Below are positions 1 to 64,000 of a DNA stretch of 64,000 nucleotides, in pieces; positions within the stretch are counted from its first letter, which is position 1; each line of letters begins with the position of its first letter. The position numbers and the translations under genes were made by a program. The stretch spans positions 1-64,000 of the forward strand of contig CAXXXD010000001.1 of assembly GCA_963663385.2 (NCBI GenBank), read 5' to 3'. The notes beneath the pieces were generated by a model. It worked only from the letters and a program-made list of their open reading frames with translations, was not told where the DNA came from and searched no databases. The stretch comes from Oceanispirochaeta sp. GTDB taxonomy: Bacteria > Spirochaetota > Spirochaetia > DSM-2461.

Positions 1-3000
1 GTAATTATGCTTCCCGCAACATTGGTTCCCGAGGGATTACCATCCGTATCAACCCCGCCGTTGAAGGTAATACTGTCCAGATTATCATTTCCGAGAGTTA
101 CCGTACCGCTGTTTGTGAAGTTAACCGCATTGGTAATTGTTCCGCCGCCGTTAAAAATAACATTATAGGTTTCTAAAGCGGTTGTATTGATTGTGCCTGC
201 CGTTACAGATCCGGAAAAGGTGATATCTCCGGTGGTATCCGTTAAAGTTATCGTTGTTGCGGCAGTCGCATTGGTGACGGTTGTACTGTTGCTGTTTGAT
301 ACCGTAAAAGTACCTACTGCCGTCATGGAGTCAAGAACAATATCTCCGGTTGCTCCGGCATTTACAGTAAGATCCTGGCTGCCTCCGGTGATGGCGCCTG
401 TCGTAATATTCGTTCCGTCACTGGTCGTCAGGTTGACAGCGGCGGTTGAGAGTGTCGTTGCTCCGAAGGTCAGCCCATCGAAACCGCTGAAGGTTAAACC
501 GTCAAGCTGTACAGCTCCCGCCAGGTTCGTCGCCGTATTCCCCATTGCCCAGGGTGACATTATCATCAAAGCGGACGCTCGTTGCGGCTCCCGCCGTGAG
601 ACCGCTATTCCCTCCGAAGGTGCTCTGAAAACGGACCAGACCCGGTCACGCCCATTATTTACATCCAGCGCAGCTCCCGTACCGCTTCCAAGGTTTGTTA
701 CCGCTCCTGATACCGTAGTCGTTCCGACGCCCACTCCCGCTGCCAGAAGCAGGTTCTGCGGACCGGTTATGGTCGTAACAGCTATATTACCGCCATTGGA
801 ATCAAGGGTGACTGCGGCCGTCGACAGGGTCAGGGGCTCCGAAGGTCAAACCGTCGAAACCGCTGAAGGTTAAGCCGTCAAGCTGTACAGCTCCCGCCAG
901 GTTCGTCGCCGTATTCCCATTGCCCAGGGTGACATTATCATCAAAGCGGACGCTCGTTGCGGCTCCCGCCGTGAGACCGCTGTTCCCCTCCGAAGGTGCT
1001 CTGGAAATGCACAAGACCGGTCGCTCCGTTATTCACATCAAGGGCAGATCCGGTTCCGCTTCCAAGGTTTGTCACTGCCCCGGATACGGTTGTGGTTCCT
1101 CCGGCAATCCCCGCAGCCAATAGCAGATTATGGGGACCGGTGATACTGGTAATGGTTATCGCTCCGCCACCGCTGTCCAGGGTTGTCGTATCCGTCAGGG
1201 TTATGGCTCCAAGGGCTATGGTATCGTTACTTGTAATTATGCTTCCCGCAACATTGGTTCCCGAGGGATTACCATCCGTATCAACCCCGCCGTTGAAGGT
1301 AATACTGTCCAGATTTATCATTTCCGAGAGTTACCGTACCCGCTGTTTGTGAAGTTAACCGCATTGGTAATTGTTCCGCCGCCGTTAAAAATAACATTAT
1401 AGGTTTCTAAAGCGGTTGTATTGATTGTGCCTGCCGTTACAGATCCGGAAAAGGTGATATCTCCGGTGGTATCCGTTAAAGTTATCGTTGTTGCGGCAGT
1501 CGCATTGGTGACGGTTGTACTGTTGCTGTTTGATACCGTAAAAGTACCTACTGCCGTCATGGAGTCAAGAACAATATCTCCGGTTGCTCCGGCATTTACA
1601 GTAAGATCCTGGCTGCCTCCGGTGATGGCGCCTGTCGTAATATTCGTTCCGTCACTGGTCGTCAGGTTGACAGCGGCGGTTGAGAGTGTCGTTGCTCCGA
1701 AGGTCAGCCCGTCGAAACCGCTGAAGGTTAAACCGTCAAGCTGTACAGCTCCCGCCAGGTTCGTCGCCGTATTCCCATTGCCCAGGGTGACATTATCATC
1801 AAAGCGGACGCTCGTTGCAGCTCCCGCCGTGAGACCGCTGTTCCCTCCGAAGGTGCTCTGAAAACGGACCAGACCGGTCACGCCATTATTTACATCCAGC
1901 GCAGCTCCCGTACCGCTTCCAAGGTTTGTTACCGCTCCTGATACCGTAGTCGTTCCGACTCCCACTCCCGCGGCCAGAAGCAGATTCTGCGGACCGGTCA
2001 ATGTCGTAATGTTAATCGCCGATCCGTTGGAATCAAGGGTGACTGCGGCGGTTGAGAGTGTCGTTGCTCCGAAGGTCAGCCCGTCGAAACCGCTGAAGGT
2101 TAAACCGTCAAGCTGTACAGCTCCCGCCAGGTTCGTCGCCGTATTCCCATTGCCCAGGGTGACATTATCATCAAAGCGGACGTTTGTTGCGGCTCCCGCC
2201 GTAAGACCGCTGTTCCCTCCAAAGGTGCTCTGGAAACGGACCAGACCGGTAACCCCGTTATTCACATCCAGCACGGCTCCCGTGCCGCTTCCAAGGTTCG
2301 TCACTGCTCCTGATACCGTAGTCGTTCCGATGCCCACTCCCGCGGCCAGAAGCAGATTCTGGGGACCGGTCAATGTCGTAATGTTAATCGCCGATCCGTT
2401 GGAATCAAGGTTGACAGTGGCGGTTGAGAGTGTCGTTGCTCCGAAGGTCAGCCCGTCGAAACCGCTGAAGGTTAAACCGTCAAGCTGTACAGCTCCCGCC
2501 AGGTTCGTCGCCGTATTCCCATTGCCCAGGGTGACATTATCATCAAAGCGGACGCTCGTTGCGGCTCCCGCCGTGAGACCGCTATTCCCTCCGAAGGTGC
2601 TCTGAAAACGGACCAGACCGGTCACGCCATTATTTACATCCAGCGCAGCTCCCGTACCGCTTCCAAGGTTTGTTACCGCTCCTGATACCGTAGTCGTTCC
2701 GACGCCCACTCCCGCTACCAGAAGCAGATTCTGCGGACCGGTTATGGTCGTAACAGCTATATTACCGCCATTGGAATCAAGGGTGACTGCGGCCGTCGAC
2801 AGGGTCAGGGCTCCGAAGGTCAAACCGTCGAAACCGCTGAAGGTTAAGCCGTCAAGCTGTACAGCTCCCGCCAGGTTCGTCGCCGTATTCCCATTGCCCA
2901 GGGTGACATTATCATCAAAGCGGACGCTCGTTGCGGCTCCCGCCGTGAGACCGCTGTTCCCTCCGAAGGTGCTCTGGAAATGCACAAGACCGGTCGCTCC

Positions 3001-6000
3001 GTTATTCACATCAAGGGCAGATCCGGTTCCGCTTCCAAGGTTTGTCACTCCCCCGGATACGGTTGTGGTTCCTCCGGCAATCCCCGCAGCCAATAGCAGA
3101 TTATGGGGACCGGTGATACTGGTAATGGTTATCGCTCCGCCACCGCTGTCCAGGGTTGTCGTATCCGTCAGGGTTATGGCTCCAAGGGCTATGGTATCGT
3201 TACTTGTAATTATGCTTCCCGCAACATTGGTTCCCGAGGGATTACCATCCGTATCAACCCCGCCGTTGAAGGTAATACTGTCCAGATTATCATTTCCGAG
3301 AGTTACCGTACCGCTGTTTGTGAAGTTAACCGCATTGGTAATTGTTCCGCCGCCGTTAAAAATAACATTATAGGTTTCTAAAGCGGTTGTATTGATTGTG
3401 CCTGCCGTTACAGATCCGGAAAAGGTGATATCTCCGGTGGTATCCGTTAAAGTTATCGTTGTTGCGGCAGTCGCATTGGTGACGGTTGTACTGTTGCTGT
3501 TTGATACCGTAAAAGTACCTACTGCCGTCATGGAGTCAAGAACAATATCTCCGGTTGCTCCGGCATTTACAGTAAGATCCTGGCTGCCTCCGGTGATGCC
3601 GCCTGTCGTAATATTCGTTCCGTCACTGGTCGTCAGGTTGACAGCGGCGGTTGAGAGTGTCGTTGCTCCGAAGGTCAGCCCGTCGAAACCGCTGAAGGTT
3701 AAACCGTCAAGCTGTACAGCTCCCGCCAGGTTCGTCGCCGTATTCCCATTGCCCAGGGTGACATTATCATCAAAGCGGACGCTCGTTGCGGCTCCCGCCG
3801 TGAGACCGCTGTTCCCTCCGAAGGTGCTCTGAAAACGGACCAGACCGGTCACGCCATTATTTACATCCAGCGCAGCTCCCGTGCCGCTTCCAAGGTTTGT
3901 TACCGCTCCTGATACCGTAGTCGTTCCGACTCCCACTCCCGCGGCCAGAAGCAGATTCTGCGGACCGGTCAATGTCGTAATGTTAATCGCCGATCCGTTG
4001 GAATCAAGGGTGACTGCGGCCGTCGACAGGGTCAGGGCATTAAAGGTCAGCCCGTCGAAACCGCTGAAGGTTAAACCGTCAAGCTGTACAGCTCCCGCCA
4101 GGTTCGTCGCCGTATTCCCATTGCCCAGGGTGACATTATCATCAAAGCGGACGTTTGTTGCGGCTCCCGCCGTAAGACCGCTGTTCCCTCCGAAGGTGCT
4201 CTGGAAACGGACCAGACCGGTAACCCCGTTATTCACATCCAGCGCGGCTCCCGTGCCGCTTCCAAGGTTCGTCACTGCTCCTGATACCGTAGTCGTTCCG
4301 ATGCCCACTCCCGCGGCCAGAAGCAGATTCTGGGGACCGGTCAATGTCGTAATGTTAATCGCCGATCCGTTGGAATCAAGGTTGACAGTGGCGGTTGAGA
4401 GTGTCGTTGCTCCGAAGGTCAGCCCGTCGAAACCGCTGAAGGTTAAACCGTCAAGCTGTACAGCTCCCGCCAGGTTCGTCGCCGTATTCCCATTGGCAAG
4501 GGTGACATTATCATCAAAGCGGACGCTCGTTGCGGCTCCCGCCGTGAGACCGCTATTCCCTCCGAAGGTGCTCTGAAAACGGACCAGACCGGTCACGCCA
4601 TTATTTACATCCAGCGCGGCTCCCGTACCGCTTCCAAGGTTTGTTACCGCTCCTGATACCGTAGTCGTTCCGACGCCCACTCCCGCGGCCAGAAGCAGAT
4701 TCTGCGGACCGGTTATGGTCGTAACAGCTATATTACCGCCATTGGAATCAAGGGTGACTGCGGCCGTCGACAGGGTCAGGGCTCCGAAGGTCAAACCGTC
4801 GAAACCGCTGAAGGTTAAGCCGTCAAGCTGTACAGCTCCCGCCAGGTTCGTCGCCGTATTCCCATTGCCCAGGGTGACATTATCATCAAAGCGGACGCTC
4901 GTTGCGGCTCCCGCCGTGAGACCGCTGTTCCCTCCGAAGGTGCTCTGGAAATGCACAAGACCGGTCGCTCCGTTATTCACATCAAGGGCAGATCCGGTTC
5001 CGCTTCCAAGGTTTGTCACTGCCCCGGATACGGTTGTGGTTCCTCCGGCAATCCCCGCAGCCAATAGCAGATTATGGGGACCGGTGATACTGGTAATGGT
5101 TATCGCTCCGCCACCGCTGTCCAGGGTTGTCGTATCCGTCAGGGTTATGGCTCCAAGGGCTATGGTATCGTTACTTGTAATTATGCTTCCCGCAACATTG
5201 GTTCCCGAGGGATTACCATCCGTATCAACCCCGCCGTTGAAGGTAATACTGTCCAGATTATCATTTCCGAGAGTTACCGTACCGCTGTTTGTGAAGTTAA
5301 CCGCATTGGTAATTGTTCCGCCGCCGTTAAAAATAACATTATAGGTTTCTAAAGCGGTTGTATTGATTGTGCCTGCCGTTACAGATCCGGAAAAGGTGAT
5401 ATCTCCGGTGGTATCCGTTAAAGTTATCGTTGTTGCGGCAGTCGCATTGGTGACGGTTGTACTGTTGCTGTTTGATACCGTAAAAGTACCTACTGCCGTC
5501 ATGGAGTCAAGAACAATATCTCCGGTTGCTCCGGCATTTACAGTAAGATCCTGGCTGCCTCCGGTGATGGCGCCTGTCGTAATATTCGTTCCGTCACTGG
5601 TCGTCAGGTTGACAGCGGCGGTTGAGAGTGTCGTTGCTCCGAAGGTCAGCCCATCGAAACCGCTGAAGGTTAAACCGTCAAGCTGTACAGCTCCCGCCAG
5701 GTTCGTCGCCGTATTCCCATTGCCCAGGGTGACATTATCATCAAAGCGGACGCTCGTTGCAGCTCCCGCCGTGAGACCGCTGTTCCCTCCGAAGGTGCTC
5801 TGAAAACGGACCAGACCGGTCACGCCATTATTTACATCCAGCGCAGCTCCCGTACCGCTTCCAAGGTTTGTTACCGCTCCTGATACCGTAGTCGTTCCGA
5901 CTCCCACTCCCGCGGCCAGAAGCAGATTCTGCGGACCGGTCAATGTCGTAATGTTAATCGCCGATCCGTTGGAATCAAGGGTGACTGCGGCCGTCGACAG

Positions 6001-8510
6001 GGTCAGGGCATTAAAGGTCAGCCCGTCGAAACCGCTGAAGGTTAAACCGTCAAGCTGTACAGCTCCCGCCAGGTTCGTCGCCGTATTTCCATTGCCCAGG
6101 GTGACATTATCATCAAAGCGGACGTTTGTTGCGGCTCCCGCCGTAAGACCGCTGTTCCCTCCAAAGGTGCTCTGGAAACGGACCAGACCGGTAACCCCGT
6201 TATTCACATCCAGCGCGGCTCCCGTGCCGCTTCCAAGGTTCGTCACTGCTCCTGATACCGTAGTCGTTCCGATGCCCACTCCCGCGGCCAGAAGCAGATT
6301 CTGGGGACCGGTTATGGTCGTAACAGCTATATTACCGCCATTGGAATCAAGGGTGACTGCGGCCGTCGACAGGGTCAGGGCATTAAAGGTCAGCCCGTCG
6401 AAACCGCTGAAGGTTAAACCGTCAAGCTGTACAGCTCCCGCCAGGTTCGTCGCCGTATTCCCATTGCCCAGGGTGACATTATCATCAAAGCGGACGCTCG
6501 TTGCGGCTCCCGCCGTGAGACCGCTGTTCCCTCCGAAGGTGCTCTGAAAACGGACCAGACCGGTCACGCCATTATTTACATCCAGCGCAGCTCCCGTACC
6601 GCTTCCAAGGTTTGTTACCGCTCCTGATACCGTAGTCGTTCCGACGCCCACTCCCGCGGCCAGAAGCAGGTTCTGCGGACCGGTTATGGTCGTAACAGCT
6701 ATATTACCGCCATTGGAATCAAGGGTGACTGCGGCCGTCGACAGGGTCAGGGCTCCGAAGGTCAAACCGTCGAAACCGCTGAAGGTTAAGCCGTCAAGCT
6801 GTACAGCTCCCGCCAGGTTCGTCGCCGTATTCCCATTGCCCAGGGTGACATTATCATCAAAGCGGACGCTCGTTGCGGCTCCCGCCGTGAGACCGCTGTT
6901 CCCTCCGAAGGTGCTCTGGAAATGCACAAGACCGGTCGCTCCGTTATTCACATCAAGGGCAGATCCGGTTCCGCTTCCAAGGTTTGTCACTGCCCCGGAT
7001 ACGGTTGTGGTTCCTCCGGCAATCCCCGCAGCCAATAGCAGATTATGGGGACCGGTGATACTGGTAATGGTTATCGCTCCGCCACCGCTGTCCAGGGTTG
7101 TCGTATCCGTCAGGGTTATGGCTCCAAGGGCTATGGTATCGTTACTTGTAATTATGCTTCCCGCAACATTGGTTCCCGAGGGATTACCATCCGTATCAAC
7201 CCCGCCGTTGAAGGTAATACTGTCCAGATTATCATTTCCGAGAGTTACCGTACCGCTGTTTGTGAAGTTAACCGCATTGGTAATTGTTCCGCCGCCGTTA
7301 AAAATAACATTATAGGTTTCTAAAGCGGTTGTATTGATTGTGCCTGCCGTTACAGATCCGGAAAAGGTGATATCTCCGGTGGTATCCGTTAAAGTTATCG
7401 TTGTTGCGGCAGTCGCATTGGTGACGGTTGTACTGTTGCTGTTTGATACCGTAAAAGTACCTACTGCCGTCATGGAGTCAAGAACAATATCTCCGGTTGC
7501 TCCGGCATTTACAGTAAGATCCTGGCTGCCTCCGGTGATGGCGCCTGTCGTAATATTCGTTCCGTCACTGGTCGTCAGGTTGACAGCGGCGGTTGAGAGT
7601 GTCGTTGCTCCGAAGGTCAGCCCGTCGAAACCGCTGAAGGTTAAACCGTCAAGCTGTACAGCTCCCGCCAGGTTCGTCGCCGTATTCCCATTGCCCAGGG
7701 TGACATTATCATCAAAGCGGACGCTCGTTGCAGCTCCCGCCGTGAGACCGCTGTTCCCTCCGAAGGTGCTCTGAAAACGGACCAGACCGGTCACGCCATT
7801 ATTTACATCCAGCGCAGCTCCCGTACCGCTTCCAAGGTTTGTTACCGCTCCTGATACCGTAGTCGTTCCGACTCCCACTCCCGCGGCCAGAAGCAGATTC
7901 TGCGGACCGGTCAATGTCGTAATGTTAATCGCCGATCCGTTGGAATCAAGGGTGACTGCGGCCGTCGACAGGGTCAGGGCATTAAAGGTCAGCCCGTCGA
8001 AACCGCTGAAGGTTAAACCGTCAAGCTGTACAGCTCCCGCCAGGTTCGTCGCCGTATTTCCATTGCCCAGGGTGACATTATCATCAAAGCGGACGTTTGT
8101 TGCGGCTCCCGCCGTAAGACCGCTGTTCCCTCCAAAGGTGCTCTGGAAACGGACCAGACCGGTAACCCCGTTATTCACATCCAGCGCGGCTCCCGTGCCG
8201 CTTCCAAGGTTCGTCACTGCTCCTGATACCGTAGTCGTTCCGATGCCCACTCCCGCGGCCAGAAGCAGATTCTGGGGACCGGTGATACTGGTAATGGTTA
8301 TCGCTCCGCCACCGCTGTCCAGGGTTGTCGTATCCGTCAGGGTTATGGCTCCAAGGGCTATGGTATCGTTACTTGTAATTATGCTTCCCGCAACATTGGT
8401 TCCCGAGGGATTACCATCCGTATCAACCCCGCCGTTGAAGGTAATACTGTCCAGATTATCATTTCCGAGAGTTACCGTACCGCTGTTTGTGAAGTTAACC
8501 GCATTGGTTA
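1..8510. repeat. Hierarchical intragenic tandem repeat: 1971-bp super-units containing 372-bp sub-units
   Basis: Near-identical antisense ORFs recur at 1421, 3392, 5363 and 7334 (period 1971). A 124-aa sub-unit 'LLLAAGVG...FSGFDGLTF' recurs inside each super-unit. Confidence 0.95.
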
Positions 8511-9432
8511 TTGTGCCACCGCCGTTAAGGGCAATATTCACAGCGGTAGCCGCTGTAGTGAGAGTTGCCGCATTCAGGGCTCCCGAGACTGTAACTGTAC
8601 CCCCGGTTTCTCCGCTGACATTGAACGTACCGGCACCAAGATTTGCAGAAGCTATTGCAGCTCCTCCGCTGCCCTGAAGAATCAGGCTCTCCCCGGCACC
8701 GGAAGTAACCGCAGCAAGAATAATCAAACCTGTTCCGCTGTTAAGAGTTGCATCTTCCCCAAGTGTAACGGTATTGGAATAAGTTTGAGTGCTTGAAGAT
8801 GTAATAGTTGTGGTATTTATTGTAGTCGTCCCGGTTACTGAAAGGGTTGATACACCCGTAACAGTATCTGTCGGTCCATCACCGAATACAGCATTACCTG
8901 TCACGGTCAGAGAGTTTGTACCACCTGTTACCGTACCATTAAAAGTGGCGGTGCTTGCAGTAATATTCGAAGCGGCACCTAAAGAAAGGTCCCCGCTGAA
9001 AGTAATCGTTCCCCCGGCTAAAGAAATATTATCACTTATGGTTGAACCTACAGTAAACGCATCATTAACAGCGATATTACCACCAGTGCCATTCAATACA
9101 CCTGTGGCGTTTAAAGAAAGTCTTCCGTTTATCGTTAACCCTTCTGTTGCGGTACCGACATTTAAGCTAGCCCCGGCCTGAACTGTTAGATTTCTGCATT
9201 GCGCTCCAGGTGTGTTGATAACCGGATAGACCCTCCCTCCACCAATTCCATTGGGAACAATGGCATTCACTGCATTTGTAGGAACACCTGAATCCCAATT
9301 TGCAGCAGTTCCCCAGTCATTTGTAAAATTATCTCCAGTCCATGTTGTTTGAGAATATGAAAAGGCTAAGCTGATAAAAATGAGTAAAAAGAGGAAAATA
9401 TCTCTTTTGTAAAACTTAATAAATCTATCCAA
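1..9432 (-). CDS. Giant repetitive secreted/surface protein (beta-helix or filamentous-haemagglutinin-like, Gly/Thr/Asn-rich); continues past the left edge of the window
   Basis: ORF 1318..9432 (2704 aa) has an N-terminal signal peptide and a TTWTG...DWGTAANW motif. The same repeats continue to base 1 through seven +1 homopolymer insertions. Confidence 0.85.
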
Positions 9433-9608
9433 AACTAGTGGTACCTTTCTATTACAGAAATGAAGTTTGAATTATCAAAGTTATTCAAGTTGATGACCTA
9501 CACCGATACTTATTATAATAACACTGAATAATGTCTTAACAATATTATCTGTATAATGTTATTTCAATGAAAGAGAATCTACCTGATATATTAACGGAAA
9601 TTCATTCT

Positions 9609-10955
9609 TTATTCATCAATAAAAATATCATATGCAATAGAGGCACTTGTTGAATGAAGAGTAATTTTCTCTGTAACAGTCCAATATGAAGCATTACTAA
9701 ACCCGCCGACAGTATCATACCCGGAGACATAGACATCATTACCTGATAAATCAATTGAATAAGCCTGCGCGTTTGCTGAGGCATCCTGAACCATATCTAC
9801 TGTTGTGACAGAACCATCATCTTTCCAGTAACAGGATTTAAAAACACCATCCCAGTAACGTCCTGCAACATATACATCAGTGCCCTGAAGGGTTATACCA
9901 AAGCCATGAGCGGTATTTGCTGTATATAGATCATTTTTAGAAGGAGCTGTAGTAGATCCTGTCCAGTAGCATGACTTATTATTTTGATATCCGCCAATGT
10001 ATTTTACACCATTGCTTACAGATATAGATTTTGCAAAACCGTGACCGGTATTACCATCCCGTTCCAGATCATACCGGACTCCCCCCTCCCAGAAACATGG
10101 AATTGATTCACCTGAGGAAACATAATAACCGACTACATAGACAATTCCGCCTGATCTAAAAATATCTTCTGCTTTAATCTCTGTAGTGTTTTCAAAATCA
10201 ACTCTTGAAATTGTATCGTTATTAGAGGTATCAACAGTCCAGTAACAGGCATACTCATTTGTATCCGTATGATATCCGGCAATATAAGCTATACCATTTT
10301 CCATAAATACTGATAAGGCTTTGCTGTTACCAGCACCTTGCTCCGGCAGAGCAACAGCAGCCTGGCCATTTTTCCAATAGCAGGCATTTGTGGAAGTACC
10401 ATCATTATAGTATCCGACAATAAAAACATCCGTACCATCTGAAAATACAGACAGGGCTTCGGCTGAGTGCCCAGCGACATTATATAAATCGGCCTGCAGT
10501 ACACCATCCTTCCAATAGGCGGCAACTTTATGATCCCCACCTGCGCTATCCAGATAATACCCGGCCACATAAACCACAGGATCCCCCGGAGGATCACTGG
10601 ACCCGGTATTCACCACCGTTTCACACCCCGCCGTAAAATCCCCGTCGTCGGTTGTAACCGTGATGATAGCCGTCCCCGCAGCCACCGCCGTCACCACTCC
10701 CTCTGCCGAAACCGTCGCTACAGCGGAATCGGAGGAGGACCAGCTTACATCCTGATTGGTCGCATTATCCGGCAGAACAGTGGCTGTCAGAGTTTCGGTT
10801 GCACCTGCAAGTAAAGAAGTTTCGGATTTATTGAGGGTAACACCTGTTACGGAAACATCACTGTCCCCCCCGGTATTACAGGCAGAAAAGATTGTTATAA
10901 AAACTACCAGCAAGATGACTGACAAAGATGAAAACAATGAACGCATCCGTTTCAT
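9609..10955 (-). CDS. Lipoprotein with an Ig-like (Big_2) domain and beta-propeller-like repeats
   Basis: Lipobox FSAC; Big_2 motif VTGVTLNK...ATVLPDNATNQDVSWSSSD; repeated 'VYVAGY...ACYWK' blades. Confidence 0.8.
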   Translation of the reverse strand: MKRMRSLFSSLSVILLVVFITIFSACNTGGDSDVSVTGVTLNKSETSLLAGATETLTATVLPDNATNQDVSWSSSDSAVATVSAEGVVTAVAAGTAIITVTTDDGDFTAGCETVVNTGSSDPPGDPVVYVAGYYLDSAGGDHKVAAYWKDGVLQADLYNVAGHSAEALSVFSDGTDVFIVGYYNDGTSTNACYWKNGQAAVALPEQGAGNSKALSVFMENGIAYIAGYHTDTNEYACYWTVDTSNNDTISRVDFENTTEIKAEDIFRSGGIVYVVGYYVSSGESIPCFWEGGVRYDLERDGNTGHGFAKSISVSNGVKYIGGYQNNKSCYWTGSTTAPSKNDLYTANTAHGFGITLQGTDVYVAGRYWDGVFKSCYWKDDGSVTTVDMVQDASANAQAYSIDLSGNDVYVSGYDTVGGFSNASYWTVTEKITLHSTSASIAYDIFIDE

Positions 10956-11201
10956 AATTCATCCCCTAATAAATAATTAATTACCCATTGCTCAGAACCG
11001 AGTAATGGTTGCAGTCTCTTATATCGTGGTACTATTAATAATACTCCAAATACACTCATTTTTCATGAAAAACACCGGATTTTCACCATCAATTTTCTGT
11101 TTAGCCGTTTGTTCAATACTTTTGTTAATACTGGAGGGAAAACCTCTCGATAATAGGATAAAGCCCCCTCAATTTCCGGCTGAAAGGAAGAAGGAGACTC
11201 C

Positions 11202-12872
11202 TTGTTTAAAAAAATGACATTCAAAAAAAAAATGGATCCGGGTCTCGACTCCTTCAACCAGCTTTCCTTCAGCATTATGGGGTTTGATCAGAATAACAAA
11301 CTGATATTCCTTAACAGACACCTTAAAAACCAGATCGGCCAGGACACCCTGAAGACGGAAACGGACTTTACCGAAGTGGTAGAAGCCCTGCAGCGCCATT
11401 GTCAGCTGGAAAATGCGGAAGAAATTATCTCCCTGAACAGTAAAAACTCAGGAAGGGAGCCTCAGAACACCACTATCCATTATTATCTGAAGGGCAAACA
11501 TTACCGGGGCCTCCTCGCTTCGGATACGATTCTATCAAATAGAGGCTCCTCCATAACCCTCTATTATGTAAAAGAAAGAAGCGAGGTCCGCGGAGGGCCC
11601 CACGACGAGCCCCCGAGACTGACAGATCAGACCTGGTTCAGGGAGCGCCTGACAAGTGCTTTATCCTCCGGGATAAATCAGACAGCCCTGATCCGGCTCT
11701 CTCTGGACCGGTACAGCAGACTGATATCCTCCCTGACTCCCATTGAAACAACCCGTCTGGACGCTCATATAATGGAAAAACTGGGAAAAGCTTTTCACTC
11801 TTCAGAATTGACAAGCCATCGATGGGAGGAAGGCTTATACACTCTGATCTATCCCGCCCTGAATTCCATTACAGAACTGGTAAACAGACTGGAACAGGTT
11901 CTTGCCGTATTCAAACAACCCTTTATAATTAATGGCAAAGCAATCCTCATACAGGCCAGTCTGGGAATCAGCCTCTACCCGAGCCGCTGCGATACAGCCA
12001 ACGCCCTTATTCATCAGGCCGATATGGCTCTGGATATTGCCCGGAAGCGGGGCGGCAATCAATATGTCATATACTCCCCGGAACTGAAGGAAGGCCAGTA
12101 CAGGCAGTACCTGATCAATCAAAACCTTTCCCAGGCGCTTTACCGGAATGAATTGTCCCTGCGGTATCAGCCCCGCATTGATTCCCGGGGAAGGATTGTC
12201 AGCGTTGAGTCCCTGCTCCGCTGGAATCATCCGGAAATGGGGGAGATTTCCCCGGGAGAGTTCATTCCCTCTGCCGAAGACTCGGGAGAGATAATCCAGA
12301 TAGGAGAATGGGCCCTGCGTAAAGCCTGCCTGCAGGCCCGGCGCTGGATGATTCACGGTCTGGACCTGATCATCTCTGTTAACATCTCTCCCGTTCAGAT
12401 TCATCAGGACAACGCCTGCCGGATAATCAGCGATGTTTTAAACGAATCCGGCCTCTCTCCGGACAGACTGGAGCTGGAAGTTACAGAAACCACCCTTCTG
12501 AACCAGCTGGATAAAACCATTCACTCTCTCAGGGAGCTGCATAAACTGGGAATCCGGATTTCACTGGATGACTTTGGTACGGGGTTCTCTTCCCTCAGTT
12601 ACCTGGGAACCTTCCCGGTGGATATCCTCAAAATAGACCAGTCCTTTATACGGGACATTCATAGAAATGACAATCATATGAGCGTGGTGCAGGCCATCGC
12701 CTCCCTGGCCAAAAGCTTCAGATGCAAGGTAATCGCCGAAGGTGTCGAGACCGAGGAGCAGCTGAATATCCTGAAAAAGATCGGCTGCGATGAATATCAG
12801 GGGTACTACTACCACAAACCTCTTACCCCAGACGAACTGGAAGAACTCTGCCTGGAAAAAGTTGCGACTTGA
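11202..12872 (+). CDS. EAL-domain c-di-GMP phosphodiesterase with a degenerate GGDEF domain
   Basis: YQP, ESLLRW, DDFGTGFSS, LKIDQSF and EGVE motifs are present. The GGDEF position reads RWEEGLY. Confidence 0.85.
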   Translation: MFKKMTFKKKMDPGLDSFNQLSFSIMGFDQNNKLIFLNRHLKNQIGQDTLKTETDFTEVVEALQRHCQLENAEEIISLNSKNSGREPQNTTIHYYLKGKHYRGLLASDTILSNRGSSITLYYVKERSEVRGGPHDEPPRLTDQTWFRERLTSALSSGINQTALIRLSLDRYSRLISSLTPIETTRLDAHIMEKLGKAFHSSELTSHRWEEGLYTLIYPALNSITELVNRLEQVLAVFKQPFIINGKAILIQASLGISLYPSRCDTANALIHQADMALDIARKRGGNQYVIYSPELKEGQYRQYLINQNLSQALYRNELSLRYQPRIDSRGRIVSVESLLRWNHPEMGEISPGEFIPSAEDSGEIIQIGEWALRKACLQARRWMIHGLDLIISVNISPVQIHQDNACRIISDVLNESGLSPDRLELEVTETTLLNQLDKTIHSLRELHKLGIRISLDDFGTGFSSLSYLGTFPVDILKIDQSFIRDIHRNDNHMSVVQAIASLAKSFRCKVIAEGVETEEQLNILKKIGCDEYQGYYYHKPLTPDELEELCLEKVAT

Positions 12873-12906
12873 ATCCTCCGGGGATAAATGCTTATAATCG
12901 GAACTT

Positions 12907-13767
12907 ATGAAATTCACAATTGATCAGTCCCTCTGCACACGCTGCGGAATCTGTATAAACGAATGCCCTCCCGGAATCATTGTTCAGGAGAAAAAGACAT
13001 CTGAAGTCAGAATCGGAGATGAGAACTGCCTGGAGTGCAGCCACTGCGGCATGATTTGTCCCTCCGGAGCCGTACTGGCCGACGGGAACCCCCTTCCCCT
13101 GATACCGAAACAGGAGGACCTGGCGGATTATGAAATAACGGACCGGCTGATCCGGAGCAAACGCTCCATACGCCGCTACCGGAGCGCCCCTGTCCTGCAG
13201 GAGGATCTGGAGGAGATTCTGAAAACCGGCTCTCTGACCGCTACGGCATCCAACAGCCGGCAGTGTGACGCCATTGTTCTTCAGGGAGGCGAAGTCGCGG
13301 CTGCCACATCCATGATGGCCGGGGAGCTCCTGAAACTTATAAAAAGACTGACCTCCCCCCTGATGCGGCCTTTTCTGGGGTTGCTGGGAGCCGGTCGCTT
13401 TGCGGACAGAAAAGTCACGGCCCGGTATACAGGAGCCCTGAAAAAAACACTGGAAGGAAGAGCGGATCCCCTGTTCTTTCATGCCCCTGCAGTTGTTATC
13501 CTAACCTATAAAAAGAGCGGGAAACGCTTCGGCCGAACCGACTGCGCCCTGGCGGGAGCCCATATGATGCTGAGCGCCCATGCCAGAAAACTGGGATCCT
13601 GCATGATCGGGTTTGCCGAAATTGCCCTTAGAGGAAAGAAAGCCCGGCGGAAACTGGGCATAAGCGATGACAGACGGGTGGGACTGGTATTCACCCTGGG
13701 GTATACGGATCAGAAATACTTCCGCTACCCCGCAAGGGAGAGCTGGGAACTGCCCTCCTCTCTCTAG
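12907..13767 (+). CDS. Nitroreductase family protein with an N-terminal 2x[4Fe-4S] ferredoxin domain
   Basis: Two CxxCxxCxxxCP motifs, then KRSIRRY and ATASNS nitroreductase motifs. Confidence 0.9.
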   Translation: MKFTIDQSLCTRCGICINECPPGIIVQEKKTSEVRIGDENCLECSHCGMICPSGAVLADGNPLPLIPKQEDLADYEITDRLIRSKRSIRRYRSAPVLQEDLEEILKTGSLTATASNSRQCDAIVLQGGEVAAATSMMAGELLKLIKRLTSPLMRPFLGLLGAGRFADRKVTARYTGALKKTLEGRADPLFFHAPAVVILTYKKSGKRFGRTDCALAGAHMMLSAHARKLGSCMIGFAEIALRGKKARRKLGISDDRRVGLVFTLGYTDQKYFRYPARESWELPSSL

Positions 13768-13805
13768 GCGGATCTTCCGGAAAATCGGATATACCCGGGA
13801 TGATC

Positions 13806-14597
13806 TCAGAAATGTTCCGGATTATTCCGGTTCAGGGCCTCCAGTATAACCTCCAGCATAAATTCGACAAAAGGCCCCGAATGAACTTCGAAATTGGCCC
13901 GGTTAAAAGCATCGTAATACCTGTCCTGAAAATCCCGGATAACCGACTCAATCGCCAGATCCCAGAACAGGGGTTTCCAGCGGTAGAGCATCAGGATCTG
14001 CCACAGCCGTCCCATTCGGCCGTTCCCGTCCGTAAAGGGGTGAACAAACTCCATCTCATAATGGAAGATGCAGCTGCCGATCAGGGGGGAGACCTCCAGG
14101 TTCCGTATAAAAAGGAAGAGTTCCTTCATCAGCCCGGGGACCCTGTCGGCAGGGGGCGCGGCATGGACAATGCCGCCCCCTTTCTGTATCCCCGACGCCT
14201 TCCGCCTGTACCGGCCGGCATCCTCGATCAGCCCCTTCATCAACAGCTCATGAGCCCCGAGAAAATCCACCAGGGAATCCGGATGAAGATAGTCCAGCCT
14301 GTTATAAACCAGCAGGGCATTCCGGATTTCCAGAACAATACCGGGGGGCGCTTCGACGGGTTTTCCATCCAGAACAGACCTGACCTGTTCTTCCGTCAGA
14401 TTATTCCCTTCAATCTGCAGGGACGCCTGAATGGTCTTAACCCGGCTTGTGAATTTCAGGCGCAGCTGTTTCTGATTGAACTGTCTGCCGTAGAGGACCT
14501 TTACCTGCCGGTCAATCTCCCGGTTGAGAGAACGGATACGGGGAGACAGGGGGGGTGCGCTGAAATTCCCTTTCACAGCAACTCCTTTTACTGCCAA
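13806..14597 (-). CDS. Fic family protein
   Basis: Canonical HPFTDGNGRMGR motif; inhibitory motif SLQIEGN. Confidence 0.9.
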   Translation of the reverse strand: MAVKGVAVKGNFSAPPLSPRIRSLNREIDRQVKVLYGRQFNQKQLRLKFTSRVKTIQASLQIEGNNLTEEQVRSVLDGKPVEAPPGIVLEIRNALLVYNRLDYLHPDSLVDFLGAHELLMKGLIEDAGRYRRKASGIQKGGGIVHAAPPADRVPGLMKELFLFIRNLEVSPLIGSCIFHYEMEFVHPFTDGNGRMGRLWQILMLYRWKPLFWDLAIESVIRDFQDRYYDAFNRANFEVHSGPFVEFMLEVILEALNRNNPEHF

Positions 14598-14724
14598 TTA
14601 TAAGACGTGAGTCTGAAGAAATAAAACAATCGGGCAGAATTCCCAAACCGCTGAGGTCGGCCTTATTCCGGAACTCCCGGCAGAAACTGGCTTAAAAACA
14701 GCGTACCTGCTATAGTCGGGAATA

Positions 14725-16089
14725 ATGAAAAAGGATTACAAAGCGCACCTGACGGAAGATTCCGTTTTAAAGCACCTCCTCTCCCTGACCTGGCCCGGTA
14801 TAGGCGGCTCCCTGGCCCTGACCGTCTTTAACCTGACCGATACATTCTTCGTCTCCCGCCTGGGGACGGATGCCCTGGCGGCCATGGGTTTTACCTTTCC
14901 CGTAGTCCTTATAATCAACTCCATTGCCATGGGGATCAGCATGGGAGCGGGCTCTGTCCTGTCCAGGGCCATGGGCAGCGGCGATTACCATCTGATGAAG
15001 AGAACATCCACGGACGGCGTTCTCCTTTCGGTCCTTTTTGTGGGAATCATAAGCCTGGCGGGGCTTCTGACACTGGATCCCCTGTTCCGGATAATGGGGG
15101 CTTCCGGGGAAGTCCTGAAACTGACAAAAGAGTATATGTCCATCTGGTACCTGGGGGCGATCGCCACCATTGTCCCCCCTGTCAGTGACAGCTGCCTCAG
15201 GGCGACTGGCGATATGATGCGCCCCCTTATCGTAATGGTCACAATTGCTGTAATGAACGCAATACTGGATCCGATCCTGATTTTCGGTCTGTTCGGTCTG
15301 CCTGCCATGGGAATGGAAGGCGCGGCCCTTGCCACCATTATCTCTCGTTTCTGCGGGATGATCGCCACCCTCTACTTTCTGCACTACCATGCGGGGCTTG
15401 TGGATCTGTCAGCGGTTCCCTGGAAGGAGATCAGGGAATCCTGGTCCCGTATACTGCATATCGGGCTTCCTTCCGCCCTTACCCAGGTGTTTCCTCACCT
15501 GACCCGGGGGATCATTACCAGACTGGCCGCCGGAGCGGGAGGCGCGGCGGCAGTGGCGGCTCTGGCCGCCGGAACTAGGATCGAAAGCCTCGGGATGATA
15601 ATCATAGGGGCCTACTCCATGGCCCTGGTTCCCATGATGGGGCAGAACTGGGGCGCACGGAAGTGGCAGCGGGTAAGGGAGATCCGCCGGGTGACCTTCC
15701 GGCTCTCCCTTATTTTCGGAGGATTTGTCATTCTGGCTATGTTTACCCTGGCCCGCCCGGCGGCGCTGATCTTTACGAAAGATCCGGAAGTTCTGGTCCG
15801 GACAATCAGTTACCTGAAAATTATGGGAACGGCAGCCTTCGGCCTGAGCCTGTATGTATGGGTCGGGCAGCTGCTGAATTCCGCAGGGATTCCCCGCCCG
15901 GCGGCGCAGATGATTATCAGCGGTTCCCTGCTGATGATCCCTCTGGCCTTTGCAGGGTCTCTGTTTGCCGGGTTTAACGGACTGATTGCGGGCCTGGCGG
16001 CGGGACAGCTTATTACCGCGGGAGCGGCCCTGATGATGGACCGTAAATACCTGGAAAAATCCGGAGAAGAACTCCCGTCAGTCAGCTGA
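14725..16089 (+). CDS. MATE family efflux transporter
   Basis: 454 aa, about 12 TM segments; DTFFVSRLG and NAILDPILIFG...GMEGAALAT motifs. Confidence 0.9.
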   Translation: MKKDYKAHLTEDSVLKHLLSLTWPGIGGSLALTVFNLTDTFFVSRLGTDALAAMGFTFPVVLIINSIAMGISMGAGSVLSRAMGSGDYHLMKRTSTDGVLLSVLFVGIISLAGLLTLDPLFRIMGASGEVLKLTKEYMSIWYLGAIATIVPPVSDSCLRATGDMMRPLIVMVTIAVMNAILDPILIFGLFGLPAMGMEGAALATIISRFCGMIATLYFLHYHAGLVDLSAVPWKEIRESWSRILHIGLPSALTQVFPHLTRGIITRLAAGAGGAAAVAALAAGTRIESLGMIIIGAYSMALVPMMGQNWGARKWQRVREIRRVTFRLSLIFGGFVILAMFTLARPAALIFTKDPEVLVRTISYLKIMGTAAFGLSLYVWVGQLLNSAGIPRPAAQMIISGSLLMIPLAFAGSLFAGFNGLIAGLAAGQLITAGAALMMDRKYLEKSGEELPSVS

Positions 16090-16114
16090 CACCCTTCTAT
16101 CCTGAAAAGAAGGT

Positions 16115-16576
16115 TCAGGTATTAAGAGGATTTCCGCTCTGTTCAAGGCGCCTTTCCAGCCACTCCATCAGTCCGGGCATTATCCCGGGGAAACGGGTAT
16201 TATCCAGAGGAAAGTGATCGACAAAGCGCCGTTCCGCGATTTCAAACTCCTCCGGAAGGGGGCCGAATGCGTCGATCTCGGCCCGGTAGACGGTTCCCCA
16301 GCTGATCCGGTCTCCATGGTCTACACTGTACTGGGCGATTCGCTCCAGGTTCCTGTACCTGGTGGCTCCGGTCTCCTCAAAAAGTTCCCGGCGGGCCGCC
16401 TCGTCCATGGTTTCGCCCTCTTCCCGGTGGCCTCCCGCAAAACACCAGTCCCGGCGGCCTTTCAGCCGGACGATCACCCACTGCCCTTTGTGCCGGGCGG
16501 CTATTACCATGTATTCCAGTAAAGAGTCCTCAGTTGTTCCGTCGGGAACGATGCTGTGCAGATCAAGTTTGTCCAT
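16115..16576 (-). CDS. NUDIX hydrolase
   Basis: Nudix box GGHREEGETMDEAARRELFEETG. Confidence 0.9.
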   Translation of the reverse strand: MDKLDLHSIVPDGTTEDSLLEYMVIAARHKGQWVIVRLKGRRDWCFAGGHREEGETMDEAARRELFEETGATRYRNLERIAQYSVDHGDRISWGTVYRAEIDAFGPLPEEFEIAERRFVDHFPLDNTRFPGIMPGLMEWLERRLEQSGNPLNT

Positions 16577-16617
16577 GGGAGTAGTATACAGGATAATCCT
16601 TCAGTATAAATGCCTGG

Positions 16618-17301
16618 TCAGGAAATCTGCTCTTTCGGCCCCTGCCGCCGTTTTATCCACTCTTCCACAGGGATCTTTCTGCCGACGGCCTTGCCCAGCC
16701 CCAGAGAGTTGGGGTCGAAGGATTCCCTGTCGTCCCGGCTTCCGATTTTTCCGTAAACCTCATCGATGTAGCGGTCGGCTTCCCGGGCGGCGCTGTCATC
16801 CTCTGCAGGGACAATCTCCCCCGGGGCAGAACACCTCTCCGACCCCTCCCGCTCCTCTTTCAGAGCATCCAGTTTCTCCGATACGGCCTGTGCCATCCCC
16901 AGACGGAAGCTCTCCCGGTCCTTTACAACGATTTTATACTCCTCCCCCAGAGAATCCAGTCTGCCGTGCAGCCAGGAGTAGAGTTTTTCCGCCAGGTCGA
17001 TCCGGTCCTCCCGGCCGATCAGGATGAGAGCCTCCCCTTCCGGCCGGGGAGCATAGACCCCCTCCACCGCTGTATAATCCAGAACAGCCCGGAGCAGAAG
17101 ATCCTCCCACTGCCGGACCCGCTCAAACCGGCGGATCTCCCTTTCCCTTACGGGGCCTTCGGGTTTCAGTTCGGCTAGGGAGAGGTTGTGCTTCTTCATC
17201 AGTTTTTCCGCCATCATCCGGGCGGTACGGGCTTCTCCCTTATGGGGAGAGGCGCTTAAAGCCAGGAGTTTGCGGATTCTGATACGTATTGATTCGTTCA
17301 T
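16618..17301 (-). CDS. DUF2786-domain protein
   Basis: N-terminal RIRKLLALSASP..GEA..A...AEKLMKKHNL motif. Confidence 0.75.
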   Translation of the reverse strand: MNESIRIRIRKLLALSASPHKGEARTARMMAEKLMKKHNLSLAELKPEGPVREREIRRFERVRQWEDLLLRAVLDYTAVEGVYAPRPEGEALILIGREDRIDLAEKLYSWLHGRLDSLGEEYKIVVKDRESFRLGMAQAVSEKLDALKEEREGSERCSAPGEIVPAEDDSAAREADRYIDEVYGKIGSRDDRESFDPNSLGLGKAVGRKIPVEEWIKRRQGPKEQIS

Positions 17302-17455
17302 ACCGTTTCCTTGTCATAGGATTTTTGATTCTGAGGAAATACTTCGGGGAATAAGAGCCGGGAACCGGCGGACGGGTTTGTTCTTACAGTATAATCCCGT
17401 TTTCAGGATACGCCAACAGTTGTCAACGACCAATGCCCCGGGATACTATAAAACC

Positions 17456-18100
17456 ATGCCATTCCCTCATGACAGTGATCCGTCCACCGCGGAATATTAC
17501 GACAGCCATGCCGCAGAGACCTACCGCCTCTATACCTCTGCCCCCTCCCCCTACGGAAAGACCTTTTCCAGGGTGTTCGGAAAAGGCGGCCGGGTTCTGG
17601 ATACGGGCAGCGGATCGGGACGGGATGTGAACGCGCTGCTGGAACTGGGGTTTGATGCCTGCGGGATGGACGCCTCGGCCCGGCTGATCGGCCTTTCCGC
17701 ACGGAACAGGGAAAACCGGGACGCAAGGTTTTTGACAGGATCTCTTCCCGGGAATATCCCGGGAGCTTTTAACAGAGACAGCAGCTGGGACGGGATTGTC
17801 TGCTCGGCGGTTCTGCAGCATATTCCCGACAGGGTTCTGCCTGATACGGTCAGGACTTTTCACAGGCTGCTCAGGGATGGAGGAAGGGTGTTTATTACCT
17901 TTCCCCTGGAATATGTTCTTGAAACAGAGGATCGTGACAGCAAGGGACGGCTTTTCCGGATCAGACCGAAGAATGAATACAGCGTCCTTTTTGAGCAGAC
18001 CGGGTTTCAGCTGATTGAGGAGCATGAAAGACCGGACAGTCTGGGTCGTGAGGGAATCCGCTGGACTGAGATGGTTTTTGAAAAACGAGGATGTCCCTGA
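17456..18100 (+). CDS. Class I SAM-dependent methyltransferase
   Basis: VLDTGSGSGRD motif I and CSAVLQHI. Start moved to the ATG at 17456 to avoid overlap with the divergent gene. Confidence 0.85.
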   Translation: MPFPHDSDPSTAEYYDSHAAETYRLYTSAPSPYGKTFSRVFGKGGRVLDTGSGSGRDVNALLELGFDACGMDASARLIGLSARNRENRDARFLTGSLPGNIPGAFNRDSSWDGIVCSAVLQHIPDRVLPDTVRTFHRLLRDGGRVFITFPLEYVLETEDRDSKGRLFRIRPKNEYSVLFEQTGFQLIEEHERPDSLGREGIRWTEMVFEKRGCP

Positions 18101-18102
18101 TC

Positions 18103-18861
18103 TTAACCGGGGACGCAGACGGTCTCAAAGCTCATATGCTTTTTAAGGGCCCTTGTGCCGCCCCCTTCGGATACAATCTTTTCGACGGCCGACGTGTCCA
18201 GCACCCGGGATCCCGCTATATGGGTTATGGGAGACCCTTTGTAAACCTCTGTGTGCATAAAGGAGGACGGACCGAGGATAACCGCGGCCCGTGGACGCCC
18301 CAGATCGGAGAGCAGCTGGTCCTGGGTATCGGTAACGATGGAGGTTCCCGTCAGGATGGCCACGTCGCATTTCCCCAGCAGGGGACGGCCCTCTTCGGGT
18401 GAGATCGTACCGGGTTTGCCGCGGTTAAGCTCTATGATGTCGAACCGGCAGCCGGTCTTGCGGATACGGGGAACCAGAGGGGCGAAAAACCCGACCATGA
18501 CAACATGCTCATGACTCTGTATGTCCATAATATCCAGGATGTCCTCACGACTGCCCTCCCCTGAGGGGATTCCCGCGGCCAGGGCGTTGGCAGCGGCCAG
18601 TCCGATGGTCCGGAATACCGGATTGGAGCTGTGGTCAATCATCCTTAAAAGCTCTCCGGCCGGTCTGCCGGCGAATGTTCCCGCTTCATCGATATGATGG
18701 CATCCGGCGGAGCCGTTCCGTCCGGTCCAGGCGACGCCGCCTTTCCCGTTGCTGAGTCTGACACTGGTGTAAATAAGTCCGATCCGGACATCCGCTATGG
18801 TTATGCCTTCCGCATGGGGAAGCATGGAGTCGATAATTTTACGGGTAATGGTGCTGTTCAT
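18103..18861 (-). CDS. DUF364 / Rossmann-like putative metal-binding protein
   Basis: IGLAAANA, VVMVGFF, CDVAILTGTSIV and ILGPS motifs. Confidence 0.75.
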   Translation of the reverse strand: MNSTITRKIIDSMLPHAEGITIADVRIGLIYTSVRLSNGKGGVAWTGRNGSAGCHHIDEAGTFAGRPAGELLRMIDHSSNPVFRTIGLAAANALAAGIPSGEGSREDILDIMDIQSHEHVVMVGFFAPLVPRIRKTGCRFDIIELNRGKPGTISPEEGRPLLGKCDVAILTGTSIVTDTQDQLLSDLGRPRAAVILGPSSFMHTEVYKGSPITHIAGSRVLDTSAVEKIVSEGGGTRALKKHMSFETVCVPG

Positions 18862-19141
18862 GGTTTGCCCTCTTTCTGGTAAATAATTCTATCATAAAAA
18901 GACCATATCGGTTGTTTACTTTTTCAGAGGTATGACCTGTTTAGAAAAGGAAGCTTTCGGTCCGCCGTCCTTTTCTCGCCTATTCAGCAGCATTGTGCAG
19001 CTTCATCCCCGGCCTACCGGGCAGTCGTCGGGGACTTGGTGGGGGAGACCTTCCAAACTCACTTGAATAATCCTCTGAGAAATGAAAGAATGGCCCTGCC
19101 CCTAACACCGGGGGTGTATATCAGTATTCCGGAGGGAATCA

Positions 19142-20074
19142 ATGCCCTATGGACAGCTAATTTTCTGGTTCATTACCTACACAGTGATTATCGCCGGAAC
19201 GGCGATTTCAGCCCATGCCGCTGCCGGGCAGAAAGACTGCCGCTTCCGCATCATCCTCTTTGCGGAGATCTCGCTTCTATCCATGGTTCTCTCCGTATCC
19301 CTGATTATATTCGTCTACTACCAGAAGGTCCTGGAAGCGGAAAGCCTGTATTATCTGTTTCTTCAGATTGTCTTTTTTATGGGAGTAACGGCATCATCCC
19401 TATCCCTTCTGTTCATTCCCTCGGCTGTTTTTCCCTTTGCCTGTGGTAAAAAAGCAGCCCGCTTCCTTGCCATTCCTATACTCACCTTCTTCATTCTCTA
19501 TGCTATCACAATCACCCTGGGAGGGGGGAATGTTAAAACGTCCCGGCCCTCCCCGATGTCTCTTGTTACCGGCCTTCTTCAGCTTCTTCTTTTCCTCTCT
19601 TTCATGGCTGCGTCTCTTTACTCACTTGTTTCGCTTCTTTTGTCATGGCAAACAAAAAAACGTTACATCAAAGCAATACTGTTTTCGATCGGAATCATCG
19701 TGATTATTGCCGTTTTTTTTATTGATATTATTTACGGCCTCTGGTCCAAACAGCATTATGGAAGAGAACTGAGCATATTCCATGTACTGCCTGTCTACGC
19801 CCTGATCGTATCCATCCTGCTTACATTGTCTGTAATGAAGCTGACAAGAAAGACTTCACGAAAAGGAATTGATCCGGCCATTCTCAAATCCTGCGGGATA
19901 AGTCAAAGGGAAGAGGAAGTCATACGACTGCTGATTGACGGCAAGGGATATAAAGGCATTGCGGAAAAGCTTTGCATTTCCCTTGCTACCGTTCAGACGC
20001 ATATAAGAAATATTTACAGAAAAACCGGTGTAAACAGTAAAGTGGAACTGATAAATCTCCTTCTCGGGAATTGA
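19142..20074 (+). CDS. Membrane-anchored LuxR-family regulator (multi-TM N-terminus, C-terminal HTH)
   Basis: About 7 hydrophobic segments, then ISQREEEVIRLL..G.....IAEKLCISLATVQTHIRNIYRK. Confidence 0.85.
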   Translation: MPYGQLIFWFITYTVIIAGTAISAHAAAGQKDCRFRIILFAEISLLSMVLSVSLIIFVYYQKVLEAESLYYLFLQIVFFMGVTASSLSLLFIPSAVFPFACGKKAARFLAIPILTFFILYAITITLGGGNVKTSRPSPMSLVTGLLQLLLFLSFMAASLYSLVSLLLSWQTKKRYIKAILFSIGIIVIIAVFFIDIIYGLWSKQHYGRELSIFHVLPVYALIVSILLTLSVMKLTRKTSRKGIDPAILKSCGISQREEEVIRLLIDGKGYKGIAEKLCISLATVQTHIRNIYRKTGVNSKVELINLLLGN

Positions 20075-20191
20075 AATAGCCCTGATCACATATTTATATG
20101 AGAACTTTTTCGAACAAATCCCATCAATATAGGATAGTCTGAAATCGGCCCCTGGAGCAGACTTCTGAAATAAACTTCAGGAGGATGTTTT

Positions 20192-21091
20192 ATGACAAAG
20201 GTATTTCTGGGACAGGCTTTATTATGCGGATTTCTGCTGCTTCCGTCTCTTTCGGCAGAATCTATCAGCAAGGAAGATCGCATACCGATAAATAATGTTG
20301 GAAGAATCGTAGTGGACGGGAGAAATCTAGCGGAAGCCCGGCTTGGGGTTAACATCGTTACAACTTCCATGACAATAAAGAGCTGGGAGGGAGAGGACCT
20401 GGCGATTGTCCAGAAGGGACATCGCTCCCTGGGACGCATTACCCCCCTTACTGTGGATCACACCCGGAACGGTGATGAAGCGACTCTGTCTCTTTCGTGG
20501 GACCATCGTTTCGGAATAGGCATACGAATCGGAAGAGTCGACATGACTCTTCTCGTTCCCGAAGCATGGGGCGGCGAATTGGTACTGCAGGATTTTCATC
20601 TGAAAACCCATGTCGAAGGGCTTAGCATCGGAGCTCTGACCGGCAATATGAAACTGGCGGATCTGAAGATTACAGACTCGGAGATTGAAACCGTGGATCT
20701 TTCCATGGGGGTTGATTCTGACTTTGAAGCCGAGAATGTTCGAGCCGAGTCCTGGTTTCTGAGAGGGAAACTGGGAAAGATTACCGCCAGGAATATAAGG
20801 GGAACCATAGACGCGGAAACCATAGATGGCAATATCTCTATTGATTTTCTCGATTTCAGAGGGATGTCCAGGCTCTCCTCGAAGCTGGGAAAGATCGCCG
20901 TATTCCTCCCGGCAGAATCAGAGCTTGAGCTTAACCTTTCCAGTACGCTGGAATCGGTACGAACGGATCTTCCCGTCATCGGTCTCGCTGCGGAAAAAGA
21001 TCCTCATAAAATTGAAGGTTACATCGGCTCTTCGGACCATCATTTGACGGCCCATTCGGGTGACGGCAGGGTGTCAGTATTTTCAAAATGA
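20192..21091 (+). CDS. Exported DUF4097-like beta-strand repeat protein
   Basis: Signal peptide; ETIDGNISI, LSSKLGKI and AHSGDGRVSV repeats. Confidence 0.7.
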   Translation: MTKVFLGQALLCGFLLLPSLSAESISKEDRIPINNVGRIVVDGRNLAEARLGVNIVTTSMTIKSWEGEDLAIVQKGHRSLGRITPLTVDHTRNGDEATLSLSWDHRFGIGIRIGRVDMTLLVPEAWGGELVLQDFHLKTHVEGLSIGALTGNMKLADLKITDSEIETVDLSMGVDSDFEAENVRAESWFLRGKLGKITARNIRGTIDAETIDGNISIDFLDFRGMSRLSSKLGKIAVFLPAESELELNLSSTLESVRTDLPVIGLAAEKDPHKIEGYIGSSDHHLTAHSGDGRVSVFSK

Positions 21092-21102
21092 GGCATAAAC
21101 GA

Positions 21103-22203
21103 ATGAAACATAAACTTACATTAGCGCTCATTATCGCGGGTTTGACTCTTACTGCATCAGCGGAGACGACAGAGTCTACCGTAGAAAAGCCGCTGGAACT
21201 CCAGTTATTCCCGCTTCCGCGATACCGGGAGGTCTTCATCGTTTCCCGTGTCACCCTGGGAGTGATCGCTTCGGAAACCGATAGCGTACGGAACCTGCAG
21301 CTGTCTACGGGATCGTCCTGGGCAAAAAACAGCAGGGGGTTGCAGTTTTCCGGTGTTTTTAACAGAACTGAGACACTGGATGGGGTGCAGATCAGCTGCT
21401 TCAATTTTGCGTCTGAAACAGAAGGAGCTCAGTTCTCCGGAGTTCTTAACAAAGCCGATGCTTTGAAAGGAGTACAGATCAGCTGTTTCAATTTCGCGTC
21501 CGAAACGGAAGGTGTTCAGATTGCCGGGGTAATGAATAGAGCCGAGGCTCTGAAAGGAGGGCAGATCAGCTGTTTTAATCTTGCTTCCGAGACGGAAGGC
21601 GTTCAGATTGCCGGAGTAATGAATAGAGCCGAGGCTCTGAGAGGAGTACAGATCAGCTGTTTCAATTTCGCGTCCGAAACAGAAGGTGTTCAGATTGCCG
21701 GGGTCCTTAACCGGACGAAGAAGCTGACGGGGACGCAGATAGGGGTATTCAATTTTGCGGAGTCGGGAGACGGGAGACAGTTCGGCTTATTCAATTTCCA
21801 CAGGGATTCCTGGATAAACGCAAGGGCTGAGGTGGATTCCCGGAATTCGGCCCTGCTTACATTACAGAAAGGTCTCGGGAGTTATTATACAGCCAGTTCC
21901 ATCGGCTATCATTTCAGGAAAAAGCAGTTTTCCGCTTCCTTAGCTATGGGATACAGGTATGAAGGGGATTTCCTCTTTATGGAAGGTGAAGTCAAATTGA
22001 CTAAGAACCATTTATCCTTTTCAGATGTGGATCTATTACTGGGTCCGGGGCTCCGGACAGGGTTTAAGGTAAAAGATGGAGTATCTCTTTTCTGTGGAGG
22101 AGCTGTTATGGGCTGCCTCAATGATTCATCGGATCGATCCGAAATTTTTCCGGGGCTATACATCCGCCCGGAGATATCACTTGGTATCGGAAGAAGTATC
22201 TGA
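21103..22203 (+). CDS. Exported repeat protein (LA_2272-like GxQI.G..N repeats) with a possible C-terminal beta-barrel
   Basis: Signal peptide and four 29-aa (87-bp) repeats GVQISCFNFASETEGVQIAGVMNRAEALK. The start could be 21088 or 21103. Confidence 0.7.
   Translation: MKHKLTLALIIAGLTLTASAETTESTVEKPLELQLFPLPRYREVFIVSRVTLGVIASETDSVRNLQLSTGSSWAKNSRGLQFSGVFNRTETLDGVQISCFNFASETEGAQFSGVLNKADALKGVQISCFNFASETEGVQIAGVMNRAEALKGGQISCFNLASETEGVQIAGVMNRAEALRGVQISCFNFASETEGVQIAGVLNRTKKLTGTQIGVFNFAESGDGRQFGLFNFHRDSWINARAEVDSRNSALLTLQKGLGSYYTASSIGYHFRKKQFSASLAMGYRYEGDFLFMEGEVKLTKNHLSFSDVDLLLGPGLRTGFKVKDGVSLFCGGAVMGCLNDSSDRSEIFPGLYIRPEISLGIGRSI
21382..21730. repeat. Intragenic 87-bp tandem repeat (about 4 copies)
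   Basis: 'cagatcagctg' recurs every 87 bp. Confidence 0.85.
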
Positions 22204-22373
22204 ATATGGATCTTTGTGCACTATGTATTCAGCCCGTACCATATTTTGATCCATATAAAATATCATCTTTCACGATAAAACCATTTTCTGGATTTTCTCT
22301 CAGCTGTTTCCTATCTTTATTTTTTCCACCAATTTCAAATAAATTCCCATCTATTTCAAAATCACCGTAAGCG

Positions 22374-23924
22374 TCAAATGAACACAGGTCCTTTATCAAC
22401 TGTAATATCTTCTTTTATATTCCAGGGTAAAAGAGCTTCCCAATCCTGTTCATTTTTAACTAAGGGAGCCATGGTAAACACAAAATATAGATAATCAAAG
22501 GGATTCAAATCGTTCTGTTTCGCGGTTTCAATCAGAGAATACATCCCGCAGGAACTGTCTGCCCCTTTGGGATTCCCGGAAAATAACCAGTTTTTCCTCC
22601 CCAGAACAAAAGGGCGGATAGCGTTTTCACTGGCATTATTATCCGGAGTCAGATAAGGACTTTCCAGATACCGAATCAAATAATCCCATTGATTCAATGC
22701 ATAGTGAACAGCCTTTCCTAAAGCACTCTCGGGTAGAACATTTTCAGATCGTTTATCCAGCCATCGTTTAAATGCATCAAGAATAGGTCCGGCCTTGCTT
22801 TTCCGTTGTTCCAGAAAATCTTCTAAAGATAATTTCTTGTTCCTTAGATCATTTTCCAAGGCATATAACTTCTTGATATGCTTGATCCCTTCCAGAGCAC
22901 TTTTAGATTTTTTACTGGCTTTATCAGCCTCAAAGAACTTCCTTCTGGCATGAGCAAAGCATCCAACCAGAGAAATATCCGGATTTCCCTCCACTGCAGT
23001 TTTGTACCCTTGATATCCATCGGTTTGGAGATACCCTTCAAAATCTGTGAGAAAATTCTTTGCATGTTCCGATGCCCGTGTCGGATGGTATTCGTAATAA
23101 ACAGCTGGCTGTCCCGGAGGACCGCCTCTGGCCAGCCACATATAGGATTTTTGTCCGTTATCCCGACCCGGTTCATTCAAAACCTGTACGGTTGTTTCAT
23201 CCATTTGAAGCACCGGACCGGATTTTAAGTGTGTTTTCAGTAGTTCAAAGAGCGGGAGAAGAGCTTCATAAGCCTTTTTCTGCCAATTACTCATGTTCTG
23301 ACGGCTAATCCGGGCTCCCATGCGCTCAAACCGCTTTTCCTGGCGGTAAAAAGGAAGATGATCCACATACTTATTTACCATCAAAAATGCCAGCAGACCA
23401 GGAGTGACAATCCCTTTGGGGATGATGGAAGGCTCCGGAGGGGCAATCTTTACAGCAGGAACATCTTCATCGGCGGTTCCTTCACAATTACCACAGGCAT
23501 ATTTAAACCGGATAATCCGCTCTACCCAGATACGAGGAGGGATTACATGCAGCTTCTCAGATATTTCTTCTCCGATCTTCTTCAGTTCCGTACCACAGGC
23601 ACAGGTTTTCTCATCCTCAGGAATATCTAGAATCTTTTCCTTACGGGGAAGGTTTTCATCCAGAGGTTTTCTTCCTGTTTTCTTACGCTTGTAAGAGGGG
23701 ATTTCCTGTTCTGCAGAAGTATCTTCCTCAGGTGTCTGTGATTCATCTGTATCAAATAATTCAATTTGTTCCGGAATATTTTCTGCTCTTCGGCCGAATT
23801 GCCTATGTAGAGCCAAAGCCAACTTTTCTTCAAGAAGCTGATATTTCTTTTCCCAGTTCTGGTTCTGAGCTTCAAGTTGTGAAATATACTCCTGGGCCTC
23901 TTTTGGAAGAGCTGCTTTATCCAT
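22374..23924 (-). CDS. tnpC: IS66 DDE transposase TnpC
   Basis: KYVDHLPFYRQ, DET, LQTDGY, CFAHARRKF and DNNASENAIRP...GRKNWLF motifs. Confidence 0.95.
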   Translation of the reverse strand: MDKAALPKEAQEYISQLEAQNQNWEKKYQLLEEKLALALHRQFGRRAENIPEQIELFDTDESQTPEEDTSAEQEIPSYKRKKTGRKPLDENLPRKEKILDIPEDEKTCACGTELKKIGEEISEKLHVIPPRIWVERIIRFKYACGNCEGTADEDVPAVKIAPPEPSIIPKGIVTPGLLAFLMVNKYVDHLPFYRQEKRFERMGARISRQNMSNWQKKAYEALLPLFELLKTHLKSGPVLQMDETTVQVLNEPGRDNGQKSYMWLARGGPPGQPAVYYEYHPTRASEHAKNFLTDFEGYLQTDGYQGYKTAVEGNPDISLVGCFAHARRKFFEADKASKKSKSALEGIKHIKKLYALENDLRNKKLSLEDFLEQRKSKAGPILDAFKRWLDKRSENVLPESALGKAVHYALNQWDYLIRYLESPYLTPDNNASENAIRPFVLGRKNWLFSGNPKGADSSCGMYSLIETAKQNDLNPFDYLYFVFTMAPLVKNEQDWEALLPWNIKEDITVDKGPVFI

Positions 23925-23965
23925 AAGAGAATTTTAGCAAAGACAGGAATTTGAGTAAATTCCTT

Positions 23966-24313
23966 TCAGGCAATTTCTGAATATTTCAATGTTTCGTGGG
24001 TTTTCCAGAAGTCTATACCCTTCAGAAGCATAGAGAGTTCTTCAAAACTGATGGCTCTGGCGGCTTCTTGCGTGTCTGGCCAGGGGAAACGGTGTTTTTC
24101 CAAACGCTTTTGCCAGAGGCAAAACCCTGTCTGATCCCAGTAGAGGGCTTTCAGAATACGTCTCTGTTTATTACAGAATAGGAAAAGAGAACCGCAAAAA
24201 GGATCAAGAGCCATCTCATCCTGAACTTCTACGGCCAAACCGTTTATGGCTTTCCGCATATCAGTAACACCGGGTCGGATGAATATCTTGATTTGAGAGA
24301 AATCCTTAATCAT
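23966..24313 (-). CDS. tnpB: IS66 accessory protein TnpB
   Basis: TDMRKAINGL...LFLFCNK...LYWD..GFCLWQKRLE motif. Confidence 0.95.
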   Translation of the reverse strand: MIKDFSQIKIFIRPGVTDMRKAINGLAVEVQDEMALDPFCGSLFLFCNKQRRILKALYWDQTGFCLWQKRLEKHRFPWPDTQEAARAISFEELSMLLKGIDFWKTHETLKYSEIA

Positions 24314-24647
24314 TGCACTGTTCCAGGGTCTGAAGTAGTTTCTTCAATGTCATTGTATCAAAATCCCGGTCCAGTATTATCCGGTAGGATTTCCATTGTA
24401 ATTCAATGGATGAGCCTGTGACTGTTTCCCTGGGTAGTTTAGCAGAAACTTCAACCAAATATTGTGGTTTCCGTTTGTATCGCTTCCTCCATCCATGGAA
24501 TGTTGTTGCTTTTAGGTTTTTATCCCGGCAGAATTGATTTACTGATTTGCCAGATAGTTCCCATTCTGCCAGAAGAGCATAGCGCTGATCCATTTTATAT
24601 TGTTTCAAGGAAGACCTCCTTGTGAGATTGTACTGGGAGGTCTTCAA
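24306..24647 (-). CDS. tnpA: IS66 accessory protein TnpA (HTH)
   Basis: W..SG.SV..FC.......TF.GWRKR motif; first gene of the IS66. Confidence 0.85.
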   Translation of the reverse strand: MKTSQYNLTRRSSLKQYKMDQRYALLAEWELSGKSVNQFCRDKNLKATTFHGWRKRYKRKPQYLVEVSAKLPRETVTGSSIELQWKSYRIILDRDFDTMTLKKLLQTLEQCND

Positions 24648-25157
24648 AATTATTAGATGCGGTTTATTTGACGGTTACAAATCACCAATCTTGCTTACAT
24701 GAATATTATATGTTTTCTGTTTTCAGTTTATAATGGTTTGAGATGTCTTCAAATATTGTCTTATCTATAATTCTCTGGATCTTTTGACTGTAAGATTCCT
24801 GACCTTCAAGAACAAAAGGGTAGTATCCTGAACCAGGATATTCCTTGAAATAACCTTTCAGTTTTTTTATTTCACCGATTTGGGATTCAAAGGAGGATCT
24901 ATTATTAATAATCTCCTTAGGTAGTTATGAAATTACTTATCACTAGAGTACACTCCAATAATCGTTTAGATATATTTGACTATACTCCAATATTAAGAGA
25001 TTTCAAGTCTATTCCGGGTAGACCAGCGGCAAAATTCTCCTCGATTCCAACAGTTTAAAATTAGCACACTGATCGCGCATGGCAAAGTAATCTTTATCCT
25101 TCTTCAGGTAGTGATTCGCTCCAGTAAGGCTGACTGCTGCATGCGTTTGTACCACCA

Positions 25158-26234
25158 TTATTTTTTCAGTAAATCATACAGAGAACGATTTACATATATT
25201 ATTTCCTTTCCCAAACGAAATGATTCTAAAACACCAATAGATTCCAACTCTTTTAAATATTTGCTTGCAGTTCTTCTTTCGGCGATTCCTGCCTCCACTA
25301 GATATGCGATCTTCGTATATGGTTGGATAAAGAGTAATTCAATTAATTCTTTTGAATAAATTGTTTTAGGTAATTTATCTTTACATTCCTCAATAGTCTC
25401 ATTCAGTAAGTTTATAATTGAAGAAATAATTTCATACGTTTCTTTTGATGTTTCTTCTACTGCTTTTAGCATATAGATTATCCAATCTTCCCATCCTTCA
25501 GTTTTGTGCATCTTTTGAAGCAATCGGTAGTACTGGTTTTTATTCTTTATGATATAAGAACTTAGAAATAATATAGGTGTGTCTAGTAATCCTTTCAGCA
25601 CAAGGTATAATACATTGATGATTCTACCTGTTCTTCTATTTCCATCATAAAATGGGTGGATTGATTCAAATTGGTAATGGATAATTGCCATTTTTATCAA
25701 ATAATCTGTTTCATCATCTGAATTAATGTATTTCTCAAGATTTGCTAGCAAATCTTTTATTACATCTTCATTGTCTGGGGGAGTATAGAGCACTTCTCCT
25801 GTAGTATCGTTAACTAAACTGGTTCCTGGCAATTTTCTTAAACCAGCCGAATTTTGTTCCAATTCTTCTTGAATCGACAGGATCGTATTTACTCGTAATA
25901 TGTCGCTTTTCTTAATTTCTGAATATCCTAACCATAAAGCTGATCTATAGCTAAGAACCTCTTTAGTCGCCGGATCTATTTTTTGTTCTTTTGCTACAAT
26001 CGCTTTATACAGATTGTCTTGTGTTGTAATAATATTTTCAATTTCAGAACTGGCCGATGCTTCCTTGAGAATAATAGAGCTTAATAATATTGAATCATTC
26101 GGAAGGAGCGAACAGTATCCTTTTAAACGGGCTAACTCCCTGTTGGCTGAAATAGCATGTTTTAATACGTTTTTAGACTCAATGTCGTGCTTAGGAGGAA
26201 GTTTAGGTAGATCATTATTTGGTATCTTACTCAT
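25158..26234 (-). CDS. Fic family protein (Fic_N + Fic + C-terminal wHTH, SoFic-like); integron cassette
   Basis: SSEIEN inhibitory helix; HPFYDGNRRTGR motif (G>R variant). The start is probably MSKIP at 26234. Confidence 0.9.
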   Translation of the reverse strand: MSKIPNNDLPKLPPKHDIESKNVLKHAISANRELARLKGYCSLLPNDSILLSSIILKEASASSEIENIITTQDNLYKAIVAKEQKIDPATKEVLSYRSALWLGYSEIKKSDILRVNTILSIQEELEQNSAGLRKLPGTSLVNDTTGEVLYTPPDNEDVIKDLLANLEKYINSDDETDYLIKMAIIHYQFESIHPFYDGNRRTGRIINVLYLVLKGLLDTPILFLSSYIIKNKNQYYRLLQKMHKTEGWEDWIIYMLKAVEETSKETYEIISSIINLLNETIEECKDKLPKTIYSKELIELLFIQPYTKIAYLVEAGIAERRTASKYLKELESIGVLESFRLGKEIIYVNRSLYDLLKK

Positions 26235-26243
26235 AACATGTTC

Positions 26244-26271
26244 ATTGTAACCCAATAAATGTACACGTCAA
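26244..26271 (-). promoter_or_regulatory. Putative sigma70 promoter inside the Fic cassette (TTGACG-16-TACAAT), possibly leaderless
   Basis: The -10 ends 9 nt before the ATG and no Shine-Dalgarno is visible. Confidence 0.55.
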
Positions 26272-26340
26272 TAGCTCATGTGCATATATTGATGATTTTT
26301 GCTCATAAACACTTACTCGTGTTCACGGTGTGTATATAAC

Positions 26341-26778
26341 GAGACTGTAGAAAAACTCAAACTGGGTATTTTCAAGGTTCCCCTGAAAGCACTCATTTGG
26401 AAAAATCATTCATCTCTTTGATTTCAATATTCAATCCGATTAAAACCGGCTATATTCAACTATAATTGGTTTATCCTACGCTATACCCATTCTTTAGCAC
26501 TTTTCCGTATTCCTACGCACTATACTGCTGGATTTTCCCGATATTACGCACCATACAGTACAACAACCACTGTGTCCGGACCTTTTCCGTACCCCGTAAA
26601 GTAAAGCGATTCAGCTTTTTCATTCCGGCAATATGTCCGAATACAGGTTCTACCGTACTCATCCGTTTTGCATAAACTGATCGTCCATAGGGCGTATCAA
26701 TTTTCTCCTTCATACCCTTTTATAGAATTTTACCATGAATTGGCTGAGAGCTGTTGAAAAGGTGACTTTTTCAGTCTC
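26341..26778 (-). mobile_element. Internally deleted IS1182 (438-bp non-autonomous derivative) inserted in an attC R' box
   Basis: Near-identical to both ends of 31788..33578, and flanked by a duplicated AAC. The right inverted repeat lacks 3 nt. Confidence 0.93.
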
Positions 26779-26884
26779 AACATTCTTTTAAGCTGCAACG
26801 CGTCAATTGGCGCAAAACTTGCCAAGCGAAGCGACCAGCAAGTTTCGTGACAATAGCGTTGACAGGTTGAAGCAGTTGTTAGGC
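26779..26884 (-). other. attC site of the DUF4386 cassette (R' interrupted by the IS1182 derivative)
   Basis: R'' GCCTAAC contains the gene's stop codon. Central palindrome ACGAAACTTGC...GCAAGTTTTGCG. Ends GAATGTT; the empty site restores GTTATAT. Confidence 0.85.
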
Positions 26885-27484
26885 AATCTTTCTTTTATTT
26901 TTTATCACATTTATTGGAAACCAAAATATTAAAAGAACTTCTCCAATAAATGTAATTATTGAAATTTCCAATGTACTATTTGGTTGTATAATTTTTACAA
27001 CAGTATCAAATATATAACCAAATCCAGAAATAAATACTAAAACACCTAAAATCTTGGAAATAAATTTCGATTTATAAATCAAATAAGCCAAAACAATCAA
27101 ATGTATTCCAAATACAATTAGGCCATAACTCCAAAGTATATTAAATTGTGAATATTTTAAATTTGGTTCGGTTTTACCTAAATATATATAGATTAGTATT
27201 AATAATAGATAAACTGCATAAACGATTCTTAGTATCATGCTAATTGTTGCTATTTCTTTGTTTACATTAATAAAAACATTTTTTAATGTATATCCAACTA
27301 ATATATCAAGTATAGCTACCAAGCAAAATAGTAACAAACCAAATCCAAGCATTGAATTAATATTTTGATTTGAATATTTTTCTAAAATATTTAGTCCCAA
27401 AGGAGCTATAACAGCCATAACTAATAAGTAAAATGATGATATAAGTTTGTTCTTATCCATTAATGAAAGTGTGATATTTTTCAT
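26879..27484 (-). CDS. DUF4386-like membrane protein; integron cassette
   Basis: About 6 TM segments; WSYGLIVFGIHL and IGEVLLIFW motifs; AGGAGG RBS; stop codon inside R''. Confidence 0.7.
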   Translation of the reverse strand: MKNITLSLMDKNKLISSFYLLVMAVIAPLGLNILEKYSNQNINSMLGFGLLLFCLVAILDILVGYTLKNVFINVNKEIATISMILRIVYAVYLLLILIYIYLGKTEPNLKYSQFNILWSYGLIVFGIHLIVLAYLIYKSKFISKILGVLVFISGFGYIFDTVVKIIQPNSTLEISIITFIGEVLLIFWFPINVIKNKRKIA

Positions 27485-27508
27485 TCTATCCTCCTACAAT
27501 TACTAACA

Positions 27509-28240
27509 CTAAAAACACTGAAATTCCGCTTCTTCCCTACCCCGACAATGAATTAACAGATCATCCGCATAGCGAGCAAAAACAAGCTGAGGATGCTCTC
27601 GATTCATCCATTCATCAAAAGCATAATGTAGAAACAGATTCGCCAGCAAAGGACTGATGACGCCACTCTGTGGCGTCCCCAGTTCTCTGTCAATGACATT
27701 TCCATCAGCATCCTCTGCGGGGGCCTTCAACCATCTTTCAACATATAGCACTACCCAGGCGGGCGGATTATGATGCCGCACCGCTTTCAGTAATAATTCA
27801 TGATTAATGGTATCAAAGAACCCTTTAATGTCCACATCGACAACCCAGTCATATTTCCAGCACCTCTTCCGAGTTATTGCCACAGCCAGATGGGCCGACT
27901 TCTTCGGTCTATACCCATAGGAATCAGGATGAAACAATGGTTCGAGAAGCGGTTCAGATACATTCTGGCCGTCATCTGAGCGACTCGATCAAGCACCGTC
28001 GGGATTCCCAATGGTCTTGTCCCACCGCTCTTTTTAGGGATGTCTACACACAGGACAGGTTTGGGAAAGTAACTTCCGGAAGACATACGATTTCAAAGGG
28101 CGTACAGGATATCACTCTCCCGATCTTTCATCCCCTCCAGAGTCATACCATCCACACCGGCAGGCTCCCTTCTTCCTTACCTGTTTGTACGCCTTCCAAA
28201 GCACTTGCTTTGAAATAGCAAACGGTTTTGTCTGTCCCAA
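27509..28240 (-). pseudogene. ltrA: Group II intron reverse transcriptase pseudogene
   Basis: RT motifs IPKKSGGTRPLGIPTVLDR, DSYGYRP, DIKGFFD, GTPQSG and YADD. Frameshifts near 28165 and 27955, an in-frame TGA at 28093-28095, and a C-terminal truncation. Confidence 0.9.
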
Positions 28241-28797
28241 TAATTCCTCCCGAATATATTCCGGTTGATTACCGGACCAGACTGAATATGTCAGCTCCTT
28301 CGCTCCAGTCTCATTACAAGACCTTCAACACTACTACGAGCTGATCCGTCCCTGTGCCGCGCATCGGTACTTTCTCGCTTCCAGTTCTTCTGTTACGCGA
28401 TTTTCCCTTAACATCACGACGACAGGTTCCCACGTTCCTCAATATCGCCTGTCTTTGGCTCGTGCCGCCTTTATACCGGAGACCGCATACGCACTTAATC
28501 AGGTTACGCCGCATACTTATTCATGACGCATGCAACGCCCGTCATTTTCGATCTCATCGTACAAACTTTCGATACCTCATCGACGGTTCACTTTCGTTCA
28601 CCTTCCAAAGACTCACCTGACAGGTTCAATTCCTGCTTTTTCCGTCAACGTTCACCACAAAGGCTCTTAACCGATGCAGCTTGCGGTGGTTTGAAACCTG
28701 CTCCTGAAAGCCGATTCCGAGGGGCCTACCCTCATCAATACTGTAGTTACGAAATTAACTCCATCTATAAGATTAAAGGTGCCCTCTCGTGGCACAC
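27509..28797 (-). mobile_element. Group II intron, RmInt1-like (bacterial class D), 3'-truncated, inserted in an attC left arm
   Basis: 5' end GTGTG at 28797. Domain I motifs GGAATCGGCTTTCAGGAGC and GAACGAAAGTGAACC. The RT breaks off just after YADD, so the maturase domain, DV and DVI are absent. Confidence 0.9.
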
Positions 28798-28817
28798 GTT
28801 GCATGGCATTGTTAAAT
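28798..28817 (-). other. Left arm of the ATPase-cassette attC (R'' ATTTAAC + AATGCCATGCAAC), cut by the intron
   Basis: R'' is the exact complement of this cassette's core GTTAAAT (30112..30106). The arm matches the other attC left arms. Confidence 0.85.
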
Positions 28818-28826
28818 AGCCTCCAG

Positions 28827-30038
28827 CTAATAGAGGAATCCGAATAGGTGTAATGGTATTTCATATTTCGATCCGTATAAAATATCATCTTTGACTATAA
28901 ACCCGTTTTCTGGATTTTCTTTCAGCTGTTTTCTATCTTTATTTTTTCCACCAATTTCAAATAAATTTCCATCTATTTCAAAATCACCGATTTTACTTAC
29001 ATGGATATTATATCCTGAGTTTTTAACCATATTAATAAAAAATATCTCTCGGATAGTTCCTATATGCGATTCAAACCCGATTTCATTTGATATTGAGGAA
29101 TATAGATCGGGGTTATCTAAATACATTTTTTCTGTTTGTTTTAGAATTTGGCTTCCAGCTTTATTCATTGATAATAAAGCGATGAGTCCTGTTTCCTGTA
29201 ATATTTCCAAATAATTCTGAACAGTCCTATTATCAAGTCCAATGTTCTTGGAAATACTATTTCGGTTTAGTTCTCCTGGTGGTATCGTTGCCATATAAGC
29301 CAGTATCCGTTTGAAATTGGATAGATTTTCTGTTTTTAATTTATAGTGGTTTGAGATGTCTTCAAATATTGTTTTGTCAATAATTCGCTGGATCTTTTGG
29401 CTATATGAACCCTGACCTTCCAGCACAAAAGGGTAGTATCCTGCACCAAGATACTCCTTGAAATAGCCTTTCAGTTTCTTAATTCCGCCGATTTTTGACT
29501 CAAAGGCAGATCTATCATTAATTATTTCTTTGAAAGAGATGGTTCCGGTATCAGCTATATCATTGAATAATAAATATTCTCGAAATGATAATCCCCCAAT
29601 TCTGTAAATTACACCTCTTCTTGATAGATCATATGTTCCTTTAATCAGATCTATACTGGAACTTCCTGAGAATATGATCTTTATATCCGGGTATGAATCA
29701 TAGAGATTTTTTAATTCCTGGTTCCAATTAGGGTATTTATGTATTTCATCCAGGAAGAAATATCTTACCCCATAATCCTCATACAGAGTATTTACAAATT
29801 CAAGTAATGTGTTTTGAGAAAAGTAAATATTGTCAATTGATGCATAGATGCATTCATCAATATTTGGAATTTGTTCTTTTATGTACTGAAGAAGTAATGT
29901 TGTTTTACCTGTACCTCTGGGACCAATTAATCCTGTTAGTCGATTATCTGTATTGAAATCAGAGTATATGTATCTATGGTGTGAATATTTAGTGTATTGT
30001 AGGAGTCTTTTATAGGTATTTATGAAATTGCTTATCAT
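28827..30038 (-). CDS. AAA_14 ATPase with C-terminal DUF4143-like domain; integron cassette
   Basis: Walker A GPRGTGKTT, Walker B FFLDEIH, SGSSS, LSRR and EIGGKNK. GGAG RBS before the ATG at 30038. Confidence 0.9.
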   Translation of the reverse strand: MISNFINTYKRLLQYTKYSHHRYIYSDFNTDNRLTGLIGPRGTGKTTLLLQYIKEQIPNIDECIYASIDNIYFSQNTLLEFVNTLYEDYGVRYFFLDEIHKYPNWNQELKNLYDSYPDIKIIFSGSSSIDLIKGTYDLSRRGVIYRIGGLSFREYLLFNDIADTGTISFKEIINDRSAFESKIGGIKKLKGYFKEYLGAGYYPFVLEGQGSYSQKIQRIIDKTIFEDISNHYKLKTENLSNFKRILAYMATIPPGELNRNSISKNIGLDNRTVQNYLEILQETGLIALLSMNKAGSQILKQTEKMYLDNPDLYSSISNEIGFESHIGTIREIFFINMVKNSGYNIHVSKIGDFEIDGNLFEIGGKNKDRKQLKENPENGFIVKDDILYGSKYEIPLHLFGFLY

Positions 30039-30073
30039 TTGAGTACACTCCAATAATTATTGCCATATTTTTG

Positions 30074-30101
30074 ATTGTACTCTATTTTTATAAAATATCA
30101 A
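30074..30101 (-). promoter_or_regulatory. Putative cassette-internal sigma70 promoter (TTGATA-16-TACAAT)
   Basis: An equivalent TTGAAA-16-TATAGT is kept in the decayed copy near 24980-25010. Confidence 0.55.
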
Positions 30102-30105
30102 GCCT

Positions 30106-30211
30106 ATTTAACGCCCAAATCAGCTGCAACTTTGTCCCGAAGGGTTGGCGTAGTTTTTGAGAAATCAAAAACTATGACAAAAAAGTTGTCAGTTGCATTT
30201 GATTGTTATGG
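30106..30211 (-). other. Intact attC site of the TerB_N cassette (106 bp)
   Basis: R'' CCATAAC contains the stop codon; ATGCAACTGACA arm; central TAGTTTTTGA/TCAAAAACTA hairpin; GTTGCAGCTGAT arm; R' GTTAAAT. Confidence 0.92.
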
Positions 30212-31729
30212 CGCCATCTTTTTTATAAGTTTCTCTTTTCTTTGCTCAAAATCTTCTATTGATTGTCCGTATTTAATTGCTCTATTACATACATTTAATG
30301 CTTTTTCATATTCTTCTTTTTTATCATAAATTATGACTAAACGTTTAAATGCCGGTATATTTCCAATAAAGCCCTTTTCTTTTATTCCTTCAATTTCCTT
30401 TTTTATATTCTTATCTCCAGTAATAGAAGCAAGTTGTTTGGCTCTATCTATTTCTTCTTTGATATTGGCCTCAGTCATTTCATCAAGAGTGTCTAAATCT
30501 AATTCACAATATTCAATACATTTATCTATATATTTCTCATCTAATGATCTGAATTTATAATAAAAGTCTTGTAATTGTATAAAAGAAAAATGTCTGCTTA
30601 CTGGACTTCTTTTATTCTTTGAGAGTTCGCTCAATAATTCTTTCTCTTGCTTCTCATCAAATTTAATTACTTTATTTGGTTTCGCTGGGGCTTTCTTTTT
30701 AGGAAGGGATTTACCTTCTTTCCTCATTTCGGCAAGTTTCTTCTTTACGTCTTCATGAGCAGTTTCTAAAAAGTTATACATTTCCCTTTTTAATTTGAAA
30801 TTCTCAGCTAAAAGGGGAATAGAGATTGATTTATCGATAATGGACATGTTTGCAAAGATGCCAACATCTTGTTTATTGACTTTCTTTATTTCTGATGCTG
30901 TCAAATATTTCTTTAATTCGATCTTGTCTGTGCCAAGTTTGGATATTACAATATCGGTGAGGCATTGTAAAAATAATTCCGGATATTTCTTAATATAATT
31001 CTTATTATTAAATTCAAAGGTCGATGCCATGCGCATAATATCCTTTGGGAATAGAGGAATATCAAAACTGTAATAGCAGATCAAGAATAAATTATCAGAA
31101 AAAGCTAATTCATGTTCTTTATCTAGTGATTTAATAAAATCTAAAACAAGATCGCCTCTGTTATGCAACATACATGATAGAACTACAGCATTTGCTGAAT
31201 AAGATTGAAATGATTTATTTGTATGAACATCTCTTAATTTCAGAATAACGGAAATTGCTTTTTCAAAATTTCCTGATAATAGATGTCTTTCCAATCCATA
31301 ATATAAGATAAAAACAAAACCAATATCGATTGCTGTATTGTATGGATTTGCGAGTAAATTTAAATAAACCCATTTTTGTTCCGGTGATAACTCTGTATAT
31401 GTTGGATAATATGATGGCCTTTCAACTAAACGAATATCTTTTGGTTGAGATATTTTTTGATTTGTATATATAAGACTTGGTTCTTCATGATTTTGAAACG
31501 AAATTGTTATTCGGTAACCATCAATTTCGAAGAAATTTTCATCTCCTTTTGATTGAATATAATTTTTGTATTTTCCATCCCCTATCCAAATTAGTTCTTT
31601 TAAATCTTCGTGTATTGTTAAACCTTTTACCGATAGACTTGCATTTTTAATAGGAGCAATTTCTTTCTTTTCATCTTGTGATTCTTTAAATTTCTGTTTT
31701 GTTCTTTTTCCAAAATTAAATAATCCCAT
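30206..31729 (-). CDS. TerB N-terminal-domain protein with a C-terminal TPR-like region; integron cassette
   Basis: PSYYPTYTELSPEQKWVYL..L...IGFVFILYYGLERHL (TerB_N-like); C-terminal AFKRLVIIYDKKEEYEKALNVCNRAI. Confidence 0.7.
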   Translation of the reverse strand: MGLFNFGKRTKQKFKESQDEKKEIAPIKNASLSVKGLTIHEDLKELIWIGDGKYKNYIQSKGDENFFEIDGYRITISFQNHEEPSLIYTNQKISQPKDIRLVERPSYYPTYTELSPEQKWVYLNLLANPYNTAIDIGFVFILYYGLERHLLSGNFEKAISVILKLRDVHTNKSFQSYSANAVVLSCMLHNRGDLVLDFIKSLDKEHELAFSDNLFLICYYSFDIPLFPKDIMRMASTFEFNNKNYIKKYPELFLQCLTDIVISKLGTDKIELKKYLTASEIKKVNKQDVGIFANMSIIDKSISIPLLAENFKLKREMYNFLETAHEDVKKKLAEMRKEGKSLPKKKAPAKPNKVIKFDEKQEKELLSELSKNKRSPVSRHFSFIQLQDFYYKFRSLDEKYIDKCIEYCELDLDTLDEMTEANIKEEIDRAKQLASITGDKNIKKEIEGIKEKGFIGNIPAFKRLVIIYDKKEEYEKALNVCNRAIKYGQSIEDFEQRKEKLIKKMAP

Positions 31730-31787
31730 AAATTACTCCTTTTTCAATACTAAATGACTACACTTTATTATTTTTTGTCGGCATAAC

Positions 31788-33578
31788 GAGACTGTAGAAA
31801 AACTCAAACTGGGTATTTTCAAGGTTCCCCTGAAAGCACTCATTTGGAAAAATCATTCATCTCTTTGATTTCAATATTCAATCCGATTAAAACCGGCTAT
31901 ATTCAACTACAATTGGTTTTATCCAACGCTATACCCATTCTTTAGCACTTTTCCGTATTCCTACGCACTATACTGCTGGATTTTCCCGATATTATGCACC
32001 ATACAGTACAACAACCACTGTGTCCGGACCTTTTCCGTACCCCGTAAAGTAAAGCGATTCAGCTTTTTCATTCCGGCAATATGTCCGAATACAGGTTCTA
32101 CCGTACTCATCCGTTTTGCATAAACTGATCGTCCATAGGGCGTATCAATTTTCTCCTTCATACCGGCCATGGGATTGCTCCCTTTTCCATCCGGCACTTC
32201 CTTCAGTATGGCAACCTGACGGGCCTTTGTCGTTTCCTTTCTTATACATTTTGAACGAAGTTTACAGTCACGACAATTGCGTATATGCCCTTGATAGGAC
32301 TTTCCGGTATACCGACCGTCATTGCTTCTGAAGTTGGGGGATTTCAGCCACATGGCATGACCGGCAGGGCAGATCAGTTGGTTGGTTGCCGTATCCATAT
32401 AAAAGTCTTCCGGACTAAAATAGTGTTTTCCTTTTTCCGGTTTCCAGTTGGCGACTTTCTTTTTGTATCTGCCGGCATCCTGGAAGGCAACATGCCTTTT
32501 CCTGAACTGATTGTCCGGGATATAGGCATCGATCTTCTTCTCGCAGATCATCTGCATGTTCTTTTTATTATGGAATCCTGTATCCGCTGTTATGGTGACA
32601 TTGTTATAGATGTGGTCATCTATGTGAGATTCTTTGCAGCTCTTATCAATCCCCTCAAGTATCTCTGTTAGGTGTCCTGATTCGTTTACATCACCGTATG
32701 TATCGGCAAATATAATTAATTGATGCTTGTCGTCTACTGCAGCAATGCCATTATATCCCTGTATAACGCCATGTCCGGTGGACATTTTAGCGCTTTCGTT
32801 ATCAACTATATTGCTTTTAATGGGCTGATCCTGACTCCCGAAACGGTCATAATGGGTATCAAGCCATTTGTAGATTTTTTCTGTTTTTGCCTTTAGCTTT
32901 TTGATGGCTTTCTTTTCTTTTTTACGCTGCTCTTTATCTTCCCAACTGGCATCCGTATTCTTGTGTTTTTCAATCAGATAGTTTACGGATTTCTCTATTT
33001 TCTTTGTTTTGGCAAATAGTTCCGCTTTGGTTCCGCTCCATTCCTTTGAACAGTTTGAGGAGATCTTGCAGCCGTCAATGGCAAACATGTTTTTGCCGAT
33101 CAGTCCCTGTGTGTAGCAAACAGAGAGTATCATGGTAAATAGGGTTTGGCACTCTTTATGACGGGAAGAGATAAAATCGGCAATGGTTGTAAAGTGGGGT
33201 CTGGAATCGGCGGCTAGCGCCATACAGACGATATTCTCCCGGCATAACTGTTCAATTTTTCTGCTGCTGTTTATGCCTTTTGAATAGGCGTAAAGGACTA
33301 TTTTTAAGAGGATGGCAGGGTCGTAGGCGGGAGCTCCGGTTTCATCATTTTCGTAGTGGTTTTCAAAAACTGACATATCAATTTGATTGTCTATCAGATG
33401 GCATAATGTATATTCGAATGTTCCTGGTAAAATCTGTTTTTTAAAGCTTACGGGGATCATCATTGTCTGGGTATAAGAATACTCTTTATATCTGGCCATT
33501 ATTGAAAACCTCCCTTTTATAGAATTTTACCATGTTTTGGCTGAGAGCTGTAGAAAAGGTGACTTTTTCTACAGTCTC
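31788..33578 (-). mobile_element. IS1182-family insertion sequence (complete, 1791 bp) inserted in an attC R' box
   Basis: 15-bp perfect terminal inverted repeat GAGACTGTAGAAAAA; flanking AAC duplication; single transposase gene. Confidence 0.95.
31961..33499 (-). CDS. IS1182-family DDE transposase
   Basis: GAPAYDP..LLK..LYAY, PHFTTIADF, AIDGCKI, ADTGF and VEPVFG motifs. Confidence 0.95.
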   Translation of the reverse strand: MARYKEYSYTQTMMIPVSFKKQILPGTFEYTLCHLIDNQIDMSVFENHYENDETGAPAYDPAILLKIVLYAYSKGINSSRKIEQLCRENIVCMALAADSRPHFTTIADFISSRHKECQTLFTMILSVCYTQGLIGKNMFAIDGCKISSNCSKEWSGTKAELFAKTKKIEKSVNYLIEKHKNTDASWEDKEQRKKEKKAIKKLKAKTEKIYKWLDTHYDRFGSQDQPIKSNIVDNESAKMSTGHGVIQGYNGIAAVDDKHQLIIFADTYGDVNESGHLTEILEGIDKSCKESHIDDHIYNNVTITADTGFHNKKNMQMICEKKIDAYIPDNQFRKRHVAFQDAGRYKKKVANWKPEKGKHYFSPEDFYMDTATNQLICPAGHAMWLKSPNFRSNDGRYTGKSYQGHIRNCRDCKLRSKCIRKETTKARQVAILKEVPDGKGSNPMAGMKEKIDTPYGRSVYAKRMSTVEPVFGHIAGMKKLNRFTLRGTEKVRTQWLLYCMVHNIGKIQQYSA

Positions 33579-33692
33579 AACGCCCGCATCAGCTGCAATT
33601 TTGTCCCGCAGGGTTGGCGCAGATTTTGAAATGAGCGAAGCGACTTCAAAATCTGTGACAAAAAAATTGTCAGTTGCATGCGTTTGTTCTAC
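33579..33692 (-). other. attC site of the Lamassu cassette (R' interrupted by IS1182)
   Basis: R'' GTAGAAC; ACAAACGCATGCAACTGACA arm; CAGATTTTGAA/TTCAAAATCTG hairpin; ends GGGCGTT. The empty site restores GTTATGC. Confidence 0.9.
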
Positions 33693-33746
33693 AGTGTCGA
33701 CCAGTTACCTTGTTATATTTGTAATAGCTTTAGGTCATTAATATCA

Positions 33747-35591
33747 CTATTCAATAAATCCACGTCTATCACCTTCTGTATTACCGCAAAAATATATGAA
33801 ATTAATTTTATTAATAATTTTCTGCTGAGGAGTTTTGTTATCAAAAACGATAATCTGCCTATCTTCGCTTGTATCTGATAGATAATCAAAAAATCGATCT
33901 TGAATATCTTCACTTATTTCATCATTAGTTTCTCGTAGAGCATTCTTCCCATGATAGGTTGTTAAAGGGGAATCTAAAACAATTAGAGGATTAAATGATA
34001 TTCCTTTTTCAACGACCCAATCTAGTATAGAGATTAACAACGCAGAGTATGATATTGCTCTGAATCCTTTTCCAAAACTCTTTCGAGTTTTTCCAGAAAT
34101 TGTGTAATCAAAAGTTCTATAACCAGTATCAAAGGTAATTGATTCCCAACCTGGATAACCAAATCCTTCTAAAATGGAAGATAATTTTGTACAAAAATCT
34201 TTTATATGAAGAAATTCTTCCGAATGTTCAGAGTCAGGCTTTGATTTCCCTTTTTCAATTTTCTCATTTAATTCAGCTTCTTTTTCAAATAAATAGTTTA
34301 TTCTTTCAGTAAGAATTGTAACCTTATTGGAAATAATTTGATTTTGTTCAAATCTTTCTAATTTTTCCTTAAATGGTATTATCTTTTCATTATTATGCTT
34401 TTTCTTTTTAACTGCCTCTATCTTACTTTCAGACAATACACTCAACTCTGAATTAATATCCAATACTTCTTTTTCTAAATTAACAATCGATTCACTAATA
34501 TCATTTTTTTTATTGGATATTTTTTTGTATTCTGCTTCAATAGATTCATTAAATACTTCTTCATCAAAATCAGAATCAAGTTCTGATGTAGTAATTTCAC
34601 TATCACAAATTGGACATGCTACAGTATTCAATTGAGAAATCAAGCTATTACCTTCTGACACAAATTGCATTCGTTCTAAATCTGAATTATAGTGCTCAAG
34701 TAATAACTTAAAACGATTGATTAGTTCTTTCTTGAATTCCTTTTTATTCTCATTTTCAAGAATGTCATCATTTATCTTCATTATTTCTTTATTGATATCG
34801 CTAGATACAGTCAAGATTCCATCTATGTCTAGTTTTGTTTTGTTGATAACTTGAGAATAATCGGTACCATCATCGAGAAGAGCTTTTTTAGCAGAAAGAG
34901 CCGTGATTTCCCTATTTGTTTCATCTCTCTCTGAAATGATGAACTCAATTTGACCTAATATATGAGTTTTCTTTTCCTTTTCAATTAAAGGGTTAATAAA
35001 ATTGCTATCATCCGTCCCGGATAATATATATCTAAATAGTGATTGATAAAAAGTTTGATCTGGATATTGACCAGTAGCATAAATAGGTGACTTTTCAGTG
35101 ATAATTCTATCCTCTGGGATAACAGTAAATTTCCTTAAGTCTCTAAAACTAATTTTCTTCTTCTCTGTTTTTTTCTTTTTAAATTCTTTGTTATACATAC
35201 CGCATGTTTTTAATAAGTAGACAGACAAATTATTTTCAGAAGAGGAAGAATGGTTTAACAGAAGCTTTTCTTCTTTTTTCGTATTATCATAGTTTTCAAA
35301 AGTACATTCTTTAATATAAACATCTGTATTTTTGATGTTTCTATATATGGTTAGTGGTTTTTCTTTATATGTGCTTATTTGTAGATAAAAATCTTCATAT
35401 CCAATCGCTTCAGGAATTTCTTTTGGATTTTCACTTCTTCCCAATAAGAAATCTATACACGAAAAAGCGTATGATTTCCCTGTATCTGAAACACCAGAAA
35501 TTAAATTAAATCCTTTTTTAAATTCTAATTGAGATTTTTTGTTTTGAGTTCCAATAACAACTAGTTTTTTTATATAGAATCCATCAAGCAT
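33747..35591 (-). CDS. lmuB: SMC/Rad50-like ABC ATPase of a Lamassu / ABC-three-component system (LmuB)
   Basis: Walker A GVSDTGKS, coiled coil with a CPIC zinc hook, signature GKGFRAI, Walker B IVLDSPL. Confidence 0.85.
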   Translation of the reverse strand: MLDGFYIKKLVVIGTQNKKSQLEFKKGFNLISGVSDTGKSYAFSCIDFLLGRSENPKEIPEAIGYEDFYLQISTYKEKPLTIYRNIKNTDVYIKECTFENYDNTKKEEKLLLNHSSSSENNLSVYLLKTCGMYNKEFKKKKTEKKKISFRDLRKFTVIPEDRIITEKSPIYATGQYPDQTFYQSLFRYILSGTDDSNFINPLIEKEKKTHILGQIEFIISERDETNREITALSAKKALLDDGTDYSQVINKTKLDIDGILTVSSDINKEIMKINDDILENENKKEFKKELINRFKLLLEHYNSDLERMQFVSEGNSLISQLNTVACPICDSEITTSELDSDFDEEVFNESIEAEYKKISNKKNDISESIVNLEKEVLDINSELSVLSESKIEAVKKKKHNNEKIIPFKEKLERFEQNQIISNKVTILTERINYLFEKEAELNEKIEKGKSKPDSEHSEEFLHIKDFCTKLSSILEGFGYPGWESITFDTGYRTFDYTISGKTRKSFGKGFRAISYSALLISILDWVVEKGISFNPLIVLDSPLTTYHGKNALRETNDEISEDIQDRFFDYLSDTSEDRQIIVFDNKTPQQKIINKINFIYFCGNTEGDRRGFIE

Positions 35592-36099
35592 TTATTGTCA
35601 CTCCTCGGAATAGTGGCTCATTTACAAATTCATTTCCCCAGTTTTCAATATTTTTATTTATGTATTTATCTAAGTCTATCTCTGTATATAATTCGAATTT
35701 TGCTGTTATCCATCTTATTCTATCTTTCAACTTTTCTGTATATTCACTTCTAAAATGCTCAAGAAATGGACTGAGTAATTCTGTTTGAGTATAAAAGATT
35801 CCTTTTTTATTCATTTCAACCTGTAAGAGTTCTTTTGAAATCATTTTATTCAATCCAGCCCGAACTGCTTTTCTTTTTATTAACAATTGTGTAGAACGGT
35901 AGGGGGCTTCGGGATGCAGGTTTTTCGGGCCACCAATATCTTCTGTGAAAAGAATAAGATAATCAAAAGAAATTATTTGGTTTAAGGAAAGTGGCTTGTT
36001 AAACCCGTTTATTATAAATAAAGATCTTAACCCTAATTCCAGTGAATGATTAAATAATTGGTTATTTTTATAGTAAGAAAGCATTATTCTTTTACCCAC
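35584..36099 (-). CDS. lmuC: ABC-three-component middle component (LmuC-like)
   Basis: FNHSLELGLRSL...FDYL...DIGGP.NLHP motif; overlaps both neighbouring genes. Confidence 0.8.
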   Translation of the reverse strand: MGKRIMLSYYKNNQLFNHSLELGLRSLFIINGFNKPLSLNQIISFDYLILFTEDIGGPKNLHPEAPYRSTQLLIKRKAVRAGLNKMISKELLQVEMNKKGIFYTQTELLSPFLEHFRSEYTEKLKDRIRWITAKFELYTEIDLDKYINKNIENWGNEFVNEPLFRGVTINA

Positions 36100-37166
36100 C
36101 TTATTTTTTTATCATTGACCAAATGATGACATATACCTTCTTTATCTTGCACTTTTATTTCATAAAAAAGTGGATTGTTATTGAATGAACCTCTTTTTGC
36201 TTCTTTTATTGCTTCTTTCAGTCTAATAAAACCATTCTCAAAATCTGATTCAACAATATCAATGATCAAGCTAAAGATTTCATCTTTTAATTCTTCAAAA
36301 GAATTACTATTATACGGTAGCTCATCTCTACTGAATTGATACAATGAATCCGCAATGTAAAAACTATCCCGTTGTCTTTGAAAATGATTAAGCAATTCTT
36401 GTTTATCAGAAATATCTTCTATACTGGAAATAAATCTATTAAGATAATCTGAATAAGCAGCAAATATTTCTCTAATATAAACCAACTCATTCTTTTCTAT
36501 ATCTTTATTTGCCTTTGGCAGTTCTTCTCTTGTTTTATTTAAGCCTCCACCAAACCATCTAGAAAAGAAAGGTGTCTGTCTAAATTGATCAATGAAAGTA
36601 TTTGGCTCAAGCCAGTCTATAATGGAAAAATTGAATGTATCGAAATATTTTAATATCTCACCTTCTAACTTTATATTTTCTTTCGTTGTAATTCCTTTTT
36701 CACATTTATCAGCCCAATTGTTTTTTAATTCCTGTTTCAATTTTTCAGGGTTTTCTATAAGTCCTAATAATTTTGGACCTATTCCCTTAGGTGAAACAAA
36801 ATAGTATTTTCTTGGAACTGAATAATCTTTATTAAAAGTATAGTAAATTAATTTACCGAGCTCGATATAAATTTCTGCGGGTGAAAGCATAGATGAATAG
36901 TGCTTACATTGATAAAGATCCCAAACTTGCTTCTCTTCATTGACTATTGCACATACATCCCGGCCTTTATCACCAGCTCCCCCAACACCATAGACTTTTA
37001 TATACTGTTTTGTCACATGATAATGTGCCCATTGTAGGACTAATTCCTCATATTGATCTTCGTCAAGAGCTTCAAGTATCTGATTTGGTTTCAATACAGG
37101 ACCTAATAGTATTTCACTGTTTGATAACCGAGAAATATTTTTTGGTTTTTCTAGTTCTGTAAACAT
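36084..37166 (-). CDS. lmuA: Lamassu effector: PD-(D/E)xK nuclease plus ABC-3C C-terminal domain (LmuA)
   Basis: YEEL...GGAGDKGRDV...YQCKHY nuclease motif; C-terminal GICHHLVND..IRWV motif. Confidence 0.8.
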   Translation of the reverse strand: MFTELEKPKNISRLSNSEILLGPVLKPNQILEALDEDQYEELVLQWAHYHVTKQYIKVYGVGGAGDKGRDVCAIVNEEKQVWDLYQCKHYSSMLSPAEIYIELGKLIYYTFNKDYSVPRKYYFVSPKGIGPKLLGLIENPEKLKQELKNNWADKCEKGITTKENIKLEGEILKYFDTFNFSIIDWLEPNTFIDQFRQTPFFSRWFGGGLNKTREELPKANKDIEKNELVYIREIFAAYSDYLNRFISSIEDISDKQELLNHFQRQRDSFYIADSLYQFSRDELPYNSNSFEELKDEIFSLIIDIVESDFENGFIRLKEAIKEAKRGSFNNNPLFYEIKVQDKEGICHHLVNDKKIRWVKE

Positions 37167-37315
37167 TTAATGTTTCTACCTCATTTACATGACTATTTAT
37201 AATCGATTATTAAGCAACTCTCCCACTGGGATATTCTCTAAATTCATTCTTTCAAAGGACAACTTAAATTATGTAAAAATATATCACTTTTTCACAACAT
37301 AATTAATTTGCATCT

Positions 37316-37490
37316 GTAGAACGCCAAAATATGCTGCGGAGCGGCCTGGCCGAAGGACAGGTACAGGCGCTTTTCTTGCAGACTTATTTTAAACAGTAAT
37401 TTGTTTTTAAGAAAGAACTATTTATCAGCATTCTGTATCTCTGCAAGAAATGTGATCTGTAGCGACGACAGTATCATTTTCTTGTTATGT
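37316..37490 (-). other. Long attC site (175 bp) of an ORF-less cassette
   Basis: R'' ACATAAC; AAAATGATACTG arm pairing with GCAGCATATTTT; TTTCTTGCAGA/TCTGCAAGAAA stem; R' GTTCTAC matches the Lamassu R''. Confidence 0.8.
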
Positions 37491-37818
37491 CTACAGCATT
37501 TTGTAAATCACCGATGCCATATCAGGCAAGAATATCTTAATAAACGTAGGTGAAGGCGAATTCCCTTATTTTCACTTCTGCCAGCCGCAACCGGCGTCAA
37601 AGATTGATAATCAGTGTAGTGTGAGCATCAATCAACCCGTATCAAAACCCTAAAACCTACTAAATCATCTGGCAATTATGAAAGAACCAGAAGTACAAAA
37701 TGTGTTCGATATAACTTATTATCTCTTGAACAAGGTAATCCCAAAATCCATAGAATTACCCTGCACCCCCGCAGCATAACTGTCAATTCTAACAATTCCA
37801 CTGACACTCCCAGAGCAC

Positions 37819-38919
37819 TCATTCAACTAGTTCAAAATCCGGATTGAAACCCAAAGTCATAACCACCGACCCATTATATGAACAGGGAATCCCGGCTGAT
37901 GTATCACTCAAATCCAAAGTAATATCAGCATCATCATAGGAAATACCGGAAATAGTAATACCGGCACATTGAAGAATAATCGGATATGTTACTCCATCAT
38001 TGTAGTTATACCACGATTCACATACACTTGAGCCGGGATCTTCACAGATCCAACCCAACCTATTACTTCCAACAAAATCAACGGTATACACTTCACCTTC
38101 ATGGGTGGCACTCCAGGCCGTACCTGCTAGCTTATCAGGAAATCCCTCAACGTATTCCATTGTGTAACTATTCTCCAGATACTCCACAGTAACAGTACTG
38201 CCCGAACAGGAATAACTAAAACTTTTAACATCTCCCGAACGTTCCATAACATTGAGAGTATTCCCATCAATTCCAATAATTACACCATAGATATTTGCCG
38301 TATATAAAGCATCATGAAAATCTATTCTGGTCCGGCTATAGTGATTGCATCCAAAAAACCCAACCCCGTCTGTTATCCATAATGAGTTTTTCAATTCCAC
38401 CGGTGCCGACTGCACCCTGTGAAAAGTAAAGGAGACATCTGAGGGATCTTTCAATATCATGGTATTTTCATCCGGAAAAGATGCCGTAAAATCCATATCT
38501 GCAGTCGTATCCATTGTAACCGTCAGATCACCGTCAGCCGGCATAGGGATGGTAGCATCTACTTCATAAGCATCATCTTCGTAGTCGTACTTAATCTCTG
38601 AATCAGTAAATTCGATCTCCCAGTACACCCCTGAACCGTAATGGCACCAGTAGCTATCTGCATAATCAGAAAAACTTACCGAAGGCGTAACCACAACCGG
38701 ACTATCATCCTGCGTATTCGAATCATCACTGCTCTGATCCGAACTGGCATCAGTAGAATCACTCGTATTATTTTCATCCTGCGCCTGATCGGCAGAATCA
38801 TCCAGAACCTGCTCCGTACTATCCTCTTTATCTTTACTGCTCTTTGAAGCAAAAGGATTCTCACAGGAAACTAATAAAATCAGAAATAAACCCAGTAAAA
38901 TGGCAGTTGTACGCCTCAT
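37819..38919 (-). CDS. Hypothetical acidic lipoprotein
   Basis: Lipobox LVSC, a Ser/Asp-rich linker, then beta-rich domains. Confidence 0.7.
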   Translation of the reverse strand: MRRTTAILLGLFLILLVSCENPFASKSSKDKEDSTEQVLDDSADQAQDENNTSDSTDASSDQSSDDSNTQDDSPVVVTPSVSFSDYADSYWCHYGSGVYWEIEFTDSEIKYDYEDDAYEVDATIPMPADGDLTVTMDTTADMDFTASFPDENTMILKDPSDVSFTFHRVQSAPVELKNSLWITDGVGFFGCNHYSRTRIDFHDALYTANIYGVIIGIDGNTLNVMERSGDVKSFSYSCSGSTVTVEYLENSYTMEYVEGFPDKLAGTAWSATHEGEVYTVDFVGSNRLGWICEDPGSSVCESWYNYNDGVTYPIILQCAGITISGISYDDADITLDLSDTSAGIPCSYNGSVVMTLGFNPDFELVE

Positions 38920-39119
38920 GATGTAAAGCTCCTTTCAGTTGTGCTGTCCCACTGCCTCAATCGGGCAGAGTATTCTGCGCAACAAAAGTATACACCCAAT
39001 CAATGATTCATAAAGTCATAAAATTCCTTTTTTTGGTCATATGCTCCTATTTTGATACTAACTTTAGTTAGTATATGGAGGAATTCTGCTATCACCTGTT
39101 AAGCATTATTCAGAAATCC

Positions 39120-39506
39120 TTAACGAATAAACACCGCAGGAGAAACACCGTATTTTTCGGACAGCTTCCGGATATGCCCCAGATTCAGCTCCCTTTTCCC
39201 GTTTAAAATCTCGCTGATTACGGACTGGGTGGCCACATCGGCAAGATCAGCCTGCCTGTGATTATGGTTTTCCATCAGGTGCTTCAGCATATCAACAGGA
39301 GAAACCGGTTCTACCGGATAGTGTTCATCCTCATATTTTCCTATCATGCCGGTAATATAGTCAATAATCGGTTCCAGGTCCGACTCCCCCGCTTCCATTC
39401 GGTCTGTCAGGGCTTCCAGCTCTTCAATAGCCCTGTCATTTTCTTCATCTGTGGAGATTCTGAATTTCAAAAGGAAATCGCTTACAACTTTTTCAACACC
39501 CATACT
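39120..39506 (-). CDS. higA: HigA-family antitoxin (HTH)
   Basis: YEDEHYP...LKHLME....QADLA...QSVISEILNGKRELN...IRKLSEKYGVSP. The start is uncertain (39506-39548). Confidence 0.88.
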   Translation of the reverse strand, partial: SMGVEKVVSDFLLKFRISTDEENDRAIEELEALTDRMEAGESDLEPIIDYITGMIGKYEDEHYPVEPVSPVDMLKHLMENHNHRQADLADVATQSVISEILNGKRELNLGHIRKLSEKYGVSPAVFIR

Positions 39507-39519
39507 CATAAACAACCTC

Positions 39520-39804
39520 TTAACAGTATTTTTTCGAATACTCTGCATGGGTCAGGAAATCTCTGATAAATACAGTCTTCCCCCATGTATACCTGACAAT
39601 CAGCCGATAGGCATTACCTTTTAAGTTGATACAGACAAGATCTGAACCCTTTATACTGTCGGCAGAGGGATAAACCTTCCGCAATTCTACAATGGAGGAG
39701 AAGGATGACCAGTAATGAACGGCTAACCATCCCCTCAATCCTTTTTCCGCTTCCGGGTATCGCCTGATGTAACTTTCTACAGTTTTCCTCTTTATGATTG
39801 TCAC
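39520..39804 (-). CDS. higB: HigB-family toxin
   Basis: YPSAD...INLKGNAYRLIV...FLTHAEY; the toxin gene lies upstream of the antitoxin gene. Confidence 0.88.
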   Translation of the reverse strand: MTIIKRKTVESYIRRYPEAEKGLRGWLAVHYWSSFSSIVELRKVYPSADSIKGSDLVCINLKGNAYRLIVRYTWGKTVFIRDFLTHAEYSKKYC

Positions 39805-39809
39805 ATTTA

Positions 39810-39838
39810 ATTATCGCATATTGCGATACTCCTTTCAA
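39810..39838 (-). promoter_or_regulatory. higBA promoter (TTGAAA-17-GATAAT) overlapped by a palindromic operator TATCGCA-TAT-TGCGATA
   Basis: Perfect 7-bp inverted repeat at 39812-39828. The GTG start lies 5 nt after the -10, which suggests a leaderless transcript. Confidence 0.7.
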
Positions 39839-40046
39839 GTGCTGTTTTCTGCAATGGATGAGACTCCTGGATCAATTATAGGAACTCCAACGTCCAAAAC
39901 AACATTGCTGCTTCAAGTTATCCTATAAATTCTCTATTCCGCTCAGTTATCATTGGAGAGACAGTTAGCCCTCCGGGAATTGACACACTCCCCCCGGACA
40001 GCTAACGTTACGATAGAAACACTCCCCCGGTAATAGGAGATAAAGA

Positions 40047-40760
40047 ATGACACCCAGTAAAAAAGCAGATGAAATGACCGTGAAGGAACTGGCTTCGTAT
40101 ATTGACCAGTCCGTGCTGAAACCGGAATTCACGGAAGAGGATATAAAAAAATACATACGGGAGGGCATCGACTACGGCTGCGCCACCGTGTGTATCAACC
40201 CCAGCGCCCTGGACCTGGCAGCCAAAATGACCGCCGGAACCGCTACGGGCATCTGCGTGGTCTGCGACTTTCCCTTCGGCCAGTCCACCACGGCTTCCCG
40301 TCTGGAGCAGGCGGAAGCCTATTGTAAACGGGGGGATGTGGCCGAACTGGATATCGTAGCCAACTACGGACACATAAGAAGCGGCCGGTGGGACCTGGTG
40401 GAGAACGATCTGAAAGCTGTCACCCAGGTATGCCACCGGTACGGAACAGCCGTAAAAGTCATACTGGAAACAGACGCCCTTACCATGGATCAGATTGCCA
40501 GGGGAACCGAAGCGGTCGCTGCCTCGGGGGCGGACTTCGTCAAATCCTCCACAGGCTTCTACACCGGCGGGGAAAGCGTCGGCGCCACAGTGGAGGTTGT
40601 AAAAGCCATGATGGCAGCCGCCGGCGGCCGGGTAAAGGTAAAAGGCTCCGGTGGCATCCGCACACGGGAACACTTTCTGAAGCTGATCGACATGGGCATA
40701 GACCGCATGGGTGTCGGCTACAGGTCGACACCGGTTGTGCTGGATATGCCGTCCGTATAA
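40047..40760 (+). CDS. deoC: Deoxyribose-phosphate aldolase
   Basis: IDQSVLKP, VCDFPFG, ELDIV.N, KVILET, DFVKSSTGF and VKGSGGIR motifs. Confidence 0.93.
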   Translation: MTPSKKADEMTVKELASYIDQSVLKPEFTEEDIKKYIREGIDYGCATVCINPSALDLAAKMTAGTATGICVVCDFPFGQSTTASRLEQAEAYCKRGDVAELDIVANYGHIRSGRWDLVENDLKAVTQVCHRYGTAVKVILETDALTMDQIARGTEAVAASGADFVKSSTGFYTGGESVGATVEVVKAMMAAAGGRVKVKGSGGIRTREHFLKLIDMGIDRMGVGYRSTPVVLDMPSV

Positions 40761-40770
40761 GCCCCCCCAT

Positions 40771-40805
40771 AGGCCCGCACCCGACGCGGGCCTGTCTCTT
40801 TATTA
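40771..40805 (+). terminator. Hairpin terminator between convergent deoC and lysR
   Basis: AGGCCCGC...GCGGGCCT followed by a T-rich tract. Confidence 0.55.
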
Positions 40806-40821
40806 AGGCGAGATTGTTCCT

Positions 40822-41700
40822 TCAGAGACGGGACCGGATAAAGGCGATAAAATCCTCCCGGAAGGGAGAAACCGACTCTTTTCCATAGACAAAATACATC
40901 TCCCTGACCAGAGCCCCCGTTGAAAAGGGACGGGTCTTTATGGTTCCCAGCTGTCTCTCCTTCTCTACGGCCCGGGAAGACAACACCGACCAGCCGAATC
41001 CCGATTCCACCAGGGATTTGATGGCGGAGAGGCTGCCTACCTCCAGAACAGGGGGCGGCAGTTCCAGATCCTTGTTTATCCTGTACTGTTCCCATCTGTA
41101 TCTGGTTCCCGACCCCTCTTCTCTCAGGATCAGACGGCAGTTTCCCAGCTCCCGGGGTGAGATCGGCTCTTTTTCATCCGGAATGGCCGAAGCAGGCCCG
41201 ATAAGGATCATTTCATCCTCCAAAAAGAGTTCGGAGCCGTAGGGTTCCCTCCTGAAGGGGCCTTCCACCAGAGCCAGGTCCAGCTCCCCCCGTTCCAGCT
41301 GAGCCAGAACAGATACGGTATTCTCTATTAGGAGGCTCAGTTCCAGATGGGGATTCTTCAGGCCGTACTCGGCCAGGAGAGGAGGGAGAATAAACTCGCC
41401 TATGGTAAGAGTCGCTCCCAGCCTATAGGTCCTGCGGCCGCCGCTGAGGGGAGCCAGCTCCCTTTCCGTACGGCGGGCAAGCCCCACGGCCTCCCGGGCG
41501 GCGCATTCCAGGATCCTGCCGGCGTCATTCAGAACAAGACGGCGCCCTGCATGGTTGAACAGGGGAATATTATACTCGGCCTCCAGAGCCTTTAGCTGCT
41601 GTGAAACGGCGGGCTGAGTCAGCCCGAGTTTATCCGAGGCCTTATGAAGGGTTCCTTCATCGATAACCGTCAGGAAGGTTCTGATTTTTAGGTCAATCAT
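40822..41700 (-). CDS. LysR-family regulator (YeiE/CysL-like)
   Basis: LTQPAVSQQLKALE HTH; GATLTIGE and REEGSGTR motifs; divergent from a YeiH-type gene. Confidence 0.9.
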   Translation of the reverse strand: MIDLKIRTFLTVIDEGTLHKASDKLGLTQPAVSQQLKALEAEYNIPLFNHAGRRLVLNDAGRILECAAREAVGLARRTERELAPLSGGRRTYRLGATLTIGEFILPPLLAEYGLKNPHLELSLLIENTVSVLAQLERGELDLALVEGPFRREPYGSELFLEDEMILIGPASAIPDEKEPISPRELGNCRLILREEGSGTRYRWEQYRINKDLELPPPVLEVGSLSAIKSLVESGFGWSVLSSRAVEKERQLGTIKTRPFSTGALVREMYFVYGKESVSPFREDFIAFIRSRL

Positions 41701-41835
41701 GGTTCCAAGGATAGAAAAGGCAGGGATTAAAGTAAAGATATTTTTATATTTACATTAAAAAATATAAATATTATTTAATTATCAATTCTGATACTCTCTC
41801 TTCCATACCAGAACAACAGTTGGAGGAGAGGGATA

Positions 41836-42813
41836 ATGAAGAGCGTTTTACCGGGACTGGGACTATGTATTGTGATGGGACTGGCGGCCTTTGCAGGAGC
41901 GGAACAGGTCCCCCTGGGGAGCGTTACCCTGGTACTGCTGGCGGGTATTCTTATGAGGAATTTTATAATCCGGGACGGAAAAGCAGTCGAAATCCTGTCG
42001 CCGGGGATGAACTTCTGTGAAAAACGGATTCTAACCTATGCGATTGCCCTGATGGGGGTGAATCTGGATTACAGGATTCTGAAGGATCTGGGATTTGAAA
42101 CCCTGATCCTGATTCCCGCCGCCCTGGTATTTACGGTCGGGCTGGCCCTTGCCATGGGACGGCTTTTCAGACTGCCCGTCAAACTGAGCCTTCTTCTGGG
42201 AGTCGGAAATGCCGTCTGCGGGACTTCTGCGATTGCGGCAGCTCAGGGAACGATAAATGCCAAAGAGGAGCATGTGGGGCTTTCGGTTGCTGCGGTCAAC
42301 CTTTTCGGAACCCTGGGTATCTTTCTCCTGCCCTTCCTGGCCAATCTGTTCTTCCCCTCCGATCCTTCGCAGAAGGGAATTCTCATAGGCAATACGCTTC
42401 AGGCCATAGGGCAGGTCACAGCCGCAGGATTCTCCCTGGGGGATATTACGGGTCAGACAGCCACGGTGGTCAAGATGGGGCGGATACTCCTTATCGGACC
42501 GGTGGTTCTGATCTTAAGCTTCTGGAATCCCCCAGCCCGAAAGGAAAACAGAACCGCTCCCGGAATCCCCGGCTATATCATTTTCTTTCTTCTCCTCTCC
42601 CTTGTCGGATCAACGGGCCTGCTCCCCGGCGAACTGACCGGGGTTCTGAAATATGCATCGAAACTGCTGCTTGTAACGGCTATGGCCGCCATGGGGCTGA
42701 AGATCAGATTCCGGGACCTTATACAGAAAGGCGGGACCGCTCTTTGTGTGGGCACTCTTGTCGTAACGGGACAGCTGCTTTTTTCCATTCTGATAATCCG
42801 TTTATTCTGTTAG
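41836..42813 (+). CDS. YeiH / putative sulfate exporter family membrane protein
   Basis: GNAVCGTSAIAA and ATVVKMGR motifs; multi-TM. Confidence 0.88.
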   Translation: MKSVLPGLGLCIVMGLAAFAGAEQVPLGSVTLVLLAGILMRNFIIRDGKAVEILSPGMNFCEKRILTYAIALMGVNLDYRILKDLGFETLILIPAALVFTVGLALAMGRLFRLPVKLSLLLGVGNAVCGTSAIAAAQGTINAKEEHVGLSVAAVNLFGTLGIFLLPFLANLFFPSDPSQKGILIGNTLQAIGQVTAAGFSLGDITGQTATVVKMGRILLIGPVVLILSFWNPPARKENRTAPGIPGYIIFFLLLSLVGSTGLLPGELTGVLKYASKLLLVTAMAAMGLKIRFRDLIQKGGTALCVGTLVVTGQLLFSILIIRLFC

Positions 42814-42923
42814 CTTCTCCGGATCGTAAAGCCCCCGGAAACAGCTGTCTTAATCGTTCCGTACCGGGGAATTCCCATCTGAATATCTGGCGAATTTCCT
42901 TACGCCCCTTATACTTATAATAT

Positions 42924-44888
42924 ATGGGGAATCAATCCGGATTCAGAATATTATTCCTCCTGATACTCCTTATGCCTTTCCTTGGGGCATGCGGAGACGG
43001 TAAGGCGGCAGACAGGGGAGCCTCCCCCCCGGCTTCCGGAAAATCGGATTTGGCAAAAGTGCTCTATGTGGATTCCTACAGCAGGGAGTACCTCTGGTCG
43101 CAGAAAATCCGGGAGGGACTGTTCAACGCACTGGGATTCACAACGGATAAAGAAGGACTCCCCCTGGAGGGGACAGGGGCCGTACGGCTGAAAATCCTGG
43201 AGATGGAGACCAAGAGGAATACGTCCGAAGAGTTTCTGGTCCGGGCCGGTACAAAAGCACGGGATGAGATTGAATCGTGGAAGCCCGACCTTGTTATCTG
43301 CAGTGATGACAACGCGGCCAAATACCTGATAGCCCCTTATTATATCGGATCGGATATACCCTTTGTCTTCTGCGGTATAAATCATGACGCGGCCGAATAC
43401 GGATTCACCGCCGAAAATATCACGGGCATCCTGGAAATACATAACGCCGTCAGCCTTGTCGAAATCCTTAAAAACTACACCGAAGGGACCAGGATTGCCT
43501 ATCTGGCGGGAGACAACATCTCGGGGCGGAAAATCGGGTTTTCCGTTCAGGAACAGCTGGAAGAGGAGGTGAACCAGGTCTATGTGAACAGCTACAGGGA
43601 ATGGAAGGAACAGTACATTGACCTGCAGGATAAGGCTGACATGCTGCTGCTGGAAACGGTTCACTATTTTCCCGACTGGGACGGGAACCTGAAGGCTCTG
43701 GAACGGTTTGTAAGCGATAAGACGCGCATTCCTTCCGGATCATGGGACAATACCCTTAAAGCCGTAACCCTTGTAACCATGGAAAGGACAGGAGAGGAGC
43801 AGGGTGAATGGGCGGGGAACACAGCATTACGGATTCTGAATAACGAAATAAAGGTCAATGAGATTCCCATCGCCAGAGGGAATAGGACTGCGGTATACCT
43901 GAACATGAAGATGGCCCGGGACCTCGGGATCCTGTTTCCCCCGGAGTTGCTGGAGATTGCCCACCTGACAAATGAGCTGGATACCATGAGGAAGGTACTT
44001 TATGTCAATTCCTACCATGAAGGGTACGTCTGGAGCGATGATGAGGAAAAAGGCTTTTTCAAGGCGATGGACCGCAGTGATCTGCCGATAGACCTGAAGG
44101 TATTCAGGATGGATACCAAACGGAATGATTCGGAAGAGTTCATTCGCAGAAAAGCGCTGGAAGTAAAAGCCCTGATTGATACATGGCACCCGGAGGTGGT
44201 CGTCGGCAGTGATGACAATTTTCCCAAATACGTGATAGCCCCCTATTACAGGAATACGGAGACCCCATTTATTTTCTGCGGGGTTAACTGGGATGCCTCG
44301 GAATACGGACTCCCCTGTTCCAATGTTACGGGGATGGTTGAAATCGACCCAATAGATAAGGCGATTGACCTCCTCGCCACGTTCAGTCGGAGCCGGAAAA
44401 CGGGTTTTCTGGGACTTGATGTTTTTTATGTACGGAAGATTATGGAGATATCTGAAAAACAGCCGGGAGTGGACTATGATCTGGTTCTTCTCGTTAAGGA
44501 TTTCGAGAGCTGGAAGACCGCATACAAACGCATGCAGGAAGAGGTCGATATCCTTATAATCACCAGTCCCTACGGACTTAAGGGTTATAATGAAAAAGAG
44601 GCTGTTCAATTCATTCACAATAATGCAGAGATTCCCTCGGGGGTAACCGTTGACGGAGAAATACAGTATGCCCTTCTGGGAATATCGAAAATTGCGGAAG
44701 AACAGGGCTGGTGGGCAGGGAACACGGCTCTGGAAGTCCTTTCCGGCCGCTCTGTATCCGACATACCTGTTGCCACCAATACTCAGATTAAATATCAGCT
44801 GAATATGGACCTGGCCAACAGGATGGGCATCGTATTTTCCCAGAACCTCCTTGAAACATCAGAGATATGGAGAAGTGAGAACGAATGA
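42924..44888 (+). CDS. Lipoprotein with two tandem ABC-type substrate-binding domains
   Basis: Lipobox LGAC; two homologous halves (KVLYV.SY...METKRN/MDTKRN...SDDN...PF.FCG.N...EEQG.WAGNTAL). Confidence 0.8.
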   Translation: MGNQSGFRILFLLILLMPFLGACGDGKAADRGASPPASGKSDLAKVLYVDSYSREYLWSQKIREGLFNALGFTTDKEGLPLEGTGAVRLKILEMETKRNTSEEFLVRAGTKARDEIESWKPDLVICSDDNAAKYLIAPYYIGSDIPFVFCGINHDAAEYGFTAENITGILEIHNAVSLVEILKNYTEGTRIAYLAGDNISGRKIGFSVQEQLEEEVNQVYVNSYREWKEQYIDLQDKADMLLLETVHYFPDWDGNLKALERFVSDKTRIPSGSWDNTLKAVTLVTMERTGEEQGEWAGNTALRILNNEIKVNEIPIARGNRTAVYLNMKMARDLGILFPPELLEIAHLTNELDTMRKVLYVNSYHEGYVWSDDEEKGFFKAMDRSDLPIDLKVFRMDTKRNDSEEFIRRKALEVKALIDTWHPEVVVGSDDNFPKYVIAPYYRNTETPFIFCGVNWDASEYGLPCSNVTGMVEIDPIDKAIDLLATFSRSRKTGFLGLDVFYVRKIMEISEKQPGVDYDLVLLVKDFESWKTAYKRMQEEVDILIITSPYGLKGYNEKEAVQFIHNNAEIPSGVTVDGEIQYALLGISKIAEEQGWWAGNTALEVLSGRSVSDIPVATNTQIKYQLNMDLANRMGIVFSQNLLETSEIWRSENE

Positions 44889-47182
44889 AACTGACCGATC
44901 GATTCACATTCAGGCTTCTATCTCTTGTTATCGGGACCTTTCTTATATCCATGGTGACCCTTTTTATAATGGCCGAGCAGCAGCTGAATAAAATTATCGA
45001 TAAAAGCCAGACCTCCATTTTCGAGGAAAAAATCGATATTATCCTGGGAGAACTGCACAGACAGGACAGAAGGCTGCAGAGTACCGGCCTGGTTGAGGCC
45101 TATGAAAGGGATTTTAAGGAGAGGACCCTAACCTGGTTCTCCGAAAGTTTCTATGAGGACAATGTGTCGGAGATCTATCCTTTTATCATAGACAGAAACC
45201 TGAGTATTATCCTTCACCCGAACCTGCCGCCCGGGGAGGGATTCGATGCTCCTCAGGGAATTGCAGACTCCGGATCCGGATCCTTCACAGCCGCATTCAA
45301 CAATGAAAAGAAGTGGTACATATACAAACTGTTTGAACCGTGGGAGTGGATTATAACCTACGCGATTCCGGTTAATGAAAAGTACAGGGATGTCATTGCC
45401 TTTCGAAGGATGCTGTTACTGCTGATGACTGGTCTGACTGCGGTTTCCGTATTGGCTCTTGTTATCCTGATGATGAACTTCACAAAGCCGATCCTCTTTT
45501 TAACAGAGACAGCCCACAATATTGCCAAAGGAGATCTGGAACAGCCCATCACCCTGGATTCAAGAGATGAAATCGGCAGTCTGGCCAGCAGTTTCAAAGA
45601 GATGCAGGCTTCTGTAAAACAGAAGATCGAGGACCTGAACCTTGAGATAATCGAACGGCAGAAGGTGGAAAAGGAATTGAACCTGGCCAGGAATCTGATA
45701 GCCGGGATCATCAATTCCATGCCCTCTGTCATGATTGCAGTAGACCCGAAAGGTCGGGTAACTCAATGGAACGGGAAAGCAGTCCGCCAGAGCGGAATAT
45801 CCTCTGCGGATGCCCTGGGCGTCCCTATCCTGGAAGTGCTTCCCGGACTGAAGCCGGAAATGCCCCTGATACACAAGGCTATGGAATCGGAAGAGCCCCA
45901 GTTTATCCTCCAGAAAGAGATGATTGGAGAATCCGGCACAACCTATAATGATATAACCATTTATCCTCTTACCGGACAGGGACTGGAGGGAGCTGTTATC
46001 CGTATTGATGATGTAACGGAAAAAAAGCTGTTTGAAGAGCAGTTATCCCAGTCCCGCAGAATGGATGCCATAGGTCAGCTGGCCGGCGGGGTAGCCCATG
46101 ATTTCAATAATATGCTGGCCGGAATTACCGGAGCCGCCTCCCTGCTTCAAAGCTCTGCCTGGATTGACGATCCGGATGACCGGAAATTTATACAGATTAT
46201 TCTGGATGCGGCTGATCGGGCTTCCGAATTAACAGAAAAGCTGCTGACCTTCAGCCGGAAACAGACAAAATCATTTACCGTATTCAGTCTGCATGAAGTA
46301 ATTAATTCCAGCCTTGAACTTCTGGAAAGAACAATTGATAAAAAAGTAAAAATCCAGTATAAACCGAATGCACAGAACGAACTTCTGAAAGGTCGCTTTT
46401 TTTCCATCCAGAATGCCCTGATGAATCTGATAATCAACGCCTCACACGCCATGCCGGAAGGGGGGAGTGTCCGTATCACAACGGAAAACACCATCCTTCA
46501 AGACGCAGACTGCCGACACAGCCCCTTTGACCTTGTCCCCGGGCAATATATCAAAGTAATCATTGCCGATAATGGCACCGGGATAGCGCCGGAGAATCTG
46601 GAGAGAATATTCGAACCTTTTTTCACCACCAAAAAACACGGACAGGGTTCCGGACTGGGGCTCGCTTCTGTTTACGGAATTATGCAGAACCACAGAGGAG
46701 CCGTTACGGTAGAGAGTGTTCTCAAAAAGGGGACGACTTTTCTGCTGTATTTCCCCTGTACCGATGAAGGCAGGCAACAGACAGAAGTCCGTGATGAACA
46801 GAAACTGACAGGACATGGAAAGATCCTGTTAATTGACGATGAAGCGGTTGTCAGAAATACTGTCGAAAGTCTTCTGAAACAGATGGGGTATGAGATTATC
46901 TGTGCGGAAGATGGCAAGAGGGGACTGGAAATCTATCAGGCGCAGTCTGATCAGATTGATCTGGTTATAAGCGATATGATAATGCCGGGGTTAAGCGGCA
47001 GGGATGTTTTTTACAGGATTAAAGAGATAAACCGATCCTGTCCGGTTATTATCTCCTCCGGTTATACAAAGGATGAAAACCTGGACCAGCTTACAAACGA
47101 CGGACTTGCCGGATTTCTGCAGAAACCGTTCCGGAGAGATGAGCTGAACAGGATAATTTCTGCTGTAATCAGACCGAAATAA
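44885..47182 (+). CDS. Hybrid sensor histidine kinase (2 TM, Cache-like, HAMP, PAS, HisKA, HATPase, REC)
   Basis: GGVAHDFNN, NLIINA, DNGTGI, FEPFFTTK..G.GSGLGL and receiver motif SDMIMP. Confidence 0.93.
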   Translation: MKLTDRFTFRLLSLVIGTFLISMVTLFIMAEQQLNKIIDKSQTSIFEEKIDIILGELHRQDRRLQSTGLVEAYERDFKERTLTWFSESFYEDNVSEIYPFIIDRNLSIILHPNLPPGEGFDAPQGIADSGSGSFTAAFNNEKKWYIYKLFEPWEWIITYAIPVNEKYRDVIAFRRMLLLLMTGLTAVSVLALVILMMNFTKPILFLTETAHNIAKGDLEQPITLDSRDEIGSLASSFKEMQASVKQKIEDLNLEIIERQKVEKELNLARNLIAGIINSMPSVMIAVDPKGRVTQWNGKAVRQSGISSADALGVPILEVLPGLKPEMPLIHKAMESEEPQFILQKEMIGESGTTYNDITIYPLTGQGLEGAVIRIDDVTEKKLFEEQLSQSRRMDAIGQLAGGVAHDFNNMLAGITGAASLLQSSAWIDDPDDRKFIQIILDAADRASELTEKLLTFSRKQTKSFTVFSLHEVINSSLELLERTIDKKVKIQYKPNAQNELLKGRFFSIQNALMNLIINASHAMPEGGSVRITTENTILQDADCRHSPFDLVPGQYIKVIIADNGTGIAPENLERIFEPFFTTKKHGQGSGLGLASVYGIMQNHRGAVTVESVLKKGTTFLLYFPCTDEGRQQTEVRDEQKLTGHGKILLIDDEAVVRNTVESLLKQMGYEIICAEDGKRGLEIYQAQSDQIDLVISDMIMPGLSGRDVFYRIKEINRSCPVIISSGYTKDENLDQLTNDGLAGFLQKPFRRDELNRIISAVIRPK

Positions 47183-47367
47183 AAAAGGGATCCCAGCCTT
47201 TCCGGCTAATCCGGCAGAGCCTCATTATGCTCAAATAGCCCGGTTTTTCTGAGAGACCGGCAGGATAGAGCGTAATGAGGCGGTTGCCCACCGGATTTAC
47301 AACCGGTTCAGAGTCTCCTTGAACCGGAGGAGAAAAGATCAGGCTTGAAGCCTCCTGGCTCTGACAG

Positions 47368-48135
47368 TCAGTGCTGCAGAATCTGGGAGAGAAAAAGCTT
47401 GGTCCTGTCTTCTTTAGGGTTGTTGAAAATCTGATCGGGAGGCCCCTGCTCAACAATCCTCCCGTCATCAAAAAAGATGATTCTGTCGGCCACGGCCCTG
47501 GCAAAGGCTATTTCATGAGTAACCACCAGAAGGGTCATCTTCGAGTGGGCCAGCTCTATCATTACATCAAGAACCTCCTTGATCATTTCGGGATCCAGTG
47601 CCGAAGTCGGTTCATCAAACAGCATAATCTCCGGTTTCATCGCCAGAGACCGGGCGATTGCCACTCTCTGCTGCTGCCCTCCCGATAACTGGCCGGGATA
47701 CTTATGGGCCTGATCTTCAATCCCCACCCTCTTCAGAAGAGCCATGGCTGTGTCTCTGGCCTCCTCCTTAGGGACCTTCTTAACCCAGACCGGGGCCAGT
47801 GTTATGTTCTGTAAAACCGTAAAATGGGGAAAAAGATTGAAACTCTGAAAAACCATTCCCACCTCGGAGCGGATCGTATTAATGTTCTTAACATTATGGT
47901 TCATCTCGATATCATTAACAAAAAGCGTTCCTTTCTGGTGCTCTTCGAGATGATTGATCGTACGGATAAAAGTGGATTTACCCGATCCCGATGGTCCCAG
48001 GATAACCACAACCTCTCCTTTTCGAATTTCCACATCGATTCCTTTTAGAACATGGAAATCGCCATACCATTTCTGCAAGCCGCAGCTTTTTATTATTATT
48101 CCTTCATTCATATCATCAACTCTCTTATTTATCAT
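47368..48135 (-). CDS. aapP: Polar amino-acid ABC transporter ATPase
   Basis: [21 protein letters not shown] and [10 protein letters not shown] motifs. Confidence 0.9.
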
Positions 48136-49282
48136 GGTTCATTGAAGCTTCAATCTTCCGGCTCGTCCGGGAAATACTGAAGCAAAGGATGAAATATATC
48201 ATCGAAAGAAACAGGAGCACCTGCTGACTGTCGCTCATAAACTCCGGGTTGGCGGCGATAGCGGTTGAAATCCCCACCAGATCGAGGAGTCCGATAATGG
48301 AGATCAAACTCGTGTCCTTTACCATTCCGGTAAAACCGTTTACCAGGACGGGTATAATATTCTTGATGACCTGGGGCAGTATAATCAGCACCATGGACTG
48401 AAACCTGTTAAAGTTCATGGCATAGGCCGCCTCATACTGGGTTTTTGAAAGCCCCTGGAACCCGCCCCGGATATTTTCCGCCATATAGGCTGCATGAAAC
48501 AGTACGATTCCCGCCATGGCCCGCAGTAAAACTCCTACGGCAAGATTGGCCGGCAGGGCAAGAGGCAGAATCAGATAGCCCAGAAACAGCAGGGTGATAA
48601 GGGGCACTCCTCTGATTATCTCGATAACGCCGATGGAGAAGTACCTGATGACAAGCAGTTCCGACCGCCGTCCCAGGGCCAGGAATAATCCCAGAATAAA
48701 CGAGAGGATTATGGATGTTATGGAGATGATCATGGAAAGGAGAAGCCCTCCCCATAGATTTGTCGGGACAACAGGCAGAAATCCTTCAGGGCCGGTCAGC
48801 CCGCCTACGGCCAGGTACATATACGGTATAAAAAGAACCCATCCCACAGAGATGATAAGAAGGGATTTCCCGCGGGAGATAAACCGCCCCAGCAGGTAAC
48901 CGGCAGCCTGAAGAGCAGAGAGCCCCAGAAGGCAGAACCTTGCAGAAGGGGAAAACCCGAGCAAAGCCAGCAGGAGCGGTGCCAGGAGCAGAACCCTCGC
49001 TGCTCCTTTCAGGCCGTTCTTCAGCAGGCAGTATGAGACTCCCGCCAGAAAAGAGGCGACCATAAGGATGGACCAGACTCTCCAGAGCTGCTCAACAGGA
49101 TAGGCTCCTGTCAGAATAAGCTTGAGGTTTCTCGGAATGACATCCCAACTGACAGAAAAGAACCAGATGCCGAGAGACCGGATGACTTTTGACAGAAAGA
49201 AGATAAGAAAAAGGGTGATAACGCTGTTATACCATGTATTGAAAAGGTTCTCTTTAACCCGGATATAGAGTTTATTATTCAT
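48125..49282 (-). CDS. aapM: Amino-acid ABC transporter permease
   Basis: LWGGLLL, IRGVPLI and [10 protein letters not shown] motifs. Confidence 0.85.
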
Positions 49283-50470
49283 CTATTTTTCCTCTAACTG
49301 GACTTTACTGTTGTAGATATTCATGATCAGGGAAGTAATCAGGCTCAGGCCGAGATAGATAGCCATTACAACCAGTATGAGTTCAAGAGCCCGTCCTGTC
49401 TGATTGATCAGGGTTCCGATAACACTGAAGAGATCGGGAAACCCGATGGCCACACCCAGAGAGGTATTTTTTGCCACCCCGAGATAGATGGATGTCAGCG
49501 GCGGAATAATGATCCTCAGAGCCTGGGGCAGAACAACCTGCCGGACTGTCTGAAAGGAGTTCAACCCCAGACTGTGGGCGGCTTCGACCTGCCCCTTGTC
49601 CACCCCCTGTATCCCCGCCCGGACAGCCTCGGCAATATAAGCCGACGTATAAAGGATGAGGCCGGAGAAAAGGCTCCCCCACTCGGACGAGATGCTCAGC
49701 CCTCCGGAAACGTTAAATCCCCTTAAAACAGGGTAGTCCGGAACAAGGGGAGCCCCGGAGAGAATAATCCAGCCAAGAGCCGACAGGCCCAGCATCATTG
49801 TAAGAGACCAGAAAAAGACCATGGGTTTTCTGCCGGTTTTAATACCTCTCCGCCTCAGGAAAACCCCGAAAACAAAGGACAGGACAAAGGCGGCCGCCAG
49901 CATAAAAAGGAAGGTTTTCCAGCTCTCTGACGGGGTCAGCCACACAAGGGATAACCCTCTGTTGGAAAGGAAGAGGCTTCCTCCGGTAATTCCGTCGGGC
50001 GTTTGGAAACGTCCTAAAACCAGAGCCTCCTTTATATGGGGCATTTCCATAAAAACAGCCCTGTACCAGAAGAGCAGAAGAACCAGAAGGGGGATATTCC
50101 TGATCACTTCGATATAAACCAGAGCGATATTTTTCACCAGCCAGTTCTTTGAAAGGCGGCAAAGCCCTATAAAAAGCCCGAAAAAAGTAGAAAAGAAAAT
50201 CACGACCAGACTTATTGTTATCGTATTCAGCAGTCCGACAATGATTGCTCTGAAATTGGAACCGGAATTATCAAAAGGGATTATATGTTCACCGATATCG
50301 ATTCCTGCAGAAAGCGACAGGAACCGGAAACTCGGTAGCATCCCGCGAGTCGTCAGAGCGGAAATGGTATTCCCGTACATGGCAGTCATTAGAAGTATAA
50401 GAAAAAGTGCAAACAGAAACTGCCCTGTAACACGCCATACCCGGTCGTCGTTAAGTTTTGTGAATTGCAT
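49283..50470 (-). CDS. aapQ: Amino-acid ABC transporter permease
   Basis: VGLLNT, RNIPLL, AEAVRAGI and NQTGRALE motifs. Confidence 0.85.
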   Translation of the reverse strand: MQFTKLNDDRVWRVTGQFLFALFLILLMTAMYGNTISALTTRGMLPSFRFLSLSAGIDIGEHIIPFDNSGSNFRAIIVGLLNTITISLVVIFFSTFFGLFIGLCRLSKNWLVKNIALVYIEVIRNIPLLVLLLFWYRAVFMEMPHIKEALVLGRFQTPDGITGGSLFLSNRGLSLVWLTPSESWKTFLFMLAAAFVLSFVFGVFLRRRGIKTGRKPMVFFWSLTMMLGLSALGWIILSGAPLVPDYPVLRGFNVSGGLSISSEWGSLFSGLILYTSAYIAEAVRAGIQGVDKGQVEAAHSLGLNSFQTVRQVVLPQALRIIIPPLTSIYLGVAKNTSLGVAIGFPDLFSVIGTLINQTGRALELILVVMAIYLGLSLITSLIMNIYNSKVQLEEK

Positions 50471-50481
50471 TGAAAGTCCTT

Positions 50482-50519
50482 AAAAAAGAAAACCGATAGA
50501 AACCAGGAATCTATCGGTT
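50482..50519 (-). terminator. Intercistronic hairpin/terminator after aapJ
   Basis: AACCGATAGA/TCTATCGGTT stem followed by TTCTTTTTT on the minus strand. Confidence 0.6.
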
Positions 50520-50533
50520 CTGCTTGAATATTT

Positions 50534-51613
50534 TTATCTGAAGGGCGGGCTGTACAGAAGACCTCCTTCAGTCCACTGCTTATTAAAGCCTCTGGGAATG
50601 GAGAGTCCGGAATCCGGTCCGAAATGCCTGTTAAACAGTTCGCCGTAATTACCGGTTTTCCTGATCATATTACAGGCCCAGTCATTGGAAAGACCGAGCT
50701 TGACGCCCAGTTCGTTTCTTTTGCCCAGGAACGCCAGCTCTTCCGGTTTCTCTGTTGAGCTCATGATGCTGTCGATATTGGCGCTTGTGATCCCGTGCTC
50801 CTCAGCAAAGAATAAACCGTAGAGACTCCAGTTGATAATATCGCCCCACTGATCATCCCCATGACGGAAACCGATCGCCAGAGGCTCCTTGGAGATTGTC
50901 TCATCCAGTAGCGTATAAGCCGAGGGATCCGCTGTATTCCTCATTCTTGTCATTAACCCTGAACGGTCCCCGGTCCAGGCATCGGCACGGCCTTTTTCAA
51001 AAGCGCCCATCAGCTCATCCAGATTCTCAAAGAGCACCGGTTTATAGGTAAGATTTCTTGATGCCATGATATCGGAGAGATTCCCCTCTGAAGTAGATCC
51101 TGTCAGAACACAGATGGCAGCCCCTTCCAGATCGGCTATGGTTTTAATACCGCTGTCTTTTCTGACCATGAAAGTCTGTCCGTCATAGTAGTAAGGAGCG
51201 GAAAAATCCAGGGACAGATCAGTATCCCGGGTTAAGGTATGAGTTGCCGTTCTGACCAGAAGATCGATTTCTCCCGATTGAAGAGCCGCGAACCGTTCTT
51301 TGGATGTAAGAGGACGGAACTGTATTTTTTCCGGATCGCCGAGGACAGCGGCTGCAATGGAACGGCCCATATCTGCTTCAAAACCGAGGTAATTACCGTC
51401 GGGATCAAGGTAGGAGAACCCCGGATTCGATGCATTGACTCCGACAATCAGGTAGCCCCTGTCCAGAACTGTCTCCAGAGTAGCCCCCGTATCTTTTGTT
51501 TCAGATACCGGGATATCCGCAGCGGGAGCGGCAACTGACTCCTTCTGCCCGCAGGATATAAATAATATCGCTATTAATGAAATCATTAATACCAACAATT
51601 CTCTCTTCTTCAT
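50534..51613 (-). CDS. aapJ: Amino-acid ABC transporter substrate-binding lipoprotein
   Basis: ERFAALQSGEIDLL, YYDGQ, ISKEPL and GGLLYSPPFR motifs. Confidence 0.9.
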   Translation of the reverse strand: MKKRELLVLMISLIAILFISCGQKESVAAPAADIPVSETKDTGATLETVLDRGYLIVGVNASNPGFSYLDPDGNYLGFEADMGRSIAAAVLGDPEKIQFRPLTSKERFAALQSGEIDLLVRTATHTLTRDTDLSLDFSAPYYYDGQTFMVRKDSGIKTIADLEGAAICVLTGSTSEGNLSDIMASRNLTYKPVLFENLDELMGAFEKGRADAWTGDRSGLMTRMRNTADPSAYTLLDETISKEPLAIGFRHGDDQWGDIINWSLYGLFFAEEHGITSANIDSIMSSTEKPEELAFLGKRNELGVKLGLSNDWACNMIRKTGNYGELFNRHFGPDSGLSIPRGFNKQWTEGGLLYSPPFR

Positions 51614-51789
51614 AATATCTCCTTATAAATGATTTGCGCGCTGATCAATTCGCTTCAATAGGACCTGTTGTCAGAAATATTCCTGAAGATATGGTATCTG
51701 GTGTTTTTTTGAGCAGTCAAACAGAAAAGAATCGGGCCTGTTCGATAGTTACTTTAGTAATACATCAACCATGGGACCTGTGACTTAAG

Positions 51790-53379
51790 TCATGCCCTGT
51801 CACGGATTGAGAACAGCCTGTTTAATTTGTTCCTGCTGGAACAATCCGTTTTTTTATAGATATGAGATAAGTGATTTTTAACCGTACCCACTGAAATAAA
51901 ACACTTTTCGGCTATTTCAAGGTTATTATATCCGCTCAACACAGCTTCAAGGATTTCAATCTCCCTCTCCGTAAGACCGTACTCTTCATACTGTTCGGAA
52001 GATCCCGATACAGGCTTTTCCTCACGCAGGTCCTGCATAAGAAAATCGATTTTAGAAAAGCAGTAACAACAGAGGATAAAAAAATACGGGAAAAAAGTAA
52101 AAAAAACCAGAAACGGAGTAGACGACTGGGTATAGAACTGAGCATGAAAAAAAAGGTCCAGGACAGCCGTCAGAGAAACTTCATCCATAATGGAATAGCC
52201 GAGCATAAACAGCCTTATATTGATAAAAAGCAGAAAGAACAGTGCTGTTCCAAAGGAATGAAGGAGATAGAAAGGCTTTTTATTTTTTACATGATCTGCC
52301 AGCAGGAAGACGGTTAAAGCAAAACAGAGAATCTGATGAGTATCGAAAAGGAGATCAAAATGGGTAAAAACCCCGGCAGGAGAAACAAGGATAAACAGAG
52401 CCAGACAAAGGAAACTCCCCATAACCAGAGAAACGGGAAGGAGGAAACGCCTCTTCCTGTTATGTTCCAGGATGACAAGCATGACAAGGGGACCGATTGC
52501 ATAGGTAAAAATATATTTTAATTTCTGGGTAGTTTCCCAGGGGATTTCCGGAAAGAGACGCAGCAGAAGCAGAGAATCCGAGAGGGAGATGCGTACGGCC
52601 AGAACTGAGAACAGGAGAATGGAGAAGATCTCCTTATAATACTTTCTATATCTGATATCCAGAAAGAAGAGGAACACAACAATCAGAAGGGAGGAAAGGA
52701 TCCCCATACCGGAAAATATGATCTCCCTTGCATCAAACCCAGCTACCTCATCATCCCTGCCCAGGAGGATATCCTGTAGAGCCCCTCCTCTGTGGTGCGT
52801 ATAATTTGAAATATGAAAGATGAGTGTTACCTCTCCGGTTTCAGCAGAAAAAGGGACGGTCCGCGGCATCCCCTTCGGAATGGAAAGAGCGGCTTCAACA
52901 CCATTCATCCCGGAATTCAGGACCCGCTCCCCGTTGATCCAGAGGGTATAGGAGGAGTTGATAACAGGTACGAGGAGGGCATATTTTTCACGGGGGGACA
53001 GACCGGTGACTTTCAGACGGTATGTGGCAAAACCATAGGATGGCTTCCTCCGTTTTTCGTATCCCCGGGAGGCGATTCGATACCAGGCGGAAGGAAAGGA
53101 GATAAACTCCCTTCCCGGAGGAGGGGTATCCTGTGAGTCGTTGAAATCAGAAGGGAAGTAGAATCTCTTCCAGTAGAACTCCCACTCCCCTTTCAGCGAC
53201 AGTTTCCCGTTTTCCGCAAAAGCCATGGCCTGATAGTTGATTTCCCCTTTTTTGGCTATAGGGAAATCCCTTCTATTCAGGTTCAGCCTATAGCCGAAAT
53301 AAAACAGAGAGAAGATCAGTCCTACAAATACAATGATAAGCCTGGATCGTCTGTTATCTGTCTTATCGGGAAAAATCAT
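51790..53379 (-). CDS. Membrane sensor-regulator: 7TM-DISM-like extracellular domain, 7TM region and LuxR HTH
   Basis: L.GEWEFYW and GFATYRL motifs, hydrophobic helices, then LTEREIEIL...GTVKNHLSHIYKK. ATGA overlap with the upstream gene. Confidence 0.82.
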   Translation of the reverse strand: MIFPDKTDNRRSRLIIVFVGLIFSLFYFGYRLNLNRRDFPIAKKGEINYQAMAFAENGKLSLKGEWEFYWKRFYFPSDFNDSQDTPPPGREFISFPSAWYRIASRGYEKRRKPSYGFATYRLKVTGLSPREKYALLVPVINSSYTLWINGERVLNSGMNGVEAALSIPKGMPRTVPFSAETGEVTLIFHISNYTHHRGGALQDILLGRDDEVAGFDAREIIFSGMGILSSLLIVVFLFFLDIRYRKYYKEIFSILLFSVLAVRISLSDSLLLLRLFPEIPWETTQKLKYIFTYAIGPLVMLVILEHNRKRRFLLPVSLVMGSFLCLALFILVSPAGVFTHFDLLFDTHQILCFALTVFLLADHVKNKKPFYLLHSFGTALFFLLFINIRLFMLGYSIMDEVSLTAVLDLFFHAQFYTQSSTPFLVFFTFFPYFFILCCYCFSKIDFLMQDLREEKPVSGSSEQYEEYGLTEREIEILEAVLSGYNNLEIAEKCFISVGTVKNHLSHIYKKTDCSSRNKLNRLFSIRDRA

Positions 53380-55133
53380 GTCCCAAGTATAGTCTCCAAT
53401 TCCCTTTTTGTATATTTCTTTAAATCTCTGCAAACCGATTTAACCGTACGGCTGTTCCATATAAGAGGAAATAACTCCGGAGAATCCCGGGAGACCATCA
53501 GATCTTTTTCCATTCTTCTGCAGAAGTTTACCGCTGCCGTCCGGTCCTGTCTCAGCCTTTCCACAAACTCCTCCTTCAGATATTCCAGGTTATGCAGCGC
53601 CGCCAGTTTGATAAACGCCTGTCTGTACCTCCGGAAAAACTCATGAAGATCATCAGGAGTCATAGCCAGAGTAGATCTGAGAATAAGGTGATCCATTTCC
53701 GGAAGATAGGGAGCCTCGTAACCGAACTGGGAACCGGGCCGGCAGATAACTCCCGTATCCTCCCGGCAGAGATTATAGTTCATCAGAAATACCATCAAAC
53801 CGGTACTGTCTGTAATCCCCGAAGGCAGATCCGCTCTCTGTATCCTTGTAAGGATATACCAGCCGGCATCGGGATCATTTATGCTCACATAGTCCCGTCC
53901 GATATACCTGTTGATGTCCCGTATATGAGATCGGGCTATCCCCAGCTGCCCTCTTATATAACTGCTGTTATGATCAATCCACTCCCGGGATGAGAAGGCA
54001 TAGGCTGCCACCACACCCGTTTCCGTCGAGACTTCCACCCCATCGGATCCTTCATGACCCAGAATCCCCCCCATCCGGTCAATCAGGCTCTCCCGGTCTC
54101 CGGGAAAGGTAATACCGCTGCAGGCAAAACCGATCCGGGCGGAAGCGTAACCGAGTGTTTTGGAAGGGGATACGATTGTAATGGTGCAGTCAAACAGGTT
54201 TCCGGAAGGAGTTCTGAAAGAAGCTATTGAGAAGATTTCCAGGCCCTCCTTCAGTATGCTCCCATTATAAACCTGATCAGCAATGACATAGACCGGATTC
54301 TCCCTGTTCTCCGCGTTATACTCCGTAACAGCCTCGGCTATACCGGCAATCTGTTCACGGGGCATGATATCTCCTGAAGGATTGGCTACAACGCTAAAGT
54401 AAACCGCTTTGATATCGCCTCGTGTCTCCAGTTCTTTTCGAATATGCTCCCGATCCATTCTTTCAACTACTTTCAGCCTGCTGTTATGAAAGGAAGGGGC
54501 TTTTACAAGACTCTGGTAGTGCCCCCGGGGAACCAGGATCGTTCCTCTGGATCTTTCTCTGAAGTCCCGCCCGTCTTTATCGACTCGGACATCCTTTGTC
54601 ATCAGAGCCGTCAGAAAGGTGTTGAAGAGGTTTTTAAATCCCGTTCCCATTACAACCTGATCCACCCGGGCGGGCAGTCCCATATTATTGAAATAGTTCT
54701 TCATCAGATACAGGCTCTCTTCCTGACCATGACAGAAATCGAGATACCCGGTGGATCCTATTCGCTGACAGGCCCGTTTTACAAGGAAGTCGTCAAAAGG
54801 CAGTGCCCTGTCCCGGGAGTTCTTCCAGATATCCCGGTAAGCTTCGTATAAATCGATAAAATATCCCTTTTCCGGACAGAACCGCTTGAGGTAACCGGCA
54901 AGAGGCTGAGCCTGTTCTTCTGCGAGGGAGGAGAGGTACCCCAGGAGGGATGTATGGTGAATCGTGTGATGAACATGAGCTGCCAGCGCCATTTCATGGG
55001 GAGAGAAAAAGTACTGCCCCCCCACATGGGCGTTAGCGGCAGTTTTGTTTCCTGTAATCCGGGAACTTTTATCAGACATTAAACGACCGATTTCATTATA
55101 ATGAACTACGGTCCCAGGAAGAATTTTACTCAT
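53376..55133 (-). CDS. Large PLP-dependent aminotransferase-like protein (fold type I)
   Basis: ANPSG, IADQVY, SPSKTLGYASARIG (PLP lysine) and RPGSQFG motifs. Confidence 0.75.
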   Translation of the reverse strand: MSKILPGTVVHYNEIGRLMSDKSSRITGNKTAANAHVGGQYFFSPHEMALAAHVHHTIHHTSLLGYLSSLAEEQAQPLAGYLKRFCPEKGYFIDLYEAYRDIWKNSRDRALPFDDFLVKRACQRIGSTGYLDFCHGQEESLYLMKNYFNNMGLPARVDQVVMGTGFKNLFNTFLTALMTKDVRVDKDGRDFRERSRGTILVPRGHYQSLVKAPSFHNSRLKVVERMDREHIRKELETRGDIKAVYFSVVANPSGDIMPREQIAGIAEAVTEYNAENRENPVYVIADQVYNGSILKEGLEIFSIASFRTPSGNLFDCTITIVSPSKTLGYASARIGFACSGITFPGDRESLIDRMGGILGHEGSDGVEVSTETGVVAAYAFSSREWIDHNSSYIRGQLGIARSHIRDINRYIGRDYVSINDPDAGWYILTRIQRADLPSGITDSTGLMVFLMNYNLCREDTGVICRPGSQFGYEAPYLPEMDHLILRSTLAMTPDDLHEFFRRYRQAFIKLAALHNLEYLKEEFVERLRQDRTAAVNFCRRMEKDLMVSRDSPELFPLIWNSRTVKSVCRDLKKYTKRELETILGT

Positions 55134-55292
55134 AAAGCCTATTTCCTTGATTGTGAGATTTTTCCTGGTTGGGTTAATCCTATAGAGGGCAGCGATTCCT
55201 GTCAATATTTTTCAAAATCCTCAAGAAAGATATTCCTCTTGTTTTAAAACCCTTAGACGAAACCGCATCCTTCTGATATTATTTTCAGCATT

Positions 55293-57803
<2,511 letters not shown>

Positions 57804-57834
57804 TTTCATTTCGCAGATAAGCGTTTAGATTATC

Positions 57835-57872
57835 AATCCCCGGAAACCACAAGGTTTCCGGGGATTTTTTTT
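57835..57872 (+). terminator. Rho-independent terminator of leuS
   Basis: AATCCCCGGAAACC-ACAA-GGTTTCCGGGGATT followed by a T-tract. Confidence 0.9.
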
Positions 57873-57901
57873 GAATCCGATAAGTTCGTTCCGTCAGATG
57901 G

Positions 57902-58273
57902 TCACTCTTTCCAATAAGTGGCAGAAAAACTTAAATCCCCTGATTTACCGTTCAGAGTCAGCGTAAGGCCGTCGTATTTCAGGTTCATCATAAAAACCCG
58001 GTTCCGCCACTTTGCATTTGGATTATTACTGTTGGGAAGCAGCTCGAAAAAACCCGCGTACATATCTTCGGCGTCATCGTAGTAGGCAAATCCCTTCCAG
58101 CCGTTGGATGCCTCCACGGCAATGATACTGTCGGTCACAGCCCTTACTTCGATGGCACATTCCGCTTCGCCGGCGGTGGAGGCAGTCTGCATCCAGGTTC
58201 CGGAGCTGATTTCTCCGGCTATAAGAGCTGAAGCGCAAAGAATGAGAGTCAGGATAAACAATGCTTTTTTCAT
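57902..58273 (-). CDS. Small exported hypothetical protein
   Basis: Signal peptide MKKALFILTLILCASALIA; GGAGG RBS. Confidence 0.75.
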   Translation of the reverse strand: MKKALFILTLILCASALIAGEISSGTWMQTASTAGEAECAIEVRAVTDSIIAVEASNGWKGFAYYDDAEDMYAGFFELLPNSNNPNAKWRNRVFMMNLKYDGLTLTLNGKSGDLSFSATYWKE

Positions 58274-58479
58274 TTTTCCCTCCAGTTTTTATTCTATGAG
58301 AAATGATTAAAGAGAACAAATAATATTTCCGGAAAATCCTGCCACTCCGGCGAATCACGAAGAGAGACCGGCGCTGCTGTCTCATTTGAATCTACCGGAA
58401 TATAACTTCAAAATAACGGATTGGTTTAACACCTTTGATATTATATGCTATTTTGATGCTACCAGAGTGAGGGACGGAA

Positions 58480-59175
58480 ATGAGCAGACAAATACAACTG
58501 AATGAAAGCTGGCTGAATGTAATGGGAGATGAATTTGACAAACCCTATATGGCAGAACTCCGCCAGTTTCTGATAATGGAAAAACAGAACGGAAAAACCC
58601 TCTTCCCTCCGGGGAGTCAGATTTTCTACGCCCTGGACCGCACCCCTTTTGACAAGGTCAAGGTTGTTATACTGGGACAGGACCCCTACCATGGAGACGG
58701 TCAGGCCCATGGACTCTGTTTTTCCGTTCAGCCAGGTGTAGCGCCGCCCCCCAGTCTGATAAATATATATAAGGAGATGGAAACAGACCTTGGCCTGACG
58801 CCCCCTTCCCACGGCTGTCTCTCCAGCTGGGCCGATCAGGGGATTCTTCTCCTGAACTCTGTACTGACCGTTGAAGCCCATAGAGCGGGATCTCATCAGG
58901 GCAGAGGCTGGGAGGAGTTTACAGACAGGGTAATCCGGGAACTGGAAAGCAAAAGGGAGAATCTGATCTTCATTCTATGGGGCGGATACGCCAGGAAGAA
59001 GGGCAGCTTCATCAATCGGCAGAAACATCTGGTTATCGAGAGTCCCCACCCTTCCCCCCTGTCATCCTACAGAGGATTTTTTGGAAGCCGGCCTTTCAGC
59101 CGGACCAACGCCTACCTGGCGGAAACGGGTCAGTCCCCTATAAACTGGGAGCTTCCCTCTGTAGGAGTACTCTGA
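58480..59175 (+). CDS. ung: Uracil-DNA glycosylase (family 1)
   Basis: GQDPYH, PPSLINI and HPSPLS motifs. Confidence 0.97.
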   Translation: MSRQIQLNESWLNVMGDEFDKPYMAELRQFLIMEKQNGKTLFPPGSQIFYALDRTPFDKVKVVILGQDPYHGDGQAHGLCFSVQPGVAPPPSLINIYKEMETDLGLTPPSHGCLSSWADQGILLLNSVLTVEAHRAGSHQGRGWEEFTDRVIRELESKRENLIFILWGGYARKKGSFINRQKHLVIESPHPSPLSSYRGFFGSRPFSRTNAYLAETGQSPINWELPSVGVL

Positions 59176-59915
59176 TAAACAACGGAAAAAAACTCTCCCT
59201 GATGATCCACTTCCACAACAAGCACCTCTCCCGCATGCCGCATTCCCCTGTTTAAAAAGCGGTGGGTCCCTTCAGAAAGGAAAACCCTGTCCGTATTGCC
59301 GCCGCTGCTCTCCACAGGGTCCTGTAATGCATAGGGATAAAGGAGATGACGCCCCGGATAACTGGGAAGATCCACCTCAAACAGGTAGTTTTCTCTTATA
59401 TACCAGCTGCGCAGCTCCTCTTTTATCAGCTGCCGTCCCAGAAGAGCCCAGTCTATATCCCATGGATCGGAGAACTCCTTCTCCCGGATTTCCCTGAGCA
59501 GCTTTTCCATATTTATACAGTTAAGGTCAACCCCGGAAGCGGCGGCTTTCATCAGAAAGAAAACCCCGGCTCCGTCCTGCCAGGACAGGTTAATCCGATG
59601 AGCCCCCCCCGGTTCATATATTCCCCCCGCAGGATAATGGAAAAAACAGTCCGAAATAACAGGAGGATAGAGAAGGCAGAGGAGGGGGGATTCCTTATTA
59701 ACCTCTATGCTGCAAATGGAGGAGGGTTCAAAAGAGAGATCCTCCCGTACAATTTCTCCGCGCCCGTCCCGGACTTCCAGCCGCCATGGACCCTGATCGT
59801 CCTTCAGGTAAGCCAGATTCCCCGGCAGGACCGGCAGTTTCAGTTCAACCAGCTCTTCCGTTCCCAGGCGGCAGGAGGAGAGAATCGTACAGATGGTCAG
59901 TAGAATAAGGATCAT
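59130..59915 (-). CDS. Hypothetical lipoprotein
   Basis: Lipobox LSSC. The true start may be slightly upstream. Confidence 0.6.
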   Translation of the reverse strand: MILILLTICTILSSCRLGTEELVELKLPVLPGNLAYLKDDQGPWRLEVRDGRGEIVREDLSFEPSSICSIEVNKESPLLCLLYPPVISDCFFHYPAGGIYEPGGAHRINLSWQDGAGVFFLMKAAASGVDLNCINMEKLLREIREKEFSDPWDIDWALLGRQLIKEELRSWYIRENYLFEVDLPSYPGRHLLYPYALQDPVESSGGNTDRVFLSEGTHRFLNRGMRHAGEVLVVEVDHQGEFFSVVYQSTPTEGSSQFIGD

Positions 59916-59947
59916 ACTTCCCTAACGGAAGAATGATCGGAAGTGAT

Positions 59948-60487
59948 TCAAGACTGGGCTTTTTTTTCTCTCAGCTGCTGACGGTAGATATCCCGGATAC
60001 GGATAAGAATGTCCCTGTTTTTCCGGCTGACGAAATCCGGATAGGTCCACTCCAGAGGATGGAAATCCCTGTTCTTAAACTGGAGAGTCAGTTCCCCGTA
60101 TATACCGCATCTCATGGGGACTCTGTGAACATTGTTTTTCGTAGTCGCCAGTATGAATTTACTTAAGGAAAGGATTCCCGGATCCAGATTAACTTTTCTG
60201 TTTCGCCCCTCTGCAAAACCGGCTTCTATATCGTTGGTGCACAGCTTGATATCGGCCAGAGCCTCCGGTTCAATAAGCTCCGCAAAGGAGAAAAAACACC
60301 TGTAGACAGGGGTGCCCATTTCCGGATTATAGTAATCGGTAAAGTCGAAAATAAAAGGTTCCGTCTCAAGGTCGATCGCCCCCCAACGGGATTTCAGCGC
60401 ATCTTTTACGGAATCCATCAGTTCGAGACGTGAAATCAGTACCCCAATGACCAGTTTTTCCTTCTCGAAACGGTTAACAACGCCCAT
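59948..60487 (-). CDS. DUF4416 family protein
   Basis: FTDYYNPEMG, R.VNLDPG, LATTKN and WTYPDF motifs. Confidence 0.85.
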   Translation of the reverse strand: MGVVNRFEKEKLVIGVLISRLELMDSVKDALKSRWGAIDLETEPFIFDFTDYYNPEMGTPVYRCFFSFAELIEPEALADIKLCTNDIEAGFAEGRNRKVNLDPGILSLSKFILATTKNNVHRVPMRCGIYGELTLQFKNRDFHPLEWTYPDFVSRKNRDILIRIRDIYRQQLREKKAQS

Positions 60488-60558
60488 ATCAGAACCTTCT
60501 TCTTCAAATTGATAATCTTTGGTTGTTACTTTACCCATATTCGATGATAATAACCAGT

Positions 60559-61977
60559 ATGAGTCAAGATGAAATGTATCAGGCACAGCTGGACGAGGCC
60601 CTTACCAGGAGAGCCATGGTATTGGCAAAAGAGGATATCCCCGCATTAAAAGAGGCCTGCCGGACTTATCAGGCAGCCTATACCGGATTATATAAAGTTT
60701 TTCTCGAGAAATCCCTGATTCAGGAAGATCAGTATAACTACGAACAGAAAATCTCCAATCTGAAACCGCCCCCCTCTGATCCTTTTCCCGAGTCAGATCT
60801 TTTTAATCAGATGAATCTGCGCTTGAGCGGATTCATGGCCCAACTGGATTTTCTGAATAACTTTTTCTTTCTCAGTCCCGAATCCCTTGACCTCAAAACT
60901 ATAAAAAATATTCTGGGATTGATTGATTACTTCCACTGGCATGATCTGTCTGCCACATCCTCTCATGTCATGACCCGGAGCATAACCGGATACCTGGAAA
61001 GGATAAGACAGACAAACGATGCAATGGCTGTCAATATCATTGCAAACTCCATGAAGGTACTGAAGGAACAGCAGAAAACCATAAAGGTAATGCTGAAGAA
61101 GATTTCCGTTTATGCCAAACAGAATTATAAACTTATGGCCAGGATAAATGTCATTTCGGATGTAACCCTGGATCCGAACAGGGTACAGACTGACCATAGC
61201 GGCACACTGCAGGCTATTAAATTTGAATTTCCCGTAAAATGGCAGGGCGCCCCCTTCTACAAAGAACTGATAGAAGAGATCCTGCTGGAAGACTTCGGCC
61301 CTCAGAAAGAAACTCTGCGGCAGGAAAATCTGAAATCCCTGGAAGTAACCCAGAAGATTGTCAAAAAAAAGAAAAAGAATCTTAATAATGATTTAAAGAA
61401 AGAACTGATGAATGTTATGGCAGAGATGGCAAAAGCCTATATCCCTCTGGAAACCATAATAACACGAATGGATGATAACAGCCGTCTGATGGATGAAAAC
61501 CCCAAATCATTCTCTCAGAAGCTTTCCCGCTGGTTCACCCGGGTCATGTTAAAGAAAATTGAGGTCTTTTATGACATACAGGTCAGTGAGCTGGGACAGG
61601 GAAAGAAAAAAGAGCGGCTGAATTTCACAAGCTACATCAACTGGCTCAGAATGAAAGCCTCTTTTTACAAGTCCCTGAATAATCCCAACAGTTCGAGCTA
61701 TATAAGAGCATCAGAATCCTCCATGGAGGATCTGGAGGAATTCCTTGCAAAAAACCAGCAGGAGATGAAGCGGATCCTAAACCGCGTAAGCACCCTGGAA
61801 ATGTTTTTTAAAGAAGCAGCGGAAGGAGACGTCAAAAAGAAGGTAAAAGGGTACAAGGCGGAACTGTCCCAGCTTAAAGGAATCATTTCCAAAGTAATTA
61901 CCGGCTTGAAGGAGTACCAGGTTCGTCAGGAAGAGATGGAACAGCTGAAGAACCTGGGTATTGATCCTAACGCCTGA
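60559..61977 (+). CDS. Conserved hypothetical helical protein
   Basis: Long open frame; no motif recognised. Confidence 0.7.
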   Translation: MSQDEMYQAQLDEALTRRAMVLAKEDIPALKEACRTYQAAYTGLYKVFLEKSLIQEDQYNYEQKISNLKPPPSDPFPESDLFNQMNLRLSGFMAQLDFLNNFFFLSPESLDLKTIKNILGLIDYFHWHDLSATSSHVMTRSITGYLERIRQTNDAMAVNIIANSMKVLKEQQKTIKVMLKKISVYAKQNYKLMARINVISDVTLDPNRVQTDHSGTLQAIKFEFPVKWQGAPFYKELIEEILLEDFGPQKETLRQENLKSLEVTQKIVKKKKKNLNNDLKKELMNVMAEMAKAYIPLETIITRMDDNSRLMDENPKSFSQKLSRWFTRVMLKKIEVFYDIQVSELGQGKKKERLNFTSYINWLRMKASFYKSLNNPNSSSYIRASESSMEDLEEFLAKNQQEMKRILNRVSTLEMFFKEAAEGDVKKKVKGYKAELSQLKGIISKVITGLKEYQVRQEEMEQLKNLGIDPNA

Positions 61978-61978
61978 A

Positions 61979-63886
61979 TTACCTGGATGAGTACAGCCCC
62001 ATAATCCGGAAGTCTTCCGTCAGCTCCCTGATTTTCTCAACAGCCTTGTCAAAGACATCCCTCTTCTCCGGCAGTTCCAGATCGACATAGAACATATAGG
62101 ACCAGGGACGGCCGTGAATGGGACGGGATTCCAGCTTTTTCATATTCAGGCCGTATTCTGAAAATACGGAGAGACAGCGGGAAAGGGCTCCTGCTTCATC
62201 GGGTGTGGAAAACACGATGGAGGCCTTGTCGCACTCCTCAATATTTCCGGCCATATCATCTCTGGCGATAATGGCAAAACGGGTATAGTTGTGAGGATTG
62301 GTTTCCAGACCTTCTGCCAGGATATCCAGTCCGTAAACCTTGGCGGCATCAACGCCGGCAATTGCGGCAATACTGTTTTCCTTCTGTTCCGCCACGAATG
62401 AGGCAGCACCGGCCGTATCAAAATAACTGACCGCTTCGATTCCGTTTTTCTCGAGAAACTCCGAACATTGCGAGAGCGCCTGCGGATGAGAGTACACTTT
62501 TTTAATGTCTTTAAGGGACGCACCCTTCCTGGCCAGAAGATTATGGCGTATGCGGACCTTGATTTCCCCTATAATACGCAGATCCGGATAGAGGTAGAGG
62601 AGGTCGTAGTTTTCAAGGATAGACCCGGCAACGGAGTTTTCCAGGGGGACAATACCCCAATCGGACGTCCCGTTAAGGACCTCCTTGAAAATATCCTTGA
62701 AACGGGGAACAGCGACAGCATCCACATCGCTGCCTTCAAAATACGTTTTGGCGGCCAGTTCACTGTAAGCCCCTTTAGTACCCTGGAATACAGCCCGGGG
62801 AGTCCCGGCCTTGGCAGAAACACTTGAAGCTTTGGCTGCAGAAGCCAGAGCCTTATGCCGGGGATCGGGTATACGGGTAATCTCTTTCCCCACGACGGGA
62901 GAGAGGGCTTCCAAATCACACATAAGTTTTTCAAACTGCTCGGGATAGAGAGACTGCGGTCCATCGGAGGTAGCTTTATCCGGATCGGGGTGTACTTCGA
63001 TTATCAGCCCGTTAGCTCCGGCAGCCACGCCGGCCAATGCCATGGGGAGGACTTTATTTCTTAAACCTGTTCCGTGGGAAGGGTCAACAATAACGGGCAG
63101 ATGACTGAGTTTCTGGACAACAGGGATGGCTGATAAGTCCAGGGTATTCCTGGTCATGGTTTCAAAGGTCCGTATGCCCCGTTCACAGAGGATAACCTTA
63201 TCCGTACCGGCGGAAAGGAGGTATTCCGCCGCCATCAGCCACTCTTCGATGGTAGAGGAAAGGCCCCGCTTCAGTATAACAGGCATATCCATGGAACCGA
63301 CTTTTTTCAGCAGTTCAAAGTTCTGCATATTCCGTGCGCCAATCTGAAAAACATCAATATAGTCTTTCATCATATCCGCATCGGCAGGAGAGACAATTTC
63401 TGTTGCAACGGGCAACCCGGTTTTTTCACCGGCCTCTTTAAGGTACCTGCAGCCCTCTTCGCCCAGACCCTGAAAGGAATAGGGAGATGTTCGCGGCTTG
63501 AAAGCCCCTCCCCGGAGCATAACAGCACCGGCTTTCTGGACAGCTACGGCAGAAGCCAGAATCTGTTCCCGGGATTCAACGGCACAGGGACCGGCAATAA
63601 CACTGACACGGGGACCGCCGAACTTGACGGGCCCCACATTAAACACGGTGTCTTCTTTCTTCAGTTCCCTGGATGCCAGCTTATAGGGTTTGGAAATAGG
63701 GATAACCTGGGCAACACCCGGAAGCAGTTCCACCTGTCTGAAATCCAGTGAAACGCTGCCTACCGCGCCCAGAACTGTTTCTTTTTCTCCTATGATCTCA
63801 CGAACGGTAAGTCCCTTGGATTGGAGAAAACCGACAATATGCTCTTTCTGATGAGCATTAACCGTATTATGCAGAACAATAATCAT
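61979..63886 (-). CDS. aroF: DAHP synthase (type I-beta) fused to prephenate dehydratase + ACT
   Basis: [21 protein letters not shown] and DPSHG; then QG..GAYS, VPLENS..G, N.TRF and LESRP. Confidence 0.93.
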
Positions 63887-64000
63887 TCTGCCAGCTTAGT
63901 TTATTTTCTCCGTTTGTTCCATAAGGAGGGTTACATTCTTAACGGATTTCATCTCCGGAAATTGAATTTCGGAAGGAAGAATTTCCTCCGGAATAATCCC

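What the first reader, a model, noticed from the sequence alone, without database searches (positions are those of the whole stretch)
22235..37715. Hidden integron cassette array (CALIN-like) of about 15.5 kb with defence-type cargo and no integrase nearby
Seen: attC-shaped palindromes at 37316-37490, 33579-33692, 30106-30211 and 26779-26884, plus partial sites at 28798-28817 and about 25135-25157. Each lies directly downstream of a minus-strand gene or operon (the first has no ORF). The core at each cassette start matches the inverse core at its end: GTTCTACAG/CTGTAGAAC, GTTAAATAG/CTATTTAAC, GTTATG/CATAAC. No tyrosine recombinase ORF appears in the 64 kb. Established: this is integron cassette architecture, and arrays without intI are called CALINs. 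Inference: a spirochaete integron-borne defence island (Lamassu, TerB_N, ATPase, Fic).
Basis: partly seen in the sequence, partly recalled or inferred. Interest (0 to 1): 0.85.

Follow-up and report, generated by a model that had tools for sequence, protein, structure and literature searches.

The report
Satellite integron array with own attI
This is a real row of swappable gene cassettes, several of them anti-phage genes, and it starts at its own copy of the docking site used by the genome's single, distant integrase, an arrangement that recurs in related marine spirochaetes and suggests one enzyme serving several chromosome sites.

Summary
The cassette array is real. Three short attC sites score 68-79 bits on the bottom strand against a model built only from relatives. 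The 174-nt site aligns with a long attC family. Cassette ends match as reported, and contig C1 has no tyrosine recombinase.

It is more than an orphan CALIN. It begins at a 24-nt site identical to the attI beside the genome's only intI (contig C2). The genome holds four such attI-headed arrays, and a 394-bp gene-less cassette is identical, with exact G|TT ends, in two of them. All five near-complete genomes of the genus that I checked show at least one such intI-less attI array, and these attI mostly resemble their own genome's attI.

Best reading: satellite docking sites loaded in trans by one integrase (inferred, not shown). Cargo: Lamassu (three intact genes), SoFic, a TerB_N protein, an AAA_14 ATPase, DUF4386. 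Two parasites aim at attC: an IS1182 inserting at the core with a GTT duplication, and a class D-like group II intron in the top strand. The scan noted satellite attI before in other genomes; my paper searches did not find it described.

The parts
37713..37736 (-). attI core; crossover G|TT at 37715. Identical at 24 of 24 nt to the site between intI and its array on contig C2. Patchy homology to the other platforms continues about 50 nt further upstream.
37322..37715 (-). Cassette 1: gene-less 394-bp cassette including its long attC; carries a core of about 46 nt conserved in other species of the genus
   Evidence: 394/394 identical to a copy in the C3 array
37316..37489 (+). attC A, long family (174 nt); the + strand is the folded bottom strand
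36084..37166 (-). Cassette 2: LmuA (Lamassu effector, CTD6 domain)
   Evidence: PADLOC 1.9e-102
35584..36099 (-). Cassette 2: LmuC (MC2)
   Evidence: 3.9e-41
33747..35591 (-). Cassette 2: LmuB (SMC-like ABC ATPase)
   Evidence: 8e-133
33575..33692 (+). attC B
31788..33578 (-). IS1182-family element, 19-nt inverted ends, inserted at the core of attC B with a GTT target duplication; transposase 31961-33499
   Evidence: (NF033551 280.8 bits, cut-off 270)
30206..31729 (-). Cassette 3: TerB_N-domain protein (weak SngA match, no SngB/SngC)
30106..30211 (+). attC C
28827..30053 (-). Cassette 4: AAA_14 + DUF4143 ATPase (PADLOC candidate PDC-S01)
28798..28819 (-). Left arm of attC E; it is the intron's 5' exon, and its last 7 nt pair fully with the intron's EBS1 loop
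27530..28797 (-). Truncated, frameshifted class D-like group II intron, same strand as the cassettes; the 3' part and the rest of attC E are deleted (left boundary approximate)
   Evidence: (RF01999)
27501..27530 (+). Probable right arm of another attC, giving the GTTAG core of the DUF4386 cassette (read by eye)
26879..27484 (-). Cassette 5: DUF4386 membrane protein
26775..26884 (+). attC D
26341..26778 (-). Internally deleted copy of the same IS1182, at the core of attC D with a GTT duplication
25158..26255 (-). Cassette 6: SoFic-like Fic protein; its motif reads HPFYDGNRRTGR, which departs from the usual ...GNGR... (consensus recalled)
   Evidence: below the NCBIfam cut-off
25120..25157 (-). 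Degenerate left arm of attC F; right half missing
22240..25013 (-). Second, broken copy of the AAA_14 cassette (79-93% identical pieces, internal deletion); the array ends here with no terminal attC
22368..24678 (-). IS66 (tnpA, tnpB, tnpC) inside the broken cassette, 8-bp target duplication
37819..38919 (-). Gene directly upstream of attI, co-directional, no Pfam match (lipoprotein-like signal by eye); ends about 100 nt before the crossover, leaving no room for intI
39058..39071 (.). 14-nt palindrome also found about 140 nt upstream of the other three attI; here it lies 1.3 kb upstream, beyond the lipoprotein-like gene

Best explanation
The array is one arm of a multi-locus chromosomal integron. 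A single IntI gene (contig C2) acts in trans on several attI docking sites spread over the chromosome. It excises cassettes at folded attC bottom strands and inserts them at G|TT of any of the four attI sites, this one included. The window's array records successive insertions, newest next to attI (gene-less cassette, then Lamassu), oldest and most decayed at the left end. Shown: attC sites, identical attI cores, one intact IntI, one identical cassette shared between arrays with exact boundaries, the same layout in relatives. Inferred: that the satellite attI still recombine, that IntI works in trans, and that the cargo defends against phage.
For: One IntI in a 98% complete genome, with the IntI-specific insertion and the catalytic motifs in register with VchIntIA. 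The 24-nt site occurs 4 times exactly, with no further match up to 4 mismatches. Each copy heads an array, and all 13 model hits in the genome lie in these four arrays. The four flanks are homologous but diverged, and their neighbours differ, so they are neither collapsed repeats nor pieces of one array. The gene-less cassette is 394/394 identical between first position here and second position on C3, and the match starts at the G of GTT. First cassettes differ among the four attI. In relatives with one intI match each, attI-like sites mark the G+C drop and are followed by same-strand attC sites with no intI in the locus: G007 4 satellites, G002 4, G005 2 (one by eye), G008 1 (by eye), G017 1 plus 1 at a contig end, G009 1, G003 1. 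For 15 of 17 sites from genomes with two or more sites in the matrix, the best match is in the same genome. The adhE-linked satellites of G000 and G007 score at background against each other (26; shuffles mean 20.5, max 37) but 120 and 150 against their own intI-linked site.
Against: No experiment and no strain comparison shows a new insertion at this attI. Only one cassette type is shared between the window's array and the others; all other shared DNA is IS, intron or attC. The promoter-like block conserved in the other three platforms is absent here, so expression at this site is uncertain. The relatives' sites were first found with patterns drawn from intI-linked attI, which favours within-genome similarity; the two G002 sites found from attC clusters score lower (63 and 37), and the two G009 sites do not match each other best. 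In G019 (another genus, one contig, about ten attC clusters) 0 of 9 loci tested showed a clear shared attI. Several clusters in G002, G005 and G008 had no attI seen. G002 keeps five attI although its intI has an internal stop. The orthologue in G000 of one G007/G003 satellite locus has lost attI and attC.
Confidence: 0.65

Rival explanations
1. Frozen remnant: each satellite is a once-complete integron (duplicated or re-acquired) that lost intI; attI survives passively, and the shared cassette spread before the loss or by homologous recombination.
For: Loss of intI is a recognised origin of CALINs (PMC4889954, section 20 and passages read). The window's platform is shortened and its distal end is decayed. 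One satellite locus has decayed in G000. intI lies next to different genes in different species, so the platform has moved.
Against: No intI remnant near any satellite in G000 or in the relatives' satellite loci. The 24-nt core is invariant while its flanks have drifted, which points to selection or conversion. The identical cassette has site-specific boundaries.
Confidence: 0.25
2. Pieces of one large array split by IS-driven rearrangement, or cassettes dropped at secondary (attG) sites.
For: The arrays are full of IS66, IS1182 and other IS. Both routes are documented (PMC4889954; bioRxiv 2022.09.11.507474, passages read). Some attI-less clusters in relatives lie behind integrase-bearing insertions and fit this.
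Against: Splitting gives one attI, not four with diverged flanks. attG sites differ in sequence from attI, and an attI1 donor did not insert into genomes in that preprint's assay.
Confidence: 0.07
3. Assembly artefact: repeats misplaced the attI and first cassette.
For: The genome is rich in identical IS and intron copies, and C4 ends in such a repeat inside its array.
Against: The four attI have different unique flanks on both sides, and the layout recurs in one- to three-contig relatives. Runs of two studies hold 92-94% of the sampled words of 36000-38200, though one may be the source sample.
Confidence: 0.03

Closest known systems
CALIN (Cury et al. 2016, PMC4889954; passages and section 20 read)
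   Same: Two or more attC sites, no intI nearby, IS inside, IntI elsewhere in the genome (as for half of CALINs in that paper).
   Different: Headed by its own attI. The paper says attI cannot be searched for in most integrons and considers CALIN cassettes moving to the integron's attI, not CALINs that accept cassettes.
Sedentary chromosomal integron (VchIntIA type; defence cassettes in bioRxiv 2024.07.02.601686, passages read)
   Same: IntI with the family insertion, attI with G|TT crossover, AT-rich cassettes, defence cargo, gene-less cassettes.
   Different: One integrase gene but four attI-headed arrays; the window's platform lacks intI and the conserved promoter block.
Xanthomonas CALINs at conserved loci (bioRxiv 2025.06.18.660453, passages read)
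   Same: Extra arrays at recurring chromosomal positions in genomes whose intI is elsewhere.
   Different: The passages read report no attI at those CALINs.
Treponema chromosomal integrons (PMC3607928, parts 1-2 of 4 read)
   Same: Spirochaete integrons with a roughly 410-aa IntI.
   Different: There intI points towards the array and the paper assumes one attI per integron; here intI is divergent and attI is multi-copy.
IS1111-attC group (search listing only; details recalled)
   Same: An IS that targets attC sites.
   Different: Here the element is an IS1182-family DDE transposon with terminal inverted repeats and a 3-bp GTT duplication at the crossover.
Group IIC-attC introns, and IIB introns in arrays (PMC7923331, passages read)
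   Same: Group II intron inside an attC.
   Different: IIC-attC introns enter the bottom strand in opposite orientation. This class D-like intron enters the top strand at the end of L'', with EBS1 matching the site. The IIB cases in that paper are classes CL1 and E.

Membership tests
CALIN | At least two attC sites | tested here: met
   3 model hits plus 1 long-family site
CALIN | No intI or intI pseudogene nearby | tested here: met
   No PF00589 or IntI match on contig C1
CALIN | Detected by IntegronFinder's own attC model | not testable with these tools
   Program not available; a model of my own from relatives was used
attC site | AAC/GTT paired R box and paired L box with extrahelical bases on the bottom strand | tested here: met
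   extrahelical bases are mostly C and T rather than the usual G (usual case recalled)
attC site | Structure kept by compensatory change across the family | tested here: met
   24 of 34 pairs change on both sides, 93.5% of cells paired against 32-38% when slid. The 39 sites were picked by a pairing filter, which inflates this.
Complete integron | intI adjacent to the array | tested here: not met
   The upstream gene is a 366-aa protein with no Pfam match; the only IntI is on C2
Complete integron | attI at the head of the array | tested here: met
   24/24 identity to the intI-adjacent site; cassette boundary at G|TT. Identification is by position and identity, not by assay.
Complete integron | Pc promoter upstream of attI | tested here: inconclusive
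   No minus-strand consensus promoter between 37715 and 39300; the block conserved at C2, C3 and C4 is absent
IntI (the C2 gene) | TIGR02249 above cut-off, IntI insertion, catalytic residues | tested here: met
   381 bits against 265; alignment with 2a3v
Lamassu | LmuA, LmuC and LmuB adjacent and intact | tested here: met
Lamassu | Anti-phage or anti-plasmid activity | not testable with these tools
   needs an assay
Shango | SngA with SngB and SngC | tested here: not met
   Only a weak SngA match; none of the 10 proteins scanned hit SngB or SngC
IS1182 family | Transposase above the NF033551 cut-off, terminal inverted repeats, target duplication | tested here: met
Group IIC-attC intron | Inserted in the bottom strand, opposite to the cassettes | tested here: not met
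   Same strand as the cassettes
Class D group II intron | C-terminal class D motif; 7-nt EBS1/IBS1 pairing; kinship to RmInt1-like proteins | tested here: inconclusive
   The intact G009 copy has a degenerate motif and 53% identity to a Sinorhizobium plasmid intron protein of unstated class; EBS1 pairing met; no tree with classed references was built

The most novel reading that the evidence does not exclude
In this spirochaete lineage the integron is a distributed system. One integrase serves several long-lived attI platforms at fixed chromosomal places, and these are kept in step with the resident integrase, so many 'CALINs' are working capture sites. The shared attC pool has also bred two specialist parasites not found in my paper searches: an IS1182 group that duplicates the GTT crossover and so can ride inside the next cassette, and a class D-like intron clade whose EBS1 co-varies with the attC left arm.
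Probability: 0.45. Interest if true: 0.8.

Novelty: new variant of a known kind. Interest (0 to 1): 0.6.

Why it matters
CALINs are more abundant than complete integrons and their origin is an open question, because standard tools cannot see attI outside classes 1-3. If attI-headed satellites are active, a genome can capture and sample cassettes at several first positions at once, and counts of 'integrase-less' arrays misstate what is dead. The case is directly testable: take the attI beside each intI, search the same genome for copies, and assay them. The IS1182 and intron lineages would add two more independent origins of attC targeting.

Tried and rejected
Rfam at gathering score gave only the intron domain. 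A structured RNA in the conserved core of the gene-less cassette was not supported: 7 pairs, none compensatory. The palindrome as a LexA box was not supported: it is not upstream of the one lexA, though that gene may lie inside an operon. The exact attI core was found in none of 40 relatives and in no metagenome contig, so no strain comparison came from there. Searches for flanking genes gave no usable empty locus: deoC matched 2 of 10 genus genomes at 44% identity, DUF4097 1 of 10. In G002 that gene lies 16 kb beyond an array but with different orientation, which I do not count. Laying public contigs on the array gave no result, so strain variation at this attI stays open; no RNA holder was listed. 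My first heuristic scan missed two of the window's four attC. The regular expression missed most attC, and only its junction print-out was used. The pattern found none of the by-eye satellites. The automatic closed-hairpin test flagged only 4 of the 9 IS flanks that I judged by eye to be attC. LmuA had no solved relative by sequence. Paper search was swamped by unrelated words.
Full report
Observation. The window is the first 64 kb of contig C1 of a 5.3-Mb, four-contig, 98% complete genome. The closest named record carrying a 90%-identical copy of the array's IS1182 transposase is titled Oceanispirochaeta sp., so the host is probably a related Spirochaetaceae; this is inference. Between 22240 and 37715 all cargo genes lie on the minus strand, and cassette DNA is 30% G+C against 51-52% in the flanks. 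I built a covariance model from 39 short attC candidates of other genomes, none from this one. In the window it gave 6 hits: three strong ones on the + strand (30106-30211, 33575-33692, 26775-26884; 79, 74 and 68 bits) and three weak opposite-strand echoes. The 174-nt site at 37316-37489 was not hit. It aligns with 17 long candidates from relatives and folds with AAC paired to GTT. In the model alignment 24 of 34 pairs show changes on both sides; the sites were picked by a pairing filter, so this is not a fully independent test. None of 9 tyrosine-recombinase matches lies on C1.

Anatomy, from the right end. Gene-less cassette (394 bp with attC A); Lamassu LmuA-LmuC-LmuB with attC B; IS1182 at the core of B; TerB_N cassette with attC C; AAA_14/DUF4143 cassette whose attC is cut by a group II intron; DUF4386 cassette with attC D; a deleted IS1182 copy at the core of D; SoFic cassette with half an attC; and a broken second copy of the ATPase cassette holding an IS66. 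Decay increases with distance from the right end, as expected if cassettes enter there.

The right end is an attI. The genome has one IntI (C2:1687729-1688955; TIGR02249 381 bits, cut-off 265). It aligns over 310 residues with VchIntIA, including the family insertion. The 257 nt of the window from 37485 to 37741 are 98.8% identical to the DNA between that intI and its array. The gene-less cassette also occurs behind ordinary attC sites on C3, always starting at GTT, which places the crossover at 37715; the bases upstream of it are the attI. The 24-nt core occurs exactly four times (C1:37713, C2:1687453, C3:727498, C4:1177611), with no other match up to 4 mismatches, one more at 5 and ten in all at 6. 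Each copy heads an array, and all 13 model hits in the genome fall in these four arrays. Upstream flanks are homologous but diverged. C2, C3 and C4 share about 180 nt with a palindrome and a promoter-like block; the window shares only about 75 nt, and its palindrome lies 1.3 kb further up, beyond a co-directional gene. If contigs joined end to end, intI would still be at least about 200 kb away. The gene-less cassette is 394/394 identical between the window's first slot and C3's second slot, and 386/394 to a C4 copy whose first bases are lost. It is the only cassette that the window's array shares with the others.

Relatives. IntI was found in 9 of 10 other genomes of the genus, once each. The window's own core was found in 0 of 40 relatives. 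Patterns drawn from relatives' intI-linked sites found 5 sites in G007, 3 each in G002 and G017, 2 in G009, 2 in G003 and single sites in several others. Of 20 loci fetched, five hold intI. Ten intI-less loci have an attI-like site at a G+C drop followed by same-strand attC sites (G007 4, G002 2, G017, G009, G005 and G003 one each). Two are at contig ends and cannot be judged (G017, G006), two had no attC and are taken as chance matches (G013, G018), and one was centred on a cassette. G003's second match was not fetched. First-cassette cores match the first inverse core at 7 or more bases in most cases that I could read. Working the other way, from attC clusters in five genomes with one to three contigs, all 5 clusters of G007 have an attI. 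Two more G002 sites and one each in G005 and G008 were found, the last two by eye. Against this, several clusters in G002, G005 and G008 showed no attI, some lying behind integrase-bearing insertions, and in G019 (another genus) 0 of 9 loci showed a clear match to its intI-linked region (scores 31-43, reverse-strand control 30-62). In a matrix of 22 sites, 15 of the 17 from multi-site genomes match best within their own genome; both G009 sites do not. Some satellite positions recur between species: near adhE in G000 and G007, beside one 188-aa gene in G007 and G003, and behind a WYL gene in G008 and G005, where an attI was seen only in G008. The two adhE-linked attI score at background against each other. 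In G005 a gene sits between intI and its attI. G000's orthologue of the 188-aa-gene locus has palindromes and low G+C but no attI or attC. G002's intI has an internal stop.

Mechanism. Established integron biology (IntI recombines folded attC bottom strands with double-stranded attI; passages) needs no physical link between intI and attI. The simplest reading is that one IntI loads all four sites. How the cores stay matched to the resident integrase is not settled. Conversion through shared first cassettes, selection on the binding core, or repeated re-seeding from the intI-linked platform would each fit. Activity of the window's attI is inferred, not shown, and its promoter is uncertain.

Two attC parasites. 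IS1182: in G000, 5 of 6 left-end junctions are at an attC core, with GTT duplicated where both ends are present. In relatives 12 of 13 copies follow GTT; 9 of 13 follow an attC by eye, 1 is at a contig edge and 3 do not. Among 12 named loci, some of which repeat the same flanks, further attC-like flanks occur in distant taxa, including two Lysobacterales copies in the opposite orientation; three are not at attC and two could not be judged. Intron: 7 copies with a readable 5' end, in four genomes, all enter the top strand 12-13 nt after the AAC of an attC left arm (one has a degenerate AAC); an eighth, distant match is not at such a site. In the four copies with a readable EBS1 loop, it pairs with the target at 7, 7, 7 (one wobble) and 5 of 7 positions, and the loop sequence changes with the target. 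The intact G009 copy has a whole attC split around it. Of 26 metagenome loci inspected out of 80 kept, three of the eight closest (60-89% identity) show the same junction; those at 52-56% do not.

Comparison with print. CALIN is the right filing. Cury et al. list four origins and note that attI cannot be searched for in most integrons. Loot et al. describe attG insertion (preprint passages). The Xanthomonas study finds CALINs at recurring loci, and the Treponema study assumes one attI per integron. Searches listed no paper that, by title, abstract or the passages I read, reports attI-headed CALINs or several attI served by one integrase. Searches listed none on IS1182 targeting attC (I read passages of one of the 8 papers). 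Searches gave IIC-attC and IIB classes CL1 and E only. The library lacks most subscription papers, and I opened no supplements, where such cases could be tabulated. Defence cassettes in chromosomal integrons are known. Earlier AI notes of this scan describe satellite attI arrays in other genomes and, in this genome, the gene-less cassette and the intron; they are leads, not support.

Verdict. A CALIN with defence cargo is ordinary. An attI-headed satellite that recurs across a genus with genome-specific attI, plus two attC-targeting elements, is a new variant worth testing. Interest 0.6.

Noticed in passing
window 39058-39071; G000 C1:330984, C2:1687618, C3:120538, 123697, 135619, 727343, C4:650694, 1177456: A 14-nt palindrome occurs 9 times exactly (0 for the reversed control). 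It marks all four integron platforms and five other, mostly low-G+C, places. Relatives have different palindromes at the equivalent position. Binding protein unknown.
   Followed up: partly
window 37545-37595: The gene-less cassette has a core of about 46 nt conserved in at least five other genomes of the genus, without covarying structure; it often sits first after attI.
   Followed up: partly
L009 15240-17230 (G000 C2) and other arrays: A second intron, group IIC-attC-like, sits in the bottom strand of many attC sites on C2, C3 and C4 and in G007, but in none of the window's sites.
   Followed up: partly
L020 (G002 C1:3062700-3063905): G002's only intI match has an internal TAA at codon 181 although the genome keeps five attI-headed arrays.
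   Followed up: no
L099 (G005 C1:2081264-2082618): A membrane-protein gene lies between intI and its attI; in G009 a similar gene precedes an attI with no intI next to it.
   Followed up: partly
L139 (G008 C2 about 2774800): A satellite attI behind a WYL-domain gene resembles G000's attI core more than G008's own intI-linked site (by eye).
   Followed up: no
window 39120-39804: HigB/HigA-type toxin-antitoxin pair just upstream of the platform, outside the array.
   Followed up: no
window 1318-9432: 2704-aa protein built of near-exact repeats of about 657 aa (1971-nt period), with a weak Pfam match; next to an Ig-like protein.
   Followed up: no
window 21343-21777: 87-nt tandem repeats inside the gene that bounds the array on the left.
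   Followed up: no
window 25014-25119: About 110 nt of unknown origin replace the right half of attC F; no other copy in the genome.
   Followed up: partly

Follow-up and report, generated by a model that had tools for sequence, protein, structure and literature searches.

Bacteria capture genes mainly through integrons. Their cassette boundaries lie at G/TT, and the GTT of the attC R' box is the crossover triplet of the integron integrase (IntI). In the 64-kb window, the whole stretch of Oceanispirochaeta DNA analysed here, two copies of an insertion sequence (IS) interrupt a cassette array at exactly such triplets, which raises the question of whether a transposon can specialise on the crossover point of the integrase. 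To our knowledge, two specialised attC parasites are known so far, IS1111-attC elements and group IIC-attC introns. The original prediction, made from the two window copies, held that an IS1182 element of the DDE type targets attC structure; we followed it through the window, the genome, related genomes and metagenomes.

The full-length copy has the termini GAGACTGTAGAAAAA and TTTTTCTACAGTCTC, read from the sequence as a 15-bp perfect inverted repeat, and a single transposase ORF of 512 aa lies between them. On the cassette strand, bases 1–36 of the element, which include the left repeat (IRL), form a near-palindrome, and AAC (GTT on the cassette strand) borders the element on both sides, at 31785–31787 and 33579–33581. 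The transposase scored 280.8 bits against the NCBIfam model of the IS1182 family (NF033551, cut-off 270), a full-length match in which residues 32–508 align to positions 27–486 of the 488 in the profile. It also matched the Pfam families DDE_Tnp_1_6 (1.8e-25), DUF772 (1.3e-14) and DDE_Tnp_1 (4.7e-11), so that the DDE type is assigned at the level of Pfam domains and not residue by residue. Only DDE and IS1182 models matched in the Pfam and NCBIfam searches, with no match to a DEDD (IS110/IS1111-type) model. The claim that this is a DDE element, unlike the established attC-targeting IS, was upheld, and the name given to it was right as to the family. With about 25% protein identity to the named IS1182-family members on plasmids, however, the window element is best classified as a member of the family and not as IS1182 itself. 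Its conserved ends, GAGNCTGTAGAAAAA, and its attC specificity mark what we interpret as a distinct deep subgroup of that family.

In the second copy, bases 1–377 of the full copy (98.9% identity) run directly into the terminal ~58 (94.8% identity), and this copy is bordered by AAC at 26338–26340 and 26779–26781. The 1349-base skip that distinguishes it recurs in contigs of two public sequencing runs (X2 and X4).

Features of the invaded cassette array (window coordinates; R1 is the attC covariance model described in the text)
Feature	Position	Strand	Evidence or remark
Full-length IS1182-family insertion sequence, 1791 bp	31788..33578	-	Perfect terminal inverted repeats of 15 bp
Transposase gene, 512 aa, DDE type, intact	31961..33499	-	NF033551 and Pfam matches
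IRL, transposase-start side, touching the attC body	33564..33578	-	Read from sequence
IRR, far from the transposase start, touching the beginning of the next cassette	31788..31802	-	Read from sequence
GTT (AAC on the + strand), R' triplet of the invaded attC, upstream duplication copy	33579..33581	-	
GTT, downstream duplication copy	31785..31787	-	31781–31784 complete the original R' box, GTTATGC
attC invaded by the full IS	33579..33696	-	R1 69.4 bits, E 2.4e-14; nhmmer E 2.5e-22; fold z -3.9
Internally deleted IS copy, 438 bp, both ends kept	26341..26778	-	Lacks ~1350 bp internally and 3 bases of IRL
attC invaded by the short copy, including GTT 26779–26781	26779..26888	-	R1 22.5 bits, E 0.015 (weak); nhmmer E 3e-14, the site itself being among the nhmmer seeds
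GTTATAT: downstream GTT copy with the outer bases of R', where the Fic cassette begins	26334..26340	-	
Reference attC of the same array, uninterrupted, R' GTTAAAT	30106..30215	-	R1 103.4 bits; in alignment A3
Uninterrupted long-type attC of the same array	37316..37494	-	R1 91.3 bits

To identify attC sites we used a covariance model, R1, trained solely on seven uninterrupted attCs of this genome. The RNAalifold consensus of these seven sites contains 16 pairs, of which 7 show compensatory changes, arranged as R-box, spacer and L-box with bulged bases. The R1 match at 33575–33696 (69.4 bits) stops at the boundary of the full IS, and the match at 26774–26888 (22.5 bits, weak) stops at that of the short copy. 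The bottom strand of the first site folds at -25.9 kcal/mol (z -3.9), and none of 200 shuffles folded equally well; in the second, the R''/L''/L'/R' layout is readable by eye. On box layout and array position, both targets are identified as attCs, the short-copy site matching the model weakly. Four attCs lie between 26779 and 37494, all on the - strand and alternating with - strand ORFs, and the transposase ORF (31961–33499) is on the same strand as every cassette ORF in the window. Uninterrupted attCs of the genome carry one GTT at R', versus two around the IS. No integron integrase was found within the window, whose array is thus an attC cluster without an integrase. The genome as a whole holds 21 detectable attCs and one integron integrase gene above the TIGR02249 cut-off (381 bits, C2:1688005–1688940). 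Group IIC-attC introns are also present in this genome, adjoining the 5' end of six attCs.

Several claims about the window copies could be checked directly against the letters. Coordinates and triplets place both copies, flanked by AAC, at the R' GTT of an attC; sequence comparison agrees that the two attCs are dissimilar; and both copies have the orientation of the array. On the cassette strand the empty sites read GTTATGC (31781–31787) and GTTATAT (26334–26340), and the invaded R' reads GTTGAGA, all as predicted. The geometry was also right for the proposal that the inserted IS forms the 5' portion of the following cassette, with the boundary at G/TT.

A blastn search of the genome returned five full copies, one short copy and two fragments. 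All five full copies keep an ORF of 512–514 aa, every left flank ends in ATAAC, and each right flank that is intact begins with AAC. Five of the six two-ended elements adjoin an attC scoring 22.5–79.8 bits with R1. The genome contains 160948 GTT sites and 12962 GTTAT sites versus 21 attCs, and the probability of finding at least five of six elements at an attC R' GTT is 2.3e-19 for random GTT sites, or 6.7e-14 if only GTTAT sites are allowed. Chance placement at attC is excluded. The exception is a full copy (C3:287670–289460) at a GTT/ATTAC site, where R1 found no attC even with its filters off and where there is no strong hairpin. A further candidate at C3:755302, reading GTT/GAGACTTCGGAAAAA and resembling the inverted repeat at 12 of 15 bases, may be a wreck or a coincidence and was left out of the insertion count; 4.1 kb beyond it lies a remnant of an IS end (C3:759418–759451), followed by GTTATGA. 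The five full copies of the genome differ by 2–8%, with dS of 0.06–0.24 and dN/dS of 0.05–0.09, all of them intact. Such divergence among intact copies fits several separate arrivals, at most an indirect hint that the IS could travel with excised cassettes.

Related DNA was present in 16 of the 61 genomes searched, the Oceanispirochaeta genome included, and in other spirochaete genomes the relatives share 65–88% nucleotide identity and the same attC placement. Nineteen IRL junctions of relatives had a flank that could be scored. At ten of these an R1 attC of 31–79 bits ends at the IS, three have weak matches (17–21 bits), two are attC-like by eye only, and four (L034, L040, L045 and L051) have no attC beside the IS; L034 also has GAT instead of GTT on one side. 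Every model-supported junction, six in our genome and ten in relatives, lies at the R' (3') end in the sense orientation (16/16), and none lies at R''. Opposite orientation, with AAC flanks, was seen in a few relatives (L065, L070 and Lysobacterales loci). Two loci have been targeted repeatedly: L076 reads attC-GTT-IS-GTT, then two 120-bp elements, each followed by GTT, and L060 reads IS-GTT-IS. In Pseudoalteromonas piscicida 2515, a relative that is 42% identical occupies attC...GGCGTT/IS/GTTATAT, with more attC matches nearby.

The pattern extends to a metagenome set of 79 loci carrying relatives at 45–64% amino acid identity, in which attC calls rest on a crude pairing score and on reading the flanks by eye. 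The IRL motif, located in 64 loci, is preceded by GTT in 62, by AAC in one and by GAT in one. GTT comes next after the IRR motif in 50 of the 52 loci where that motif was located, mostly as GTTA, and the two triplets are identical in 41 of the 43 loci with both ends. The base before GTT is C at 59 of 64 junctions, and AGGC, ATAT or AGAT mostly follows the 3' GTT, consistent with GTTRRRY. Pairing between R and L boxes reached a score of at least 11 at 24 of 37 sites versus 161 of 1901 control GTT sites in the same loci, and of at least 12 at 16 of 37 versus 36 of 1901; 13 of the 37 sites scored below 11. R1 itself gave nine matches at E up to 1 across the 79 loci, about five of them beside the IS, because the model is too lineage-specific. 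Although enriched (17 of 37 sites fell below the 5th percentile of controls and 9 of 37 below the 1st), the duplex energy of the attC ends was insensitive for AT-rich sites and was therefore replaced by the pairing score. Minimum-free-energy folding of 170-nt reconstructed empty sites was rejected as a classifier, since GTT paired with the upstream AAC in 17 of 61 sites and upstream coding sequence misfolds. Across the IS, the outer bases of R'' paired with the 3' flank of their site no better than with flanks taken from other sites (1.76 versus 1.60 pairs; 727 of 5000 permutations reached the observed value), a comparison that gives no site-by-site proof of former contiguity between the two flanks. 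This outcome is as expected, the outer R' bases being part of the next cassette. Scoring the flanks of genomic and database copies, the check originally proposed, thus revealed attC enrichment in our genome, in relatives and in metagenomes, and the fixed position, the orientation and the 3-bp duplication were observed in all three.

We interpret these observations as a broad and deep attC-targeting clade of the IS1182 family, with a probability of roughly 85%. Its DDE transposase would direct integration to the R' GTT of attC, the point at which IntI crosses over, and integration duplicates these 3 bp. The transposase-proximal end nearly always faces the attC body, such that the IS reads with the cassettes. 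From the geometry, each insertion is expected to split the array and to place the IS at the head of the following cassette; the attC upstream of it would keep its body and GTT, and its outer R' bases would become GAGA. Because sites that are already invaded are hit again, the determinants of recognition probably reside in the attC body and GTT, outside the outer R' bases. By analogy with the family member IS1272, we give about even odds to recognition of the attC as a hairpin, or as an extruded stem, close to whose base the element inserts; the C that precedes GTT at most metagenome junctions adds a sequence component. The claim of attC targeting at the R' GTT in cassette orientation therefore stands far beyond two copies, while the claim that structure is the target has to make room for sequence, and simple recognition of CGTT(A) at attC ends may even be the chief determinant.

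A bolder version of this reading is doubtful, though worth stating. It holds that the clade reads the folded attC hairpin that is the IntI substrate, that the IS and the next gene form a composite cassette excised and re-inserted by IntI, that the IS spreads between genomes as cargo, and that the five copies, 2–8% divergent, are separate imports. In public runs, where assembled contigs leave rare forms invisible, we found no trustworthy circle or excision junction. One joint that goes back 1669, with a side of 30 letters, fits an internal IS fragment (C3:760155–760207) at one end and was not accepted as the junction of a circle. In run X1, a 1680-nt contig matches 31300–31787 with 17 differences and stops matching at the IS boundary, no more than a hint that an IS-free form of the cassette exists.

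A simpler account would have the transposase select nothing more than a short motif, (C)GTT(A) for instance, with arrays accumulating harmless insertions while others are purged. C-GTT-A is indeed strongly conserved at the metagenome junctions, the copies outside attC likewise sit at GTT, and cassette arrays are non-essential DNA. Selection may favour arrays, however, but not a single nucleotide position within them, and the same arrays are full of intergenic GTTA sites outside attC. The complementary strand of R'' also offers GTT followed by A or AT, yet all model-supported insertions are at R'; together with the placement of five of six elements despite the abundance of GTTAT, this makes the account improbable. 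Still less probable is placement by the integron integrase, in which an IS circle, carrying a single GTT where its ends meet, recombines at the G/TT of attC. IntI crosses over at precisely the triplet that is duplicated here, and such recombination would yield GTT...GTT flanks without a true target duplication. R1, run over the whole window, finds no attC-like site inside the IS, however, and joining the IS ends would give a simple palindrome whose loop contains GTT, and no R or L boxes. Some copies occupy GTT sites outside attC, the relatives in opposite orientation are unexpected from a directional integrase, and every full-length element has an intact DDE transposase under purifying selection.

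The spread of one insertion by segmental duplication has almost nothing left to recommend it, whether for the two window copies or for all copies. The window copies do share one array, lie 5.4 kb apart and are 98.9% identical over their common part. Nevertheless, the upstream attC and the downstream cassette differ for every genome copy, as the original prediction had argued from the two flanks it could see, the copies diverge from one another, and dozens of unrelated loci have the same junction. For the whole set, which shares no flanks beyond the triplet, segmental duplication is refuted.

The attC-targeting clade resembles known systems in part. IS1111-attC elements (ISPa21, ISPst6 and ISKpn4) are described as occupying a fixed attC position in a single orientation and as a monophyletic subgroup of their own family (PMC3001079, PMC11187229), with a DEDD transposase guided by a seekRNA from the non-coding region (PMC11187229) and insertion near the attC 5' end, antisense to the cassettes (PMC3001079). 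One fixed position and one orientation are shared; in contrast, our element has a DDE transposase of the IS1182 family, lies at the 3' R' GTT in the sense orientation and duplicates 3 bp. Complementarity between its non-coding regions and the target attCs, of the kind expected from a guide, extends over 8–10 nt only, which is chance level. Group IIC-attC introns such as S.ma.I2 are retroelements, which enter the bottom strand in antisense orientation relative to the cassettes (PMC3001079); they share the attC specialisation, whereas chemistry, position and orientation all differ. Closer in descent are IS1272 and TnSha1 of staphylococci, IS1182-family elements reported to target inverted repeats or hairpins such as terminators, within the stem or at its base and with little primary-sequence specificity (PMC4923244, PMC5678879). 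IS1272 inserts in either orientation, with no target duplication and with part of the hairpin deleted (PMC4923244). Compared with this description, our element uses a single nucleotide position in one hairpin class, leaves the target intact, duplicates 3 bp and has a near-fixed orientation. The transposase family is common to both, and the terminal inverted repeats agree with the IS1182 family at large. A literature search, outside which lay subscription journals and ISfinder/TnPedia, found no paper on IS1182-type elements targeting attC, and the element is apparently an undescribed class of integron parasite.

This class, seen in a marine spirochaete and in many environmental bacteria, would be a third and mechanistically different kind of attC parasite, a classical DDE transposon acting on the integrase's own crossover triplet in several phyla. 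It offers a natural system for studying how a DDE transposase reads a structured site, and the cultured Pseudoalteromonas relative makes experiments feasible. Array annotation is affected as well, since the IS splits arrays and its small derivatives can resemble cassettes. The finding also raises the testable idea of transposons travelling as cassette cargo. With roughly one attC in four invaded in this genome, both cassette expression and array stability would be affected.

The full element in the window encodes a transposase that scores 280.8 bits against the NCBIfam model NF033551, 'IS1182 family transposase' (cut-off 270), and matches the Pfam families DDE_Tnp_1_6, DUF772 and DDE_Tnp_1. 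A near-palindrome forms the first 36 bases of the IS, at its transposase-proximal end. Direct reading of this copy and of its short derivative bore out the original prediction that both lie in cassette orientation between duplicated AAC triplets (+ strand), that is, GTT on the - strand, which is the strand of all neighboring ORFs, and that the junctions without the elements would read GTTATGC (full copy) and GTTATAT (short copy).

The structured repeats hit by the IS have attC architecture. An iterated nhmmer search of the whole genome placed such repeats in four clusters (on C1, whose positions 1-64000 are the window, and on C2, C3 and C4), and we aligned the seven sites that are free of any interruption (alignment A3). 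Their consensus fold contains 16 pairs, with compensatory changes in 7, and comprises two stems, R''/R' (ATAAC/GTTAT, 5 bp) and L''/L' (with bulged bases), separated on each side by a spacer of 3 unpaired nt. The covariance model built from these seven sites, R1, recognized 20 genomic sites at E <=0.01, and a search of the window added a 21st (26774-26888; 22.5 bits, E 0.015). One gene, adjoining the C2 attC cluster, exceeds the TIGR02249 cut-off for integron integrases (C2:1688005-1688940, 381 bits); no integron integrase was found in the 64-kb window, and the window array is therefore an attC cluster without an integrase.

Elements, attCs and introns of the window and genome (positions without a contig prefix are window positions)
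Feature	Position	Strand	Remarks
IS1182-family element, full	31788-33578	-	1791 bp; 15-bp perfect terminal inverted repeats GAGACTGTAGAAAAA; single ORF
Transposase ORF	31961-33499	-	NF033551 and Pfam matches
Short derivative of element	26341-26778	-	438 bp; both ends kept, ~1350 internal bases missing
Structured repeat (attC)	26779-26888	-	adjoins short IS copy
Structured repeat (attC)	30106-30215	-	one of four related in window
Structured repeat (attC)	33579-33696	-	one of four related in window; adjoins full IS
Structured repeat (attC)	37316-37494	-	one of four related in window
attC beside IS copy	C3:734374-734550		R1 79.8 bits
attC beside IS copy	C4:1180547-1180656		R1 77.4 bits
attC beside IS copy	C4:1191746-1191855		R1 75.8 bits
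attCs with intron-replaced 5' (R'') end	C2:1667254, 1675286, 1678619, 1685245; C3:732844; C4:1180547		loci L010, L011, L012, L014
Degenerate group II intron	27500-28797	-	RF01999 at 28615-28733; RVT_1 fragment at 27509-27937
Complete IS66-type unit	22374-24647	-	three ORFs; array edge

Targeting of attC by the IS is supported far beyond the two window copies. By blastn, the genome holds five full copies, one short copy and two fragments; every left flank ends ATAAC, every intact right flank starts AAC, and the 3' end of an R1-recognized attC abuts four of the five full copies as well as the short copy. Scored by their flanks, five of six elements thus lie at an attC R' GTT rather than at random sites (P = 2.3e-19 against the 160948 GTT sites of the genome, or 6.7e-14 against its 12962 GTTAT sites, with 21 attCs). 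Since the flanks on both sides differ among all copies, these are separate insertions and not one segmental duplication, as the original prediction had also argued. The remaining full copy (C3:287670-289460) sits at GTT|ATTAC, where R1 finds no attC even with filters off and there is no convincing hairpin; its flank is present in public runs of three coded organisms, indicating that this copy is old.

Another C3 copy was considered as a truncated IS, a reading we rejected: its inverted repeat is split by an unrelated IS of ~2.35 kb (C3:734562-736914) with ends GTAAGCGG... and its own 8-bp duplication, AGAAAAAG. Elsewhere on this contig (C3:755302-759451), GAGACTTCGGAAAAA, which resembles the IS end at 12 of 15 positions, comes after the GTT of an attC, and a true IS end of 34 bp, followed by GTTATGA, lies 4.1 kb beyond. 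Other genes, a Fic cassette and an attC invaded by an intron lie in between, and the whole may be the wreck of an IS or a segment bounded by IS sequence.

A DNA search of this genome and 60 relatives found IS-related DNA in 16 of the 61, this genome included; the relatives' elements are 65-88% identical and hence different variants. A protein-seeded contig scan added loci titled Oceanispirochaeta, other Spirochaetaceae, Candidatus Theseobacter and a Lysobacterales genome. Among 19 transposase-proximal junctions with flanking DNA, duplicates removed, 10 show an R1 attC of 31-79 bits ending at the IS (L018, L019, L020, L022, L023, L024, L036, L037, L039 and L052), three a weak one (L026, 21 bits; L035, 20; L054, 17) and two an attC likeness by eye only (L050, L056). 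The other four have no attC; three of these (L040, L045, L051) are still preceded by GTT, while L034 has GAT before one end and GTTAT after the other. Each of the 16 model-supported junctions (six in this genome, counting the remnant site C3:755206-755306, and ten in relatives) lies at the R' end; the R'' end, which on the complementary strand also reads GTT and then A or AT, has none. Two Lysobacterales elements (31-44% identical) have AAC on both sides and adjoin AACGCCCGC-type sequence, and are therefore oppositely oriented.

An alignment of eight transposases (A4) retrieved 79 metagenome loci at 45-64% identity. Ends were located by a degenerate end motif, with the flanking triplet left free, and kept if their distance from the gene was as expected. 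GTT precedes 62 of 64 left ends (AAC and GAT once each) and follows 50 of 52 right ends (AAC and GTC once each), and the triplet is identical in 41 of the 43 loci with both ends located. The base before the 5' GTT is C in 59/64, and the 3' GTT is mostly followed by AGGC, ATAT or AGAT, in keeping with GTTRRRY. Most of these flanks look like classic attC ends, such as ...CCTTAATTCAACCGTT preceded by ...TCTAACAAATCATTTAAG... on its upstream side. R1 gave nine matches at these loci, being lineage-specific and too narrow to confirm such attCs, and we therefore adopted a score for R-box and L-box pairing with flexible spacers (maximum 14). Scores of at least 11 were reached by 24/37 insertion sites and by 161 of the 1901 GTT sites that served as controls within these loci, and scores of at least 12 by 16/37 and 36/1901, respectively. 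By eye, some of the 13 lower-scoring sites (L067, L086) are attCs whose R'' has changed; others may be no attCs.

A cultured host also carries a relative. Named IS1182-family transposases on plasmid records are only ~25% identical (tblastn), and the nearest on such records, at 42-46%, are from Pseudoalteromonas and Catenovulum. The Pseudoalteromonas piscicida 2515 element lies within a run of R1 matches, where attC...GGCGTT is followed by GAGGCTGTAGAA...CTACAGGCTC and then GTTATAT.

The original prediction that the IS targets attC structure thus holds, in this genome, relatives and metagenomes, as far as attC targeting goes; we give structure-dependent recognition about even odds. Insertion position and orientation are plain from the junctions, and the cutting chemistry is inferred from the IS1182 family: most probably this is a self-mobile DDE transposon whose transpososome would capture the attC, turn the transposase-proximal end to the side of the attC body and make 3-bp staggered cuts around the R' GTT. 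For one member of the family, IS1272/TnSha1, the integration targets are hairpins, and their sequence matters little (PMC4923244); this precedent, together with hits at the same structural position in sequence-dissimilar attCs, speaks for a hairpin or an extruded stem as the feature recognized. The conserved C-GTT-A favors a sequence component. No guide-like complementarity between the IS and its targets was found. Some sites carry several elements: L060 (1846-1949) has a tandem IS-GTT-IS, and L076 reads attC-GTT-IS-GTT-120-bp element-GTT-120-bp element-GTT, its miniature elements (2924-3166) sharing the IS ends and stacked head to tail at a single attC. In L068 and L115 a second copy lies at the next attC. 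The stacks imply that an occupied site was hit again at the GTT beside the attC body, and hence that the recognition determinants lie in the body and GTT, not in the outer R' bases.

Introns also invade attCs of this genome. The degenerate group II intron of the window interrupts an attC in the sense direction, its first bases, GTGTG, coming directly after ...TTTAACAATGCCATGCAAC; this junction type recurs on C3 near 756330. Published attC introns are antisense. In six attCs the 5' (R'') end is replaced by an antisense group II intron end, as for classical group IIC-attC introns, on the basis of RF02001, RF01998 and RF00029 on the opposite strand in L010 and L014 and of shared flank sequence in L011 and L012. 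IS and introns together invade about half of the 21 attCs. The window cassettes (33747-37166 and 25158-31729, - strand) encode ABC-3C defence system parts (CTD6, MC2), a Fic/SoFic protein, an AAA_14/DUF4143 ATPase, a TerB_N protein and a DUF4386 membrane protein. Beside the IS66-type unit, at 24708-24918, are a truncated attC start and a 211-bp piece of the cassette gene for the ATPase, 84% identical. A 2704-aa ORF (1318-9432, - strand) is made up of many 372-nt repeats grouped as 1971-nt super-repeats that are 87-100% identical.

Cassette boundaries fall between the G and the first T of GTT. By geometry, therefore, the IS, the next gene and that gene's attC would constitute one composite cassette, with which the IS might hitch-hike; the invaded upstream attC keeps its body and GTT, its outer R' bases now being GAGA. 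Public runs, available as contigs only, showed neither circles nor excision products; in one contig of run X1 the cassette at 31300-31787 is present, and the match ends at the IS boundary. The five full copies (starting at C1:31788, C3:287670, C3:736915, C4:1180653 and C4:1191852) differ by 2-8% in DNA, and their ORFs are all intact (512-514 aa). For the four that have the same length, dS is 0.06-0.24 and dN/dS 0.05-0.09, which indicates that the copies diverged while selection kept the transposase functional and did not decay in place. Such divergence with every ORF intact is unusual among copies of the same IS within one genome. It fits repeated import, and would equally be expected if active sublineages had long coexisted in one genome.

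Insertion near the attC 5' end, antisense to cassettes, is described for both IS1111-attC elements and group IIC-attC introns (PMC3001079), and IS1111-type elements use a DEDD transposase with seekRNA (PMC11187229). The present clade differs from these in enzyme, 3' R' GTT position, sense orientation and 3-bp duplication. It differs likewise from IS1272, which makes no target duplication, deletes part of its target and inserts in either orientation. The literature searched, a scope outside which ISfinder, TnPedia and the two founding IS1111-attC papers lie, yielded no account of IS1182-type attC targeting. Attachment-site-specific mobile elements of integrons are already known as a kind; an IS1182-type clade among them is of clear interest for research on integrons and transposition.

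Follow-up and report, generated by a model that had tools for sequence, protein, structure and literature searches.

Group II introns specific for attC sites have so far been treated as a speciality of class C, whose members recognize the hairpin and insert into its bottom strand. Introns of the IIB type have also been described in halophiles, in integrons and in CALINs, which are attC arrays lacking a nearby integrase, namely UHB.I2 (class CL1) and H.ha.F1/F2 (class E) (Sonbol and Siam 2021, PMC7923331). Class D, the sister of class E (PMC3552965), includes RmInt2 of Sinorhizobium meliloti (PMC5894124) and the pBpOF4-01 intron of B. pseudofirmus (Table S1, PMC3552965). The same catalogue (Table S1, PMC3552965) lists as class D the intron Vi.vu.I1 of Vibrio vulnificus ATCC 27562 (GQ292873, 3620-5549) with a "CI cassette" as host, and the available text of its source paper calls the gene only "reverse transcriptase" (PMC2761259). 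RmInt1 targets are reported mainly on the lagging-strand template (PMC5894124), and attC bottom strands on the template for the leading strand in 25 of 30 sedentary integrons (PMC5371416). Here we analyse a stretch of 64,000 nucleotides from Oceanispirochaeta sp. (the window), which carries a decayed, endonuclease-less group II intron, probably of class D (IIB3), within a cassette array. We conclude, with a probability of about 0.8, that the sub-lineage to which it belongs homes to the top (cassette-sense) strand of attC sites.

Results

The intron copy in the window (Table 1) retains 1275 of about 1880 nt, comprising domains I-III and, of the ORF in domain IV, the 5' two thirds, and is 85% identical (1077 of 1266 aligned nt) to an intact intron from a related genome (G005, L086:1501-3380). 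It begins with GTGTG immediately 3' of AACAATGCCATGCAAC (28813-28798), so that the earlier note correctly placed its start directly after the ATGCAAC of an attC left arm. The span given there, 27509..28817, was corrected at its 3' limit: position 27509 is the stop of the last RT reading frame, and the intron homology has already ended at 27523. The 5' GUGYG of group II introns is present, and so is the conserved domain I-IV ribozyme core, for which the Rfam model scored 108.5 bits at a gathering score of 36. The RT/maturase expected in domain IV is represented by an RVT_1 fragment in the window and by RVT_1 and GIIM in the intact relative. Three-frame translation of the window RT revealed at least two frameshifts and one in-frame stop, with indels near 28164 and 27955; its last reading-frame fragment matches RVT_1 with an E value of 6e-24, and domain X is missing. 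Neither DV nor DVI was found in the window copy with Rfam models or by alignment to the intact relative, which carries both (RF00029, 62.7 bits). Thus the window element is a remnant, and this copy, 3'-truncated and frameshifted, is dead. The sequence past the breakpoint is TTCAGTGTTTTTAGTGTTAGTAA, probably the 3' end of the interrupted attC fused to the intron by deletion.

Table 1. Features of the intron remnant and of the surrounding cassette array, in window coordinates.
Feature	Position	Strand	Basis or remark
Group II intron remnant	27523..28797	-	5' GTGTG at 28797; homology to intact relative stops at 27523
Conserved domain I core	28615..28733	-	Rfam RF01999 group-II-D1D4-2, 108.5 bits, E 2e-21, full model
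EBS2 GTTTGT	28561..28566	-	Loop AAAGTTTGTA; homologous loop in 37 relatives
EBS1 hairpin	28523..28545	-	Stem ATGACG (28545-28540)/CGTCAT (28528-28523), loop GGCGTTGCATG
EBS3 = A, intron nt 327	28471	-	Predicted pairing with T at target +1
Intron-encoded RT pseudogene, RT domains 0-5 only	27523..28272	-	Three-frame translation
5' exon = attC left arm (R'' AAC + L'')	28798..28813	-	Same family as complete attCs
Probable surviving attC 3' end (L'-R', GTGTTAG)	27497..27522	-	Similar to other attC R' ends
Upstream cassette gene, AAA_14/DUF4143 ATPase (PADLOC PDC-S01)	28827..30053	-	Same strand as intron
Downstream cassette gene, DUF4386	26879..27484	-	Now joined to upstream cassette via remnant
Unoccupied attC after Lamassu cassette	33579..33692	-	Perfect predicted target ACAAAC-GC-ATGCAAC with T at +1, 0/14 mismatches
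Unoccupied attC after TerB_N/SngA-like cassette	30108..30205	-	Predicted target, 1 mismatch
Unoccupied attC, second sequence type (CTAACAACTGCTTCAACC...)	26798..26882	-	Left arm identical to 5' exons of L124, L125

The attCs of the window overlap or directly follow cassette stop codons and show the R''/R' AAC...GTT letters and L''/L' boxes that include an extra base. Their bottom strand is the more stable one and, in the attC after the Lamassu cassette, folds at -25.9 kcal/mol. The extrahelical base on the attC top strand, as read from the fold, is G, the usual base being C. PADLOC confirmed LmuA, LmuB and LmuC in the Lamassu cassette, and the affected array stores cassettes for anti-phage defence. 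The genome contains duplicated cassettes and arrays, with a second AAA_14 copy and four arrays of one attC family. The integron integrase of the genome (TIGR02249, 381.2 bits, cut-off 265) lies at C2:1688005-1688940, outside the window contig, and no tyrosine recombinase was found among the 20 window ORFs scanned; the array in the window is thus a CALIN. Relative to the cassette genes the intron is sense-oriented. At the occupied site IBS1, ATGCAAC, lies at 28804-28798 and the IBS2 register, ACAATG, at 28812-28807. As claimed from the letters beforehand, ATGCAAC recurs at the equivalent place in two unoccupied attCs, at 30198-30192 (attC 30205-30108) and 33679-33673 (attC 33692-33579).

The earlier class D assignment is supported, short of a full phylogeny, by both protein and RNA. 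The 424-aa IEP of the intact relative shares 49% identity over 411 aa with RmInt2, end to end and up to the final residues, where class D proteins carry a class-specific tail, and a domain search detected RVT_1 and GIIM only, with no En domain. The IEP of a sister intron (L012) is 58.7% identical to that of pBpOF4-01 and 61.9% to that of RmInt2, and class C structures scored far lower (151.6 bits). RF01999 also matches RmInt2, and the RNA is IIB-like, with EBS1, EBS2, an EBS3 of one nucleotide and, in DV, a GNRA tetraloop (GAGA in all 10 relatives printed). Together these features support class D (IIB3, RmInt1/RmInt2-like), judged against a reference set without classes E, F, B and CL. A class E or F reading, prompted by the class E introns in a CALIN (PMC7923331), is rejected for now because the DV loop has 4 nt, IIE and IIF introns carrying a 5-nt loop (PMC3753933), and because the IEP closely resembles those of RmInt2 and of the class D entry pBpOF4-01. 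The features of IIC-attC introns (class C, no EBS2, bottom-strand antisense insertion) were not found in the window copy, which has an RF01999-type RNA, an EBS2 and the cassette-sense strand.

Guide positions were fixed by comparison with about 40 relatives and not by eye, and the places previously proposed for EBS1 and EBS2 held. EBS1, GTTGCAT (28536-28530), is presented in the loop of the domain I hairpin and is the exact complement of ATGCAAC. The stem is 92.8% paired across relatives, with compensatory changes in all six pairs, a result reached by 0 of 500 shuffles. At least six of the seven loop positions pair with the intron's own 5' exon in 32 of 36 relatives, compared with 16% for foreign exons. 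EBS2 pairs 5/5 with its own exon in 25 of 37 relatives (foreign exons, 21%), and its register, -15 to -10, agrees with that validated in the sister intron G130. The EBS3 column is complementary to the 3'-exon +1 in 33 of 39 non-redundant relatives, the runner-up column reaching 22 of 39; it is T opposite +1 A in the intact relative and A opposite attC +1 T in the window. In a few relatives (L013, L036, L017) pairing with the exon is poor, and the 5' end assigned to them may be wrong.

All 14 positions specified by EBS1, EBS2 and EBS3 match the unoccupied attC after the Lamassu cassette at 33687-33672 (ACAAAC-GC-ATGCAAC). The EBS2 count given in the earlier note was right for both sites: six of six positions pair there and only four of six at the occupied site (ACAATG-CC-ATGCAAC). 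Both strands of the 5.3-Mb genome were scanned for the 14 specified letters ACAAAC-NN-ATGCAAC-T, which returned one site without mismatches and two with one mismatch, and all three are attC sites; under uniform base composition about 0.04 and 1.7 sites, respectively, would be expected by chance.

Eleven further insertions in attC-type left arms were found, distributed over this genome, three related ones, a genome from another family and four contigs of metagenomes, giving 12 in all (the window, G000:C3, G005, G004 (two), G017, L115, L122, L124, L125 and G441 (two)). The insertion lies 13 nt from the R'' AAC in eight copies, 12 nt in three and 11 nt in one. EBS1 is readable in eight copies and yields six different heptamers, which pair with their own exon at 7/7 positions in six copies, at six positions plus one G-T in another and at 5/7 in the last (G004:C11). 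EBS2 is GTTTGT or GTTGT in the attC copies and faces ACAA(A/C). Thus EBS1 varies from copy to copy, tracking the attC of each, and EBS2 stays on the conserved ACAA. In the tree the six copies of at least 345 nt form one clade (support 95/91, and 92/91 without the EBS columns).

The intact intron of G005 (1880 nt) is the sole insertion with both arms seen, a half of a canonical attC lying on either side of it. When its exons are joined they adopt the canonical attC fold, at -19.3 kcal/mol for the top and -22.5 kcal/mol for the bottom strand, compared with -8.7 ± 2.5 and -8.0 ± 2.3 for shuffles. For the mini-intron L124 the fold obtained from the joined exons (-8.7) does not surpass that of shuffles (-6.7 ± 2.2). 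Flanks other than those of G005 were called attC by an R''-type motif, a position after a stop codon and similarity to complete attCs. The other copy of this genome is dead as well, and most copies are fragments. Both copies of this genome lie on the G-rich strand (n = 2); the integron proper on C2 is oriented opposite to the replication skew and carries no intron copy.

The flanks of the nearest sisters, G130/L120 and G199, are not attCs of the AAC/GTT type; G130 lies within an imperfect hairpin without AAC/GTT, on its 5' arm. For 5' ends 68 loci were examined and 16 dropped, having no recognizable GTGYG near the expected place; among the 52 5' flanks of class D relatives, 19 end in RT "YADD" codons (read by eye), and others in intron DV or transposase genes. 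Four fragments whose flanks are of the TAAC type or form hairpins (G121, G223, G082, G020) were too degraded to classify and were excluded from all counts. A metagenome scan with the 5' 20-mer gave 11 loci, of which five are recognizable introns; L117, L118, L119, L121 and L123 were rejected as chance 20-mer matches in GC-rich DNA, and L116 ends 33 nt past the match. A Vibrio parahaemolyticus plasmid relative (H16) was rejected as an integron insertion, being located in a tra region, and a plasmid search with the G005 IEP gave no match closer than 54% identity.

Discussion

At the level of sequence, the anatomy of the remnant, the guide positions, their covariation and the recurrence at one site are demonstrated. 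The sense-oriented, base-pairing route to attC sites put forward in the earlier note is strongly supported, because in 11 further insertions EBS1, where readable, fits the attC that the copy occupies, and an intact copy lies between attC halves. In the proposed mechanism EBS2 would pair with the conserved region of the R'' inverse core (ACAA and 1-2 further nt, -15 to -10), EBS1 with the variable L'' box (-7 to -1) and EBS3 with +1, and these three pairings would place the insertion always at the L'' end, 11-13 nt past the R'' AAC. As attC families diverge, EBS1 would shift to match and EBS2 would remain anchored on ACAA. Retrohoming would presumably take place at replication forks, into the lagging-strand template, and insertion would push the two attC arms about 1.9 kb apart. 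Since the intron is sense-oriented, cassette transcription would carry it, so that splicing out and protein expression may be possible, and the intron may also affect cassette mobility. In the window a later deletion would have taken the 3' third of the intron and the attC centre, fusing two cassettes.

Several other explanations were weighed. Passive spread of a single ancient insertion, by integrase cassette shuffling or by array duplication or recombination and without retrohoming, is improbable. The duplicated AAA_14 cassette, the four arrays sharing one attC family and the prevalence of fragments among the intron copies are what it would predict, but the upstream cassettes and L'' differ among copies with EBS1 differing in step, which passive copying would not yield. 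Moreover, the integrase would be expected to use a split attC poorly. We also regard it as improbable that attC hairpin structure or protein contacts choose the site, as in class C, with the pairings serving later splicing only. The folded top strand would have L'' (IBS1) paired and thus closed to EBS1, homing of the class D intron RmInt1 requires pairing of EBS1, EBS2 and EBS3 (PMC4075523), and EBS2 is conserved opposite conserved R'' letters. In favour of this reading are the imperfect hairpin occupied by the sister G130, the speculation that top-strand hairpins guide IIB introns (PMC7923331) and the finding that EBS2-IBS2 is dispensable for in vitro splicing of IIE and IIF introns (PMC3753933).

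The least probable explanation, and one already disfavoured, is that an ordinary class D intron, from a lineage without attC specialization, hit this attC ectopically by chance. Class D relatives do use many other targets, such as the "YADD" codons, DV and transposase genes mentioned above, and the sisters G130 and G199 lie outside canonical attCs. Chance landing is nevertheless hard to reconcile with 12 insertions at the same attC position behind a variety of cassettes, spread over five genomes and four metagenome contigs, with six EBS1 sequences that fit their own sites, with a single clade of attC copies and with best genomic guide matches that are all attCs.

If sense-oriented homing of this class D sub-lineage by base pairing is correct, attC sites have been colonized at least twice by retroelements with different recognition logic, the second, independent route being class D, top-strand, sense-oriented and set by base pairing. 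Such a route might explain how cassettes become frozen and fused, and it connects, in a way that can be tested, invasion by endonuclease-less introns with the direction in which integron arrays lie relative to replication. The intact relative might be a natural scaffold for guide-programmable attC insertion. A broader proposal, which we put forward only tentatively, is that this endonuclease-less clade is a specialist parasite of chromosomal integrons, with EBS2 locked on the universal R'' inverse core and EBS1 co-evolving with each attC family, and that it exploits the non-recombinogenic top strands of sedentary arrays on the lagging-strand template. By splitting attCs and then decaying, such introns could immobilize and fuse cassettes and help to turn arrays into CALINs, perhaps widely, Vi.vu.I1 in Vibrio being a conceivable example.

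The earlier suggestion that this route might be unreported holds in part. No description of sense-oriented attC homing by base pairing of a class D intron was found in the literature searched; IIB introns near attC sites (2021, PMC7923331) and, in Vibrio, a class D intron with a "CI cassette" as host (PMC3552965) were known before. The latter, Vi.vu.I1, is an earlier class D sighting in a chromosomal integron, known here by its catalogue entry. The halophile introns UHB.I2 and H.ha.F1/F2 resemble the present lineage in being IIB-type, sense-oriented and adjoining attC, in arrays without integrase, and differ in their IEP classes (PMC7923331). One is a full copy just 3' of an attC, without exon conservation, and two are 5'-truncated fragments (PMC7923331); neither a recurrent site nor an EBS/IBS logic is demonstrated for them in the available text of PMC7923331.

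RmInt1 and RmInt2 of S. meliloti share with this lineage an IEP of some 420 aa that has RT and maturase domains and no En, the Rfam domain I family, the guides EBS1, EBS2 and EBS3 and the G-rich (lagging-template) strand. Their targets, in contrast, are ISRm2011-2 and ISRm17 and not attC (PMC5894124), and the gap between IBS2 and IBS1 is 1 nt in RmInt1 (PMC4075523) and 2 nt here. The Enterobacter cloacae intron (Rodriguez-Martinez 2012, via PMC7923331) likewise lies in sense orientation within the attC top strand, but belongs to class C. IIC-attC introns such as S.ma.I2 are, like the present copies, monophyletic attC specialists that separate cassettes from their attC (PMC3001079). Nevertheless, they are class C introns without EBS2, which enter the bottom strand and so are antisense to the cassettes, block transcription from Pc and supply an outward promoter, whereas the lineage described here is class D and inserts into the top strand in sense orientation, guided by EBS2, EBS1 and EBS3.

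The intron remnant and its guide sites

On the minus strand, the AAA_14/DUF4143 gene ends with its stop at 28827; next come CTATTTAACAATGCCATGCAAC and the intron, which starts GTGTGCCACGAG... at 28797. Group-II-D1D4-2 (RF01999), the sole Rfam family matched in the whole 64-kb window, was found over the full model at 28733-28615 (108.5 bits, E 2e-21). Three-frame translation revealed that the reverse transcriptase (RT) frame is interrupted by two or more frameshifts and one stop codon; it terminates soon past the YADD motif. The remnant is 85% identical to the intact intron of genome G005 (L086:1501-3380, 1880 nt) over 1266 aligned positions with 11 small indels; homology ends at 27523, and about 600 nt encompassing the maturase domain and domains V and VI (DV, DVI) are absent. 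As the 26 nt beyond this breakpoint terminate in GTGTTAG and are similar to the R' ends of adjoining attCs, a deletion probably took out both the attC centre and the 3' portion of the intron. A DUF4386 cassette directly follows the breakpoint segment.

The earlier note had placed EBS1 in a domain I hairpin and an EBS2 candidate nearby. We located both: the ATGACG/CGTCAT stem (28545-28540 / 28528-28523) carries the loop GGCGTTGCATG, GTTTGT lies at 28566-28561, and ATGCAAC is present in both other attCs that the note had named. Relatives were the best 80 of 216 loci (59-67% identity) retrieved with a 142-aa RT fragment against one genome per species; nhmmer with the first 558 nt of the window intron gave 74 rows, matching most of these 80, and of 68 loci examined, 52 allowed a GTGYG 5' end to be assigned. 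In the alignment, the hairpin falls on a conserved AAAAC-stem-loop-stem-GGAT element whose 6-bp stem is 92.8% paired among 37 sequences, with two-sided changes in all six pairs; none of 500 shuffles reached its score and every slid control was lower. Among 36 relatives with a flank, the loop pairs with at least six of the last seven exon letters in 32 (foreign exons 16%) and with all seven in 17 (foreign exons 4%). By this excess of own over foreign exon pairing, the loop is EBS1 (GTTGCAT, 28536-28530). Likewise, 25 of 37 relatives have an upstream loop (AAAG...) that pairs 5/5 with their own exon at positions -16 to -8; the figure for foreign exons is 21%. This makes the upstream loop EBS2. 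Stem covariation and own-exon pairing thus place both guide sites where they had been proposed. One alignment column, nucleotide 327 of the window intron (28471), could pair with position +1 of the 3' exon in 33 of 39 non-redundant relatives (runner-up column 22/39), which identifies it as EBS3.

Together, the three assignments predict that the window intron reads ACAAAC (-15 to -10), ATGCAAC (-7 to -1) and T (+1). All 14 letters are present in the attC that follows the Lamassu cassette, and 13/14 in the attCs at 30191 and C3:744676 (another contig of this genome); a whole-genome scan found only these three sites with at most one mismatch. The occupied window site matches IBS1 7/7 and IBS2 4/6. 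Across the attC-lineage copies, EBS2 is GTTTGT or GTTGT, facing ACAA(A/C). The window intron has A as EBS3 against a T at attC +1, and the G005 intron has T against an A at +1.

A lineage of insertions in attC left arms

This genome has another remnant, at C3:756348, which follows ATAACAAAAACTTGCAGC behind a different gene. Close copies (89-90% identity) were found in three of 38 genomes of the family, all flanked by attC-type left arms. Scanning metagenomes with the intron 5' 20-mer yielded 11 loci, namely five introns, five chance matches and one ending too soon after the match; four of the five introns are positioned at (A/C)TAAC plus 12-13 nt, and the remaining one resembles the G130 intron. 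Loci L124 and L125 are preceded by CTAACAACTGCTTCAACC, the same left arm that the unoccupied attC at 26882 in the window has. Two more insertions, both in G441, came from 401 sampled genomes of the phylum. The insertions total twelve and lie 13 nt (eight), 12 nt (three) or 11 nt (one) past the R'' AAC; EBS1 was readable in eight copies (Table).

The G005 intron is intact, with a 424-aa intron-encoded protein (IEP) carrying RVT_1 and GIIM and with DV/DVI at 62.7 bits, and its 3' exon is the remainder of the attC, terminating GGGTGTTAT. Joined without the intron, its exons adopt a canonical attC fold (-19.3 and -22.5 kcal/mol; shuffles near -8 ± 2.4), in which the insertion point falls exactly at the L'' end. 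A maximum-likelihood tree built from 52 rows of the intron's first 345 nt groups the six sufficiently long attC copies on one branch (support 95/91, or 92/91 with the EBS columns removed), with G130 and G199 as nearest relatives. On these sequence comparisons, the window intron belongs to a lineage of attC insertions and does not represent a single event.

Some evidence points the other way. The majority of the copies are fragments, and present-day mobility of the lineage is hypothetical. The joined exons of L124 fold no better than shuffles. The outer G130 intron (L126, G130:C4), the closest relative outside attCs, is inserted in the 5' arm of an imperfect hairpin of 80 nt devoid of AAC/GTT cores (-17.3/-19.7 kcal/mol; shuffles near -10), and G199 is located after a terminator-like hairpin. 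Other class D relatives have very different homing sites: read by eye, 19 of the 52 flanks end in RT YADD codons, making twintrons. Numerous class D relatives, among them L075, L076, L080, L081, L083 (Sorangium), L031, L047, L054 and L126, occupy the YADD codons of other retroelement genes. In the G130 twintron, the outer, attC-lineage-like intron holds a class D relative within its own YADD. L124 (reverse strand 412-759), an attC-lineage mini-intron of 348 nt with no ORF, lies in an attC-type arm and has domain I through EBS1 fused straight to DV/DVI.

The cassette array

The window is G+C-poor between about 22 and 40 kb, and every gene there is on the minus strand. The complete attCs start on or straight after stop codons, contain an inner imperfect repeat pair with one extra base, and fold better as bottom strands (-25.3 vs -19.4 and -25.9 vs -24.1 kcal/mol). 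No integrase was found among the 20 window ORFs scanned; an integron integrase (TIGR02249, 381 bits vs cut-off 265) is encoded on contig C2, and more attCs of the window's family occur on C2, C3 and C4. The window array is thus a CALIN (a run of attCs lacking a nearby integrase), with an attC family in common with the integron proper. Defence genes make up most of the array's cassettes.

Several further observations were made. An IS66 element interrupts a second ATPase gene copy (84-93% identical). A DDE_Tnp_1_6/DUF772 transposase IS and its 463-bp deletion derivative are both inserted exactly at the attC R' core with GTT on either side (...GCGTT/GAGACTG...CAGTCTC/GTTATGCC and ...AATGTT/GAGACTG...CAGTCTC/GTTATATAC), and this IS may be an attC-core-targeting element beyond the known IS1111-attC group. 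Opposite-strand ORFs recurring about every 1971 nt along a 2704-aa ORF point to long tandem repeats within a giant protein gene.

Features of the array and guide pairing of the intron copies (C2-C4, other contigs of this genome; G, genomes; L, loci)
Feature	Position	Strand	Detail
Complete attCs	33692-33579; 30205-30108; 26882-26798	minus	AAC start, GTT end
Same attC family elsewhere	C2:1678595; C3:740068-756347; C4:1180556-1191755		at least three further arrays
Integron integrase	C2:1688005-1688940
Defence island	22240-39548
Lamassu LmuA/B/C	33747-37166	minus	in island
SoFic	25158-26255	minus	in island
PDC-S01 ATPase (AAA_14/DUF4143)	28827-30053	minus	in island
SngA-like TerB_N protein	30206-31729	minus	in island
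PD-Lambda-2_B-like HTH protein	39120-39548	minus	in island
Second ATPase copy	22240-22367 + 24679-25013
IS66 element	22374-24647
DDE_Tnp_1_6/DUF772 IS	31783-33578
Deletion derivative	26336-26798
2704-aa ORF	1318-9432	minus
Window intron	28797-27523	minus	EBS1 GTTGCAT, own-exon IBS1 ATGCAAC, 7/7
G005 copy			5' flank ...ATAACAAGCAATTGAAGT; ACTTCAA, TTGAAGT, 7/7
G004 (C25) copy			5' flank ...ATAACAAAGACTTGAAAT; GTTTCAA, TTGAAAT, 6 + one G-T
G004 (C11) copy			5' flank ...ATAACAATGATTTGCTAC; ATTGCAA, TTGCTAC, 5/7
G017 copy			5' flank ...TTTAACAAAGCCATGAAC
L122, L124, L125			GGTTGAA, TTCAACC, 7/7
G441 (L128)			GTTGAAA, TTTCAAC, 7/7

Intron class and proposed mechanism

The IEP of relative L012 shares 61.9% identity, over aa 18-423, with the multi-copy intron of both GR4 megaplasmids, which by the copy distribution in the accessible text of PMC5894124 is the class D intron RmInt2. 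It also shares 58.7% identity with the intron at NC_013792.1 50216-51484, which falls within the class D entry at 52005-50133 (PMC3552965, Table S1). The G005 IEP shares 49% identity with RmInt2 over 411 aa, reaching the C-terminus. RmInt2 is also matched by RF01999, and unrelated host introns in the loci match RF02005. The DV loop is a GAGA tetraloop, in contrast to the 5-nt loop of IIE and IIF introns (PMC3753933, accessible part). The class D membership proposed in the earlier note is thus well supported, short of formal proof, since D and E are sister classes (PMC3552965, accessible part) and the comparison set included no class E sequence.

RmInt1 (class D) has no endonuclease, depends on pairing by EBS1, EBS2 and EBS3, and has the lagging-strand template as its main insertion target (PMC4075523 and the accessible text of PMC5894124). 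In 25 of 30 sedentary integrons, attC bottom strands lie on the leading-strand template (PMC5371416, accessible part), which would leave the top strands single-stranded at forks. Given this and the strand preference of RmInt1, an endonuclease-less intron would be expected to evolve into a top-strand, sense-oriented attC specialist; in this genome the strand data comprise two copies, both on the G-rich strand (window GC skew -0.041, intron minus; C3 700-800 kb, +0.042, intron plus). Sense orientation would permit transcription from cassette promoters and subsequent splicing. The array adjoining intI has an orientation relative to GC skew opposite to that of the two intron-bearing arrays.

Comparison with known systems

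Our literature search, with subscription journals outside its coverage, turned up no report of a class D lineage that homes to attCs. Vi.vu.I1 is listed as class D in a "CI cassette" in a one-line catalogue entry (Table S1, PMC3552965). The nearest prior art is PMC7923331, which describes sense-oriented IIB introns (classes CL1 and E) next to attCs; its accessible text gives neither a recurrent site nor a guide logic. In contrast to the class C attC introns, which are antisense with Pc blocked (PMC3001079, accessible part), this lineage is sense-oriented.
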